In this document: in pieces, positions 1 to 64,000 of the stretch
Layout: the number at the start of each line of letters is the position of its first letter
How positions within the stretch are numbered: position 1 is the first letter of the stretch
Position numbers and translations under genes: made by a program
The notes under the pieces: generated by a model
The model's input: only the letters and a program-made list of their open reading frames with translations
What the model was told of the DNA's origin: nothing
Databases searched by the model: none
Assembly: GCA_965153355.1 (NCBI GenBank)
Contig: OZ231126.1
Location: 9,672,001 to 9,736,000, forward strand
Length of the DNA stretch: 64,000 nt
Origin: Flaccisagitta enflata
Taxonomy: Eukaryota
Direction of reading: 5' to 3'

Positions 1-59
1 ATGGCGGATTTTGGAAAACTAATTCTATCTACCATAAATTCAGAAAAACTATAAAAGAT

Positions 60-505
60 CGGTGACCATTTTGAAGCTCTGCGAAAGATCTTTCAAATGA
101 GACGTTGCTGGTTGTCCTAGCTTTTTTCGTTTAGAAATGGCATTGGGATGAAAACAGGTTGTCTGGAATTTGAGAATTCACTATATGATTTGCATGTTTT
201 TGTTTGTTAAAACAAAGAAACTAAAAGCATTGAGTAAGAAATTCGTTCTTGGCGCCATTTTGAAGAAAATTCAATGCTCTTTAATTTGCTCATGGATATC
301 AAGTAGCTGTGGCAATTCTGAATTGCATTATTAAGCAAAACGTTGAGACAAAAATTGCTCATCGAAAAATAGGACAATATTTGCCCTTTTTCCAATCGGT
401 GATATTTTTCTTCAAACCTATGCCATTTCTAAACGAATAAAGCTACAGATACCAGACACGACTCAAATGAAAGATCTTTCGAAGGGCTTTACAGGCATCA
501 CCAAT
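60..505. repeat. Degenerate inverted-repeat (MITE-like) element in an ANKRD13 intron
   Basis: About 60-145 (ggtgacc...cgaaagatctttc...tcgtttagaaatggca) is a diverged reverse complement of about 420-505. True ends not resolved. Confidence 0.55.
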
Positions 506-675
506 TTTAATCCATTTTTCTTACGTTATATCGCGTTATGGTTCAAAAGAAAGGTTTCAAAAATACGCCATTTTTTTGTCCCCAAGGTTACGAAACTGAA
601 TAAGCGGCAGATTGAACCGTAGAGAAACACGACCGGACAGACCAATCTAAACGACCGAGAGGCTCGCGCGCTCAC

Positions 676-3119
676 CTTGCGTATTTTTGAGCTTAACGGG
701 ACTATTATGCGCCAATAATAACTGGATACAATCCTTGCGGCCCATGGCGACGGCGATGTGAAGGGCAGTGTTTCCGTGAATATCCTGAGAGAGAAATGAA
801 GGGCGAATGTCATAGACATAGGTCGATGAGAGGTTTAGTTGGGTAGGAGGGTGGAGAATAAGGTCCTCGACATGTAATACAAACAAAATGCTCCTGGTGG
901 CAGATGCCTCATCTAAGTTCTATCAAGAGACTAACCACGGATCCAACTTGGACTTGTTGCGTCCTGAGAAGATGTGCTACTCGTCTAACGTCTCCATGGA
1001 AGACGGCATCGTGAAGGGGATAACATTCATCCAATGGAATATGGGCCGCCAACTGAGGCGAATCTCCTCCTCCACCTTCTTCATCATCATCTCCTCCTCC
1101 TCCTCCTCCTCCTCCGTCGCGTCTTCGGGAGTGACGCGGCGATCGACGAGGAGAACGATTCTTCCGATGTTGACTGCCGGAAGAGGAGACATGAGGCGAG
1201 GAGGAGGAAGAGGAGGAAGTGGAAGAGACGCCGTGATTATTGTGGTTGTTCGAAGAGGATTCGTGTTGTTGTTGTTGATGATGACGGCAGTCGGATGATG
1301 GAATTTCGAGAAATGAGGCTTCCGGCATCGTTGTTGTTGTTGTTACTTCACCTGAATGGACACACCAAAGAACACACACGTGAAAAACTGCTTACAATAC
1401 GAGCGTAAACTGGAAGAAGCATGACAGAATATGGACAACAAAAGTTCTGAAAGAAATAAGAATAGCAAGATCGAAAACAAAGCCACAGACAACGACTGGA
1501 TACACGGATGTCATGAATCATTACACACACGCGTAAAAGATCTTATCCCACTCGCCCGGATCATGATCCATGATTCATGTACACGAAATAAAGATATTAA
1601 ACCGTTAACTCACCCGGATAAGACAAAGACCTAATCCCAATTACCCGGATGTTACGAGGATTCATTTGGAAGACGATCACCTAATCCCACTTACCCGGAT
1701 GTAACGAGGATTCATTTGGAAGACAAAGACCTAATCCCACTTACCCGGATGTAACGAGGATTCATTTGGAAGACGATCATTTTGTTTGTTCGGTGATTCC
1801 CGAGGACTAGATTTGGTAACGGACGGCGCGGGACAATGCTGACTTCGGTGCTGATGATGACGATAATGATGATGCTGTTGATGTTGATGGCGACGTGGCG
1901 ACGAAGTTGACGAGGCGTTGGTGGAGGAAGCGCTAGGAGGAGGAGCGGGAGGAGATTGTCGGCGAGGAGACCGGCTCCCGGCCATCGCTGAGGAGGAGGC
2001 AGAGGAGGAGTCGTGGCGCAGAGAAGACCCGCTTCCGCCCAACGGACTCGGCAAACACGCAACAGTTCGAGTAGATGGCGGATTCCTGAACCCAAAAACG
2101 TATGTTTATCAATTTTTTAAGTACCAACTGTTTTTTTTCTTTCTCCGCGTAAACTGATGATTTTCCTAAGTTGTTACGTAAAAATGTTATTCGTTACTTA
2201 ATTTGACGTTAGTTTGAAGTATTTTTTTCATTTGATTTTCGATAGCCAAGATTTGTTTGATAAATTTAAGGGCGGTTACTACGTTACTAATTCGTGTTAT
2301 CATCGCATCGCGACCCGCTTTTTATAGCGTACAAACTACGATTGTCAAACGTTTTAATGACATTGAAAGGAAACCTAAAACTAAAATCTCGAATCGTTTC
2401 ATGTATTATTCTCGATCTAGCTAAGCAATTTATATTTGTCTTTGGTCAAAAAAGGGAGTGTGGAAGATCGAGGATTGGTCAATAAAACGAATGCGTCATA
2501 GAATCTTTTTTTCTTTCTGGAGAAAGCTAAATATAGACGGAATAAAGAAATGGGGGCGTATGTTCCGGAATCCGTATGAATTTTTGCGAGTGCGTGTCGT
2601 GTGCATTCAGGAACTTATAACATATCTGAGCAATTTTGTTCATGATAAATTTTTTGATGCTTTAACACGGTTTAAGTGCGGACCTTCTGAATTATGAAAG
2701 CTATGTCAATGCATGCGCTCACTGTCAGTGGCAAAGACACGCTGACATGTCCGTCGGTTTGGCTAGTAGTTCACCATCTACAATCATTCAAGTTTTAGCT
2801 ACCGCAGCAGTTGGTAATCCACTACCCTTGTACCTTCTATAAGTGAGTTCGCCAGCTGGCAATGAACCTCTCCTCATACAATGAGGCTCAAAAGTGCGAT
2901 GACGGTGATAAAGAGGACCGAAACTGGCATCGGGTGATTGACGTGAGTGATGAGGAGGAAAAGGATGTGATTGTTGTTGTTGATTGTGATGATGGTGATG
3001 ATAGTGGTGATAATAAGGAGGGTGTTGAGGTGAAGAGTGGCGTTGTTCCAGTATGAAAGGAGTAGAGTGGTGAAAATGATGCCCGTGAGAGAGATACAAC
3101 GAAGAATTGTTCCCACTTC

Positions 3120-3217
<98 letters not shown>

Positions 3218-3258
3218 TGAAAGTTGTGAATGTTGTTTTCATCAATGTTGCGAGTCAT
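676..3258 (-). CDS. ANKRD13C: Ankyrin repeat domain-containing protein 13 (ANKRD13C-like), 5' exons; the gene presumably continues beyond the window start
   Basis: Exons 1351-936 and 784-676 encode YPLHDAVFHGDVRRVAHLLRT...DIHGNTALHIAVAMGRKDCIQLLLAHNSPVKLKNTQG, matching the ANKRD13C N-terminal ankyrin repeats. Low-complexity exons 3258-2834 and 2085-1745 join in phase through GT-AG introns but are less certain. Confidence 0.8.
1631..1778. repeat. Three-copy 50-bp tandem repeat containing an exon end and splice donor
   Basis: ttacccggatg recurs at 1641, 1691 and 1741. Confidence 0.9.
3121..3215. repeat. (GTT)n microsatellite; poly-Asn if coding on the minus strand
   Basis: About 31 perfect GTT units. 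Confidence 0.95.
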
Positions 3259-3374
3259 GTCGTGAAGGTGGTTGTTGTTGTTTATGTTGTTGTTGTTGTT
3301 GTTGAAACAATTGTCAGCAGGAATTTAAAAGCAGATGAAAGCAAAAAACACAAAGCTGAGAGTTAAAATGTGTA

Positions 3375-3630
3375 AGTGAAAAACACAGTGAAAAGTGAAA
3401 AACGCAGTGAAAAGTGAAAAATACAATGAAAAGTGAAAACGCAGTGAAAAGTGAGAAACACAGTGAAAAGTGAAAAACACAATAAAAAGTGAAAAACACA
3501 ATGAAATGTGAAAAACGCAGTGATAAATGAAAAACGCAGTGAAAAGTGAAAAACACAGTGAAAAGTGAAAAACGCAGTAAAGGTGAAAACGCAGTGAAAG
3601 GTAAAAAAAGCAGTGAAAAGTAAAAAAACG
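3375..3630. repeat. ~20-bp minisatellite (aaaacgcagtgaaaagtgaa)
   Basis: Visible tandem units; these generate spurious Phe-rich ORFs. Confidence 0.85.
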
Positions 3631-3757
3631 CATAAAAAACAAAAACGATGACCAAACGCAAAGAATTGCGACTTTTTTTATACTCAAACGAAACATCATC
3701 AAGAGAATAAAGCAGAGAGTGGAGGGTCGTAAAAATAGACAATCATAAAACATTTAC

Positions 3758-4147
3758 ATCTTGAATTTTTGGTCCGTCTGTGGGCGACATGCATCGGACA
3801 GATAGACTCGAAAAACTGCACACTGACCTGCCGCCTGCGGCAAAATTAGGGGATTGATCTCTGGAAGAAGGATGTCGACTAGAAGCTGGCAACTGTCTGG
3901 ATGCTGGCAGCGGCGAAGAGGAGAAAGCCGAAGACGGATTCTTTCGGGCGGAAGTCGACGCCGACCTGGAAGGCGATGATGCGTCGACGCCCGACTCCGG
4001 AAGCGGAAGTGGCGACGGCCGACGACCGGAAGTCACAGACGCCGAACATTCCTCTTCATCTTCCTCTTCTTCCTCGCCGTCGCCGCTGCCGGGAGTGGTC
4101 GCGGACTTGGATACACCCCTCAACGGAGGCGGATGCACGTCCACCAT
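3758..4147 (-). CDS. Possible Ser/Pro-rich upstream exon of the ANKRD13 gene
   Basis: GC-rich ORF ending at a GTAAAT donor (3757). I could not find an in-frame acceptor joining it to the next exon. Confidence 0.3.
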
Positions 4148-5042
4148 GGCTTTGTCTTTTTATGCACGTATTGTTGTAATTGTTTCTATGCTGACTCTGA
4201 ATACTTGTTCACTTGAGATTCTCCAGTTCAGTCTTTTCCGTCGTCAAACATCAACCAATGTGAAAAGGGACATTTCGCCGTTGTCGTCGTTGATACCGGC
4301 TTTGACTCTTTCGATACCACGTTAAAACTCATTGTTTTTTGTTTTTATTTTGTTTTTGTTTTCAGCGGAAATTTCGCGGTTAGCTGTATACTTGAAGTCC
4401 CTGACGCAGCAGTCTTAAACCGCAGGGGGATTTTACAGAAGCTCTTTTAAAGTTCTTGTTTTTCTTTTCTTTGCGGCACTGATTTGGTTAGAAAATAGAA
4501 TTTGATTCACAATTGTAACATTGCATGAAAATGCAATCGAGAAAAAAAGTTCATCATTGGAATGTATCCTTGGTATACGCAGTTGGTAATAACTGCTACT
4601 ACCAAAGTAGAAATCCCATGATCAAGTGATTACGTGGCATTGGCAGTTACCAGAAAATTTAGTAGACCTTGCCCGTGCCCCCCCCCCCCCCTCCTTGACT
4701 TTCCGATAGACACTCATAGGGAATTGTGATGATCATCAAGATCGTTATGATAACATAATTATACGATTCAACGTGTTTAAAAGCCTCATCAAATTCAACA
4801 TGTGTAAAAGAATGTAAGCGGCGATGACCATGCGCATGAAAATATCAAGTACGAATTTTGTAAATGTGGATGAAATATTGTGGACGGAATTGAAAAAATT
4901 CTGTTTGATCAGCGATGTTCAACCCTGAGTAAGATGATCACGTAACAATGACGCATTTTTACTCGCTAATGCTTACGTCTCTGACTCTCCATGACCGTGT
5001 CCGGCTTCCTTTGCCTACTCGCGTATAGAATCATTACAACGA

Positions 5043-8000
5043 TCAGATGAGCAGTTTGTATCTGGCGGCGAACATGAGCCACGTGGCGACGACGTTTTCC
5101 GGGTAGAGCGTGACGTGAGCGCGAACCGCCAAAGCCACGTTCTGACCGCGACAGGAAATGACGTCATCAAAGTCGGCAGAACGCAAACATGTTGATAGAA
5201 TACGACGGGAATCACGATGCAATACTAGAAGAGGGTAACCTGACAAGCCACAAGGACAAACAATGTATTGAAACGGATATTGCGAGTGGGGAAAAACTCA
5301 TGATTGGTTGGTCATTTTTTCAAGTCATTAACCGATTACTGTAAAATTGATAGACAAAATAAGAGAATTTAGCGGTAGTGGCTCACTCGCGGGAATGATT
5401 CGCCATACGTAACGAAACCAACCTTTGAAAGTGTGTCCTTCGGGGATATAATGTCTGATGGCGTGTTGGAAGTCTTGATTGAGGTTGGTCGTATTGCCGG
5501 TTCCTAGAATACGGTCCAGTTCGTAGGCGGTCAAAGCTGGATGTACAACGTGACCCAACTCCTCATCCCAACTCGTTAGCAATCCCAAGTTACGACGATG
5601 CTCTGTTGAAACAATGAGATCGAGGATTATCGAGGATGTATATGTACAACAAAGAGACCGAGTCAGGCCGACAAGACACACTCGACTGATTCGCGAAGTA
5701 AAATCCTGGGCTCAAATCCATCCTTAAATGGATATCCCTTGATTTAAAGCTTACATATAAGAATTAGTCATAGCGACAAGCAATCTAAAAGTTAAAATCG
5801 ATAGATTTCCAACTAAAGGATTTTCATCAAAAAGAAATACTACTTCGCGATTTACAATTAAACAAAGTAAGTGTGAAGAAACAGAGCGAGAAATAAACAG
5901 CTCTGTGGAAACACTGGGAATAGATAATGGATCGCCAATGTGGTAAAAAAAGAGAGACAGCGAGCCAGGCAGACAGTAAACCGAGAAAAGTCATACAGAC
6001 ATCTAGAGACAGACAGACAGGCAGACCCAAAAAACGACTGTGCAGTGCGAGACAAAGTGACTAACAAATGGAGATACAGATAGAGATAGAGAAACAGACA
6101 CGAAAAGACGGAAAAACAGATAGAGACAAGCGTACAGGGTGAGACGAAGACAAACAGATAGAGCTAGTGAGAGACTACCTGAGATGAGTAATTTGAGCTT
6201 CAATTCAAGGTCGTTTGCGATGATGGCCGAGTCTAACGAAGCCGGCATCAAAGGCGGAAGTCGAGCTGCCAATTCCCAAGCAGACTTGACAGCGCCACTT
6301 CCGGTGGAACATGGACAAACGGAACCAATCACTTCAGAGGACAGACTCTTCCAACGGGATTCGTCCTAAATGAAATATAAAGAAGAGGTGCGGAATGTGA
6401 AGAAGTTCTGAATGAAAGAAGATGAAGGGAGTAAGTTGGAAAAAGAGAGGAGCAAGAAAAGGAAGATGAAGGAGAAGAAGAGGAAGAGGAGGAATGAGAA
6501 GAAGAGGAAGATGTCCAAAATAGGAGAAGAATGTGAAGAAAAACAAAAAGAGAAGAAGAAGAAGAAAAAGTAGAGGAATAGGAAGAAGAAAAAGAAGAGG
6601 AAGAAGAAAAAGAAGAAAAAGAAGAAAAAAAAGAAAAAGAAGAAAAAAAAGAAAAAGAAGAGGAAGAAGTAGAGCGAGATGTCCATATGTGGTCAGCGAT
6701 ACCCGTTGCCCTGCTTTGCATGGTTGTAAATCGGATGCAGGGCAGCGGCCCCGAAGGGGACGAAGTCCTGTAGAACACAGGGGACTTTCGCTCATTTCTC
6801 CATCCATCCCAGCCCCTCTCAGGCCTGAAATCTGAGTGAAATGGTGTAGCCATCATAATAGGAGGATGTAAAACAAATATTCACAGCTGAATCTGCCCTC
6901 TTAGGCCTTGAATCTGAGAGGGCAGGTTTCAGGCCTGAGAGGGCAGATTCAAGGCCGGAGAGGACATGTTTCAGGCCTGAAAGGGCAAATTCAGGCCTGA
7001 AAGGGCAAATTCAGGTCTGAAAGGACAAATTCAGGCCTGAGAGGGCAGATTTCAGGCCTGAGAGGGCAGATTTCAGGCCTGAGAAGGCAGATTTTAGGCC
7101 TGAGAGGGCAGACTTCAGGCCTGAGAGGGCAGACTTCAGGCCTGAGAGGGCAGACTTCAGGCCTGAGAGGGCCTGGGGAGGACGGACAAACGGAGAAACA
7201 AACGAAAGTCCCTTGTGTTCTACAGGACTTTGTCCCCTTCAGGGACGCTGCCAAAAAAGAGGAGAAAAGGAATGGCAGCCCAAAGGCAGTAAGTGGTCAG
7301 TGGTACCCGTGCCTTGCTTGAGGAGTGTGTGATTTAAGTTGAGGGGGAGCAGGGCAGCGGCCCCGAAGGGGACGAAGTCCTGTAAAACACAGGGGAAATC
7401 TGTCCATCCGTCCGTCCGTCCGTCCATTTGTCCCCCCCAGCCCCATCCTCAGGGCTTCTTCTCCTTTGGGGCCTATTCTGACCCGAATTCTGCCAAATAG
7501 CCCAAATCCAAGCAATATGGCCCAAATCTAAGCAAAATGGCCCAAATCCAAGCATAATGGCCCAAATCCAAGCAAAGTGGCCCAAATCTGGTCATAATTT
7601 AAGTACCAGAGGCCACAATATAGGTCAAATAAGGGTTCAAAATGGTGGACCTCAGGCTAGGATTTGGTATTTCTTGCCAGATTTAGGCCATTTTGCTTGG
7701 ATTTGGGCGATTATGCTTGGATTAGCGCCATTTTGCTAAGATTTGGGCCATATTGCTTTGATTTGGGCTATTTGGCAGAATTTGGGTCAGAATAGGCCCC
7801 AAAGGAGACGAAGCCCTGAGGATGGGGCGGGGGGGGATGGACGTACGTACGGACGGACAGATTCCCCTGTGTTCTACAGGACTTTGTCCCCTTCGGGGCC
7901 GCTGCCCAAAAAGAAGAGGAGTAGGAAAAAAAGAGGAATAGAAAAAAGATGAGGAATAGGAAAAGGCATAAAAAGAGGAATAGGAGAAACGGGCATAAAT

Positions 8001-11000
8001 AGAGGAATAGGAGAAACAAGAGGCATAGGAAAAAGAAAGAGGAAAAGGAAAAAGAGGAGGAAAAGGAACAAGTCATCCAAGGATTGCACATGGTCAGCGG
8101 TACCCGATGCCCTGCTTGGAGTGATAGCTGAAGAAGTGGTGTGAGAGCAGGGCAGCGGCCCCAAAGGGCCGATGTCCTGTAGGACACAGTGGTGAACCAT
8201 TACATACGTCTGTCCTGACAAGGCTGATTAAGGGCCTTGAATAGCTAATTTTAGGCCTCAAACAACTGATTTTTGGCCTGAGTGGGCTGATTTTGGGCTT
8301 GAGAGGGCTAATTTGGGGCCTGAGAGGGGCCGGGGGGGGAGCTAATTTTGGGCCTCAGAGGACTGATTTTTGGCCTGAGTGGGCTGATTTTGGGCTTGAG
8401 AGGGCTAATTTGGGGCCTGAGAGGGGCCTAAAAAGAGGAATAGGAGAAACGGGCATAAATAGAGGAATAGGAGAAACAAGAGGCATAGGAAAAAGGAAAA
8501 GGAAAAAGAGGAGGAAAAGGAAAAAGCAGAGGAAAAAAGAAATGAAGAGGAAAAAGAAGAGAAAAAGAAAAAAAGAGGAGGAAAAGCAAATGGCAAAAAG
8601 AAGACGATAATGGGTGTTTATCCGCTCACCAAAAAATCAAAGACGCAAATTTGGACATCGTCGACCGGCTGAATATTGGCGTAGAAGCTCTTGTGGTTGA
8701 AAACGCATCCGACTTTGGCGTATCGATGCTGTTGCTGCTGTTGCTGCTTCTCAATGGCGGCCAAATCACCCAACCTCGTCGGTGAATGAGGAAATGTTTG
8801 TCCGGTGAGACTTTCCCAAAAGGTCACTTCTTCGGCGGAGGAGGAGTTCGAGGATGGTCCACCGCCTCGAGTTAATACCCAAGCGTGAGGCCGACTCTGT
8901 CCCTGAACGTTAACAACATTGTCATTGATGGTGTTAAGTCGGACGCTCAACTTAAAGTCGGCCATCATACGAATTTCGAACTCAGGCCGTGTAAATCGTC
9001 AATTTAAGAAAGTACTCCCTTTTCCTCAAAATGAGCCCATGTAAATGTTGCCAAAATTAGCGACTTGTTAGTCAGAAATTCAACTCCATGTCGATTGGAC
9101 ATTTGCGTACCTGTCTTGTGCCTAAGACGACGTAAGCATCTAGACCAAAGCCGAGAAGAAGAGAGCAGAGTAAATAAGCGTGAGGCTCTACGTCACCGCG
9201 ACGACGACTGATAAAGGCCATGCTACTGTACCACTGGAAATAAGCAAAGGGGGGGGGGAAGCAGAGTAAATGAGCGCGAGCCTCTAAATCACCGCAACGA
9301 CGACTGATGAAGGCCATGCTACTGTACCACTGGAAAGGAGCAAAGAGAGAAACAGAATATGAAAATGGGGGAAGGGGGAGGGTATATCATCAACGGTGGC
9401 AGAGTAAAGAAAAGGGGGCGGCAAGAGTGTAAAGAAAGTGCAGTTGGCCAAACAGACAAGTTTGTTTGTATATTTTTCTTTTACAAAAGAACGAACAGGG
9501 AAGCTTTTTTAACTCCCTATCCCCGATTTCATCATGCAGTCTAAAATCTACAGACCTAGGATCCACGTACTTGCTCGACGAATGATCCTCCAAAGGGTTG
9601 AATCTTCTCGAAAGGAATGAGGCTGACAAATCTGGCAGCGTGACGTGGAGAGGCCAACAGACGCCCGCATCTCCAAGGACGCACGTACGAACAAACAGGA
9701 CGGTTCATCCCAGTCTCGTCTTGGGCGAATATCTGTTAGGGGTTGACAGGGGACGTTAGGAGTTTGTCTTGACTGCTGATGTTTGTGTTGTTTTTTTCTC
9801 GGTTGTTATTTGTAATTGTCCTGATTTATTTTGTTTCTTTTTCTTTTGGTTTTTCTTTTTTTTCTTTTGGTTTTTTCTTTTTTTCTTTTTCTTTTGGTTT
9901 TTCTTTTTTCTTTTGGTTTTTTTTCTTTTATCTTTTTTTTCATTTGGTTTTTTTCTTTTTTCCTTTAGTTTTCTTTTTTTCTTTTGGTTTTTCTTTCGTA
10001 ACTTTTGGTTTCTTTTGGTTTCTTTTTTTTTTCTTTTGGTTTTTCTTAATTTTGTTGTTGTTGTTTTAGTTACATGTTCTCTCGATATCTAATGTTTATG
10101 TTGTTGATGTTGGCAGTAATTTTAATGGTGGATAGGTCAAGTCAAAATAAAACTCTGAAAACAGAAAAACACTCCCAGTCCATCCGCCACGTTTAACTAT
10201 CTACCATCAAAGCCACCCACCTTGACAATTCTCTCGCTGTGATCGGGACGCAGACTAAGGAACTCCCTCCACCATTGCTTGGCGTAATTCAGGAACAGTC
10301 TCTCCTTTTCCGTTGACCTCGACTTTTCCGACGCCAATTGCGCCATGACTACTTCCTCCTTTAGCGCCGACGGTGATTCGCCATTTCCGACGTTATTTCC
10401 GGCTCCGCATTCGTCGTAGGTGAGAATGGGAATGAGTTCTAGTCTGATGTCAAGTGCGCCGACGGGGACTTTGGACTCGGAACCGACTCCGAGTAATTCC
10501 ACCAAAAGTTTCTTCGACCGAGGAGAAGATGATAAAACGGACCGCCAATCTAGACGATGCGAGGAGACCTGACAGAAGAGACAAGAAGAAATTTGTACAA
10601 GATTAAGTGAAAGCACTTTGCGCAAGAACTAGTCGGGAAAAATTTTACCACTAGAGAAATTAGAAACAAAAAAGCTTAAAAACAACAGTCCTCGACTGTA
10701 GTCTGTTCGGTGTCCGACCCGGCTAAGTCTGACCCGGCTACTCAGTCTGACCCGGCTACTCAGTCTGACCCGGCTACTCAGTCTGACCCGGCTACTCAGT
10801 CTGACCCGGCTACTCAGTCTGACCCGGCTACTCAGTCTGACCCGGCTACCAAGCCCGGGCGATTTTGCATTTTCTTTAACAATACAATACTATACAATTT
10901 TCCAAAGTATTGGAATTATTACTATTCCTTAAGTATTACCAATACAATTTAATAATAATAACAATATTGAATTTAATTTTCTTTTTATCTCTAAAAATAT

Positions 11001-14000
11001 TTTAATATATTTTTATTGCTTGATCTCTTTGCTGTTTGTCCAAATCAAGTGTTGTGTGTTTTTCTTTTTATCTGATCTTTCTCTTTTTCTCTCTTATCTA
11101 TCTCTTTTTTTCTATATCTTTTTATCTTTCTTTGTGTTTGTCTTTGTCTGTGTGTGTGTGTCTGTGTGTCTCTCTTCTAGTGTACTGACCCAGGATTAGA
11201 TCTGAGGGAAAATTGATCTTTCCTCCTCCTTATCCTCTTCATCTTCCAGACTTCATCCTCTTCTTTTTCACTTTTTTTTCTGCACTTCCTAAAGAATCGA
11301 TCTCTCCTCATCCTCCACATCCACTTTACCTTATCCTCTTCTTCTTCCCTATTTCTATTTTTCACCTGTCTGTTTGACCTTCCTAAGAATTTAACTATTT
11401 TCTCAAAAAAAATTATTGTATTGTATTGTATTGGGAAAAAAACAATAACCATAATAAGTATTGGGTAAACCCAATACTTACAAGTATTGTAAATACAATA
11501 CAATACCCAATACAAATCGCCCGGCCTTGCCGGCTACTCAGTCTGACCCGGCTACTCAGTCTGACCCGGCTACTGATTGCGTACCTTAAAGTCCAAAAAA
11601 AAATTTTTTTTTCAAAAACAAAAAAAAGTTTTTTCAAAAAGAAAAAAAAAATTTGGGAAAAAAAAAATTTTTTTTCAAAAAAAAAAAAAATTTTTAAAAA
11701 AAAAAAAATTTTTTTTTTCGAAAAAAAAAAATTCTTAAGTCTAAGAAATAATGTTACTAGATACATCATAAATACCCTTATATTTTCTTAACCAATACTC
11801 AGACTTTACTGAAATCTTGCAGGGGAGCTTTAATTGATGCAATGAACCTTCACAACAAGTTTGAACAACATTGGTGAACCTTTACTACCATTCCCCTATA
11901 TAAATTGCACAACTCTAGGAATTAATATTACTAGCAAAATACCCTAATATCTTCTAAACCAATACTCAGTATTATCTGAAATCTTGCAGGGGAGCTTTAA
12001 TTGATGCAATAAACCCTCACAACCGGTTTGAACAACATTGGTGAACCTTTACTACCCTTCCCCTATGTAAATTGCACAAGTCCAGGAATTAATATTACTA
12101 CAAAAATAATAAGCAAAGGGTATTAAATATTTATGAATGTTGTTGAAAGTTGGTACACAGGTTAGTAATGCCCTAAAAATAACACTGACCAAGTTTCATC
12201 AACATCTGAGTACTGGTTCCCAAGTTTTTAAGGGTTGACACAAACAAACAACAAACGACGACTCACTACATGATCAGTGCTATGTTATAGTGTAAGAGAG
12301 GGATTTCTGATGGACATTGACAATCGATATTAAGTCTCAAAGATATATGCGTGTGGTGTATACTTTCATTATTGATGATGTTATCATTCATTCTATTAAA
12401 CATTGAGTGTTATTAATTGATTACCGATTGAATATCAATTGTTATTGATTACCCATCTGTCTCTCTTTCCATTCAGACAGATTCGGGGTCTCTGAAGGAG
12501 TGATATTCAATCGGGCCGCCTCTTATACATACTACATCATATTCCATTTGACAGTCAGATAGCAATGAGTCCATTATCATCTATCATCAATCGCGAATAT
12601 TATCAATTTGTAAAGACTCCTTGAATACGATAAACATCGTGTATAGACTTCATGGAAACAATCGTTCACTGGAACAATCTCTGAACCTGATGCATTTGGA
12701 CAATTATCCATTACACCTCATCTATGTGAGTAGGAGAGCATCGCAATAAGCACGGGGTGATATGCCGGCTTATAAGTGGTGCATCGCTAGCTAGAACCAG
12801 TATCCATATCACATTCTTTCAATTCACCCCTCGTGTGAGATTGGGTGGTAAGTAAGTGGACGGCAAGAGTTATTCGTGTTCCTAAGTTGCTGCGGACAAT
12901 CGTACGCTTCAGCAGGGGCAGGGATCCGCCCTAGCCATTAGCAGCCAACATCTTATCATTTTTTTACACTCATTTCGTTGCATCAACCTTTCCCGCTAAG
13001 TGCGTCCTGGGAAGTATCTAAGAGCTCTAGCCTTACCCGATGTGGCAAGGACGTCCGACCTTAACGCATCGATACCTGCGAAGTGCGGAGGCCGTCTTTC
13101 TGTCTTCTTTTATTTCTTCTTGCATTTGAATTCATCGCGTCGTACGTTGTCGTCCTGCGCGTAAGTGTCGGTCAACAGGAAGGCCAACATTCAGTGGAAC
13201 GATAATCAAAACGCGGGTAATTTGAAACTCTTTTGGGTCACGCCGAGGGGTGTTCCAGAGACCTCGACACCACCCAGATCCAAAAATAAACGTCGCCGTC
13301 AGAGAATTAGCTTCATTTTTATTGCAAAAATTGACATTGCCTTTTAGCGGATCCTAATTTTATTGTGAAATTGACATTTGCGAAATTGACTCTTGCGATA
13401 TTGACATTTGCGAAATTGACATTTGCGTTACATTTTACTATGAAAACATTTTAACCTTTGAGAAGTGATGAATTTTAGACGTCGTTATTCTAGTGATAGC
13501 AGTTCCAGCAGCGAGGAGCAGGATACTGTGCGAGGTTGACGGTATGTTTTCCCCCTCATGTGCTCAAAACCTATGTACCCGATCGTTTTTGATTATTTTT
13601 ATAATATTACTACCTAGAACAAAAGAGATTTGGCATCTTTGATCCATTTTAGGGACCGCGAGTTCCATTTATTTATCACCACTCAAAGGTGGTTGTGATG
13701 AAAATGTTGAAATTTGGTCACTTTGGGCTCAAAATTGGGCCACTTTATTTTTGAAATTTGACCCAAAATCCATGAGATTATGAAACTAGAGCTCAAGAGC
13801 TAACCAGTGGTGCAATCCGCATGTTGCTATCATTTTTTGTTAAGATTTGAGAACATTTCAAAGATGGAAGGGTATGAGGGTTATTTTACCAGATGAATTT
13901 GGTGGTCAATTTTGACCTTTTTTACAATTTTTGATATATCTCCCCTTTGGCTTGACAAATTTAGATGAAATTGGTGACCAAATTAAAGAGTTTTTGATGC

Positions 14001-17000
14001 TCTAACTGAATCTGGTAAAATTTTTGATCAATATGACCCTCAAAATTTTTGGGAGACTCTAGAAGCAGGTGCTAAAAAGTGAATTTTCCCACCATTTTGG
14101 CTACTTTGGTCAAAAAATTTGGGCACTTCCTAGTAAGAAAAAGACAAAAAATTCAGGGGCAAATTAAACTACAGTTCGAGATCAAACCAGTGGTGCAATC
14201 GGCATGTCAACATGTTGAAGCATATAGATTTGGCAGAGCTTATAGGCTCATAATGACCTAAAAATGTCATTCCATCATACCCACTTATATTCTAAGCTCT
14301 GCCAAATCTATATGCTTCAACATATTGACATGCCGATTGCATCACTGGTTAGATCTTGAACTGCAGTTTAATTTGCCCATGAATTTTTTGTCTTTTTCTA
14401 TCTCGGAAGTGCCCAAATTTTTTGACCAAAGTAGGCAAAACTGTGAAAAAAATCACTTTTTAGCACCTGCTTCTAGAGTCTCTCAAAAATTTTGAGGGTC
14501 ATATCTATCAAAAATTTTATCAGATTCAGTTAGAGCATCAAAAACTCTTTAATTTGGTCACCAATTTCATCTGAATTTGTCAAGCCAAAGCGGAGATATA
14601 TCAAAAATTGTAAAAAATGTCAAAATTGACCACCAAATTCATCTGGTAAAATAACCCTCATACCCTTCCATCTTTGAAATGTTCTCACATCTTAACAAAA
14701 AATGATAGCAACATGCGGATTGCACCACTGGTTAGCTCTTGAGCTCTAGTTTCATAATCTCATGGATTATGGGTCAAATTGCAGAAGTGAAGTGGCCCGA
14801 TTCTGAGCCCAAAGTGACCAAATTTCAACATTTTCACCACAACCACCTTTGAGTGGTGATAAATAAATGGAACTCGCGGTCCCTAAAATGGATCAAAGAT
14901 GTCAAATCTCTTTTGTTCTAGGTAGTTATATTATAAAAATAATCAAAAACGATCGGGTACATAGGTTTTTAGCATACGAGGGGGAAAACATACCGTCAAG
15001 TGCGAGGTCTCTTCCGTGAATTTCGCAATCGTCCGGGGCGTGTGAATTTTTTCGAACAGAGAAACATCCGCCGCGACCGAGACCTGGAACGTCGCTTGCG
15101 CTGGTCAATTTACGAGGAATCCAGCCTTAATCTCGCAACCCTTTTCGGCGATGCAAAGGGTGACGAACTGACAACGCCACCGTTCTTTGGCACGAGCAGA
15201 AGGTATTGCATCCGATCCGAACGACAATCACAGCGTCACGCTCGGCTCACTGGCTTCAACGGCTTCGGGGATTACGGCATCGGCAACCTTTTTGTGGAGC
15301 AACCCCCTGCACCGCCATCACCGCCGAGACCGTTGGCACCACCGCCAGAAGACGACTTCAACCAGTGGGTAGCGAATTTGGAAGCTGCAGTAGAAGGCGC
15401 GGTTGGAGGCGTCGACGAACAGCAGGACGAGTTTGCAGCGGCAATCGCCATAGCCGCTACAGGAGGTGAGGTTGACTGGAGCAGGTTTGCGGAACGCCCC
15501 CTGTACATCGACAAGACTAGGACCAGACTAGGGTTTTGCCTGATCGGCGCTAGGACGGATATAAAACGTGCCTTGGTGATTGCAGTTGTCAGGATTAGAG
15601 AAACCTCTCCGGGTCTCAACGCGAGAGCCGCTTGGCGCCAACTGGTTGCCCGCCTCCAACGGGAAAGAGTTGTCGAGACGGAACTCGAAGCATCGCGCAT
15701 GTGGACCTTTGCCCTCAACGAACCAGCAGGAGCACACTTCCGTTCCATCTTTGAAGCAGACTTCGCCGTCCTCTACGACCTGTGGGAACGCTTGTAATCT
15801 CGGGATCACTGATGGGACCCGTGTATATATACTTGTTTTAGTAAGTTTAGCCGCAGTTTTAACTTTGTAGTGTATATTGACGTTTATTTGCATATATTGA
15901 CGTATTCTGTTTACCATTGTTCATTACTCCTTGTGTTTTAGCCCTGTCTAGGTGTTGAGTCTATTCACGTAGTCTTGAACACCCTGTCAGCAAGGATCTA
16001 CTGGCAGACAGGCCGGGGTTAATTCCCCATACTTCTATAACAACAATGGCGGAAAGAGGAGCAAGTTATATCCCGATAGAGGATTTCCGACCGGACTATC
16101 ATGACCCGGAGGAGTGGCTTACGCGCTTCGAAAAAGCGGTGGAGTTGGCGACGAACTGTCAGGATGAAGCAAGGCTAAAGAAACTTTACCTCGCGTGGCT
16201 CCCGATGAAACTGGATGATGGAACACGGCTGTTATTGAGTGGCGCTGTCAACAAGGACAATTGGGCAGAGCTGAAGAAGGAATTCAAGGGGCTACTCATT
16301 ACGCCACAGGACAAGTACAACTGGCGCTCAGGGCGCAAAAGGATTACTTGGGATGGCCGCGAGAACTTCCACGCTCTCGCCGCGAGAGTCAAGCGCACCA
16401 TAGACAGGTACGAAGATCGGCCACGGGAGGCGGACTACTACCATGAGTTCCGCTTAGCACTGCCGAGGAATTACCAGCAGGCAATTGACCTTGGTCACAC
16501 TGCGGAATCGCTAGCTGAAGCGAAACGCATCGCGCTCAGATGCCAAGCCGCCCTGACAGGGGGTGACGACGGCGCAGGGGCAGCAGGCGAGAAATCGGTT
16601 GCCTTTGTCGGAGGGGCATTGTCTGAGAACAAGCCAAGAGATCAGGACAGACTCAAGGAAGTGGAAATGAGCCTGCAGGGAATGTCGATTAAGGTCGACA
16701 ATCTTGCCAGCGAGTTAGCAAAGAATGCCAAGGAAACAAGGGTGGAGAGAGCCCGCAGTCCTACGCCGGGCCCATTCGGTCGCCAGCCTCTCGGCGCAGA
16801 GGGGGTTTCCTACGATGTGGGCCCCAGACGCCAGAGATACGACAGCCGCGAGCGGTTCAACCAACGACACCAAGACCAGGACCGCTTTGACGACGACGAC
16901 TATGTCTACTCCTTAAGCCAAGTTCAAAGGGATGCCAACAGGCGGTCAAGAGATGAACAACGATACCCACCGCCACGAGACTACCGATACCCGCCAACAC

Positions 17001-20000
17001 AAGACTACCGATACCCACCGCCACAAGACTACCGATACCCACCGCCACAAGACTACCGATACCAACCGCCGCAAGACTATCGATACCCGCCGCCACAGGG
17101 CTACAGCCAAGGGGGAAGCGGAAGCTATGGGTCCAGCCCCCGCCGAAGTGGACAACAGAGTTACGGGGGCTCGAGTAATTACGGCAGCGGTGGCAATAGG
17201 GGCTCAAGCCCGAGTGGAGGACGCGGATACAGCCCAAATCAAGGCAGAGGGTTCAGGTCAAACCAGAATCGCGGACCCAGTCCGAGTGGAGGTCAAAACC
17301 AACGCCCAAACTCAAGCCAAGGGTCAGGCAGAGGTGGCCGCACCGATGGACGGCCTCCTCCGACGGCACCAGATGTTAGCCAAGGAAGCCAATACCAGGG
17401 CATGGAAAACGAGGAACAGTACCAATGGTTCTGTCAGGCGGTGCTGGAAAAAGAACAACGAGACGCGAGACCTCCGCCAAGCGCCCCCGCTAACCAGTGG
17501 GGACAGGATGAGTCGGAAAACTACTAACCGGCCATGCTGCGGGGCAAGCACGGGCCGGTCCAACATTAGCAGCCCTAATCGACGTGACGAATGAATATGA
17601 CGAGGAAAGCGAAGATGAAGGTCCCCCGGGCTTGATCGACACAGATGGGGAGGATGAGTTCGACGACCCCCGCTTCCAACACAGCGAACCGCCTCCTTCC
17701 CCCACCCTTTGGGAAGCAGCAAGTGACGATGATGATGGTGACGACGAAACCCCAGACCTATTGGACACGGATGATGAAGATGAAGAGACAAATGTCAAGG
17801 AATTCTTCGCATCTGCAACCGCATCCCCCGACCCACCACCCATCAGGCTCCCCGAACCTTGAACACCCCCGAAATGGAGAGCCACTGTGTACATATCTTT
17901 TGGTAGAACAGCATTACCAGCGCTCGCCGACTCTGGTTGTACGACGAGCTGCATATCGCATGATTTCTTTGTTCGTAACCCTGTCTTTAATGAAACTTTT
18001 GCCCCCCAACACACTGAAGGCCGAGCCATTAACGGAACTGAGGTGCCATCCGTCGGCGAGGTCAAACTCAACTTCTGGATGGAAGGCACACCGATGTCCA
18101 TCCGGTGCAAGGTCATCAAAGGCTTAGTTGAACCAGTCATCTTAGGATGGGACTGGATGTCTAAGTATAATGCGATCCTCGACGCAGGAAAAGGAACACT
18201 GGCATTCAAAGGAGGATCCACGGATTTAGTCGAAAACCCTTATTACGTTGCATCATGCCTCTACCGGACAACGGAAGAAGTTGTTCTGCCGCCTTTCTCT
18301 AAGGTCCACCTCAGTGTTGAACTGCAACACAATCGCGATTCATTCAACAATTGTACGGATACTGTCATTACGGAGCCATTCTCTAACAATGGAGCAACCT
18401 ACTGGGCTTCCAGAAGCTGTTCGAAAGTTAAGGATAACAAGTTCCGGACGGAACTCATTAACAGCACCAATGACAGCATCAAAATTGAAGCAGGTAGCGC
18501 GATTGGCATAGTTGAATTCATTAACGAAGAGAAGTTTGATGCCGCTGTGGAGGTGACAGAAATGTTCTGCAGCTACAGCGACATTGGTCCGAGTCAGGAC
18601 ACCGGGCCTGGCCAAAGGGACCAAGCGGACCAACCCCCCCAGGAGGAGGCACTAGAGGATTCCCCCGAAACTGACAACGTAGAAATACCGCCCGGCGCGA
18701 AGCGGTTGAATGTCGACTACTCACAAGTTGCAAAAGACGCGAGGAAGGATATTCCCCGAATCAAAGCCTTAGTCAAGAAACACTCTAGTGCATTCAGCGT
18801 CCATGATCGCGACTACGGGAAAACAGATTTGATTCAGTATCGCGCGAACTTGAAGGACCCTGATCTGCCTCCGGTTTCACAGAAACCGTTCAGGACTTCA
18901 CCAGAGATGCGGAAAGTCATTGACAACCAGGCCCATCAAATGCTAGCGGACGGTCTGGTTGGTCATTCCACGAGCCCATTCTCAGCACCAATTCTGCTCG
19001 CGAAGAAGAAGTGTGGTGGATGGCGCTTCCTTACTGATTTCCGGAAAATCAACGAGCGCTGCAACAAGGTCGTCTTCCCGCTCCCAAGGATCGAAGATTC
19101 AATCCAAAGGCTGGAAGCCCCTCGTTATTTCTCCACGATGGATTTAACGAAGGGCTTCTGGCAAATCCCAGTCCACAAGGAGGACCGGAAGTTCTTTGCG
19201 TTTTCGACAGAATCCATGCACCTCGAGTACTTGGTCGCACCGATGGGCGCCAAGAACAGTCCGAGCTGCCTCAGCGCCTTGATGCAATTGGTACTTCGAG
19301 GCCTTCCCATCCAACATGTGATTTCTTACCTCGACGATATTTTAGTCGCCGACGACAACATGGAAGATCACCTCAAGCACCTTGACCAAGTCTTCGCTGC
19401 ACTAGCCAAGGCCGGACTCAAATTGAATCTGGCCAAGTGTGCGTTTGCACGCGAGACGGTGACCTGCCTCGGACACAAATTGTCCAGAGAAGGAATTTCC
19501 CCGGATCCCACAAACACCGATAAAATCCGAACGTGGAAATCGCCGAAGAATGTGAAACAACTTCGTACGTTCCTTGGACTGACGGGATACTACCGGCAGT
19601 TCGTGAAAGGTTACAGCGAGATCGCCAACTGCCTTACGGACCTCACAAGAGATGGTGCGAAGTGGGAATGGTCAGACGTCCACCAAAAAGCGTTCGACAC
19701 ATTGCGGGACACCCTGATATCGGAGCAAATCATGTGCTACCCAATTTTCACTCTGCCCTTCATTGTGAAGACGGACGCATCGCTTACAGCCATTGGGTAC
19801 GTCCTCACCCAGAAGCTGGAAGGGAAAGAGCGCGTGATATCGTATGGATCCAAGAAACTAAGCGTTCAACAGAAACGATGGGCGACATATGATCGCGAAT
19901 TCTTTGCGTTGGTCTCTGGGATCCGAGCCAACGCACACTACTTGCGGCACAACACATTCATCGTAGTGACTGATCATCGCCCACTCCTGGCGTGGAGAAG

Positions 20001-23000
20001 AATTGACGCGAAGAAAGACCCTACGGGACGTCGAACGAGATGGTCGATCGAGTTGGACAACTACGACTTTACCCTCATCTACAAGAAGGGTATCGCCCAC
20101 GCTGACGCTGATGCTATGAGTCGACGTGGCGACGACGATGACGAAATCGCTGTAGACGACGAGGAGTTTTGCGCTTTTCTCTGGGGCCAATGGAACGATC
20201 CACCCGAATTGTGCTTTCTAGGGATTGACCACGAAGTGGAAGGATCCATCGTCAATCTCAACGCTGACAAAGAAGAGAGGAAACGATTGTGGCGAATGCA
20301 AGAGGCCGACCCAATCATCTCAAACGTCAAGGCGTTTGTCAAAAAGCGTAGGAGTCTTCCCGCGTCGTTCCCAAATCTGTGGTTCAAAAAGAATTTCCAT
20401 CTTCTCACAATCAAAGATGGCATCCTTTACTGCAGAGACTACGCCGCCTCTATCAACAAAATTGTCCTCCAAGCAATTATCCCGGATTCCATGGTCAATG
20501 AAATTCTATCCGATCTCCATGGATCGACAAGGGCAGGACACTTGGGCTCAGAAAAGCTCCTCCTCATGATAAAGAGGTACGCTATCTGGCCAACGCTGGG
20601 AAACGATGTGGAGGAATTCGTGAAAACCTGTAAGACCTGCGACCAGCTTCGAGAACAGGTGCCAAGGCCAAAGACGCCGCTTCGCTCCATCATCGCACGC
20701 CAGGTCTTCGATCACGTCATGTGCGACCTGGTGTCTTTCGAGCCTTCCAAGGGCTACAGGTATGTTCTCGTCTTTAAGGATGTCTTCTCAGGGTACATTC
20801 GATGCTACAAGCTGCGTAACAAAACCACCGATGGGGTTGTTAAAGCTTTTCAAGACCTCATCTGCACCCTGGGTCCACCGAAGCTGCTCACCAGCGACAA
20901 TGGCGGCGAGTTTGACAGCAATGACCTGCGACGCGCTTGCAAGGAACTTGAGGAAAAGCGAACAAGCGTACCCTACAGGCCCCAAAGCCAGGGAAACGTG
21001 GAACGACAAAATCGTACGCTGATCAAGTACCTCCAACACCAACTTATCGATAAAGGCAACACTTGGGCCGACCATCTGTCGTTGGTTGAATGGATCCACA
21101 ACACGTCCCCGTACGCGAGGACCAAGATGGCGCCATACTTGCTCTTCTTCGGTCGCGAACCGCCGCGTCCCCCGCTCGCTCAGTCCAACGATGTGGCTGA
21201 CAGCGGAATCAGCAGCAGTTCGTTCTTCTCAAAGGTGAAAGAGCAAGCTAAAGCAATGCAACCACACACGCCGCCAACAGCGAAGCCCGACGATGGCGAC
21301 GCAACAGTCAAGATCGATGGTAGCAAATTCTACTCCGACTTGAGAAAACAAGCAGTTGCGAACGTCGACGAAGCTAACAGAAGGGCAGACATCCATCGCG
21401 AAAAGGAAGCCGCAACCTATGACCGCAAGGTCAAGCACGTCCCGTTCCAAGAGGGAGACTCTGCGTGGGAGGAGACTATCCGAAAGCACAAACTCCAACC
21501 AAAATGGACTGGGCCGGTAGAGATCGAGAAGCGGCACAGCCACCCATTGGGAATCGGCACGACGTATGACATCGCCAGACCGAATGGAACAACGGCACGG
21601 AGAAACTACGAACAACTCCGCAAAGTCAACGCCAAATTCGACGAAGCGATGAAGACGCCAATCTCTCCAAAACGCAAAGGAAAAACCAACGAACTCAATC
21701 ATGTGGCGGTCCTCTGCTTCAAGCCGCCGTCGCCACGACGACCCATGGTCTCGCCGCCGCTTTCACCAACAATTGCACAACCGGCGCCGGCGCTCCCTCC
21801 ACCGATGCAGCCAACTCCAGTGGGAGGGTCAAATCCAAACATCCCCGCCAGCGATGCAGGGGGATCTCCCACGTTACGACAAAGGCCCGCCGCTGGGGAA
21901 GTCGCCGCTGGGGAAGTCGCCACTGGGGAAGTAGCTCCCGAGCCTGCCGTCGAAGAAGCAACGCAAACAAACGTTGTGCAAGACAGAAGTGAAGCGACGA
22001 CCAGCCCAAGTTCGAGTGCAGAAGAACCAGCTGACAACTCGGCGATCCAAAGCCTTCCTGCCGAGCCCGCATCAGTGAATGATATCGGCTTCCTTCTAGA
22101 TTCAGGCGAGACCGGACCCTCGAGTCTTGCAACCACTCCACAACGCGACGACAGTCCGGACGACAGTGATAATCAATCCACCCCAACCATGTTGCACCCG
22201 CCTCCACATCCGCTGTTAGCCGAGGAACGAGGAAGAGGACGCCAAAGCGCAACCTCTGATCGCCAGGTGAGTGACGGAGGTAGCTCAAGTCCGGGGTCAA
22301 GCCCAGCGACGCCACGGTACCGTCGCCTAGCATTTGGAAGAGGTGGTGGACTTCCTCCAGTGTGCAAGATTGAAGTGGAAGCCCTGTCGAGCAATGATGA
22401 AGGTGATGAGGCAGGATTCGTCTCAGCCAATTCTTCAGTGGATGCCACCCCAACACGACAAGCCGCCGAACACAGGGCCAACGAAGTTGATCTACTCGCG
22501 TTCGACGACATTGTGCCTGGGTACATGCTTTTGACCGACGAAGGCAGCGTTGCGATCCGGCGCGTTGCAAATGTCGATGTGGAGAACCCAACAGCTCCTA
22601 CAGAAACCGATGAACCAGCGGGATCGACGTCAGAAGCAGAAGCAGATGACCAACACGACCTCCAGGAGAAAATCCGCCCACCAAAGAGAAGAAGTCACTC
22701 CAAAGATCCTGAATACCGTGCAAACTTGAGAGAATTCCACAGGAAGAAGTCCGCAGCGCAACAACGGGATGCAAGAGGAAGATTTCTCTCAAGAAAGAGT
22801 TCTGAATCCAACGTTGATTAGTGCTTCTGTTATTCTAGTCCCTGTTCGAGATGATTTGCTAACTGATGAATGGGGAAGTCAACCTAGCCTTTTGTTTGCT
22901 ACTTTATTTAATGACCTATGTTTCCGCCTATAACGATGTATGGCGACCGGAAAGCATTGTGTACCTCTGTGATCAGTTATTATTGCATTGTTAACATGTT

Positions 23001-26000
23001 TTGTTATCGCTTGTGACGATGTATAGCGATTCTTTGACATTGCACCACTCGAATATGATCATGTTCCTTACCCCCCCCCTAACGGATAATGATGTGTCCC
23101 GTTACTGGGGAAGTTGTCTCATGTACCAAATGTAATACAACTACCTTCAGCTGTGATAAAATGGCATTAGTTAATGGACGAATTTGCGCAAATTTGGATT
23201 AGATAAATTGGTCTTAGTATAGAAAGATGTCCTGAATGAGTTAGACCTAAAAAGGAAGAAATCAATAGAAAGAAATAAAAAGTGGAAAACGTGGGCAGAA
23301 AACAAAAATAAAGAGAAACGAAACCATTATGCTATGATCATGATAATCCATGCTTTTCTGCTTTACCCTCTGAAGGTGATCGATCTTAGCTCAAATGCTG
23401 CTCTGAAAGATGTCAACAGCTCAGCTGGATCAAATCACGAAGCAAGTTGGAATTCTGCACTTACCTTGACGTCGGAAAGGTATGTCTGGTACTTACGTGT
23501 ATTGCTATGGTGGATATAATGGCAGAATTGATTTATCATGAATGTGTGAATGAATTTTGATGGCCAGCGATTGAAGTGAGAATGGATGGATTGATTCTCA
23601 TAATAATCTAACATTAGTGTACACATATAAATCACACATTCCTAACCATACAATAGGAAGAATTCGCGATTTGACTGGCCCTGGAAGACACATTATCAAT
23701 TACGGGTGGTTACCAAGATTCGATCAAGAACCAGAAGAAGCAGACTCACGCGAAACACTAATTTTGTCATTCAGTCAGAAAAATAAAAAGGATATGACGA
23801 TGTAGTCCTTTTTTTCAGTGGGACTATTGAATAAGTGTTTCTACCTCATATATTTTGTGTCTCAACAAATCTGGTTGTAACAGAGTAAATGAAAAAGAAA
23901 GGTGACGATGTACTTTCTTATTTTCCTAGCAACTGCCACGTTTAAAAAGAGTTATGTTAATCTCAGCTTTGATCATGATCTAAATTGTTTTCTCCCATGC
24001 TTTATCGTTTATTTGCTACTTGATCGTGAATGAAATTAAAAGTAAATTGAAATTTGTTAAAACCATTTCCACAATTTCAGGAGTATCGGATATAATCAAC
24101 CATGTCGGTCTTTAAGGGCCTGACACCCGCACAGTCGTCGTCACAACCAGTAGGGAGAGGGATTCCCGCTGGAATGGAGACAGAGTTACAAAATATCCAC
24201 ACCATCTATTGTGACTTTGAATTCAAAGACCCCGAGTTGACCCCAGGATTCCCACCCTTGGAAACCGACCTGAAAGAGTTGGGTCCTTTAAACACTCGTG
24301 ATGGCGGCTATTCAGAGTTGGCAAATGATCGCCGCATAGACGATTTTTTCCACAACCTCGAAATGGACAGGTTTAAGTGTTTTACCCTTCCAAGAAACAG
24401 GATCACTTACGTTGATAACTACGACAAAATGCGCGAGGTTTGTAGGAAGACGCTAGACGCCATGGACCGTAACGGCGCGAAGGATTTCCTTCTTGGCATT
24501 GACCAGGAGAAAGAAGGAGCAACCATCCAAACATCCATCGAGATATGCGACGCTGACGGTAAGGTAGAATTCGAGAGTCATGTGGTCTACCAAATGAGGT
24601 CGGCCAACCCGCGATTGCGGAGCCTCGCCAAATGTGGTCCTCTTGTGGAGCTCATCCGTCTAGTTACCGACAAACGTGTGATGTTGACGAGCGTAGGAAT
24701 GCGCAAAGACGGAGAGGAAATTTACAAGGCTCTTGGGATTTCGGATGATAAGCTGAAGGAGATGCGCTACATTGAGATGCAGCAGCTCTACACATTTTGT
24801 TTCAATTTGTTATGGGGACCACGTGATGCGCGTAGGTATTTGATTGCCAACCACTCCAAAGATAAGTACGTGAAACAACATTGGAGTTACCTTGGCAACG
24901 TAGGTCTCAAAACCATCGTCAAGCTCGCGTTTCCTGGTTGGACGATGGCCAAACGTCTCATCTGGCGCGACGGTTTTAACAACTTTGACCTCAAATACGG
25001 TCCTCTAAGTTACCCCCTTTTGCAATATGGGGCCCTCGATCCATACTTGCAACGTCGTGCCACAAAGCAATTAGCGGAAGAAATCATGGGAATTCCCGTC
25101 CAGTATTTTGTGCGCGGTTATGGTGATAATCAGTGGGAATTGGAATGTGATAACCTCACCGACATCCTGGAGGTCCTGGCTGGGAGCAAAGATGTGCCCC
25201 AGTTACAGCCTCAGGACGAACAAATTGGGAAAAACATCGAGAGATTCCGCGCATCCACTTTCTCGATCCATTTTGTAAACAACCAATTCCAGATTAGGTT
25301 TGATCGCACGAAAAAGGAATTGCTTAAAGCAAAGTCGAAAAAGCACCATCTTGATAAGCGGTATCGCCAAGTATGGATTGATCCTTCTCAGGAAGTGTTG
25401 GCGTCGCGTCCATTAAGAGCCAAAATTGTTGTGTTGTTAGAATCGGGCTCCGTTCGAAAACCGGTGTACGGTCCCAAAGCCGTTGTTGTACACGACGATG
25501 GCGAAGAACAACAGCCTATCTTGGAGAAGGAAAATCCAGGATCGAACGATTTGGACTGGTCGGGCCTGAATCAGGAACAACCGGTGACTCTCGGCATGGA
25601 GGACATCAGCTCGACCGATGACGACGACAGCGACGACAAAGAAGGAATCGGCGATGACAAAGGTGAGGAAAATTTCAGTGACACGAGGGTTGTGGAAAGT
25701 AAAAATAAGAGTCCTCTTATAATCAGGGTTTGCAATGATACCATTATGAACGATGTCTATGGTGATGATACTCTGTTTGTTGATACTAACCCACCTACTG
25801 CTTCATCCTCTACTTCATCTTATGTCACTGCCTACTCCCCATCGCATCCTACCGCATCACCACCGCGTATGGTAGAAAAGCAACAAACGCCTCAACCTTC
25901 TCCCGTTTCTCACAAAAATCCGCCACCGCCGCCGCCTCCGCCGACTGTTCCAGAGGAGATGATTCAAGGACCGGTCCAGGGTTTCCGGCCGGTCTCAGGT

Positions 26001-29000
26001 TTTAGGAAAACGATTGTTGATAATCTGGTTGCTAGTGACGACGCCTCTATGCAAGAAAAACTAACGGCGTTAGTGTCTAGTAATGTCGAGGGAATGATCG
26101 AAGATACGATGTCGGTGATTGCGGGTTACGCGGAAAAAGTGTCCACTGTGGAAAAGCGCCAAAGGTTGCTCAAATTATGCAAAGGGCTGTTTCATGACAG
26201 AGATGCGAAAGAGAAGTTTGTTATGAGAGCGATCACCTCAAATGTTTTTAGAAGAGGCCGCATCAACATGGCAAATGCCATGAATCACAACGGCGGTTCT
26301 CCGTTCATCATTGTTGACGCCTTATTCTCGTGTTCCAACGACAAAGCAATTAAGAGAATTACCGACAAGTATGATTCGCGTGATATCGTCGGGGTTCTTG
26401 GTTTTATCGCCTCCAACTACAAGGAACCGGAAGAGATTCTTGCTAAATTGCGTCAGGAAAGTTGTTTCCAGCCGTGTGATGTCGTTAACAACACGCGATT
26501 CTGGGACCCCGTGAAACTTCGTCGTCTGATCGCCCTTGTTTGCCGCGTTCTGAGAATTGAACCGCCAGAAGATACGCGTCCTCTTTACATCGACGTCACA
26601 ATAGATGCGAGTATCCGTCAGTTCTTGAGCGGAAATTTGGAAGTGAGGGATTTCATTCCCATTTGCAAAAATGTTGTTGGCCACTCAGTAGGAAATTGGG
26701 ATTTGGTGCTCAGCCTCGTGCGCCGCAGCAGTGATGCACTAGCGGCCGCTGTTGCACCTTATGCCCAAAAAGAAGCTGAACCACTGGGCTATGATTTTGT
26801 ACCATCTTGTGCTTCGCCTTACAACACCAACCTCCACTCTCTTCCGCACTGCGAGGGTGATGTTGTGAATTCGACGGAAGAGGTGAAGAAGTTTGAGTCG
26901 TGTTTGCGCGACACAAATGTGTACGCTGTCGACGTGTTCGAGACAACGGACGTGGAGGACATTAGAGCGACAGTCGGACTCTGCACATTTGTCTTTAAGA
27001 ATGGAATCTTTTTCATGATGCCGCGATTGTACCCGGAACCGTTTGCCGCTGTGAAAGAAGCGCTCAGGAAAGATCGCCACCGCGTAATCAATTTGAAGTG
27101 GGAATTTGACGGCATCGCGTTTCGTAGGACTTTCGATTTTGAGCCTAAAGACGTCATCGACGTATGGACGATCGCGGAGAGACTGAACATTTCTAGGAAA
27201 TTCGATGTAATTTGCGAACGAGTCACGGTGGACCGTTCTGCCGTCGGGCATCGTTTTGTTCTGACTTTGCGCGTCCGTCAAAGAATGTCCTTGATCACAA
27301 AGCAGCCAGAACGTGTGTCGGATTTGTCTTTGGTATTGAGGAGATGAAGATAGATGAAAGGCTTGAGTATCCGGTCGAAAGGCATGCCAAGGATCTGGCG
27401 CCTTCACATTCAGACCAACAACGTGACTCTCCTCCGAGAAAGAAAGATAGGAAGGAGAAAAGGTCTGAATCACGTCGTCATGGCGATGCAGACGACGAGC
27501 GCCGCCGTTTGCGCAGACTGGAACGAGAAGAGGAAAGAGAAAGAAAATACGGGAGTGAACGCTTGAAAGAGAGGAGAAGCAGGAAGGAGAAGGAAAAGGA
27601 GGAGAAAGAGAGGGGTCGAGAAGACTCCAAGACCCGCAAAAGACGCGAGGCGTGGGAAAGAGACAGAGCAAGAGATGAGTCTATGGAACGACGCGGTTGG
27701 CGTTGCGATTATTAACTTTTTTTTTCTAACATTGCTAAATTTCATTTGTAAACTCGACATGATGTATGACATTCATTCTCTTTTTCTCTAACTCTTCCTC
27801 ATGCCTATGCTCGCCATGTCAGTAGACTGGATCGGGCCCTTTATTTTATCATGAATGTCATATCATCTTGTGTTTTTTTCGTAACTCTCGCATTTTTAAT
27901 CACTTCGCCACTTTACTCTTGTACTTTTTCGTGATTCCTGGTTTCCTCCTAAACATCGCTCAAGTTATTTTTTTTTTCTTCTTTCCGTTCTATTCTCGTC
28001 GCATTTTCTCACCTTACTCGTCACATATCTTTTCATACCAAAGTATTGATCCTCGATTTGTGTTGTTTGTTTTTGTTAATGTTTTTTTTTCCGCTTTAAA
28101 TATCCGTGTTTAGTTGATTTTCCCTATGCCCGTCATGCCTGTATGCACACAGGTACTGGGCTAGCCTACTCGCGTGATTTAATTTTTTTTTCTTGTTATT
28201 GTTGTTTGTTTGTTGTTCTTCCTTACATCGCCGACAATTTGAATTTTGTTGTTTACCTTTACAACGCCGACGGTGAGTTGACATTACGCGAAAGAGTATT
28301 TACGATCGTGATCGGAATTACGGGTTTCTTGAGTCTACGAAAGTGATATTTTTGTTATTTCCATCGACGTTACGGCTGTGATTTTGAAGCATTTAGTCTC
28401 ATTTTACGATTTGTTAACACTTTACGATTTTTGGTCAATGTTTTTTTTCTTCCAGACGAATATGTCCTCTTACTGCTTCCTGTGACTTGTTACTGCTCCC
28501 TTTTTCTTGTTTCGCTTGAGTTCCGTCGGGACGCCTTGAACAAGCGAGGGGAAGTATGTAAGAGAGGGATTTCTGATGGACATTGACAATCGATATTAAG
28601 TCTCAAAGATATATGCGTGTGGTGTATACTTTCATTATTGATGATGTTATCATTCATTCTATTAAACATTGAGTGTTATTAATTGATTACCGATTGAATA
28701 TCAATTGTTATTGATTACCCATCTGTCTCTCTTTCCATTCAGACAGATTCGGGGTCTCTGAAGGAGTGATATTCAATCGGGCCGCCTCTTATACATACTA
28801 CATCATATTCCATTTGACAGTCAGATAGCAATGAGTCCATTATCATCTATCATCGATCGCGAACATTATCAATTTGTAAAGACTCCTTGAATACGATAAA
28901 CATTGTGTATAGACTTCATGGAAACAATCGTTCACTGGAACAATCTCTGAACCTGATGCATTTGGACAATTATCCATTACACCTCATCTATGTGAGTAGG

Positions 29001-29996
29001 AGAGCATCGCAATAAGCACGGGGTGATATGCCGGCTTATAATAGTCCTCGACGTAAACTGATCGTCGAGGACAAAAAATTATCGAGATGAAGGAAGGTAG
29101 CTAGAGGAAGGAACTGAAGCAACAAGAACTGAAGCAAACGAGTGAATCACCGAGCCAGCAAGGTAACTAACACTCGAATCAAGCCATCGACTCACCAGAG
29201 ACATTTCTCCGTGGACATCCGTTTTGACGACGACGATATGAATCGGATCCTGCATGACGAGCAGTTTGGACGCCGTCGCCATTCGCGCGTCCACCACATC
29301 CGCTTCGTCATGAAGCTGCAGCAAGAAGCCTTCCTTGAGATCCGGTTCGCAGGCGCAACTCGCTGGTCGAGACCGGAAGCGCTGACCGCGGAAGAAGACG
29401 TCTAAAGTCAATGTGGAAGTGGCGTTGTTGTTGACGTTGTCATTTTCCGTGCCGACGCCGCCAATATCGCCGTTGGAATCATTCATGTATTCGATGAAAG
29501 CGCGTCCGCCCAGAAACTGCAAATACAAATGTCTTTTCTTCGGGTCGATTCTCGTTTTTGTTGGGACGCCGGAAACGCCAGATGAAACAGCGCCTAAGCG
29601 AGAGCGTTCCTCTTCTTCCGCTTGGACGCCGAGGACGCGTGGCGCCGAGAAAGACGAAACCGGAAGTGGCGCCGATTCATCCGTAGCCGACGCGAAATGG
29701 GACGCCGTTGAGTTTTTCACGTTAGAATCAAATCCTAAATCTACAAGTATCTTGTCCAATATTCCCTTTTCCTTGACGAGTGATAAAAGACGAGTTTCGT
29801 CGATTAGTTCATCAGCGACATCGCCGCTGCCGCTGCCGCCTCCTCCTCCTCCTCCCACCATCGTGGTTTCAAGTGAGTCTTTCAAAGTTGAATGCAAATC
29901 CATTTTGCGGATGTGATCGTGGATAATTTGCTTCATTTCCACCAGTTTTTCAGGCGGCAGCGCCTTGCCGCTTCCCAAGTAGTTTGTTAGCGCCAT
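5043..29996 (-). CDS. CEP76: Centrosomal protein of 76 kDa, 8 exons
   Basis: Exons 29996-29196, 10568-10221, 9732-9571, 9233-9111, 8902-8630, 6365-6179, 5602-5423 and 5239-5043, all GT-AG and in phase. Motifs: LPPEK..KQIIH, RHLYLQFLGGRAF, FRGQRFRSRP..CACEP, YAKQWWREFL, HAYLLCSLLLGFGLDAYV, HAWV..FWESLTG, YPENVVATWLMFA. Confidence 0.95.
6670..8430. mobile_element. Cluster of non-autonomous Helentron-associated (HINE/DINE-1-like) repeats, family A, in CEP76 intron 5
   Basis: Recurrent gggcagcggccccgaaggggacgaagtcc and its inverse gtccccttcggggccgctgcccaaaaa, a GTCC microsatellite and internal 20-21-bp tandem arrays. The same family occurs at 40480-40844. Confidence 0.65.
10850..11529. mobile_element. 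hAT-type MITE inserted in the 18-bp array
   Basis: TIRs caagcccgggcgattt / aaatcgcccggccttg (15/16 match). 8-bp TSD ccggctac at 10842-10849 and 11530-11537. Absent from the sister copy at 54646. Confidence 0.85.
12291..12774 (+). repeat. 5' LTR
   Basis: tgtaagagag...ccggcttata. I see 3 substitutions relative to the 3' LTR. Confidence 0.95.
12777..12786 (+). promoter_or_regulatory. Primer-binding site, probably for tRNA-Gly(GCC)
   Basis: TGGTGCATCG lies 2 nt after the LTR and is complementary to a ...CGATGCACCA tRNA 3' end, as in invertebrate tRNA-Gly(GCC). The match is only 10 nt. Confidence 0.65.
13468..15797 (+). pseudogene. Accessory ORF0 of the retrotransposon (285 aa reconstructed), unknown function, interrupted by the foldback element
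   Basis: ATG at 13468 (MNFRRRYSSDSSSSSEEQDT) is in frame with 15000-15797 once 13536-14999 and one TSD copy are removed. Confidence 0.75.
13536..14999. mobile_element. Foldback / long-TIR non-autonomous DNA transposon
   Basis: Arms 13536-14242 and 14293-14999 (707 bp each) are reverse complements around a 50-bp spacer. Perfect 8-bp TSD gtgcgagg at 13528-13535 and 15000-15007. Confidence 0.93.
16046..17527 (+). CDS. gag: Gag (493 aa)
   Basis: Located before pol. Capsid-like N-terminus (DPEEWLTRFEKA...LPMKL), then YRYPPPQD repeats and a G/S/R-rich tail. No CCHC knuckle. Confidence 0.85.
   Translation: MAERGASYIPIEDFRPDYHDPEEWLTRFEKAVELATNCQDEARLKKLYLAWLPMKLDDGTRLLLSGAVNKDNWAELKKEFKGLLITPQDKYNWRSGRKRITWDGRENFHALAARVKRTIDRYEDRPREADYYHEFRLALPRNYQQAIDLGHTAESLAEAKRIALRCQAALTGGDDGAGAAGEKSVAFVGGALSENKPRDQDRLKEVEMSLQGMSIKVDNLASELAKNAKETRVERARSPTPGPFGRQPLGAEGVSYDVGPRRQRYDSRERFNQRHQDQDRFDDDDYVYSLSQVQRDANRRSRDEQRYPPPRDYRYPPTQDYRYPPPQDYRYPPPQDYRYQPPQDYRYPPPQGYSQGGSGSYGSSPRRSGQQSYGGSSNYGSGGNRGSSPSGGRGYSPNQGRGFRSNQNRGPSPSGGQNQRPNSSQGSGRGGRTDGRPPPTAPDVSQGSQYQGMENEEQYQWFCQAVLEKEQRDARPPPSAPANQWGQDESENY
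17515..22821 (+). CDS. pol: Pol polyprotein (protease, RT, RNase H, integrase) in the -1 frame relative to gag, with one in-frame TGA at 17860-17862
   Basis: LADSG protease; DLTKGFWQ and YLDD in RT; TDAS and TDH in RNase H; H..H..CKTC, CDL, SDNG and GNVER in integrase; long low-complexity C-terminal tail. Confidence 0.95.
24102..27715 (+). CDS. Accessory ORF3: tandem DEDDy 3'-5' exonuclease-domain protein with an R/E/K-rich tail; apparent 1-nt frameshift near 27225
   Basis: Domain 1: LLGIDQE (D134/E136), VGMRKD (D203), GLKTIV, PLSYPLLQYGALD (Y309/D313). Domain 2: VYAVDVFE, WEFD, VIDV, continuing in ORF 27212-27715. Confidence 0.8.
28542..28554 (+). promoter_or_regulatory. Polypurine tract
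   Basis: aagcgaggggaag lies 2 nt before the 3' LTR. Confidence 0.75.
28557..29040 (+). repeat. 3' LTR
   Basis: 484-bp direct repeat of 12291-12774. Confidence 0.95.
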
Positions 29997-30703
29997 TTCT
30001 CGACCAGGGTCGAGTCTAAGGACGCCGATGTTAAGGGGGGAGATGGATAGGATCTGATAAAACGATAAACACCGCTAATCTAAATCAAATTTTTGGTCTT
30101 ACACGGCCAACATTGGCCAATAAAAAAAACGTTGTAAAAAGCGTGTAAACGAGTAAAAAAGCCAAAGTTAAGATTTAAAATTCAGAGGCGAAAACGCCAA
30201 TTTGCATCAACGTCGGGCGGCCTTATCTGTAAAAGCAATGCAGTTCACCCATTCCGCATCTCAGGGCAATGAATATCGGAGCATAATGCTTGGGATGCTG
30301 AACATCGTCGTTGAAACCGTAGATTTCAAGGCGTTCTAATTGAGTCAACTCGCGCTTGCAGCGGATGCTGAACGGTGGAAGCAACATGTCTTCCTCATCG
30401 CATTCCCCATTCGGTGCTGTTTTCGAATTCGGTGATGTCTTTTGTTTTACTGACTTTCTAAGCGGGTTTTTATTTAGGGTTAGGGGTAGGGTTAGGGTTA
30501 AGGTTGGGGATGGGGGTTGGTTTTAGGGTTAGGGTTAGGGTCAGAGCTATCGTTAGGGCAAGGTGAGAGCTGTGTTAGATACATTTCAACCCGAATCTAC
30601 TCGAATTAAAGCTTCGCCCAAACGGGGAAACCTGATAAAAACAAAAGATCAGTATCGTCTTCGAAATTTTTTCCCATCATTCAACTTGGCGAAAACCTCT
30701 AAG

Positions 30704-31450
30704 CAGAGGTGCCGATTCTGCAAAGCTGCCACGTAGCAAGAAAAATTGAGCCTAAGCTGCCGCACTTACGGCACAAGGCTAAGGGCTATGGTTTTCACAC
30801 TACAGACAAAAGTGAAATACAAGAAGTTAACCCCCCAAAAACTGTAGCACCCCCCCTACAGCTACAACCGCTGAATGAAGATTTGCATGTGAGATGGAGA
30901 ATAGAAGCTTATATCAATACAATTAGCCTCATCAGAGCGATTTTGGAATCTCATTCCCAGTAAAGAGTTACAGCTTAAAAACTAACTAAAATTAACACTT
31001 TTTGAATTATGCTAAAAATGCAATTTTTTACTAGTTTTTTAGCTATAACTTTTTACTGGGAATGAAATTCCAAAATCGCTCTGATGAGGCTAATTGTATT
31101 AATGTAAGCTTCCATTCCCCATCTTATACGTCTTTCTTCAATCTGCGGTTGAGGCTGTAGGGGGGGGTGCTTCAGTTTTTGGGGGGTTAACTTCTTGTAT
31201 TTCACTGTACTTTTTGTCACCCCCCACTTCCATACTACCAGATGTTGTGCTTGTTCCTATGTCATCTAAATAAGATCACTTTGACCATGACGCTAAATTT
31301 TAGCAAGAAACCGCTATTTTCCTTTCTTCCTTTTTTTTCTTTTTTTCTTTCTTTCTCTACCTTTTTTCTGTCTTCCACTTGGCCTGCCGCACTTAGGTGC
31401 TTGCCTGCCGCGTAGCATTGCTACCATGCTACACAGAATCGGCACGTCTG
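30704..31450. mobile_element. hAT-type MITE in paralog B
   Basis: TIRs cagaggtgccgattctg / cagaatcggcacgtctg. Perfect TSD cctctaag at 30696-30703 and 31451-31458. Confidence 0.9.
30811..31206. mobile_element. Palindromic MITE nested inside the hAT MITE
   Basis: agtgaaatacaagaagttaaccccccaaaaactg...cagtttttggggggttaacttcttgtatttcact; the arms pair over most of the length. Confidence 0.8.
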
Positions 31451-33121
31451 CCTCTAAGTACGTGATTGGGTCGCGATACCTATCGTATAAACTCGCCTTA
31501 TTCGAGTAATCGCGAAAATAGGACGAAAAATCGTCTTCGATCATCGGCAAATCGACCGATTCAGGATCAGGCATCTCATCTTCAAAGAGACGGAAACTGA
31601 AGATGCATTCCCTCAACTGTTTCCATCCAAAAAGAGCGGACACATCTGTCTCCCAATAAGCGTAAGAGCCAGAACGAATGCATTCTGCGATAAAACGTGG
31701 ACCGAATAAATCATCGGTTCGGTACTCAATCGACTTGAAAACTTCGATGAGTGGCAGTAGAGGGACTAGTTCCGCAAATCCGATCTTTTCAAGGAGGCGA
31801 GACCACACGATCAGGCTCGTGATGTTACGTAACGGAGTAAAAGCCGATTCCAGGAGCGAGTGCGACTCAAACGGCGAGTGAAAGCCGGTGACAGACACGC
31901 TTTGTAGCTGCCATGTTGTTGGAATCTGGCTTAAATAGCCGCTGAAGTAGGATTCATCAACCACAGCCAATTCGTAAGAGAACAAGGTTAGATGAGAGAC
32001 TTGATCCCAAAGCTGCATGACTTCAGGTAACCTGTCGGCGCAGTAAGGTCGAGAGGTGATGGAGATAGTCAAAGACTCAAGCTTCTGTTTGATTACGCCG
32101 TCAAGATTCAAAGCTTCATCGACCTCATTGTTGAAAAAATCTGAACAGTAATTGGGTCCGCGACGGAATTTTTTGCGAAAAATAAGAATTTTAATTAAAC
32201 GTTGGCGTAAAAGACAACAGATGTATGAAAAAATATAACTAACTTTTTGCATGAATGTCTTACTTTTTGAAAAATCTTTAAATTGTTGACACGGTATTGC
32301 GATAGATCAAACATATATTGACTAATGGCAGATTCGGTTTAAAATATGTGGCAATAAAAAAACTTACCAGTAAATTTTCAAAAAATACATTCAATAACAT
32401 GACAGGCAATTTTTTGACGTTGAAGGTATAAGACTTACCTTGTAATATAGATATGCAGTGAACTAAATACCCACACAATCGAGTGATATCCACAAGCATG
32501 GAGGTGGTTTGAAGATGCAGCCCATGAGTAAAGCAACTTGTTGATCATCAGAAGCATGGTAAAAGACCTCACATGAAATGAAGTAACATTTTGAGATAAT
32601 CAATTTTTGAATAAACAATAGCCAGCAGGTTGATTGCTGGATATTCAATGGGGATATTTTACACTGACAAAGAAATAATCTAGCAGGGTAACATATTGAC
32701 TACAAGGGCAAGATAAATTTAGCACTTCTAACCTTGGATGCTTACTTGAACTATGAGCATGTTATGAGGAGTGATAAGGTCGGTGTCACCAAGGAGAGAT
32801 GGTACCTGATATAAAAGAATGAATGTTTAGAAATAATTACAAATTATAAAACCAATCTGCTCAAACCTACAAAACAAGGTTTTACACAAAAATATATTGG
32901 CCTTTAAAAGAAAACCATAGCTATTATGTATTTACCTCAAGGAAAGGTCCACAATATAGGGGTCTATTATATAACCACAGGACAAGCATCTTGATAAACT
33001 CCATAAGTTGTTGAGGTTGATAAGAGGAAGTTGACGCAAGCAGATAAGGAATAAGAATGAAACAGAGCATGTGGGCAAAGATAGAAGGGAGAAAAGATGA
33101 CTTGAAAGAAAATGTGGGTTA

Positions 33122-33565
33122 GGAGCAAGGATGTCAAAGAGCAAGGATGTTGTAAGAGCAAGGATGGCGTGAGAGCAAGGATGTTGTAAGAGCGAGGATG
33201 GCGTAAGAGCGAGGATGGCGTAAGAGCGAGGATGGCGTAAGAGCAAGGATGGCGTAAGAGCAAGGATAGCGTAAGAGCAAGGATGGTGTAAGAGCAAGGA
33301 TGGCGTGAGAGCAAGGATGGCGTAAGAGCAAGAGCAAGAGAGAGCATGAGAGAGCAAGGATGGCGTAAGAGCAAGGATGGCGTAAGAGCAAGGATGGCGT
33401 AAGAGCAAAGATGGGGTAAGAGCAAGGATGGGGTAAGAGCAAGGATGGCGTAGGAGCAAGGATGGCCTAAGAGCAAGGATGGCGTAAGAGCAAGGATGGC
33501 GTAAGAGCAAGGATAGTGTAAGAGCAAGGATAGTGTAAGAGCAAGGATAGCGTAAGAGCAAGGAG
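33122..33565. repeat. 17-bp minisatellite (gagcaaggatggcgtaa) in the Helentron 3' region
   Basis: Visible tandem array. Confidence 0.9.
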
Positions 33566-33655
33566 GGCGAAGATGGAGAGAGCAATGAGAGAGCATGAGA
33601 GAGAGGGAGAGCAAAGAGAAATGTTCCGGAGGCAATCCCGGCAAGTAGCCTAAAG

Positions 33656-33918
33656 AGATACTGGAGACCATTAAGGTAACCAGTGATGTTGTCACAAGGA
33701 CAGAGCATCATAACTTCAATTTAAATTTTCCTGGATAAACCAGGGAAACAGGATTTTGTAGATACTGGAGACCATTAAGGTAACCAGTGATGTTGTCACA
33801 AGGACAGAGCATCATAACTTCAATTTAAATTTTCCTGGATAAACCAGGTAAACAGGATTTTGTAGATACTGGAGACCATTAAGGTAACCAGTGAGGTTGT
33901 CACAAGGACAGAGCATCA
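33656..33918. repeat. 104-bp tandem repeat, about 2.5 copies
   Basis: agatactggagaccattaagg at 33656, 33760 and 33864. Confidence 0.9.
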
Positions 33919-34255
33919 AACAATAATATAAATAAGACAAATATAAGATGATTAAGCAAGCACTCATACAAAAAAAAAACAAAAACAAAAAAATAAAAAA
34001 AACAAAAAAACAAATTGGCCTCCGCCAATTTAGCCCTGTCGGACAGAGTATGAGTGCCATTGCATTTTTCATAAAAACAAACTGAATGAATACTAATGAT
34101 TTCACCTATCCAGGTCTTAGGTATATGGTGATAAACAAATTTTATGCATGAAAAAAGGTGAAGAAGTGCAAATGATTTAGGGTTGAAATGAATAACGTAA
34201 CATTTTTGTTTACAAGGATTTTATCCAATGGCCTGGATAGTGTGAAAACATTAGT

Positions 34256-37200
34256 TCAGTTTTCCTTCTTCACAGACAAATAAATGGGTAAATGATCACT
34301 TTTTGTTAGTGTGTTTAATACACCAAACTGGATAAAGTTGGGGTTAATGTTGGTATAAATATGATCTAAAGTATTCTTTCTTAAATGAGTTGGGCCTGTG
34401 ATAAGTTGTTTAAGACCAAGGGTCTGCATAACTGAAGTAAATTCCTTGGGCATGTTTTCTGGGTTTTTATTAAAATCACCAAAAATGGCCATTTTGGTGA
34501 ATGGATCTGTATTTTCAAAAACTGTTGCAATCAGATTTGCTGCTCCTTTATACACATGAATAGAGCTTTCTGGCATGATGTAAAGAAAGAACAGAATTAT
34601 GTCACGAAATTGTTCATTTTCCTTATAAAAGTTTGGATATTTTGCTGTCACAATGACACCATTTTGAAGCAAGTTTTGGCCAAGATTTTGTGTTAAAGAA
34701 ATCTTTGAATACACAGCAACACTCAAAGATGGACGATCATTGCTAGAAAGATGCATACTAGGCTGACCAAATTCTTTCATTGGCATTGCCTTACCTTCTT
34801 GGAATCGCGTATCAACAATTCCAAAAATGCAACAACCTTTCACATTCCAGTCATTTTCCAGAGCAACAAGTTTCCCAATGACTGACTGGGAATTCATAAA
34901 TAATACTGAATTATATTCATCTTGCATGTCAAACAAGCAAGGCATTGTCACATCCAACTTACTATTCAAGCGTAATCTTTCCATTTCTTGTACGCATCGG
35001 ACATCATGACGAATCTTTGTTTCTGCCAGCCCTTCAGGTCCTAAAATAGAGACATTTGATTTTGAAGGACATCGTGAAAAGGCAACATAATGACAATGAG
35101 ATGTATGCCCTTTTCTATCTGAAAAGTCTACAACAATCTTTGTCAGAGTAGCACCTTGGGTTCTGTTCACAGTGCGAGCCTTGGCAGCTCGTAATGGAAA
35201 CTGTTTTCTTGTAAAATATTTGGACTTACATGGTATTGACTGACGTAAAACCGGCAACCAATTCTTGGGAATTGAACTGTCATACAAAAATTGGTAGGTT
35301 TGACGCCAAAGTCTTCCTACCCTGGCATCTTGAGGATCGACCCAAACTATGTCACCCTTGCTTGAGTTTTTTGTGTATTTTTTGGCAATGCAGGGAGTAC
35401 CATTGGTTATCCCATCATTGGTATCAAGGTTACTGGTAAAGTCATACTCATGGTCAATGGCCAAATTTAGTTTAGCAGGTAGATTCTGCACTTCCCCTCT
35501 TCCAATTGAGGCGATATTGCAATCAATGGTATCAGGAGATACAGGAGCATTTGCTGCATGTTTATCATCAGCTGGTATGACAAACCTGTTCTCAGGAGGT
35601 GCCGATAAAAACCAACTGTTATTGATTGTATCACATCTATCATTAGTTAATGTTATGTAATTAGCATCTGGAATGATTGGGCTATCTCTAGGTATGATTT
35701 GCTCACTTATGTATGTTTTATCAATATCGCCCAAAGGAGCCTCACGCAGTCTATTAAGAAATTGAGCCCATTGCTTTTCATCTCGTTGTCTCATAATTTC
35801 ATCAAGTTCAAACATCTTTATTTCTTCTTCCCAAAGATTAAAAGCCAAAGGCCGACCGTTAATTTGGGAATGAGCATCAATGCTTTGCATTTGCCATACT
35901 GGCCTACCTTTAACAGGAAGTAACTGAAACACATCCCCAACAGCCAAAACATGAACACCACCAAATGGAACATCATCCCGTTCCTTAATTCTACGTAATC
36001 TTTGATCCATATCAATCCACATTTCATTATCCACCATACTGATTTCATCACATATGAGGACTTTTAAGTCACCCAATTTGGCTTGTAACTCTGCTAACTT
36101 ACTTCCTGTAAGTTGCTCTCGCTTTTTTTGAGTGCCAAATGGCATTTTAAACAGGGTGTTAATGGTGTGACCACGAACTTGATGACTAGCCTTTCCAGTA
36201 AAGGCACACTTTACTATGTGAAGAGCTGAATGATCAAGTCCAGGAACACTGTTAAAATACCTTTTAGCTGCTTCGTACAGAACATTGACGGCAGTTGTTT
36301 TTCCAACACCAGCCCCCCCAGATAAGAACCAGAGGATTTGATCACCGTTTGATCCTTGTTTCAATCTATGTAAAAAGAAGTTGACAAATTGAAACTGCTT
36401 CTTATTCAATTTGGCAGCTTCCTTGTGAAAAAAACTTTCAGACCACTCATCATCATAATGATATGATCTTGAAAGTAAAGCACTAGGAATTCGTTCAGGC
36501 AAAGGTAAGTTCTGTTCAGCAACTTGTTGTTGCCTCACACTGTCTCCATGAGCCTGTACAACGCCAGGGGCTAAATCTGCCATAACTAAATTATCCCCAT
36601 CATCATCAGGATGTGTTGTGATATTCTCTAGACCTCGAAATTCAGATTCATACTTTGAGTAAATAGACCGTTGTTGATCGACATAGTCTTTTACTTCTTG
36701 ATAACGCTCTTTATATGTTTCAAAATTTCCTTTCAAATCAGAAATGTTGCGAAAAGGATAAAAAAGCAATAGTAGTTCACGATAATGCTCTTCTTCCTGC
36801 GTCTCAACATTAAAGTTGATGTAACGAATAATTCTTGGTTTCTTTCGTTTGCTTAAACCATTCAATTTAATACAAGAAGCCTCTGATGGAGGTTCATCAT
36901 CATCCACTTGCTCACTCTCTTTTTCTTCAGCAAATTCTTCAGAGGGGTCCATATTCCTAAGTGCTTTGTGATATGAACCCAGCCCATCATAATAAGCAAC
37001 ATATTCAGCCAAGCAAATGTTTTTCAAACTATTTGGTCTCTCCATGTACCGGTCAGTGCTGTTTTTTACAAATATGTCTGTATCTTCATCATCCATATCC
37101 ATATATTCAGATTCAGATTTACACAACTTTGCCGAGTCTTCAGCAGTAGGTATAAAGACTACTGCATTGGAACTGTTGTACAATTGGATACCCAACATAT

Positions 37201-40200
37201 AGTAGGCAGCCTCTTGCGCTCCAGTTTCAACATAATCTATGAATCTATTAGCTATGTGTCTAACTGATGCTTTATGATTCATTTGTTTGAATGCCGCCTC
37301 TTTACTTGCCACACGTAATGTTTCAGAGAGCCCACGTTCCCCTTTAGTTACATAGTCAAGAATGTATGCAGCAGCAGCATAGCCATTTACGACATATTGA
37401 CAATCCATATTAGCCTTCCACACAGCAAGACATTGGGGATTGTAAGAATTGATCCATCTCTGATCTAAAGTTCTTTTCAAAAATACAGTATCAACATGTA
37501 TAGAACTTCTTATGGCATTGATATAATCAATATATGACATGTCTAGATACTTTATGAAATCCAACATGGATTGCATTTTATGATTTTGAGGTTGTTCAGA
37601 CCAATTGTTCAAGGTCTCTTCAATCTTTTTGAAATTAGTCTTGTGTCTGCTCATTTCTTGTAGTTGGGAACTTGTAAGAGGTTTCTCTTTTGTTCCTTTT
37701 TCAAATGGGAGTAAAATTGTAGTTTTGTCCATGGGTGGTTTGGGAAAATTAAAACGACAAACTTTACCTTTTTGGGGGCAAGTGCGAGTGTGTCTGTGAG
37801 TCTGACGAGCTATCAATTGTTTCCGTTCGTCAATGCTTAAGAAAGAAATGTTGTTCAAATCATCAGAGCAAGTGACAAATTTATCTACATAGGCAGAAAC
37901 TTGCTCCTCTGAATCTAAACCCAAGACAGGCGCATCTTTCATCCAAAGAAGACAGTGAAGATGGGGTGATCCACGATTTTGGAATTCAACCCGATAGAAA
38001 AATTCTTTCATTTCACCCAAAGGACCCTGGGGTGAACCAAGAAATTCTGAAAATAAAACACGAGTGCGATGATTAAAGTGCCTAGCACATGTTACTGGAT
38101 CAGCCAAGATCAACCTCTTTTTCTCCTTTGCGTCCATATTTTCAATTTCTGCATCAGTATATTCCTTCTTGTCAATCAAACGTCCCAAATTACGTAGCAA
38201 ATCAGTCCATTGATTTTCAGCTGCAGTAAAAGTACAAAAGAAAGTGGGTTTACCATGAAAACGCATCATGGCAAACAAGTTTTTCTTTATCTTTTCAAAG
38301 TAAGCTGGACTACCCCTAACAGATTTTAGGAATTTGTAGCCCTCATTGTGGTGTAAAATATTTTCTTTATTCAGTTTTAAGTCCTTTGCAGTGTAAGTAG
38401 ACCCATCTTTTTTCACTACTTTTCTTAGAGAAACCATTTCAAGATCAGCCAATAATTTGATCATAGATTTTCGGGTCTTAAAAAATAAATTTTCATGGTG
38501 TCTTGCAAATCTTCTATTCTTATGACGAAGTTCCCACTTACAAATTTTATGATAACTAACAGGTATTTTTGTCTTAGAACGAGGTTTCCCTCCAAAAAGA
38601 CTACAATAAGTCATTTCTTCAGCATGCTTATCCATGAATGGATTTCTTGGTTTTTGATTTTCACTTGGAGCAACAGACAGGATATTATCCCATTTTTCTG
38701 CTCTCTTATTCTTTTTTGAGATACAGCATTTTTCACTTCTAAATCAGATACTAATTCTCTATTTGTTAGCATAGTGGTGAATAAGCCATCAGGGGATGGT
38801 TCCTCCTCACTTGCATGTTCTTCATCATCATCAAAATATGAACTAAAATCGAATAATTTACCCAACCAAGGAAATTTTTTGTTTGCCTTTTCCACCGGTT
38901 TGTCAGTTAAATTATATGCAAACAATAAATCCCTCGTAGTAGCATCAGGCTTTATTGATTGCATTCTCTCGCGCATTTTTTCTGGCTTGAAGCGAACATG
39001 ACATGGGTCACCATTCATTGCAACAACCTGAAAAGTTGCTAAAGCAAAAAGGGCATGATTAAAATAGGGCTGTGAAGTTTGAGGACAACAAACTTTTATT
39101 TTAGGCAGACCCTTATACAGTTTGTTAAGTTGTGCATTTAATTCCCTAACCATTTCTTGCAAATGGCCAGGGAAATGGTTAGAGTCATAAACCACAATAC
39201 ATCTCTCATTTTCGAAAAAATGATGAGAGACAACATAATGACGCGTTTTTGGTAAGTAATGCAACAGAACAGTTTTTTCTGAACTTTCAGGAGGCACAAA
39301 ATCAGGAAACCAATCATCTAGATTGGCGCCTGCACCTAATTGGGCCAAACTGAGAGGTGACAAAAAATGATCAGTTTCAATACTGTCTACAAACATATTT
39401 TTCATCATCAAGTCAACATACTTTTCAACATACTCTACTTCAATGTGTCCTTTTGATTCTATCATACCAAAGGATACAGTTGATGAGTCCTCCTTAAGCC
39501 TTTGAAATTTATCTATTTCATCATTAGAAGGCAAAACTGGCGCAGTTGCCGCTTGTGGACATTCTGAATTAGTCTCTTTATATGATGAAGTAAAGGTTGA
39601 AAAACCCAAGTCATCAAGGCATTCAGTGGTTTCCATCTCAATGTCAGAACCAGAGCTTTCAGAGTCAACAGTCAAAGCTTCTATGCCATCATCTTCAAGT
39701 TCATCTTTAACATCAACAACTTCAAAAGTGTTTTGTTTAACTTTTTTTTCTTCAAGATTAGACGGAGTATCACTAAATGCCTCAGTAAATTTTGGCACAG
39801 AATTGTCAGAACTGTCATTAGATTCATCAAGGTCAATAATGGAAGTCGATATTACATGATCAGTTTCATCATCACTGTCAAGGTTAATTATTTTCAAAAT
39901 AGCAAAATTGCACACCTTCAACTCCTCAAGAGAAAACTCTAAAAGGGCATCATTGATACGAAATCTAGTGCCATGCACCTCCAATTCATAATCTCCACAA
40001 ATGTCAAAATCAAACTTCACACTATCTGGGTCAAGTCCCAAGAGAAAATCCCCAATAGTTAGACTGTTAACAGTACCTTCCAAAGAAAAGACTCTACTCA
40101 AATTTTTAGAGTCCAAAAAACAAAGATCGATGCTATTGTTTATTTCTTTTGATTTTAAGAAGCAGACTGACCCATCATTTATTCCAGCAATATCAGACAA

Positions 40201-43200
40201 TGATTGTTGATCATCCGTCAAATTGATCACACAAGAACCACCACAAAGAAAAGTTGGATTTTTAAGGTCAGATATATGGAGGGCTTCAAGTTTATCTCTT
40301 ATCAATTTAGTTGACGCACCAACAGGCACTTGCAAACAAACAGCAGATTTTTCATTGCCAGGGTAAACGCAAATGTTCAAATTTCTAGGTTGCCCACCAT
40401 TTTGCAGGCTTCTTGGGATTATGTATTGATGGCAATCAATTAAAGAAAAATTATCAATTCCCAATTCAGCCAAAGTTAACAAGTCATCCAAGGATTGCAC
40501 ATGGTCAGCGGTACCCGATGCCCTGCTTGGAGTATAGCTGAAGAGAGTAGAGCAGCGCCCCAGGGCCGATGTCCTGTAGGAACAGTGGTGAACCATTACA
40601 TCCGCTCCTGACAAGGTTGATGGCCTTGAATTGATAATAAACCAACAAGAAGTTGGATTTTTGGGCTGATTTGGGCTTGAGAATTTACAATTTGTTGGGC
40701 CCAGAGGCATTGCCTCAAAGAGGCTGATTTTTTTGAGTGGGTGGGCTTGGAGAGGCTAGGGGCCCACCTTTGAGGCCTCTTGGGACACGTATTGATGGCA
40801 CAATGTAAAGAGGACATCGTCCCTTTGGGGCCGCTGCCCAAAAAGGACTTATCATAAGGAATTGGGTTTTGATCATTTATTTTGTAAAATTGACATGCCT
40901 CCATGCTTGGTATGAACAAACATGGAGAAAAATCACTGAAACTCTTCATAACATTTGCTAGAGCTTCATAGATATCGTAGATGGTAATCTCATCTGGCTC
41001 GCCATCAACAAATACTTGATGACCAGATAGAGGGAGACGCAGCCAAAAGCAACTCTGCTCAAGTTGGTAACTGTGAACAAGATGTACAACGCTACCATCT
41101 AGAATTCCCAAATCCTTAATAGGTTTCTGAGGGGAATGAACAAACAGTTTAATTGCAAGATTAGCATTTCTCAGATAAAAATCATTATTAAACTCATGAG
41201 GTTGAAAAACAGACCTCACCATTTCAACAAGAGAACCTACCGAATCATGAATATTGATGTAGTTAAAGTGAACCCATCTATCAGCATAGCATATTGAAAA
41301 AGACATGGTCTCATCCTTTGCGACCTGCTCCTCTTCTGGAATAGGTTTTGAATAATGGGGCCCAACATTATCATTATTTTCTTGTATAAATTCTTCAGTC
41401 AAATCAGTTTGAAATTGAGAAGGGTCCCAATTTTCATCAAATGTGATTCCCAAATTTTTATATAAGGGTGTGCATGCCAAAGCCTTGGCTGCCTTTGCGA
41501 CTAAATCAGGTCTTATGGTGCTAGATATGTGGGCTTTTTTGTCAGATAGCCTTCGTTTCAGATCCAGACGAATAACCTGGGCCAAACTTTCGTTACAAGG
41601 GACAGTCATTTTAGATCTCAGTGCATGAATCGATTGTTGAGGGTTAGCAGGAACCAAAACCAAATTACCTCTTACATACTTCTCGCCACTAACAGGTTTG
41701 GGATGCATCCAAATAAAGACTTGTCTAGGAGCCAACAAACGCAGTTCTAAATCATTCAATCCTTTCAATTCATCAGGAATATCATTCATGCGCAAATCAT
41801 TCAATGGTGAAAGTGGAGGAATTTTGGCAAAATCATTTTTTGCATTCTTTTTATTCAGATAACTGTAACAAGTATTACAAATGAACTTCATCCCATGCAA
41901 TCGCCGTCTTGCCCCAGAGTAAGGGTAAAACAATTGCTCACAAATTTTGCAATCTAACAAACCCATGTGAAATTTCTTATTAATCAATTTATACATCACA
42001 TTAAAAGTTCTAGAAGCAAAATTACGTTTCTTAGCATATGTTGTTGGATTAGCAAAATATTTCCTTGCATTTCTTGCAAGCTGACGTGCCTGATTTTTTC
42101 TAGCCAATTCATTCTTATAGTATTCTTGATCTTTCCTTTTTTCAGCTTTTTTAGTTCTTTCAACTTCTCTCACATTAGGATCCAACCTTTTCATTTTTTT
42201 TGCCTCTTTTTCTTTAATAAGAAAACTTTCATCTTTTCTTTTTGCTCTCTTTGCTTCTTTTTCTTGAATAAGAAAACTTTCATCTTTTCTTTTTGCTCTC
42301 TTTGCTTCTTTTTCTTGGTTGAGATATTTTTGATCTTTTCTTTTTTCTCTCTTTGCTTCTTTTTCTTGAATAAGAAAACTTTCATCTTTTCTTTTTGCTC
42401 TCTTTGCTTCTTTTTCTTGGTTGAGATATTTTTCATCTTTTCTTTTTTCTCTCTTTGCTTCTTTTTCTTGGTTAAGAAAACTTTTTTCTTTTCTTTTTTC
42501 TCTCATTGCTATGATTTCTTTTTTCAAGTAAGTTTTATCTTTTCTTTTTTCTCGTTTTGCTTCTTTTTCTTGGTTAAGAAAACTTTTTTCTTTCCTTTTA
42601 TTTCTCATTGCTGTCAAATTTTTAAGCCTTTTTCTAAGAGACAAACTAAGCTTGATGTGTGATTTTTGATGCAAAACCAAAAAATTCAATCTGGCAAATT
42701 CCTGACCACAAGTGGTACACTTCCAAATGGATGCTTTTTTAGGGGGAGGTGGAGTTTCTTTTACAGTCTTTTCTTTAACACTTGGCTTTGAATGGACCAT
42801 ATTCTTATGGCGAGTCAAATATCGCTGATTTTTGAAATCTTTTTTGCAAATTTCGCAAGTCTTATTGTTATGAGATCGCTTATGATTTGTCAATGCTACT
42901 TTAGTGTCAGCTACAAACAAACAATTGGGAAAATCACATTTCAGATTATTTTCCTTAAACACTTTATCTTTTTTTGATTGATCAAGCAAATATTTATCCA
43001 TCAGTGAAGATTCCAAAAAAGTTACTAATTCAGGGTGCTTTTTTGAATTGTGCGCATGCAACTCGCGTTTAGATGGGAAGCAGAGATGGCACTTTTCACA
43101 TAAATGCTTCTCCTTCGCACCACCTCTAAGACCTAGAGAATGAATAAATATGACACCATTATGTGAGATAGGATAATCATGCAGGCGAGATTTTGAAAAA

Positions 43201-44729
43201 AGTGGTTTGCTTTTGTGAGTCAAAAAAAAATCTTTTAACTCAAATTGATCAACCAAAAATTGTGTCAGATTCTCTACACTGGCACATTTTCCAATATGCA
43301 AACTAGATCTTTCAAGAGAAAAGGAATCACTCTTCAAGAAAACCTGTATAACTTTTCCACACAGATGAGGAATGTTTGGTTCAGAACTCAAGTTCATATA
43401 ATTGCAAAACGCACACTCAAGATGCCTCTGTAATCGTTTCCCCTTGAACAAAGGCCTCTGGGAAAATTCATGGACCTCCTCATCACAACAATGAGCAACA
43501 CTTTCTGAATTGATATTTCCTGAGCCATAGAGACCAAAGCCCTCAACACCAAAGGAAAAATTATCACCTTTGATGTCAACAGATGATGGCTCCTTTGATT
43601 TACCTTGATTTACCTTGCTAGGGTTGGTTGAAGATACCTGTGGGACAGAAGCCCGAAAGAGACGTTCATAAGGTGGAACATCAATACCACGCTCCTTGCG
43701 CTTCTTCTCTTTCTCTTGCTTCTCTCGTTCTTGCTGAGGGCTTCTGCCAATACCTCCCGTTTTCTTGGGTCTTGGTGATTTTGACCGTGGTTGCGGCAAG
43801 TGGTTGGGCTGAGAAAAACAAAAATTGGGATCGAGATCAGCAGAGGGCCACAACCATTCATTCTTCTTTTTTGTACGTGGCTTCTTCTTCCGAATAAGGC
43901 AGTACTGTTTTACTTTTGCCTCAGACTTGGGAACAGATTGAGCCTTTGCCTTCAAAGGGCCCCTGAATGAAATATCCTGTGAAAGAACGCAATTGTGAAT
44001 AAAGAGATTATTGTTTTGGACAGTCTTCATCCTTGGTTTGACTGTTGGAACAGGAACCTGTGGCTGAAAAGAAAAAGAGCCAGAACTTTTGGGTAAGGGG
44101 GGGAAATCAGAAAGATTGAGAGAAAATGAAGGTCGAGAATTAATGATAAAGTTAACCATTTCTACCTTCCCCTCGTCAGACAAGTGCAAACCATCATCCC
44201 AAAGCAATGATGACCAAATGTGGTCTGATGGTGAGATAACATGACGCACCTTGTTCCCATGGCATGGACAAACTGAAAGGCAGCACTGATAAAGAGAAAT
44301 GGCTTCATTAGTTTTGTCAATCCAGTCTTTATCTTTCATGGTCGAAAAGTGTTCATAGTCACGCTTGGATACTTCTCTGTGAGGAACTGGGGCAAGCACG
44401 ACATTGGCATCAGGATGGCGAGTAGAAAAAAGGTGAAGGTTTGTTCGAGCCACTTTTGCAATTTCCTTCGCTATCATAATAGGGGTGGTTTCTCTGGAGC
44501 GATTAAAATCATTTGCACCAGCCACAACAAATACAAAGTCATAAGATTTCTCATCCATATGAGCATCACCTCTTCCTCCAACACCAAGCAAATCTTCAAT
44601 CGTTTCACCACCATGAGATTCCACATCAAGTGACTTAAGCTTAAATTCTTTAATTAATGCTTTTTTAGCCTCATCTGGAGTTTCTCTCATGAGACTATCT
44701 GAAAGAATTAATCCATCCATCGCAACCAT
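34256..44729 (-). pseudogene. Helentron Rep/Helicase/Endonuclease polyprotein (~3,370 aa reconstructed), broken by one insertion and one frameshift
   Basis: Rep: FFCTFTA, RVEFQNRGSPHLHCLLW, YILDYVTK. PIF1 helicase: GGAGVGKT, ICDEISMV, GDVFQLLPV, QFPL, YVAFSR. EEP: GDFN, LDHIYTN, SDHLP. N-terminal SGNH, Ubl, C2H2, DUF6570-like and Ulp1-like regions. Confidence 0.9.
40480..40844 (-). mobile_element. 365-bp HINE-like element (family A) inserted in the Helentron ORF
   Basis: Matches the repeat starting near 8069 (caagtcatccaaggattgcacatggtcagcggtacccgatgccc). Removal restores the frame YDKS|LTLAELGI. Confidence 0.9.
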
Positions 44730-45063
44730 AAATCATACAAACTTGGTAATGGAAACACTTGACCTGATATTGGATTTGACTGGAGATGAGATTTGAGTAA
44801 GCACTATCAATGAGGCACCAGCGATCAGCGTCCAGATCCTGAAACCAGGTCATATAAATAAATAAATAAATAAATAAATAAAAGGAAATAGAATCATTAT
44901 GTGAGTGATGCATGAAACCACAAGATATTACCTGATTACCATGTAACAGTAAATAGCTATATTAAAAGTTATTCAGAGAAGCTGATTGTCTGCACATTCT
45001 TTACCAATGAATGTGTTGATATATACACCTACCTGGCCACCAGCAAATGAAAGAGAAGGCAAA

Positions 45064-45422
45064 GGATGAACAAAGCAAGGACGACGGGATCCAGATCCTG
45101 AGAGAAGGTGAAAGCGCGTTTCAATGAAATGAAAGATTAAATACCATAATGTCAACTTAATTGAAAACCAGTTAATGAAAGAAATGAATTGTGATTCACA
45201 CCTACCAGGGCCAACAGCAACAAAAGAAGGGATGATGGAAGATGGAGGATGAAGGGGAAGGCAATGGATGAACAAAGCAAGGATGACGGAATCCAGATCC
45301 TGAGAGAAGGTGAAAGCGCATTTAAATGAAATGAAAGATAAGATACCATAATGTCAACTTAATTCAAAATCAGTTAATGAAAGAAATGAATTGTGATTCA
45401 CACCTACCAGGGCCAACAGCAA
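45064..45422. repeat. ~200-bp tandem duplication upstream of the Helentron ORF
   Basis: ggatgaacaaagcaagga...cacctaccagggccaacagcaa occurs twice. Confidence 0.8.
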
Positions 45423-45974
45423 GGGGAGAATGCAGGATGGAGGGGAGGATGACGAGATGAAGGATGCCACACGAGAAGAACAACGACGACGATTCAATGA
45501 AACAAAGTTTCTCTGAGAAGCTTTTTCTATCTAGCGAACTGAGATAAAATTGTTATGGTGAGAGAAAACAAGGCTATTGATCATTAATCAAAGAATCGAC
45601 AAAATAGCTAGAAAAACAAAAGGAATAATGAATATTGGAGACTGAAAAGAATTTTTTGGCATCAAGAGTCAGCACAACAGCTAAAAAATCAACCTAAAAA
45701 AATAGGAATGTGAATAAAACATAATTAACTAGAAATACTTCATTCTAGGTAAAGAAAAAAAAAGAAACGTTAAAATTCCAGGTTGGCTACGATGATAAAT
45801 TTAATAAATTAGATCACACATATACAACTCTTTATGGTTCACAATTCATAGTTTACAGTTCATAGACAAACTACAGAAGCTTCATGCTAAGATTGTAAGG
45901 TAGTAATGTACAGTAAAAGTAATTGGCCAGTTTGCTAAAGCCGCTTACAAATGTTCAGTTGTTCCATCTGTAGT

Positions 45975-46700
45975 TTTCACACCAAGTTTCAGGCTAATTG
46001 GTTGAAAAATAGCCAAGTTATCCTCATTTTCTCTTTTAGGCGGGTTGGTTGGGTAGCTGATTAGTTTGGTTAGTTGGCATGCTCAAATGCTAATAACTCA
46101 AAAACAAGTGTGAATTTCTTCAACTTTAAGCCTCCATACCAAGTTTCAAGCAAATTGTTTGAAAAATAGCAGAGTTATGCAAGTTTTTCACTTTTAGATG
46201 GTTTGGTCGGTTTGGTCGGTTTGGTGGTTGGCTGGTTTAGCCAGTTAACATGCTCAAATGCACATAAATCACATACATGTGCCACGTCCTTCCATTTTGA
46301 GTCTCTATACCAAGTTATAAATTAATTGGTTAAAAAAAAGCAGTGTTTTTCCGTTTTCTACTTTAAGGCTAGTAGGCTGGTTGGGTGGTAGGCTGGTTTA
46401 ACAGGATAAATAGTTTGCATATGTTGAGTTCTTCCATTTAGAGACTCCATACCAAGTTTCAACCAAATCAGTTGAAAAATGACAAAGTTATGCAAGTTTT
46501 TTACTTTTAGGCTGGTTGGCTGGTTGGGTGGTAGGTCAGTTTGGCCGGTTAGCATGCTCAAATGCATATAAATCATATACATATGTTGAGTCCTTCCATT
46601 TAGAGACTCCATACCAAATTTCAGCCAAATTGGTTGAAAAATGCCAAAGTTATGCACGTTTTTCACTTTTAGGCCGGTAGGCTGGCTTTGGCTGGGTTGG
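45975..46700. repeat. Diverged ~150-170-bp tandem units in the Helentron 5' region
   Basis: Recurring ccataccaagtttca...gttgaaaaat...agttatgca...cacttttagg. Confidence 0.75.
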
Positions 46701-47032
46701 ATCGGATCAAAAGCGCCTATAGTACACAACCCAGCCAAATAAACAAAAAAGCAAAAAGTCCATTTTCAAAATGAACACGACAACGACGACGACGACGACG
46801 ACGACACCCACCCGCCTTAAATTATAGTCCGCGTCGGAATGATATTCCGTCGCGGACAAAAAAGGTTGAGATGAAGATCCTTCAAGCGGGTCATTCTGGG
46901 CAAGATAACCTTGAACGCGGCCCAGTCCTTGGTAGTTTCCAACCCCAAAAACATGGAGGTGATTTTCTGCCACCAGCTTGGCTGAGATAGAAGTCGAGCT
47001 GATAGGCAACCAGGCATTAGGTTGTACACATT

Positions 47033-47445
47033 CTGGAAATCAAAAATTTAAGTCATTTGAAAAATGCCAGAGCTAACCAGCTGGACTTAACTAGCTTTTT
47101 TGTTGCGTGCTACTCGACTCTATAAGCAAATTGAGTTATTGAATAAATCTAAACTTTTTGTCAAAGGATATGCTGCCACGATAATTCTACAAATGAATTT
47201 TCTGTTCAGATGTAAGCTATGGGAGATGAAATCCTCCATATCTGACTAGAGGGTGGGCCTAGGCATCTCACAAGCATAATGTTGGCCCCCTCATTATCTT
47301 GTCATATTCTTTAATGAGTATTGCTATGAAAAAATATTTTTGAAAAAGTCCAGCGTTAGGCAATTTAACAGGATTCTATCTATGTAATCTAATTAAAAAA
47401 GCTGGCTAAGATTGGCATTTTTCAAAAATTTGAGCTTTCAACAAC
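47033..47445 (-). other. GT-AG intron with subterminal inverted repeats, specific to paralog B
   Basis: CAG|GTTGTT...TTCCAG|AAT, phase 0 on both sides. Inverted repeats ttgaaaaatgcca..ccagct and agctgg..tggcatttttcaa. Confidence 0.7.
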
Positions 47446-47598
47446 CTGTGTAGTGTTTAGGCCATTTTCATCGCTGCTATGGGCCGGAGCAAGGGGGAGA
47501 CTCTCTAGGTCCCTGCAGTGCTGATCTAAAAACTTGAGGAGTCGCGAAAGTTCAGACTCCTCATGCTTATGTTCATGATTAGGATCATCTTGTTCATA

Positions 47599-48203
47599 AC
47601 CATGCCAAAGAAAAAAATTGCACACTTACCTTTAAATGCATACCAAATCGCTCTCTGTATAGTAAACTGTAAAAAATTGGTGACCGTTAGAAAGATATTC
47701 AAAAATTCTTCAAAACTAGACCAAGCAGAATGCTGTAACTTTTTTTGTTTTAAAATGACAACTAAATGAAGTTAATAACTCCATTTCCCTCAAAACCAAT
47801 CAATCAACCATAAGAATTTTCCTCTTTTTCCTATGTATTAACGTAAATACTGACCTAAATTTAAAAAAATTTATGAGGGAAAAAAAATTTAGAAAATTTT
47901 CTTCAAAATGGCGCCAAGCAGAAATTTGTAACTTAAACCGTTTAGAAGTTATGATTAAATGAAAGAGAAAGGTACAGTTCTAAGGGATGTGTGAAAACGC
48001 TCTTTCTGGCAGTAAGCAGAAGTGACAAATTTACTTCATATCATTGTAATTTTTAAAGTTTTTGAGCTACAACGCTCTGACACCACTCAATTGATAGATT
48101 TTTTGAAGCTCTTTAAAATGCTCACTGATTTTTTATAGTTTCACCTCCTATGAACGAACCAAGAGTCCTCAAAAAGTTGTGCAATTTTTTTTTTTGGCAT
48201 GGT
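47599..48203. mobile_element. TA-flanked MITE in paralog B coding sequence
   Basis: TIRs accatgccaaa..aaattgcac / gtgcaattt..ttggcatggt with TA on both sides. Removal makes paralog B exactly collinear with A. Confidence 0.8.
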
Positions 48204-50574
48204 TAACCATCATCATCAGTATCGTAACATCCAGAATCATCATGTAGGGAGATGAACCCCAAATGAAGAGATTGAAGACATCAAGGCATTGAGGTTGCGG
48301 CATCCAAGTCCGCAGTTTTCCACAATTGGTCAGCCGGTTTGTTTCTCAAATCATCTCCCAGCTTGCTAGATAACTGGTGGATTCCAAAATCAGGAAGACA
48401 ATTAGTCACTCACAAAGTATCGTTAAGGCTCATTTCTTTGCTGTGAATTTTTAAAAATAAAATAACTCAGTAAGGAAATGGCTTCAATTTTACAACCTCA
48501 GAAAAAGTTTACTCGTCCTTAAAAACCAAGGGGTGTAAGTTTCAATAATACAAAGATATGTTCCAATGTAAAATATTACATAGTCAAAGAATATTTAAAA
48601 AATATTATCATTCAACTGAGATGCGATCACGGGACTAGAGCCTAGTGTAAAATGAATCCAAGTGATTTCAGAACCCACCAAATGCCTATTTCTTTTTCTT
48701 ACTTCGTTCTTTCCAAACCAACGACTATGCTGTGAGTAAATGGCTCCGATTTTGAGTATTTGCAAGGTTGGGTAGTTGAGCAAAACATGCTCAATATCTA
48801 AATAGCTCAGCACCGCCAATTCCAAATGTGCCAACTGAGACACGACTGTGGGATGAGAAGCACGAGTAGAGTGAATCGGAATGAGACCGCGAGATATTGG
48901 CTCGTGGCAAGCGCAAATCTCCATGTCGAGGATGAGATGCTTTAAAGAACTGCCGTCGGCGATTTGGCAGATGCGTCCCAGCCAACATGGAACGGAAGCT
49001 CGCCAATAACGCGCATTTGCCGCCGGAATGAAGACCTTCAATTTCTCCAATTCTGGACAGACTCGAAATAACGCCTTTAATCCATCGGTGGTGGGCTCAT
49101 AACCGCGCGGTAAAGTGAGAGTTGTAAGTTGATTTAGACCAGCTTCTGCGATCGTCTTGTCGAAAAGATCACGCTTTAGAGGGTCCCAGTCCAAGGTGGC
49201 TCCGGATAAATCCAAATCTCGCAATTGGGCATTGGAAGCGAGGATGCTTTTAATCTGCATCAAGGGAAACGCGTCATGCACTTGGTTAACTTCAGCACCG
49301 GCGGGCATTTGAACGGGAAAGGAGCTAGAAGTCAGCTTCACTTTGTCGATCCCGGAGAGGTAGACGAAATCATCGATCGAACCGTCTTCATGGCAAATGT
49401 AGTTCTGCCCCAAATGTAAAGAGCGCCATCTCGGTGAAGCCATCAAATGACTTCGCCATCGACGACAGACGCCAGCGCAACGAAGAATGTCTTCCAACGA
49501 AAGGAAATCGAAAATGGCGGTCAAAACGAGGTCTGGGAGTTGGTTGGCGGCGGACACAATGTCTGAATCTTCATTGGCCATCGAAGAGGTAGAGATGTCG
49601 GAAAGGCTTAAAGACTTTATTTTGAAATATAGAGCGTAATCTAGGTCGTCGTAGAATGCCAGGATGGTGTCGCAATTGTTATCAACTGTCGAGTTGGAGG
49701 ATGGATCGGAAAAGTCGTTGCTTGAAAATTCATCCTCGGAACTAACTTCATCGGACGTTGAATTGAAGATGTTGAGAAGGTAGTTGGCCATGGACATGAC
49801 TTCTGTTTGAGGTAGGTCTCCGCCACCCTCTGCCATCGGTATGGTAGAAATTCTATGGTGGTGGCTGGCTTCAGACATTTCGAGACTGTTTTCATGTTTG
49901 TTCATGAGATTCATATTGATAAAAAGGTACCTTCAGCCATTAGGGCTAATGATAAACGAAAAGGAAGTCGGATAAAATTTCAACCCAAAATGTGGACCAG
50001 GAGAAATCAATAAAACATGATTATAACATAAATGAACGCTATCTTATGATCATAAGCTATTCTTTGCGGTCTGTACTTTATTGTTGTAAACTTACTATGA
50101 AATGAACTTTAATTCCAAAGCTTTTTGCAACGAAATGAGTAAAAAAATGATTTTGCTCCAAAGGCAAATGATCCCTTTTTCAGGGTGTCGATGGCGAACA
50201 CAGACGTCAAGAAACCATCGGGGCCGGGGCACTACTTAGGAATTAGAACAAGAGAGCCACAATGGCAAAGCTTCTTGGAAACACGTGAGGATTAAAGACA
50301 GAAATGATCCACACATCGGCGATTCTGTTTCCGGGCAAAAATAAGTGAAGTAAAACAGAAGGGGGAGGGGGCGAGCTGATAAAATGATAAAAAATACAGT
50401 AACCCGGCGATACAATATCGTTGCGGACGGATGGGCAAGGGGGCACGACCCCGGCCCCTTCATACACATAAAAAGCAAAAAAAAAAAAAAGAAACTTCTT
50501 TTAATAAAATAACATGAGACGCGTGAAATCGAATAGACTGTCGAAACTTAGACTTTAGAGAAAAATAAAACGCG

Positions 50575-53500
50575 TCAACGCGAATCCGCTTCATCTGATC
50601 TGAAAACGCAATGCAGTTTGCCCATGCTACATCTCAGGGCAACAAACACCGGAAAATACTGATAGGCCAACTCGGTGTAAGAATTAAACCCGTAGATTTG
50701 GAGCCGTTGCAAGTGAGTCAACTCGCTCTTGCATCGTGAGCTCAATTCAAGAAGCAACCAGTCGTTGTGCAACTTGACAAAATGCTGCAGGTATTGGATC
50801 TCTCCCGGTTTCCTTTGTTCGTTGATGTCATACATGTAATCTTCAAACAGGTTAGGGTCGGTCCTTGACCTCATCAAGATGGGCTGATCGCCATCCGCCA
50901 TCTCCCATTCGCCGACGCACAAACTGAAGGTGCATTCTCTCAATCGTTTCCATCCCAAGAGAGAAAGCAGATCCGCCTCTCTTAAGGATAAAGCGCCAGA
51001 CTGAATCGATTCCGCGGAGTGACGCGGACCAAAGACATCTTCATCTCGAAACTCGATCGACTTGAAAACTTCGATGAGTGGCAAAAGTGAGACGAGTTGC
51101 TCAAATTTCATCTTTTCGAGGAGGCAGGACCACAGGACCAAGCTTGTGATGTTACATAGCGGAGTAAAAGCCGATTCGATGAGCGAGTGCGACTCCAATG
51201 GATGGTGATAACCGGTGAAGGTCAAACTTTGTAGCTGCCATGTTGTCGGTATTTGACTGAGAACCGTGCCGAGACAAACTTTTTCGTCATAAGCCAGCTC
51301 GTCAGAGAACATGGAAAGATGGGACACTTGATCCCACAGCTTTAGGACTTCCGGTACCCTGTCGACGCCGTAGAGAGTGGTGAAGAGAATTGTCAGAGAC
51401 CCGAGCCTCTGCTTACTGATGCCGCTGATATCCAATTCCTCATCGACCTCGTCAAAAAAGAGGCTCAGATAAAGATGCTTCAAGCGCGTCATTCTGGGCA
51501 AGATAACCTTGAGCGCGGCCCAGTCCTTGAGGGTTACCAGCGCCAAAGTCAGGGAGGTGATTTTCTGCCACCAGCTTGGCTGAGACAGCAGTTGAGCTGA
51601 TAGGCAACCAGGCAATATGTTGTAAAGATTTGTCAAGTCTATGCCGTTTTCTTTGTCCCCATATGCCGGAATGAGGGAGAGACTCTCCAAGCCCGAATAG
51701 TGCCGATTTAAAATCTGGAGAAGTCGCGTAAGGTCAGATCCATCATGTTTTAGTTCGTGATCAGAATCATCAAGTTCGGAATCATTGCGATCAGGATCGT
51801 CACAATCGGCATCATCATGCATGGAGATGAACCCCAACTCGAGGGATTGAAGAGGGCGAGGCGTTGAGAATGCGGCATCGAACGCAGTGACTGCAGTTTT
51901 CCACAGTTGGTCGGCGGTTATATTTCGAAAATCATCTCCAAGCTTGTTGGATAAATGGTGGATTCCAAAATCAGGGCAAAAAAACTAAAAATTTGCATAT
52001 TGCCTATTTTAGTTGCATGCATGTGACTATCCAACTGTCTGTTAGTCCGTCGGTTCATCCACTTAGCTTTTTTGGCATGTACGAGCGGTGTTTTTGAGTT
52101 ACTGCCCCTGCCCTAATGTTTAATAAGGCTATTTCATCACTGGCCCTGCCCAAATGAACGCGACATGCGTAGCCGTGCATCCAGCCTAGTTTTTGTCAAA
52201 TTATCATAGACTCACCCAGGTGCTCCGATTTCAGCCAGTTGTCTACATGATAATAGATAAAATTCTAATTGCCTAAAACAGTATCTAATATTTCCAACAC
52301 TGATTCTAGAACCCACCGAGTGCCACTGTCTTCCTTTGTTCATCCCCGGCCAAAAGGAACGACCCGAGTAGACAGCTCTGATTCTAAGCGTTTGCAAGGA
52401 GGGGAAGTTGTGCAAAACTTGTTCGACATCCGCGTAGCTCAACACCGCCAACTCCAAATGCGCCAGCTGAGACACGATCGCGGTACGAGACGCAGAAGAG
52501 GATACGGGCAAATCAACCAGAGGGCGAGAAATACGCTCATTGCACATCTCGATGTCGAGGCTGAGATGCTTCAACAAACTACCGTCGGCGATTTGAAAGA
52601 TGTTTTCGATCCATGGCACAACAGAAAATCGCCAAAAACGCGCATTCGCCGCCGGAATGAAGACCTTCAATTTCTCCAATTTTGGACTGACGCGGAAAAA
52701 CGCCTTCAGTCCATCTTTAGTTGGTTCGTAGCCGCGTGGCAACGTGAGACTTGTCAGCTGATTTCCCCCGGCTTTTGCGATAGTGGTCTCAAACTCCTTG
52801 CGGTCATGTGGGCGCCAATGCAGAGACGCGCCGGATAAATCCAAGCTTCGCAACTGGGCGCATGAAGTGAGGAAGCTTTTAATTTGCCTCAAGGGCAATG
52901 TGTCATCGAATTCTCTATAACGACCAGGCACATGAATGGGAAAGGAAGTGGTGGTCAGCTTCACATTATCGATCCCGGAGAGGTAGGGGAAATCATCGAT
53001 CGAACCTAGGACCACCAATAGTCAATTTTCACTAGTTGTTCATCGAAATACCGGATGCCATATTCTACTTATTATCAGCGGATTTATATTCTTGTAACAT
53101 TTCTTTCATTACATTGAAAGTAAATTTTCATTACTCATTGCTCTGAAACAGTACAAAATCCCTATACAGTAATTAACTATTGCTGGTCCTAATGAATCAA
53201 ACCGTCTTCATGGCAAATGTAGTTTTGGCCCAGTTGGAGAGAGCGCCATCTGGGTAAAGTCGTCAAATGATTACGCCATCGACCGCAGACGCCGGCGCAA
53301 CGGAGGAAGTCTTCCAACGGCAGGAAATCGAAAATGACGGTCAAAACGAGGTCAGGAACTTCGTTGACTGATGCAATATGACAACGAGGTCGGCCGTCTT
53401 CGTCGAGGTACGCGTCTGCTGCTTTTGCGGCTTCCTGGAAGGAAAGTCCTTTGATGCGTTCCTGCAGCGTTTGTCTTACATCGACCGGCATCTCTCGGAG

Positions 53501-54280
53501 CAGCATTTCTGTTTTCATGCAGGGATGTATATAGTTCCGTGAACTTTGATTAATTGTCCCTTTCCTGCCTTTGGTTTCCTTTAACAGTGTTTTTAAGGTA
53601 TAAATAGTATTAAATTGTGTCTTACTAATCAGTTTTAAGATTTGGTACTGCCAACAGTTTTATTTTCCCCAAACTTTCCTTTTTTTCTCTTTTCCCCCTT
53701 TGATTTCCTTCCCCATCTCCAAACCCTTTGATAAATTAGAATGTGGAACTATATACAGGCCTTTTTTGATGTCTTCGAGGGTGACGCCTTTCGTCTTTTC
53801 TTCCAGAGCTGCGGCGTATTGTGACGGTTTTTGTCCGTCTCTTTTGAACCCGTCGATGAAGACTGACGCTTTCTGTTGTTTGGACGGAGCTTGTTCTCGC
53901 CGGAGGTGGTCACCTTCCGTCATTGAATTGGTAGAAATATCGGAAACGCTTAAGAACCTTAAGGGCATTGACATTGACCTGGGTTTAAACTCTAAGGAGT
54001 AATCTAGGTCGGAAGATTCTAAATTAGATGCGGCATTGGATTGGGTTGCGTCATCGGAGAGGTTGTTGGTTGCCGACATGTTATCTGAATCCTTCTCATC
54101 TGTTGAATCGGTGGAAATGTCTGACTGGTCGTTAGCTGAAGAAGTGGTCTCGGGAGAATCTTCACCATCGGCGGGAAGGCAGATGGCTGCTGAGAAGACT
54201 TCAGGAAGATCTCCATCGACATCGTCAACGTCGGCCGTCGACTTCGATGGGATAATTGGGGGAAAGCCGACGGTCGACAT
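50575..54280 (-). CDS. F-box/LRR-like protein, paralog A, apparently intact if the MITE at 53520 is spliced out
   Basis: Exons ~54280-53761, 53508-53203, 53005-~52317 and ~51984-50575. F-box VPDLVLTVIFDFLPLEDFLRCAGVCGRWR followed by LxxLxL repeats. Confidence 0.8.
53007..53191. mobile_element. TIR element making up almost all of intron 53006-53202
   Basis: TIRs taggaccaccaatagtcaatt / aattaactattgctggtccta (19/21). Flanking direct repeat atcgaacc / atcaaacc (7/8). Confidence 0.8.
53520..53763. mobile_element. hAT-like MITE in paralog A coding sequence
   Basis: TIR core tgtatatagttcc (53526-53538) / ggaactatataca (53745-53757). Flanks ttttcatg / ttttgatg (7/8). Confidence 0.7.
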
Positions 54281-54645
54281 TTAGCTTTCAGGAGAACTTA
54301 GTACACTCATTTGTTTTCGTGAGAACATGCTTTTTTTCTCAGGCTCTGTGTTCTTAGTTCTAGTTCGATTTTAGGCTCAAAAAGTTCTTTTTATCTTCTT
54401 TTTTTCCAATCGCCTCCTTGTACTTGGTACTTACAGAGGTTTATACAGGAATGGTGATATATCTTATTCTCATCCACATCTGAGCCTCAATGTTCCTTTA
54501 AACAATGTTCTTAGTCAACAAATGAGTGTAATGATCAGCCGCAGAATCTATCGAGACGTGACATCGACGAGATGATTCTAGCAGTCAGAACCGAACCGTT
54601 TGTACTGGGATAAAATCAAGATCTAACCAAAATGTTAATTCGTCC

Positions 54646-55813
54646 TAAAACAAGAAAAAAAAGCTTAAAAACAACAGTCCTCGACTGTAGTCTATTTGGT
54701 GTCCGACCCGGCTACTCAGTCTGACCCGGCTACTCAGTCTGACCCGGCTACTCAGTCTGACCCGGCTACTCAGTCTGACCCGGCTACTCAGTCTGACCCG
54801 GCTACTCAGTCTGACCCGGCTACTCAGTCTGACCCGGCTACTCAGTCTGACCCGGCTACTCAGTCTGACCCGGCTACTCAGTCTGACCCGGCTACTCAGT
54901 CTGACCCGGCTACTCAGTCTGACCCGGCTACTCAGTCTGACCCGGCTACTCAGTCTGACCCGGCTACTCAGTCTGACCCAGCTACTCAGTCTGACCCAGC
55001 TACTCAGTCTGACCCGGCTACTCAGTCTGACCCGGCTACTCAGTCTGACCCGGCTACTCAGTCTGACCCGGCTACCAATTGCATACCTTAAAGTCCAAAA
55101 AAAAAAAAAATTTTCAAAAAAAAATTTTTTTTCAAAAATTTCAAAAAAAATTAAAAAAAATTTCAAAAAAAAAAAAAAAAAAAAATTTTCAAAAAAAAAA
55201 AAAAAATTTTTTTCAAAAAAAAAAATGTCTCAAGTCCAAGAAATAATGTTACTAGATACATCATAAATACCCTTATATTTTCTTAACCAATACTCAGAAT
55301 CTACTGAAATCTTGCAGGGGAGCTTAAATTGATGCAATGAACCTTCACAACAAGTTTGAACATTGGTGAACCTTTACTACCATTCCCCTATGTAAATTGC
55401 ACAAGTCCAGGAATTAATATTACTAGCAAAATACCCTTATATCTTCTAAACCAATACTCAGAATTATCTGAAATCTTGCAGGGGAGCTTTAATTGATGCA
55501 ATAAACCTTCACAACAAGTTTGAACAACATTGGTGAACCTTTACTACCCTTCCCCTATGTAAATTGCACAAGTCCAGGAATTAATATTACTACAAAAATA
55601 ATAGGCAAAGGGTATTAAATATTTATGAATGTTGTTGAAAGTTGGTACACAGGTTAGTAATGCCCTAAAAATAACACTGACCAAGTTTTATCAACATCTG
55701 AGTTGTGGTTCTCAAGTTTTTAAGGGTTGACACGACAACAAACGACAACGACTCACTACACGATCAAGGCTATGTTATAGTCCTCGACGTAAACTGAACG
55801 TCGAGGACAAAAA
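54646..55813 (-). mobile_element. Intact HINE-like element, family B, with about 20 copies of the 18-bp repeat
   Basis: Same sequence as 10664-12290 plus 29045-29078. Hairpin gtcctcgacg..cgtcgaggac plus A-run at the right end. Confidence 0.88.
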
Positions 55814-56058
55814 GTGCAATAAATAGAAAACAATCTAAGATAAGCAGTCTTGATGGACACTTTGATGTAATAGAAGTAAAATCAGAATGAAATACAAAGT
55901 CATTGCTTCTTGGAACTACAAACCATCCACTACGCCGATATTCAGTCCATTGCACGTCTTGTTCACTACGACTAGACTACCTAACGCGAACCCGAGCATT
56001 CTTGGATCAGGGGCACAAACGCGTTCACGAGGGTTACATATCAATCATGTGCATGCTA

Positions 56059-59000
56059 TTATTTTAAAGCGACGATCGCGAAGTTTCTGGGCGACAGATT
56101 GGGATCGAAGACGGGAACGATCCACGAATCCTCGATTCCGTTTTCGCGCAAAAACAAAAGTCGATCCAACAAAATGCAAGATTCGATGAGTGGCGCCGTC
56201 AAAAGGCGAAGCGCGTAATGGACCAAAACTCGGCGCCAGTGTGGCAACATCTCTTCAGATACGCGGCGCCGGATATGGCCGGCGTCGACATCGCGGAGTC
56301 GTGTGGAGTTGCTTTTGGCGGCGTTATTGAAGAGGACGGGTGATGATGATGTTATGACGCCATTTTCGATTTTGAAATCCAAGAGCGATGTCGGAATTCC
56401 CAATTTGGTCATGGACTCGCGAGCGTAATCCCAGAATGGCAGCGAAGTGATTCGTTTCCCTCCTGAAAGGAACGAGATTAGACATTGTATGCGATATAAT
56501 ATATCAAGATAATTCTATTAATAAGCATGAAAATCCATACTTTTGATACCTGATGATAAACTGGCCAGAAAACTACGACCCAACAGTCAACCCAGTCAAC
56601 AACATCCTACAAATATACCCCTGACTTGAGGTTTAACGAGCGAAGGATCCGCATGACGGATGAGGAACTCCAACGCGGCTCGATGGCAGTGAAGTTGTAA
56701 TGAGTGAGTGACGGAAGTGGAAGATGATTGGCGCAGCTTCTCGGCGTAATTCTCGATGGCGTGACAGGAAAGTTCTTTGGCTTCGTAGGACAAAAAGTGC
56801 CCCGGAAGCGAAGCGCAAAAGTCGCTCATTGGATAACCGGATTTCTTCGTCGGTGGATCGTTTGAAGAGAGTTGAGGTTGAGACAGTTGATGTCGCGGTT
56901 GAAGTTGTTGTTGCTGCAGTGATTCAGCAGAGTCAATTTTAGAAGAAGCTCCGGCTCTTTCTGACAGTTTCATGTAGCAGCAGGCGACGGAAACAAGTCC
57001 GACGGCGGAAGGCACTTCGGCGAAGAGACGCAACATCGCCGTCGACAGATCGCCGCAAGCGTGAAGTCCCGCCAACACAAATGCATCGTCGACGCGGGAA
57101 TCGTCACCGTCGTCAACTTCAATATTGCACTTTCTTGGTCTATCGGCAGTGGTTTTCTCCACATATCCATTGATGAGAGCATCTTTATTCACATTGTCAT
57201 GGAAACCGTTTGTCATTCCACTTACCATATTGCCGTTTTTCATGTCATTCCTAGTTTCCAAATTGTCATATTCACTCGGCTTATTGGTCATATCGCCTGC
57301 GATTTTTGCACTAATATCGTCGAGGTTTTCCTCGTGGCTATTTACAGCGATGAGATCATTTTTCAATCGATCATTTTTCAATCGACCATTTGTCGTGACA
57401 TAGGAAATTTCATCGCTCGTTCTTCGAGTTGCGGAAGGCGGTGAATCGTCGTTGTCGGCGTCATTAGATTGATGAGGACTCGTCTTTGTCGTGGTTTTCC
57501 GACTGACGACATTTTGAAATTCCTCGGAGGAGATTTGAGGATGAAGCTTCAAAGTCACGTGACGAGGAGAAGGAGAAGGAAGAGGATCAGAATGGTCGAG
57601 AGGAAGAGGATCGGAGAGATGAGGCGCAACGCGGTCGTTGAGTGGAATAGAACTAATCGAATTTGCAGGCTCATTCAAGTTTTTCTTGTTCAGTTCATCA
57701 ATGCTTACATGGTCTTTTTCCCGCTTAAGATTGTCACTTATTCCCGCCTCACGCTCGGGTTTCCGCCGAGCCGCTTGCCCATCTTTTTTCCTCTTCTTCT
57801 TGACCAATCCGTTTTCGACTTGGGCGTCGTATTGTTTGGCTCCGCATGAGAATTTCTCGTCAGCTTCGAGACAGACAACGCGCTCGCCCAAAGCGAAGCT
57901 CAAAGCGCGCGACAAATGACCTTTTCCTGCGCCGAAGTCGATCACTTCCAAGATAGGGCTGTCATTGTTATCTCTTTCACGTCTACCACCGCCACCACCA
58001 CCTCTTCCTCCTCCATCCAAGATAGCGCGTCTGCTGATATCACTTATTTGAAATTTTTCCTGATCTCCATCATAATCTTCATCATTACCACCTCCTCTAT
58101 CTCCTCCATCCCCATTTTGCTTACCACGATCCAATGCCTCTTCTTTATGTTGGCATTCCTTGTCAACAGTTTTAGTATCATCATTTCCATTCCCCAGATG
58201 TCTATCTTTTTCTAGACTAGATTTGACATCATTTACGCAATCAGTTTTGTCATCTGCTTCTTTCAAATTCTCTCCATTTAAGTTCATGGCACCATCGCCT
58301 TCTCTTTGTTTGTCACTCCTCGCCACAGTCTCCCTCAGATCATTTCCGGCATCATTCTCCTCCCTACAGCTGCGACACACTTCATGAATGAGTCGACTTA
58401 GTCTCAAGATTTCGTGTTGCTTCTTGGGTTTGACGTGTCTACGCAGCAAATGATCCAGTTCCTCTTTGTGCTGTATCACTTTTGCATCCACAGGTTGCTG
58501 CTGTTGCTGCTGCTGCGCATTCGACTGCCGCTTGTTGCTAGATGATTGCTGCGGTCGTCTTCTACGTTTACAAGTCTCCACTCCTTCCAGAAACATGGAT
58601 TCGACCTCATCATCGAGACAACTGGCTCTGGGCAGTGAGAGAGAATGACAAGCAGACCGGAAAGCGAGCAAGGAAAGGGGAAATGGATCTATTGTCGCAG
58701 AGGGTTCAGTATTTATGGTTGACTTTGACGCCTCATCAACCGTCGTCGTCGACATTTCGCCCGCAAATTTTTTATCGTTGTCATGATCCGTTATCGATGT
58801 CACAGCTGCTGCCACTTCCCTTACTGCTAATTTTGTCAGTGTTTCTGACGTTGCTGGCAAGACGAAGGGATCTTCGCAAAGAATAAACTTAGCGAGAAGC
58901 GCCGGATCCCGAATTGCATCCAGAGACTGCCGCCATGTAAGAGGCAACTTCTGCCAATGATCTTCCACGAAGAATTCCACAACGAAGGAATCTAAGAGCC

Positions 59001-59166
59001 AACGGTAAGAATCTAGAAAGAAGATGATCGACGAAAGGCGAGACTGGAGTGACGTCGTCGAGGGGACACTGGAAGAAGATGCTCTGGATGGAATACTCGG
59101 AGATCCACTGGACGGAATACTGGATGAAGGAATACATGGAGCGGACGAAGCCGCTAACGACGGCAT
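56059..59166 (-). CDS. METTL25B: Methyltransferase-like 25B (RRNAD1), 2 exons: 59166-56619 and 56462-56059
   Basis: VEFFVEDHWQKLP, RRHVKPKKQHEI, VIDFGAGKGHLSR, GLHACGDL, VACCYMKL, GYPMS, LLDRLLFLRE, VFDPNLSPRN; phase-1 GT-AG intron. Confidence 0.9.
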
Positions 59167-60087
59167 CTTTGATGACTTTATGATTCAAGCGGTGATCGAT
59201 AAAAGTGTGTTTGCCTATATCATCTTTGGGCAAACGTCATTTTTCATCAGTAAATGAGATCGCGTGTTAATCATGGAGATAAATGGGGCCATGATTGTAT
59301 TTACTTCGATCAAAACCTTTGTCTTCGACAGCTAGAATCGAGTAGGTTCGCTTATCAAGCTGGCTGTCCAGCAGTAGCGGTGGAATTGGTGAGTAAATCA
59401 ATTTTGTCTCACAGCTCGATGGCTATTAAAACAGATGCGTGACAAAATATTTTGCTTTTTCAACAATATGCAAATGAGAGCTACATTGCTCCCGTGATGA
59501 ACATATGACGGACATCAACGGCGCCTTTTTGTTATTGTCTGGTGAAACCCGCCGGTGGAAGTAAAAAATAACAAGCATGAATGGCGAGGTGTGAATGTAG
59601 GCGATAACGTCTGTTAAACAATTATGATTCTGTGCCCAGATCTAGAGAAAATAACAAAATTGTTTAAAGTCAGAACAATGTAATTAGCTTTTAAAAGTTT
59701 TGCTTGTGTACAATGTTGGACAACAATGTCAATCACCAACGTCAATGAAAATGAACACAGTAGATTTCAACGGAGCGGAGGCTGAGAAAGAACATCATTG
59801 AACACTATTTAAACAAGTTGAATAAGTTGATGCGTGGCAATAAAATGCGGTAAGAAGACCTGCAGAAAAGGAATAGCATGACTACCTATATAACATGACT
59901 CGCTATACTAATCTCTTAAACACGAAACTAAACAACTTCAACAATTGAATTTGATCACAGTGGTTAGAGTTATGTCGAAACACGAACGTTCACGAAGCTC
60001 CCTAGCGTAGTAAAAAGTACTTCGTTCGGCTATCAGGAAATTGGACACTAAATACCAAGCGCGTGCGAGTAGTTCGGCGGCGACGTT

Positions 60088-63000
60088 TCAGCGCTCTGGA
60101 TCCGGCATCCGGAACACTTTCATATCCGTGTCATCTTTCATGTTCGACATGTCCTGAAAAATGCCAAAATGGTAAAATTAAAATAAATGAGCTGCGACAA
60201 TCGAGCTTCTCACAGCTTTAGTTTTAGGGATCATCTTAAGTCAACAACTACCACTACTCAGCTTATGTCCCCATCCCTAGGTTTACTAGTTTCTACACTC
60301 ACCAGGGGAGTGAGGAAAATGAACTGTTGTCCCTTGTGCTTCTTTGTGGTGTGGATCATCATTTCCATGGCAATCGACCGATTTACGTTGTCCATGAAAA
60401 CGTCAAATTCGTCCAAGCATCTGTCAATGAAATAATCATCAATCATCGATTATAAACAATCATTAATCAATCAATCGTGGATTATCATCGTGAATCATCA
60501 TCAATCATCGTGGACCATATTCATTAATCGTGGATTATCACCAATCAATCGTGAATTATCATCAATCAATCGTGAATTATCATCAATCATCGATCATCGG
60601 TCATCGTGGATCGTCAACATTCAACGATCATCTTGGATCGACATCATTCATCGATTATCGTCATCAAAATCGAGTGATTCACGTTGAAACAATTGCATTT
60701 GATAATAAGCAATGGTGATCGCACATTTAACCATCAACAAGTGACGCGGTATTACCATGTCGTCGCGGACAGGCATCCAACCCCTATCCATACCCGCACA
60801 ACCCCCCCCCCCACACACAAACATACACAAAATGTATTCATTGAATACTATTCAAAACTCATTTTTTCCACTTTTCGTCTTGATCATTATCAACGGACCA
60901 AGGGGCCAACGGACAGACAAAGCCTCTTATAGGTAGAGAAGATAGAGTTGCGTGTCTTAAAATGGGGGATTTTCAAGAATGAAATTATTTATGCGAGGAT
61001 AATGGCTGATGAGCCAGCAGCCGGCAGATAGCAAACAGTTAATTTAGGAAGATGAACACGATGGTTAACAACTGCAGAAAACGATCTATTCTACAGACTG
61101 AATGAAAATACAACGAGAGGAGTCTAGAGGAGTGAGCCCAATCTATAGCAGTACCCCCTACAGCCAATTCAGGAGGTGCTACATGGTCATGTAGGGTACC
61201 AATCGAAAGCTTATATCATTACAAGTGGCGCCATCGAAGGGATTTGGAAGATTCAGCTCTGTTCATGAGATTCAGCCCCTTAAAGGGTCCAAATTTGCGG
61301 TTTTGAAAAAAAGGTGAAAAAAGCTTGTTTTGAGCACTTCTATAGCCTGTATCTCAGTAAATAGGAGGAAAATGAGAAATCGCCTCGATGGCGCCACTTA
61401 CATTAACAAAAGCATTTGATTGATACCCTATTTGACCTCATATCACTTCCTATATGGGCTGTAGGGGGTACTGCTATAGATTTAGGTCACTCCTCTGGAC
61501 TCCTCTCGTATTTTCATTCAGTCTGCAGTGTAACGATTCCCCACCTAAATGGCGACTCCATAGCTTCCCAGAGTGACAAAACGAAGCAGACCGTTGAGAA
61601 GGACCTTTCCCCGCCAGAGAGTTGGCGCATGTCTCCCTGCTGAGACGCGTCGGCCTGCGGCTGCACGTGAATATCCAGAGTCCGGTTCTCGTGATCGAAT
61701 TTGAGTTGACCGCGATATTTGCGCTGCTCCAACATGCTCGCGAAAAAGGCTCGAGTACGCTTGGCTAACATATGCTTGAACTGCCTAGTTTTTTTCAGGG
61801 AAGAAATGGAATCAAATCTTAATATTTCATGTGGCTTTCTTACCTTTTTTCCCAATATCAAATAGCATTTGGCATTACATTTCTTCGTAATTATTCATAT
61901 ATTCATATTAACCCGGTTATTTTTAGTCGCGGACACGCGACTCTACAACTTGCCGTGTCGGTCGGTCCGTCCGTCCGTCCGTCCCTCCGTAACATTTTTG
62001 AATTGCGATCGGTTTTCGCATCACTGCTCCTGCCCAACCGTCCGCGACTGGATTGCCGTGTATCCGGCCTTGTTTTAGTCGCGTGCACGCGACTCGACAC
62101 CCCGCTTTGTCCGCCCGTCGGTCGGTCGGTTGGTCGGTCTGTCACTTTTTACTTTTTTTTTATCAATTTAGTCATTTAGGAGTATACTGAGTCATTTTAA
62201 GTCATTCTAAGTCATGCTAAGTCAATCTGTAAGTCTCGCACGCGACTTATAGGTGTTGGCCTTGTTTGTGACTAGCTATCTGAGACCTATCCCAAAACAG
62301 CCCGCAGGGATTCACTTACTCCATGTTATGCTCTCGGTTCCTCATGATTTTCTCAAAAACTTGTACGAAGTGAGTGAGATCGTTGACCTTCTTCTTGATG
62401 TCATCCACATGCGACTTCTTTTCCTTGTAACTACAGAACATAATGGAAATAAATTGAATCAAATTGATTGAATCGGTTCTCAACATTTCGTAAAGGTTTG
62501 ATACAAACATTGGACGTTACGGTCGCACAGTCGTTGACACCGCCACAGTCGGCCATTACATTGTAATATTTACATGTCCTCCGTACTAGCAATGTAATCA
62601 TATCCTCTCAACTTCTCTCACCTTGCCAAAACGACTTCCTTGTCCCCGTGGGTTTGTTCCTCGGAGACGATTCTCTTTTCGATTTGCACGATTTCCGATT
62701 GCAGATGTTGGGGGGTTCTTTTGGCTCTGACTCGTGGACAGACTCCAGAAGCTTTAGTCACGCGATCTTCCACCAGCGACTTTTGAGCGTCACGCTCTTT
62801 TGATCGCTTCTCAATGTCCTCCTCGAGTTGGCGCAACTTGAGCTTGTAATGGTCGATCGCAGTCTGGAAGAAGGGACAAACCAAACAAATGTAAGGACGG
62901 CATTAAACGGAAGTTACAGAACTTTAGAGCGTCCAGCTCTTGGGTACGCTTCCTGATGACTCAACCAGTCAATTTTTCCATTAGCAAAGAGTTAACTGTC

Positions 63001-64000
63001 AGCGTCATCTTTCTCCACGAACAATCTTCTCACCTGTAACTTAGGGAATTCCATGAGCAGATTATTGAGTCTCAGCGCGTCGGTTTCGCTGTTGGTGACG
63101 AGCGCGAACAAGTCCGCCTGCACAGCCTCAAATTCCGACTTGGCCTTTTGAACCCTATAATGATGATAATACAAAGCATGCAAATTTAATGACCACATCT
63201 GGCACATCTGACAGAATGACAAGGCATTGCAAAACAACAAAAGAGATACACTCTTTTTTTTATAAGAACGTCATTTTTTTTTTCGAAGGCTTCATGTTCT
63301 CATTTTCAAGGTCAAATGAAGCCTTCAACGTTCTTAGAGTTCTTAGAGTTCTTTATTTCAAATACTATATAAACTATAGGAAACCTAATAATGTACTATA
63401 TCTCAATCATAATAAACATATTTTTATTAAATACTATTAAAACAAATACTAATCATTAAAGTTTAAGGATATTTTCATGATATTTATTCAAAAATTATAA
63501 AGTATCATCTTGATTATACTAAAATTCAAGTGTTTTCTTAACATTCTTTAAATACTATCGTAAGTAAAATTTTTTTCAAGATTTGAAGCCTTCATGTTCT
63601 TAAGACGTTCTTAATTATGGGGCCATTTGAAGCCTTGATGTTTTTTAAACTAGGTTCTTAAAAAAAAAAGTGTAGTAGGATTACCAAACAGACAGAAGAG
63701 CAACGCAAAGAGTAAACGAAGAAATGAACAAAGAGGAACGAACACACGAACGAACGAACAAAGATAAGAGCGAACAAAGGAACAAAGAAAAGAACAAATG
63801 AAACAAGAAAAGAACGGACAAATCAATTGCCACAAAGAGTATGAAGGACCAGGCGAAAAGCATGCAATGTATGTCACGCACCGCGTATCGATTTCCGTGA
63901 GCGCGGTTTTACCCTCCTCCACCGCTTCCTTCTTATCCCTGATATCATTCTTGTGATGATCGAGATCTTCTCGCAGAGTCGTGACGTCGATAGGCATTGG
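60088..64000 (-). CDS. SMC6: Structural maintenance of chromosomes protein 6, 3' exons
   Basis: Exons >64000-63882, 63154-63034, 62863-62622, 62430-62320, 61784-61545, 60420-60303 and 60153-60088. Motifs LSGGERSFSTVCFVLSLW, PFRCLDEFDVFMD, QFIFLTP, MPDPER. Confidence 0.95.
61094..61525. mobile_element. Palindromic MITE in an SMC6 intron
   Basis: cagactgaatgaaaata..gagaggagt..tctatagcagtaccccctacagcc is mirrored at about 61455-61525. Confidence 0.8.
61920..62266 (+). mobile_element. Two tandem short HINE/DINE-1-like elements, family C
   Basis: ttttagtcgcg..cacgcgact hairpin start, GTCC/GGTC microsatellite, a second cgcgact and a ggccttgtt end, all present twice. Confidence 0.7.

Follow-up and report, generated by a model that had tools for sequence, protein, structure and literature searches.

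Three open reading frames of one Helentron gene in Flaccisagitta enflata, with an N-terminal esterase and a ubiquitin-like domain ending in Gly-Gly

One gene in three pieces

Three minus-strand open reading frames (ORFs; stop to stop, 40596-44732, 1378 codons; 38611-40755, 714 codons; 34256-38743, 1495 codons) occupy part of a 64,000-nucleotide stretch of the Flaccisagitta enflata genome (contig OZ231126.1, hereafter referred to as the window), raising the question of whether they belong to a single transposon gene and what the domains ahead of its transposase might do. The original prediction had reassembled them into one Helentron polyprotein. This core observation is confirmed: the three ORFs supply the minus-strand pieces 44729-40845, 40479-~38712, and ~38717-34259 of one Helentron gene, reconstructed at about 3,368 codons in total, and both joins are backed by relatives (the first by P0006 and P0167, the second by P0155 and P0167). 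The three ORFs contain no internal stops, and the longest ORF in shuffled versions of the 10.5-kb region averaged 114 codons, with a maximum of 176 (n = 200). From the N-terminus, the order is an SGNH esterase, a ubiquitin-like domain ending in Gly-Gly (Ubl-GG), four C2H2 fingers, K/E-rich repeats, DUF6570, about 350 aa without an assigned domain, an acidic linker, a putative CE-clan pseudo-protease, an HUH Rep, a PIF1 helicase, and a probable AP endonuclease. The features are as follows.

44114-44729, minus strand: SGNH (GDSL-type) esterase, N-terminal, residues ~1-205 (Pfam, PDB profile, conserved blocks)
43416-44113, minus strand: basic linker rich in proline, residues ~206-438, with 37% identity to P0167 along its length
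43116-43415, minus strand: CxxC knuckle, then Ubl beta-grasp ending in ...GLRGG followed by A, residues 439-538 (AlphaFold2, Foldseek, PDB profile)
42645-43115, minus strand: four C2H2 zinc fingers, residues ~539-695 (C-x2-4-C...H-x3-5-H four times in the translation)
42199-42612, minus strand: Lys/Glu-rich tandem repeat of 17 aa (51 nt), 8.1 copies (82% matches at period 51 in Tandem Repeats Finder)
41430-41834, minus strand: DUF6570, residues ~966-1100, N-terminal of Rep (PF20209, 39 bits, cutoff 24.3, E 1.3e-9)
40845-41309, minus strand: U1-U2a, residues ~1141-1295, the first of the units predicted as ubiquitin-like, kept in P0006 and P0167
40480-40844, no strand assigned: interspersed repeat of 365 bp, nested in the ORF and splitting it; in plus orientation it ends ...CCCAAAAA
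39484-40479, minus strand: rest of U2, U3, U4, then the acidic linker; replaced in P0167
38806-39483, minus strand: putative pseudo-protease of the CE clan (Ulp1/C48-like), with His, Asp, and Gln kept and His at the Cys position (..PQTSQPYFNHALF..)
38712-38717, minus strand: A6 run (T6 on the plus strand) in a Lys-rich hinge, with a one-base frame shift (frames, homopolymer runs, P0155, P0167)
34259-38717, minus strand: Rep (HUH), PIF1 helicase, and probable C-terminal AP-type endonuclease (EN; Pfam, motifs in the translation)
33968-34050, minus strand: hairpin AAATTGGC-GGAG-GCCAATTT, then a T-rich run, ~210 nt past the stop; candidate 3' subterminal structure

We assigned the element to the Helentrons because of the Pfam domains Helitron_like_N, PIF1, EN, and DUF6570 and because of its colinearity with long Helentron proteins. 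In these families, Rep, helicase, and endonuclease carry out rolling-circle transposition. The Rep matched Helitron_like_N at 104.3 bits (E 1.2e-29), and its translation contains ..SPHLHCLLW.. and ..YILDY.., which we take to be the HUH motif and the two Tyr, respectively; PIF1 scored 70.5 bits (E 2e-19), with Walker A GGAGVGKT and Walker B LICDE. The EN scored below the Exo_endo_phos_2 cutoff (20.2-23.7 vs 27.4 bits; E 5.6e-4 to 4.6e-5) and had no PDB sequence match. Colinearity extends to the end of this region with relatives in which EN exceeds the cutoff (45.5 bits in P0115). The whole Rep-PIF1-EN piece is colinear with Helentron proteins of 1,700-2,500 aa. Helentron termini are described as having TT insertion, subterminal inverted repeats, and a 3' palindrome (PMC4067079). 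Here the 151-nt hairpin stretch gave a DNA fold z of -3.47, and neither a 5' subterminal repeat matching the 3' hairpin end nor a 5'/3' subterminal inverted repeat was found.

The metagenomic relative P0167 is a 2,075-aa single ORF that is colinear with residues 4-1257 of the first ORF, also matches residues 257-584 of the 622 aa that the second ORF contributes after the insertion (46% identity, E 4e-83), and ends at the hinge ahead of Rep. Our search found no protein longer than 2,268 aa that shares the N-terminal region, so no intact full-length polyprotein was seen; in the searched databases the family is present only as unnamed fragments or as 'hypothetical protein'. We consider it probable that the locus is an autonomous Helentron (an HLE2 rolling-circle transposon) of a marine eukaryote whose ancestral gene of ~3,368 codons, including Ubl-GG as a putative cleavage cassette, was hit by the 365-bp repeat and by the one-base A6 shift. 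Its inactivation would be recent, since there are two lesions only and zero stop codons in 3,368 codons.

An inserted repeat and a recurrently broken hinge

Taking out the 365 nt at 40480-40844 places 40845 and 40479 in one frame, and P0006 and P0167, both without the insertion, read through this point. The inserted segment is 84% identical over 40478-40638 to a copy elsewhere in the window (8067-8249), and an exact copy of its terminal 18-mer lies at 7895-7912 (three matches against 0.03 expected). We also considered this segment as an intron, or as being spliced like one, in which case the first join would need no repair. By arithmetic, 143 in-frame GT/GC...AG combinations exist, for example GT 40848 with AG 40523 (326 nt), which leaves 14 extra residues. 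However, GT...AG is missing at the borders needed to recreate the junction seen in homologues, the segment is a member of a repeat family found elsewhere in the window, its GC content is 14 points above the flanks (50.7% vs 36-37%), and the DNA-level ORFs of the relatives are uninterrupted at the first-join point. On these grounds we rejected the intron-like gap, to which we attach almost no probability, and read the segment as an inserted repeat.

The second break is of a different kind. The second and third ORFs are one base apart, and both frames are open over 38614-38743. P0155 keeps a single frame through the hinge (...SDLEVKNVIKK...KETWDDILSVAPSE...) and thereby joins the second ORF to Rep, and ...AVSAKKKNKKA... 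of P0167 matches ...AVSQK and KNKRA... of this copy across the A6 run. The hinge is nevertheless broken in three of the four sequences that cover it, namely this copy, P0154 (which stops after ..KKNMG), and P0167 (which stops after ..EKWRSVG), P0155 being the continuous one; this recurrence is not obviously predicted by simple decay.

An alternative is that the second ORF and Rep are separated not by damage but by a programmed -1 frameshift or slippage site in the Lys- and A-rich hinge, which would set how much accessory protein is made per full-length transposase, as in gag-pol or the IS3 elements of bacteria. The three sequences stop or change frame within ~20 codons of one place, the shift needed is -1, and the site has AAAAAAG. 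We nonetheless regard programmed frameshifting as improbable: P0155 reads through in a single frame, the incoming frame is phased CAA-AAA-AGA where the canonical form is X-XXY-YYZ, the three breaks differ in position and frame, and indels commonly gather at A-runs as copies decay, homopolymers being error-prone in assemblies as well. Alternatively, the frameshift at 38712-38717 might be a homopolymer error of sequencing or assembly, which would leave the 365-bp insertion as the sole break in this copy. The difference is indeed a single base in A6/T6, and an intact 1,486-codon frame follows downstream, but P0154 indicates that hinge indels, real or apparent, recur, and we hold this explanation to be rather unlikely. 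We retain the one-base shift as the second lesion of the probable inactivated Helentron.

The modules ahead of Rep

The predicted domain train held for the SGNH esterase, Ubl-LRGG, the four C2H2 fingers, DUF6570, Rep, PIF1, and EN (the last below the Pfam cutoff), and had to be revised for the repeat length, for a further run of about four Ubl domains, and for the Ulp1-like domain.

The esterase is a real domain, which lies in one ORF with the Ubl and is colinear in relatives; the latter begin at the second Met (44720). Its 220-aa piece scored just above the Lipase_GDSL_2 cutoff in Pfam (33.2 vs 32.9 bits, E 9.3e-8), and 11 of the 14 aligned relatives match as well. SGNH/GDSL hydrolases carry Ser, Gly, Asn, and Asp-x-x-His in blocks I, II, III, and V, and the corresponding LSDS, G, GANDF (N73 invariant), and DGLHL are kept across 14 sequences. 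A PDB profile search retrieved SGNH proteins, including 2hsj (E 8.7e-4) and PatB, the best match being a PAF-AH-like protein. By analogy with LINE ORF1 esterases, the domain probably acts on lipids or membranes. The proline-rich linker that follows (43416-44113) had no Pfam match.

The Ubl ending in LRGG likewise proved to be a real domain. Its AlphaFold2 model (12 rows) has a beta-beta-alpha-beta-beta-3(10)-beta arrangement with pLDDT 83.1 and pTM 0.76, and its tail (model residues 97-102) is floppy, the RGGAKE end having pLDDT <50. In a Foldseek comparison with the PDB, the model gave 292 matches at E <= 0.001, led by FAT10, ubiquitin, and ISG15 (TMt 0.78-0.85, rmsd 1.6-2.5 A for the top matches), and almost all of the matches listed are ubiquitin, ISG15, FAT10, or Ubl-domain entries. 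All 27 matches of the PDB sequence profile are ubiquitin or Ubl, in register with ubiquitin residues 43-76. Identity to ubiquitin is ~20%. LRGG (residues 534-537) aligns to ubiquitin 73-76, and GG[A/G] is kept in 13 of 13 relatives, with the first finger 2-9 residues later. As modelled here, the domain combines a ubiquitin fold with a flexible Gly-Gly tail.

These two domains could also have been captured from a host as a gene of their own, located 5' of the transposase gene, and not be part of a polyprotein. There is a precedent in the multi-exon fish gene 'texim', which is reported upstream of Helitron coding regions (PMC4021074), and SGNH occurs in 59 of the 198 relatives collected, mostly short contigs, with Ubl as well in 2 of those 59. 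However, the open frame of 1,295 codons between the start of the SGNH domain and the insertion (log10 P by composition about -41) holds SGNH, Ubl, fingers, repeats, and DUF6570 together, the same parts share the single 2,075-codon ORF of P0167, and among the three SGNH proteins that extend 330 aa or more past this domain, a profile detects the Ubl in two and the third (P0182) shows a divergent ...LLLGG followed by K. A separate captured gene is thus very improbable, and we treat the esterase and the Ubl as parts of the polyprotein.

Downstream of the Ubl, the finger segment matched Pfam zf-C2H2 (40.3 bits, cutoff 25.2). The charged repeat had been predicted with a 15-aa unit, which Tandem Repeats Finder corrected to 17 aa (51 nt), and many Helentron relatives have a similar K/E-rich stretch ahead of DUF6570. 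The DUF6570 region is 78% identical to that of P0167; DUF6570 upstream of Rep has been reported as HLE2-specific (PMC11417382).

The stretch between DUF6570 and the pseudo-protease had been proposed to contain about four Ubl domains, a proposal that found no support. U1-U4 had no Pfam match at E <= 10, no PDB profile match, and no match to the Ubl-GG HMM, and hhalign to the Ubl-GG profile stayed below 4% probability throughout. Within the block, the only resemblance is between U1 and U3 (27.6% across 58 aa; E 0.011, from a very small database). The only model of the stretch had pLDDT 29.9; U3/U4 show a beta-beta-alpha-beta pattern at pLDDT 22-51, too poor for use. Identity to the relatives P0006 and P0167 is 39% for U1 and 22% for U2a, and P0167 has two C48-like domains in place of 39484-40479.

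The 'Ulp1-like' domain next to Rep is a probable CE-clan homologue by indirect comparison and lacks the nucleophile Cys. Although 38806-39483 had no direct Pfam or PDB match and its region of the model had pLDDT about 30-47, hhalign of four sequences against the two Cys-bearing C48-like domains of P0167 gave 64% probability (E 6.5e-5, 106 columns in register). All four sequences (this copy, P0154, P0155, and P0167) have His at the catalytic Cys position, the motif being invariant in the latter three, and the domain is for that reason not classed as a protease. The two C48-like domains of P0167 carry H, D, Q, and C in the order expected for C48 (..NGSDCG.., ..FSNDCG..), with weak matches to SENP1 (E 0.24-0.38) and RickCE_cat (E 0.0044). 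P0176 combines Ubl-GG with the start of a C48-like domain, and in P0063 the Ubl is immediately preceded by a C48-like domain (hhalign 98.3%), which has Gln at the Cys position.

A candidate cleavage site after Gly-Gly

Ubiquitin- and Ubl-specific proteases cut after GG, for example in natural ubiquitin fusion precursors. As relatives carry intact C48-like protease domains and Ubl-GG in one polyprotein, we infer from sequence that the GG site may be a protease-cut junction that frees the esterase module. Ubl-GG would then serve as a cleavage cassette, cut after GG by ubiquitin/Ubl-specific proteases, and an SGNH-Ubl protein would be released from the DNA-binding/transposase part. The element's own C48-like domains would make this cut in the relatives, whereas host enzymes or enzymes acting in trans would be needed in this lineage, which has the Cys-less copy only. 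More tentatively, the lineage could encode a self-processing polyprotein with its own Ubl 'cut here' cassette and CE-clan proteases, in which the Cys-less copy beside Rep might act as a Ubl-binding module and the hinge break could be a second, translational control of the amount of transposase. Two observations count against the cleavage reading: an intact C48 domain is absent in this lineage, and the C48-like domain of P0063 is without its Cys too.

The Ubl-GG between the esterase and the DNA-binding/transposase part offers a concrete candidate target for Helentron proteases. OTU, VTD, UCH, and Peptidase_C48 domains are already published in Helentrons or Helitron-like elements (PMC9741609, PMC11417382), and the Helentron deubiquitinase (DUB) domains are described as active enzymes whose targets are treated as speculative (PMC9741609). 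If the proposed self-processing is true, the OTU, VTD, UCH, and C48 domains so common in Helentrons may partly process the element's own Ubl junctions, instead of, or alongside, fending off host ubiquitination. Practical value is modest and lies in better annotation of very long transposon ORFs within the genomes and metagenomes of marine eukaryotes.

The domain combination had been put forward as new among Helentrons, which is too broad given the fish texim SGNH genes and the published Helentron DUB/C48 domains; what stands is the in-frame SGNH-Ubl-GG cassette, of which our literature search found no published description. According to Tomaszkiewicz et al. (2014; PMC4021074), texim lies 0-3 kb upstream of Helitron coding regions and, as here, encodes an SGNH protein of the PAF-acetylhydrolase/CR1-esterase type immediately 5' of the Helitron coding region. 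That paper treats texim as a gene apart, with several exons and 'captured' by the transposon, whereas in this copy and in P0167 the SGNH is in frame and followed by Ubl-GG, a comparison made by description only. The finding also allows another reading of the fish genes, which may represent the opening module of a Helentron gene and not captured host genes. Another transposon-encoded SGNH acetylesterase is found in ZfL2-1, a CR1/L2-type LINE ORF1, whose published esterase activity and phospholipid binding (PMC3905857) provide the sole functional lead for our domain; however, ZfL2-1 belongs to another element class, is described without a Ubl after the esterase, and its chain is absent from the PDB profile matches at E <= 1.

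Natural ubiquitin-fusion precursors (polyubiquitin, ubiquitin-ribosomal protein) likewise have a beta-grasp ending in GG fused to a downstream protein, and eS31-type fusions are among the PDB profile matches of the Ubl. The Ubl here differs in being internal, ~450 residues into a transposon protein, and in its cleavage being putative. Transposons do use in-frame separators, as the 2A-type separators described in LINE ORFs illustrate (PMC3708506). Another close architecture is that of the Helentrons/HLE2 with N-terminal DUBs (OTU, VTD/Herpes_teg_N), which as described likewise combine DUF6570, Rep, and PIF1 in one long ORF with an AP endonuclease at its C-terminus, a probable one in this copy (PMC9741609, PMC11417382, PMC4067079), as well as ubiquitin-system accessory domains at the N-terminus. 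P0044, P0105, and P0115 open with OTU or Herpes_teg_N, whereas this element opens with SGNH and Ubl-GG, which is substrate-like and not a DUB, and DUF6570 and Rep are ~850 aa apart here, compared with 156-240 aa in four long relatives.

A Helentron gene probably broken into three ORFs

We found that the minus strand of 34256-44732 is filled by three ORFs, which measure 1378, 714 and 1495 codons from stop to stop and are free of internal stops; when the same 10.5 kb was shuffled (n = 200), the longest ORF had a mean length of 114 codons and a maximum of 176. The third ORF matched the Pfam families Helitron_like_N (E = 1.2e-29) and PIF1 (E = 2e-19), and its Rep-Hel part contains all of the HUH, two-Tyr and Walker motifs. 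The predicted EEP-type endonuclease (EN) at its C-terminus fared less clearly, since an Exo_endo_phos_2 match was present (E = 5.6e-4) but lay below the Pfam cutoff. The first ORF carries the DUF6570-like region (E = 1.3e-9), and also C2H2 fingers and a match to a GDSL-type lipase. Single-sequence PDB searches with the EN domain and with the first and second ORFs returned zinc-finger or chance matches only. Judged from its sequence, the element is a Helentron, that is, an HLE2-group Helitron-like element with a C-terminal endonuclease, and the reconstructed gene totals ~3,368 codons. Overall, the three ORFs are probably the pieces of one broken Helentron gene built in this way, and both joins between the ORFs are read through in protein relatives. 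A comparison of the two flanks yielded no subterminal inverted repeats that would define the ends of the element, and no related loci were found in the metagenome or viral contigs searched.

At the first join, removal of 40480-40844 (365 nt) places 40845 and 40479 in one frame, and two relatives, P0006 (449 aa) and P0167 (2,075 aa), have an unbroken frame at the homologous point, in agreement with the original prediction. The removed segment resembles other sequence in the window: 40478-40638 is 84% identical to 8067-8249, and its final 18 bases have an exact copy at 7895-7912 (3 matches vs. 0.03 expected). Its GC content is 50.7%, compared with 36-37% in the coding flanks. The repeat copies, the GC contrast and the unbroken frame in both relatives together rule out an intron. 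Cryptic splicing across the insertion may still occur, because in-frame GT-AG pairs exist by arithmetic (143 combinations), of which 0 restore the homologous junction. Rfam gave no match in or near the insertion, which is without a tRNA-like SINE head. Separately, the region 6600-8400 is purine-rich and holds several fragments of the insertion's repeat family in both orientations.

At the second join, a one-base offset separates the second ORF from the third, with both frames open over 38614-38743; in the relative P0155 (817 aa), one frame continues from the end of the homologue of the second ORF into Rep. The one-base shift had been placed near the T6 run at 38712-38717 (A6 on the minus strand), which lies in the Lys-rich hinge before Rep. 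The segment AVSAKKKNKKA of P0167 aligns with AVSQK / KNKRA of this copy exactly over this run, and the placement is therefore right. A 26-nt "intron" spanning the run would also restore the frame, and was rejected because residues conserved in the relatives would be lost. A frame change or stop falls in the hinge in three of the four sequences covering it (this copy, P0154 and P0167), which would fit a programmed shift; we consider such a shift improbable, and indels in the A-runs of decaying copies offer the simplest account.

An SGNH esterase and a ubiquitin-like domain ahead of the fingers

The SGNH hydrolase expected at the N-terminus was recovered when residues 1-220 were scanned alone, with Lipase_GDSL_2 scoring 33.2 bits against a Pfam cutoff of 32.9, and the same family matched 11 of 14 aligned relatives. 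The SGNH blocks (LSDS, G, GANDF and DGLHL) are conserved, and a profile search of the PDB matched SGNH proteins, the best being a PAF-acetylhydrolase-like protein. The esterase is followed by a basic linker, a CxxC knuckle and an 80-residue domain ending in GLRGG-A, for which a ubiquitin-like (Ubl) fold had been proposed. Using a profile built from six such domains, we found that all 27 PDB matches at E ≤ 10 were ubiquitin or ubiquitin-like chains, aligned in register with ubiquitin residues 43-76; E-values for single domains were weak (0.03-0.3), and the polyubiquitin value of 4.7e-9 is a sum over nine repeats. An AlphaFold2 model from a 12-row alignment was confident (pLDDT 83.1, pTM 0.76) and showed a beta-beta-alpha-beta-beta-3(10)-beta layout with a low-confidence tail at the RGGAKE end. 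Foldseek returned 292 PDB matches to this model at E ≤ 0.001, headed by FAT10, ubiquitin and ISG15 (TM 0.78-0.85 on target, ~20% identity), and the model and both searches thus bear out the proposed fold. GG[A/G] ends the domain in all 13 relatives carrying it, with the first C2H2 finger 2-9 residues further on. The predicted four fingers (40.3 bits in Pfam on the segment) are followed by a K/E-rich repeat, described as having 15-aa units and measured here at 17 aa (51 nt; 8.1 copies), and then by DUF6570.

This domain order extends to the relatives. P0167, whose single 2,075-codon ORF lies on a metagenome contig of 10.9 kb, shares 36-46% identity with this copy and is colinear with it; it runs through SGNH, linker, CxxC, Ubl-GG, fingers, K/E repeats, DUF6570 and the first two stretches of the middle region (U1-U2), followed by two C48-like domains, an acidic linker, a Cys-less domain and a Lys-rich hinge. 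P0005 and P0197 have SGNH or an SGNH tail and then Ubl-GG and fingers, and P0176 has Ubl-GG, fingers, repeats, DUF6570 and the start of a C48-like domain. Three of the SGNH proteins collected extend for at least 330 residues beyond that domain; two of them have the Ubl by profile and the third has a divergent LLLGG-K. The closest relatives found are unnamed fragments on short metagenome contigs, and a search for proteins longer than 2,268 aa with this N-terminus found none. In P0063 (596 aa), a C48-like domain lies N-terminal of Ubl-GG, at the place of SGNH in this element; it has Gln at the Cys position and an hhalign probability of 98.3% to the C48-like domains of P0167. The source of several relatives is labelled "merc", which we take to be a marine eukaryote metatranscriptome assembly and thus a hint of transcription only. 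Up to 0.69 of the sampled words were present in DNA runs labelled marine metagenome (a lead only, not habitat evidence), and 0.31 and 0.21 of them in two metatranscriptome runs (a lead only, not expression evidence).

Deubiquitinase domains (VTD and OTU) with demonstrated activity are already on record for Helentrons (PMC9741609), and HELIANO names 20 additional domains that recur, among them OTU, UCH, Peptidase_C48, Herpes_teg_N and DUF6570; the words GDSL, lipase, SGNH and esterase are absent from the HELIANO main text (PMC11417382). In several fish, an SGNH gene called texim is found immediately 5' of Helitron coding regions, where it was interpreted as a captured gene (PMC4021074), and rotifer Terminons also have GDSL esterases (PMC6431247). 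Among the literature matches listed, as far as their text was covered, we found no description of a Ubl domain in a Helentron or Helitron polyprotein, and no paper listed in a separate search connected the word Helentron with SUMO, NEDD8, Ubl, a lipase or a hydrolase. Within the literature searched, an SGNH + Ubl-GG cassette fused in frame therefore seems not to have been described.

Middle region and proposed processing

DUF6570 and Rep are separated by ~850 residues here, compared with 156-240 in four long Helentron relatives. About four further Ubl units (here U1-U4) had been predicted within this span, and this claim found no support: Pfam (E ≤ 10), the Ubl-GG HMM and PDB profile searches gave no match, and all hhalign probabilities against Ubl-GG were below 4%. 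The sole in-register similarity among the units, between U1 and U3, is weak, and a model of the second ORF covering U3 and U4 (3-row alignment) was too poor for use (overall pLDDT 29.9). The units may be small beta-rich domains. The last domain before Rep had been called Ulp1-like. It does align in register with the two His-Asp-Gln-Cys domains of P0167, which have the C48 order (hhalign 64%, E = 6.5e-5, 106 columns), but carries His at the catalytic Cys position, invariantly in all four sequences with the domain. The intact P0167 domains themselves give only weak direct matches (SENP1, E = 0.24-0.38; RickCE_cat, 0.0044), and we therefore call the domain before Rep a CE-clan-like pseudo-protease and not Ulp1.

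Given the protein families involved, Rep-Hel with the endonuclease would carry out rolling-circle transposition. We tentatively propose, by analogy with natural ubiquitin fusion precursors, that Ubl-GG could be a protease-cut junction, because it has a conserved flexible GG end on a ubiquitin fold, links an enzyme in frame to a DNA-binding part, and occurs together with C48-like domains in each of three lineages (P0167, P0176 and P0063). In the present lineage, the cutting enzyme would be the host's or supplied in trans. Our only functional lead for the SGNH domain, again an analogy, comes from the esterase of LINE ORF1, for which ester hydrolysis and phospholipid binding are known (PMC3905857).

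Genomic surroundings

F-box gene paralogues surround the element, which adjoins a gypsy-type retroelement and a CEP76-like ORF and has tandem arrays on both sides.

Features surrounding the Helentron
17863-22821, plus strand: gypsy-type LTR retrotransposon pol, 1652-codon ORF with RVT_1, RNase H and integrase
24096-27347, plus strand: 1083-codon ORF, no Pfam match at E ≤ 0.001
30222-31865 vs. 50595-51192, and 48215-48394 vs. 51790-51975: diverged direct repeats on either side of the Helentron, 74-87% identity, overlapping F-box-type ORFs
30474-30541: interstitial TTAGGG telomere-type array, ~11 repeats
30811-31206: near-perfect palindrome, 158-nt arms 82% complementary plus 46-nt outer arms 98%
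33123-33573: 17-nt tandem array, 27 copies, just 3' of the Helentron hairpin and T-run
33656-33918: 104-nt repeat, 2.5 copies, just 3' of the Helentron hairpin and T-run
45047-45422: 202-nt repeat, 1.9 copies, 5' of the first ORF
45936-46685: family of ~160-nt repeats, 5' of the first ORF
47597-48205: MITE-like 28-nt inverted repeat pair, 96% complementary, 553 nt apart

From the diverged direct repeats on its two sides, the element looks to have inserted into a tandem gene family. The palindrome, for which Rfam gave plant-miRNA matches far under the gathering score, looks like a foldback or MITE-like element. Tandem repeats have been reported in Helentrons (PMC4067079), and those at 33123-33573 and 33656-33918 may be part of the element.

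Follow-up and report, generated by a model that had tools for sequence, protein, structure and literature searches.

The locus described here raises the question of how a coding exon that reads without a break in one of two neighboring genes came to be interrupted, in the other, by an intron bounded by an inverted repeat. The two genes, A and B, are tandem F-box paralogs on the minus strand, and the insert in question is intron 2 of gene A. An empty site, the ends of an element, a duplicated target and an exact RNA junction together constitute direct evidence of how transposons create introns, and this locus offers all four lines within one window (the whole 64-kb stretch of DNA analyzed) in an abundant marine organism. 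[quoted passage not shown]

Anatomy of intron 2 and its surroundings

The features of gene A and of its second intron are collected in Table 1. When joined, the four exons form a single 960-codon frame, whereas 39 and 51 stops occur in the two remaining frames; exons 3 and 4 are open across 684 codons. Around intron 2 the frame reads GQNYICHEDG and then LIH followed by a stop, and SIDDFPYLSG picks up 197 nt on, with SIDDF at 53003, so that the exon junction is 53203/53005. The stop met when intron 2 is retained is a TAG, the first three letters of the 5' arm.

Table 1. Features of gene A, of its intron 2 and of paralog B (positions within the window).
Feature	Position	Strand	Remarks
Gene A, whole	54280-50575	minus	start ATG 54280, stop 50575
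Gene A, exon 1	53761..54280	minus	start ATG at 54280
Gene A, intron 1	53509..53760	minus	252 nt, GC..AG; RNA joint 53508->53761
Gene A, exon 2	53203..53508	minus	F-box domain: Pfam PF00646 (E 1e-07), PF12937 (E 3.5e-07)
Gene A, intron 2	53006..53202	minus	197 nt, GT..AG; from sequence and X6 RNA contig
5' flank-repeat copy GGTTTGAT	53196..53203	minus	last exon G + donor GT; 7/8 against 52999-53006
4-nt spacer TCAT	53192..53195	minus	separates 5' flank copy from 5' arm
5' inverted-repeat arm TAGGACCAGCAATAGTTAATT	53171..53191	minus	arm pair 19/21
3' inverted-repeat arm	53007..53027	minus	last A (53007) is the A of acceptor AG
3' flank-repeat copy GGTTCGAT	52999..53006	minus	first G completes acceptor AG; rest is exon 3
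Gene A, exon 3	52317..53005	minus	protein P0003 96% identical
Gene A, intron 3	51943..52316	minus	374 nt, GT..AG; RNA joint 51942->52317; counterpart in B 48362-48678
Gene A, exon 4 and stop	50575..51942	minus	end of 960-codon frame
Paralog B, open frame	48595-49932	minus	uninterrupted at site homologous to intron 2

The preliminary description of this DNA had reported a 197-nt GT-AG insert in A at a site where B reads CHEDGSIDDF unbroken, with inverted-repeat ends that match at 19 of 21 positions, and the sequence bears out both statements. In the inverted-repeat comparison the arms are 21 nt each and complementary at 19/21 positions. Taking the best arm pair near the sequence ends as the statistic, none of 20,000 composition-preserving shuffles of intron 2 reached 19 matches (the largest value was 18); among real 197-nt tiles of the window, 1/658 reaches 19 matches and 3/658 reach 18. 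Two occurrences of the 15-nt arm core are present in the window where 0.14 would be expected, and the outer edge of the 3' arm lies one base short of the end of intron 2. When folded as RNA, intron 2 forms a long terminal stem (-52.6 kcal/mol, z = -3.4), and 0/200 shuffles were as stable. From arm to arm the element measures 185 bp; it is short, non-coding and has inverted-repeat ends, and the frame of gene A holds stops inside it. Over the 197 nt of intron 2, G+C is 32%.

Both splice sites are composite, as had been claimed from the sequence. The donor GT is supplied by the 5' copy of the flank repeat (G|GT), and the acceptor AG consists of the last A of the arm and the first G of the 3' flank copy. 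The accompanying claim of an 8-bp target duplication survives in part. The match stands, as GGTTTGAT and GGTTCGAT are identical at 7/8 positions, but this holds only with a 4-nt offset at the 5' arm, and the adjacency of the repeat to that arm is lost to the intervening TCAT. Accordingly, 185 and 8 sum to 193 and not 197, the missing four letters being TCAT. The 8-mers that directly abut the arms are identical at 4/8 positions and the directly abutting 12-mers at 9/12. By a hand estimate the chance of the flank repeat alone is about 0.02-0.05, and it is only weakly beyond chance because three of its eight matches (G|GT) are favored by the splice consensus anyway. The inverted repeat is thus the strong signal of the insert and the flank repeat a suggestive one.

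Near the two ends of gene A's intron 1 lie the arms of a perfect 13-nt inverted repeat, TGTATATAGTTCC and GGAACTATATACA; 0/3000 shuffles reached this length. This intron sits in an A-specific coding segment of about 95 residues that is missing from B and from a further family member, P0002. Directly upstream of gene A, a near-perfect tandem array with an 18-nt unit extends over 54645-55266 and translates as SRVRLS / LTRLLS.

The window is eukaryotic DNA. Apart from the F-box family it contains a CEP76 gene whose introns are very long, a Ty3/gypsy element and giant frames of Helitron-like type. The CEP76 gene extends across about 25 kb (5331-30074, minus), with one exon at 29082-30074 and the next recognizable exon at 10200-10628. 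Between these exons lie the Ty3/gypsy element (15959-22821), a 1083-aa frame whose family was not recognized (24096-27347) and a foldback (13536-14999) with 707-nt arms at 95%. The three successive giant frames, of 1495, 714 and 1378 aa, occupy 34259-44732 on the minus strand and carry Helitron_like_N, PIF1 helicase, endonuclease/exonuclease/phosphatase, DUF6570 and GDSL-lipase-like domains as well as C2H2 fingers. They look like a seemingly intact Helitron/Helentron-type element beside the truncated paralog B. A third paralog, C (30226-32258, minus), retains the C-terminal half only. It is broken by about 1 kb, especially at 30811-31206 and 30470-30545, where CCCTAA telomere-like repeats are found together with a foldback whose arms of 46 nt are complementary at 98% (82% for its inner arms of 158 nt); the break is either a transposon-filled intron or a mark of a disrupted pseudogene.

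Splicing in RNA and the insert in DNA

Four sequencing runs (X1, X3, X6 and X18) were compared with positions 48100-54400, and DNA matches below 95% likeness were excluded. The runs matching this stretch comprise one labeled with an organism, together with marine metagenomes and metatranscriptomes. The RNA junction 53203/53005, which had been proposed as a check, is joined exactly in one contig of metatranscriptome X6, from a source population about 2% different. This contig (record 22; 461 nt, depth 13.7, 9 differing letters, about 98% alike) spans 53485-53200 and 53002-52828, skipping 197 nt. Its joint is placed at 53002->53200, and shifting the cut by +3 gives 53005/53203, where plus-strand CT..AC corresponds to minus-strand GT..AG. 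Since GGTT fits on either side of the joint, five registers are possible, among which only 53203/53005 is canonical. The X6 depth of 3.25 in the bin 52953-53163 equals that of its 50 exon bases alone, and therefore nothing lies inside intron 2. Furthermore, X6 represents mature mRNA, because its contigs also join across introns 1 and 3 and reach a poly(A) end; a poly-T loose end of an X6 contig places the poly(A) site near 50376, about 200 nt past the stop of gene A. In this one contig, from a population whose DNA at the site was not seen, the insert is removed from the transcript as a spliceosomal intron.

In DNA of the labeled organism (X1), one 836-nt contig crosses the site with the insert kept, and the joined, insert-free form was found nowhere in this DNA run. 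Depth over the element in X1 (150.1) is that of its single contig and matches the flanks (145-186), so that near-identical copies (at least 95% likeness) are unlikely. Inside intron 2 the X1 contig has 24 extra letters behind 53151 and substitutions at 53091 and 53162, with unchanged arms; the interior of intron 2 differs in length among individuals. Within intron 1, the stretch at about 53690-53732 has a summed X1 depth of 422,002 (bin 53586-53796) against about 150 in the flanks, and intron 1 therefore includes part of a very high-copy repeat. At 52742-53374 DNA run X3 is without depth, hence it shows neither the insert nor an empty allele, and from the raw poly(A) RNA of the labeled organism (X18) no reads were placed with about 6% of the run read, which makes it no test of splicing.

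Origin of the insert

Paralog B reads ICHEDGSIDDF without a break at 49395-49366 (wider reading, GQNYICHEDGSIDDFVYLSG) and contains one copy of GGTTCGAT, at 49383-49376, identical to the 3' flank copy of A. Removal of the 197 nt from gene A leaves exactly B's GACGGTTCGATCGATGATTTC. The statement that splicing restores the protein exactly is thus confirmed, as spliced A equals uninterrupted B across the site. Only A and B span this site, since paralog C is without that part of the gene. In B (46859-49932, minus) the N-terminal frame is intact and the C-terminal half is present as fragments at 48394-48209, 47595-47443 and 47044-46859. The X6 RNA shows no depth over 48311-49787 of paralog B, which is possibly a decaying copy.

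The divergence of the two genes bears on the age of the insert. Between A and B, dN is 0.23, dS is about 0.68 and dN/dS is 0.33 (286 well-aligned of 325 aligned codons); amino-acid identity over the 325 codons is 61.5%, and 49/85 4-fold sites are identical. The shared intron (A 51943-52316, B 48362-48678) is alignable only at its first ~16 and last ~30 bases. If the arms were older than the duplication and had been free to drift, they should match at about 12/21 positions (58%), and a hand calculation puts the probability of at least 19/21 at about 0.001. Arms matching at 19/21 against near-saturated A-B neutral sequence thus argue that the insertion is younger than the duplication, unless selection holds the stem. 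B keeps the downstream shared intron and is therefore not a retrocopy. Additionally, a significant terminal inverted repeat is present in each of the two introns confined to A: one matches at 19/21, the other is perfect over 13 nt (0/3000 shuffles). In the shared intron the terminal repeat is 7 nt only, a length reached by 182/3000 shuffles in A and 242/3000 in B. Gain in A after the A/B duplication is thus favored over loss in B, by a divergence argument drawn from two copies and no outgroup.

Searching the protein database with exon 3 (length settings 'longer' and 'near') yielded three matches. P0001 is a near-identical allele of B, P0003 is a frame of genomic DNA corresponding to A's exon 3, and neither crosses A's junction as a spliced product. 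P0002 (813 aa) runs through all three intron sites, but its 2,752-nt contig may be DNA or RNA, and it was set aside for polarity.

The anatomy of the insert, its exact removal from RNA, its absence from paralog B and the intact 960-codon frame would be accounted for if, after the tandem A/B duplication, a short non-coding element entered A within a coding exon, a short way downstream of the F-box. Such an element would have been 185 bp long, MITE-like with 21-nt TIRs and of the cut-and-paste type, and its transposase-mediated insertion at GGTTCGAT would have duplicated the target. The 5' target copy would then provide the G|GT donor, and the element's last A with the first G of the 3' copy would provide the acceptor AG. 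By taking out the element and one target copy (197 nt), the spliceosome would restore the mRNA letter for letter. Pairing of the arms in the pre-mRNA would probably draw the splice sites together.

An insertion of this kind has to be weighed against a staggered double-strand break closed by error-prone repair with capture of a filler. In that case the 12-nt repeat (9/12) would be fill-in, the filler would be hairpin-forming or transposon-derived, and no transposase would be involved. A target duplication of 12 nt is an unusual length among cut-and-paste families. The abutting repeat reads best as 12 nt (9/12), which lies within the 4-12 bp range given for Daphnia in PMC4202315; the element appears to be single-copy and no transposase was seen. 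However, repair leaves unexplained a 19/21 inverted repeat whose outer edge falls at the 3' boundary of the insert, and the 3/12 flank mismatches represent more decay than the 2/21 of the arms. We regard break repair as unlikely. Quite unlikely, in our estimation, is an intron older than the A/B duplication that was precisely lost from B, by cDNA recombination or by deletion between the flank repeats, with selection keeping A's ends paired. Two copies span the site, hence parsimony gives no polarity; B looks decayed, with its fragmented C-terminal half and no X6 depth over 48311-49787; and the unusually stable terminal stem is what a functional structure would lead one to expect. Against such a loss, B has retained its downstream shared intron, the arms are 90% matched where A-B neutral sequence is near saturation, and a flank repeat is not predicted. 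Moreover, cDNA-mediated intron loss usually removes 3' introns first.

The RNA junction could also be read in a way that leaves the insert unspliced in the genomes that carry it, with the joined RNA coming from an insert-free population and gene A here ending after the F-box at the TAG of the arm. X6 is indeed a metatranscriptome about 2% off the window whose DNA at the site was not seen, X3 is without depth at 52742-53374, and X18 gave no reads. Such a reading is nonetheless highly improbable, given that 684 codons are open in exons 3 and 4 with an A-B dN/dS of 0.33, and that the window and X1 both hold the insert. The decay of arms and flanks (about 10%) exceeds the difference between X6 and the window (2%), so the insertion should predate their split, and GT..AG is the sole canonical register among the five. 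Post-duplication insertion of a TIR element thus remains the reading that we prefer.

Family membership and known systems

The preliminary description further held that the intron arose by the mechanism of introners and that introns in this genome are generated by hAT-like MITEs. As applied to this single intron, the mechanism is probably correct. A family is not supported, given the single-copy X1 depth and the lack of further copies in the window. Across the 64 kb, blastn run with word sizes of 7 and of 11 returned no match to the element above chance level, and the 15-nt arm core with at most two mismatches gave just the two arms in the window. The suggested search for other introns with the same ends likewise returned no further copy within the 64-kb window. 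A match to the 21-nt arm pattern in metagenome contigs (L001) and one in viral contigs (L002) proved to be the same 66,280-nt contig and were rejected as chance, because a single arm was present with no partner in dense sequence of 37% G+C. The arm 8-mers were absent from the supplementary text of PMC12130899 (12 of 14 files) and of PMC9860276 (one file), a weak result since these files may not list consensus sequences.

The hAT label is not supported either, as TCAT separates the 8-nt repeat from the 5' arm and no transposase was seen. Pfam detected no cut-and-paste transposase in 55 of the 96 window frames of at least 110 aa, the other 41 overlapping scanned ones. The insert departs from the hAT pattern of an 8-bp duplication flanking the arms, although secondary decay could account for the offset. 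The hAT terminal motif is YARNG; the arm start TAGGA agrees at 4/5 positions, which is too short to weigh. Maize Ds, a hAT element, is a case of de novo intron formation.

That MITEs generate introns in this genome is an unproven extrapolation from one gene, in which intron 1 likewise has a significant terminal inverted repeat. Taken together, the insert is probably a solitary MITE-like intron gain whose mode of action is that of known introners; the element seems to be an old, isolated one and not part of a recently active family. We also considered that a marine eukaryote is gaining introns genome-wide, now or recently, from inverted-repeat elements, the 185-bp unit being an old member of an introner family new to its host group. 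This wider reading was prompted by the inverted repeats of both A-specific introns, by their lack in the sole ancestral intron and by a window dense in foldback and MITE-like elements, and we hold it to be doubtful. The locus prompts the question of whether terminal inverted repeats occur in lineage-specific introns but not in shared ones.

By the definition in PMC9860276, an introner family comprises four or more similar introns within one genome, located at sites that are not homologous. As described in PMC9860276 and PMC11282704, TIR/TSD elements that draw a splice site from their target duplication occur in Micromonas, Symbiodinium and many other, mostly aquatic eukaryotes, and according to PMC12130899 about 82% of the introners that could be classified with confidence are TIR elements. 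Since the mechanism is already documented across many eukaryotes (PMC9860276, PMC12130899), the locus adds one example, illustrative unless a family is found.

The closest systems are the introners of Symbiodinium microadriaticum and the 'complex cases' described by Gozashti et al. 2022 (PMC9860276), and IE1 of Micromonas pusilla (PMC11282704). As reported there, these introners share with the insert a short non-coding body, inverted ends, a donor GT from the duplicated target and a partly element-borne acceptor, as well as unchanged mRNA length after splicing and an aquatic host. In contrast, they form families of at least four and often hundreds to thousands of members, whereas one copy of the insert is known, at single-copy DNA depth. 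Their flank repeat is 3-4 nt, while that of the insert measures 8 nt and is offset by 4 nt, or measures 12 nt, and the acceptor AG of the insert is, unlike theirs, split between element and target.

Other new introns resemble the insert in part. The neointrons of Daphnia pulex, attributed to staggered double-strand breaks, have 4-12 bp direct repeats of terminal exon bases (PMC4202315), and the insert is similarly a probable new intron bordered by such a repeat. The main text of that paper has 0 occurrences of 'inverted repeat' and of 'transposable element', whereas the insert is bounded by a 19/21 inverted repeat. The nonconventional introns of euglenids and the introns that arose from MITEs in Fritillaria borealis, as described in PMC11282704, have TIRs and TSD-like repeats, as the insert does, and their paired ends join the splice sites, as those of the insert probably do. 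The borders of these introns are non-canonical (AG-AC, AG-AT or variable) and their removal depends on machinery that is altered or unknown, while the insert is plain GT-AG. Finally, singular transposon-derived introns are known in many eukaryotes (PMC11282704). As described, these one-off introns involve the same tolerated insertion into an exon, with splice signals at the edges of the element enabling its removal. A one-off transposon insertion into an exon, tolerated by way of splice signals at its edges, is the category that fits intron 2 of gene A best.
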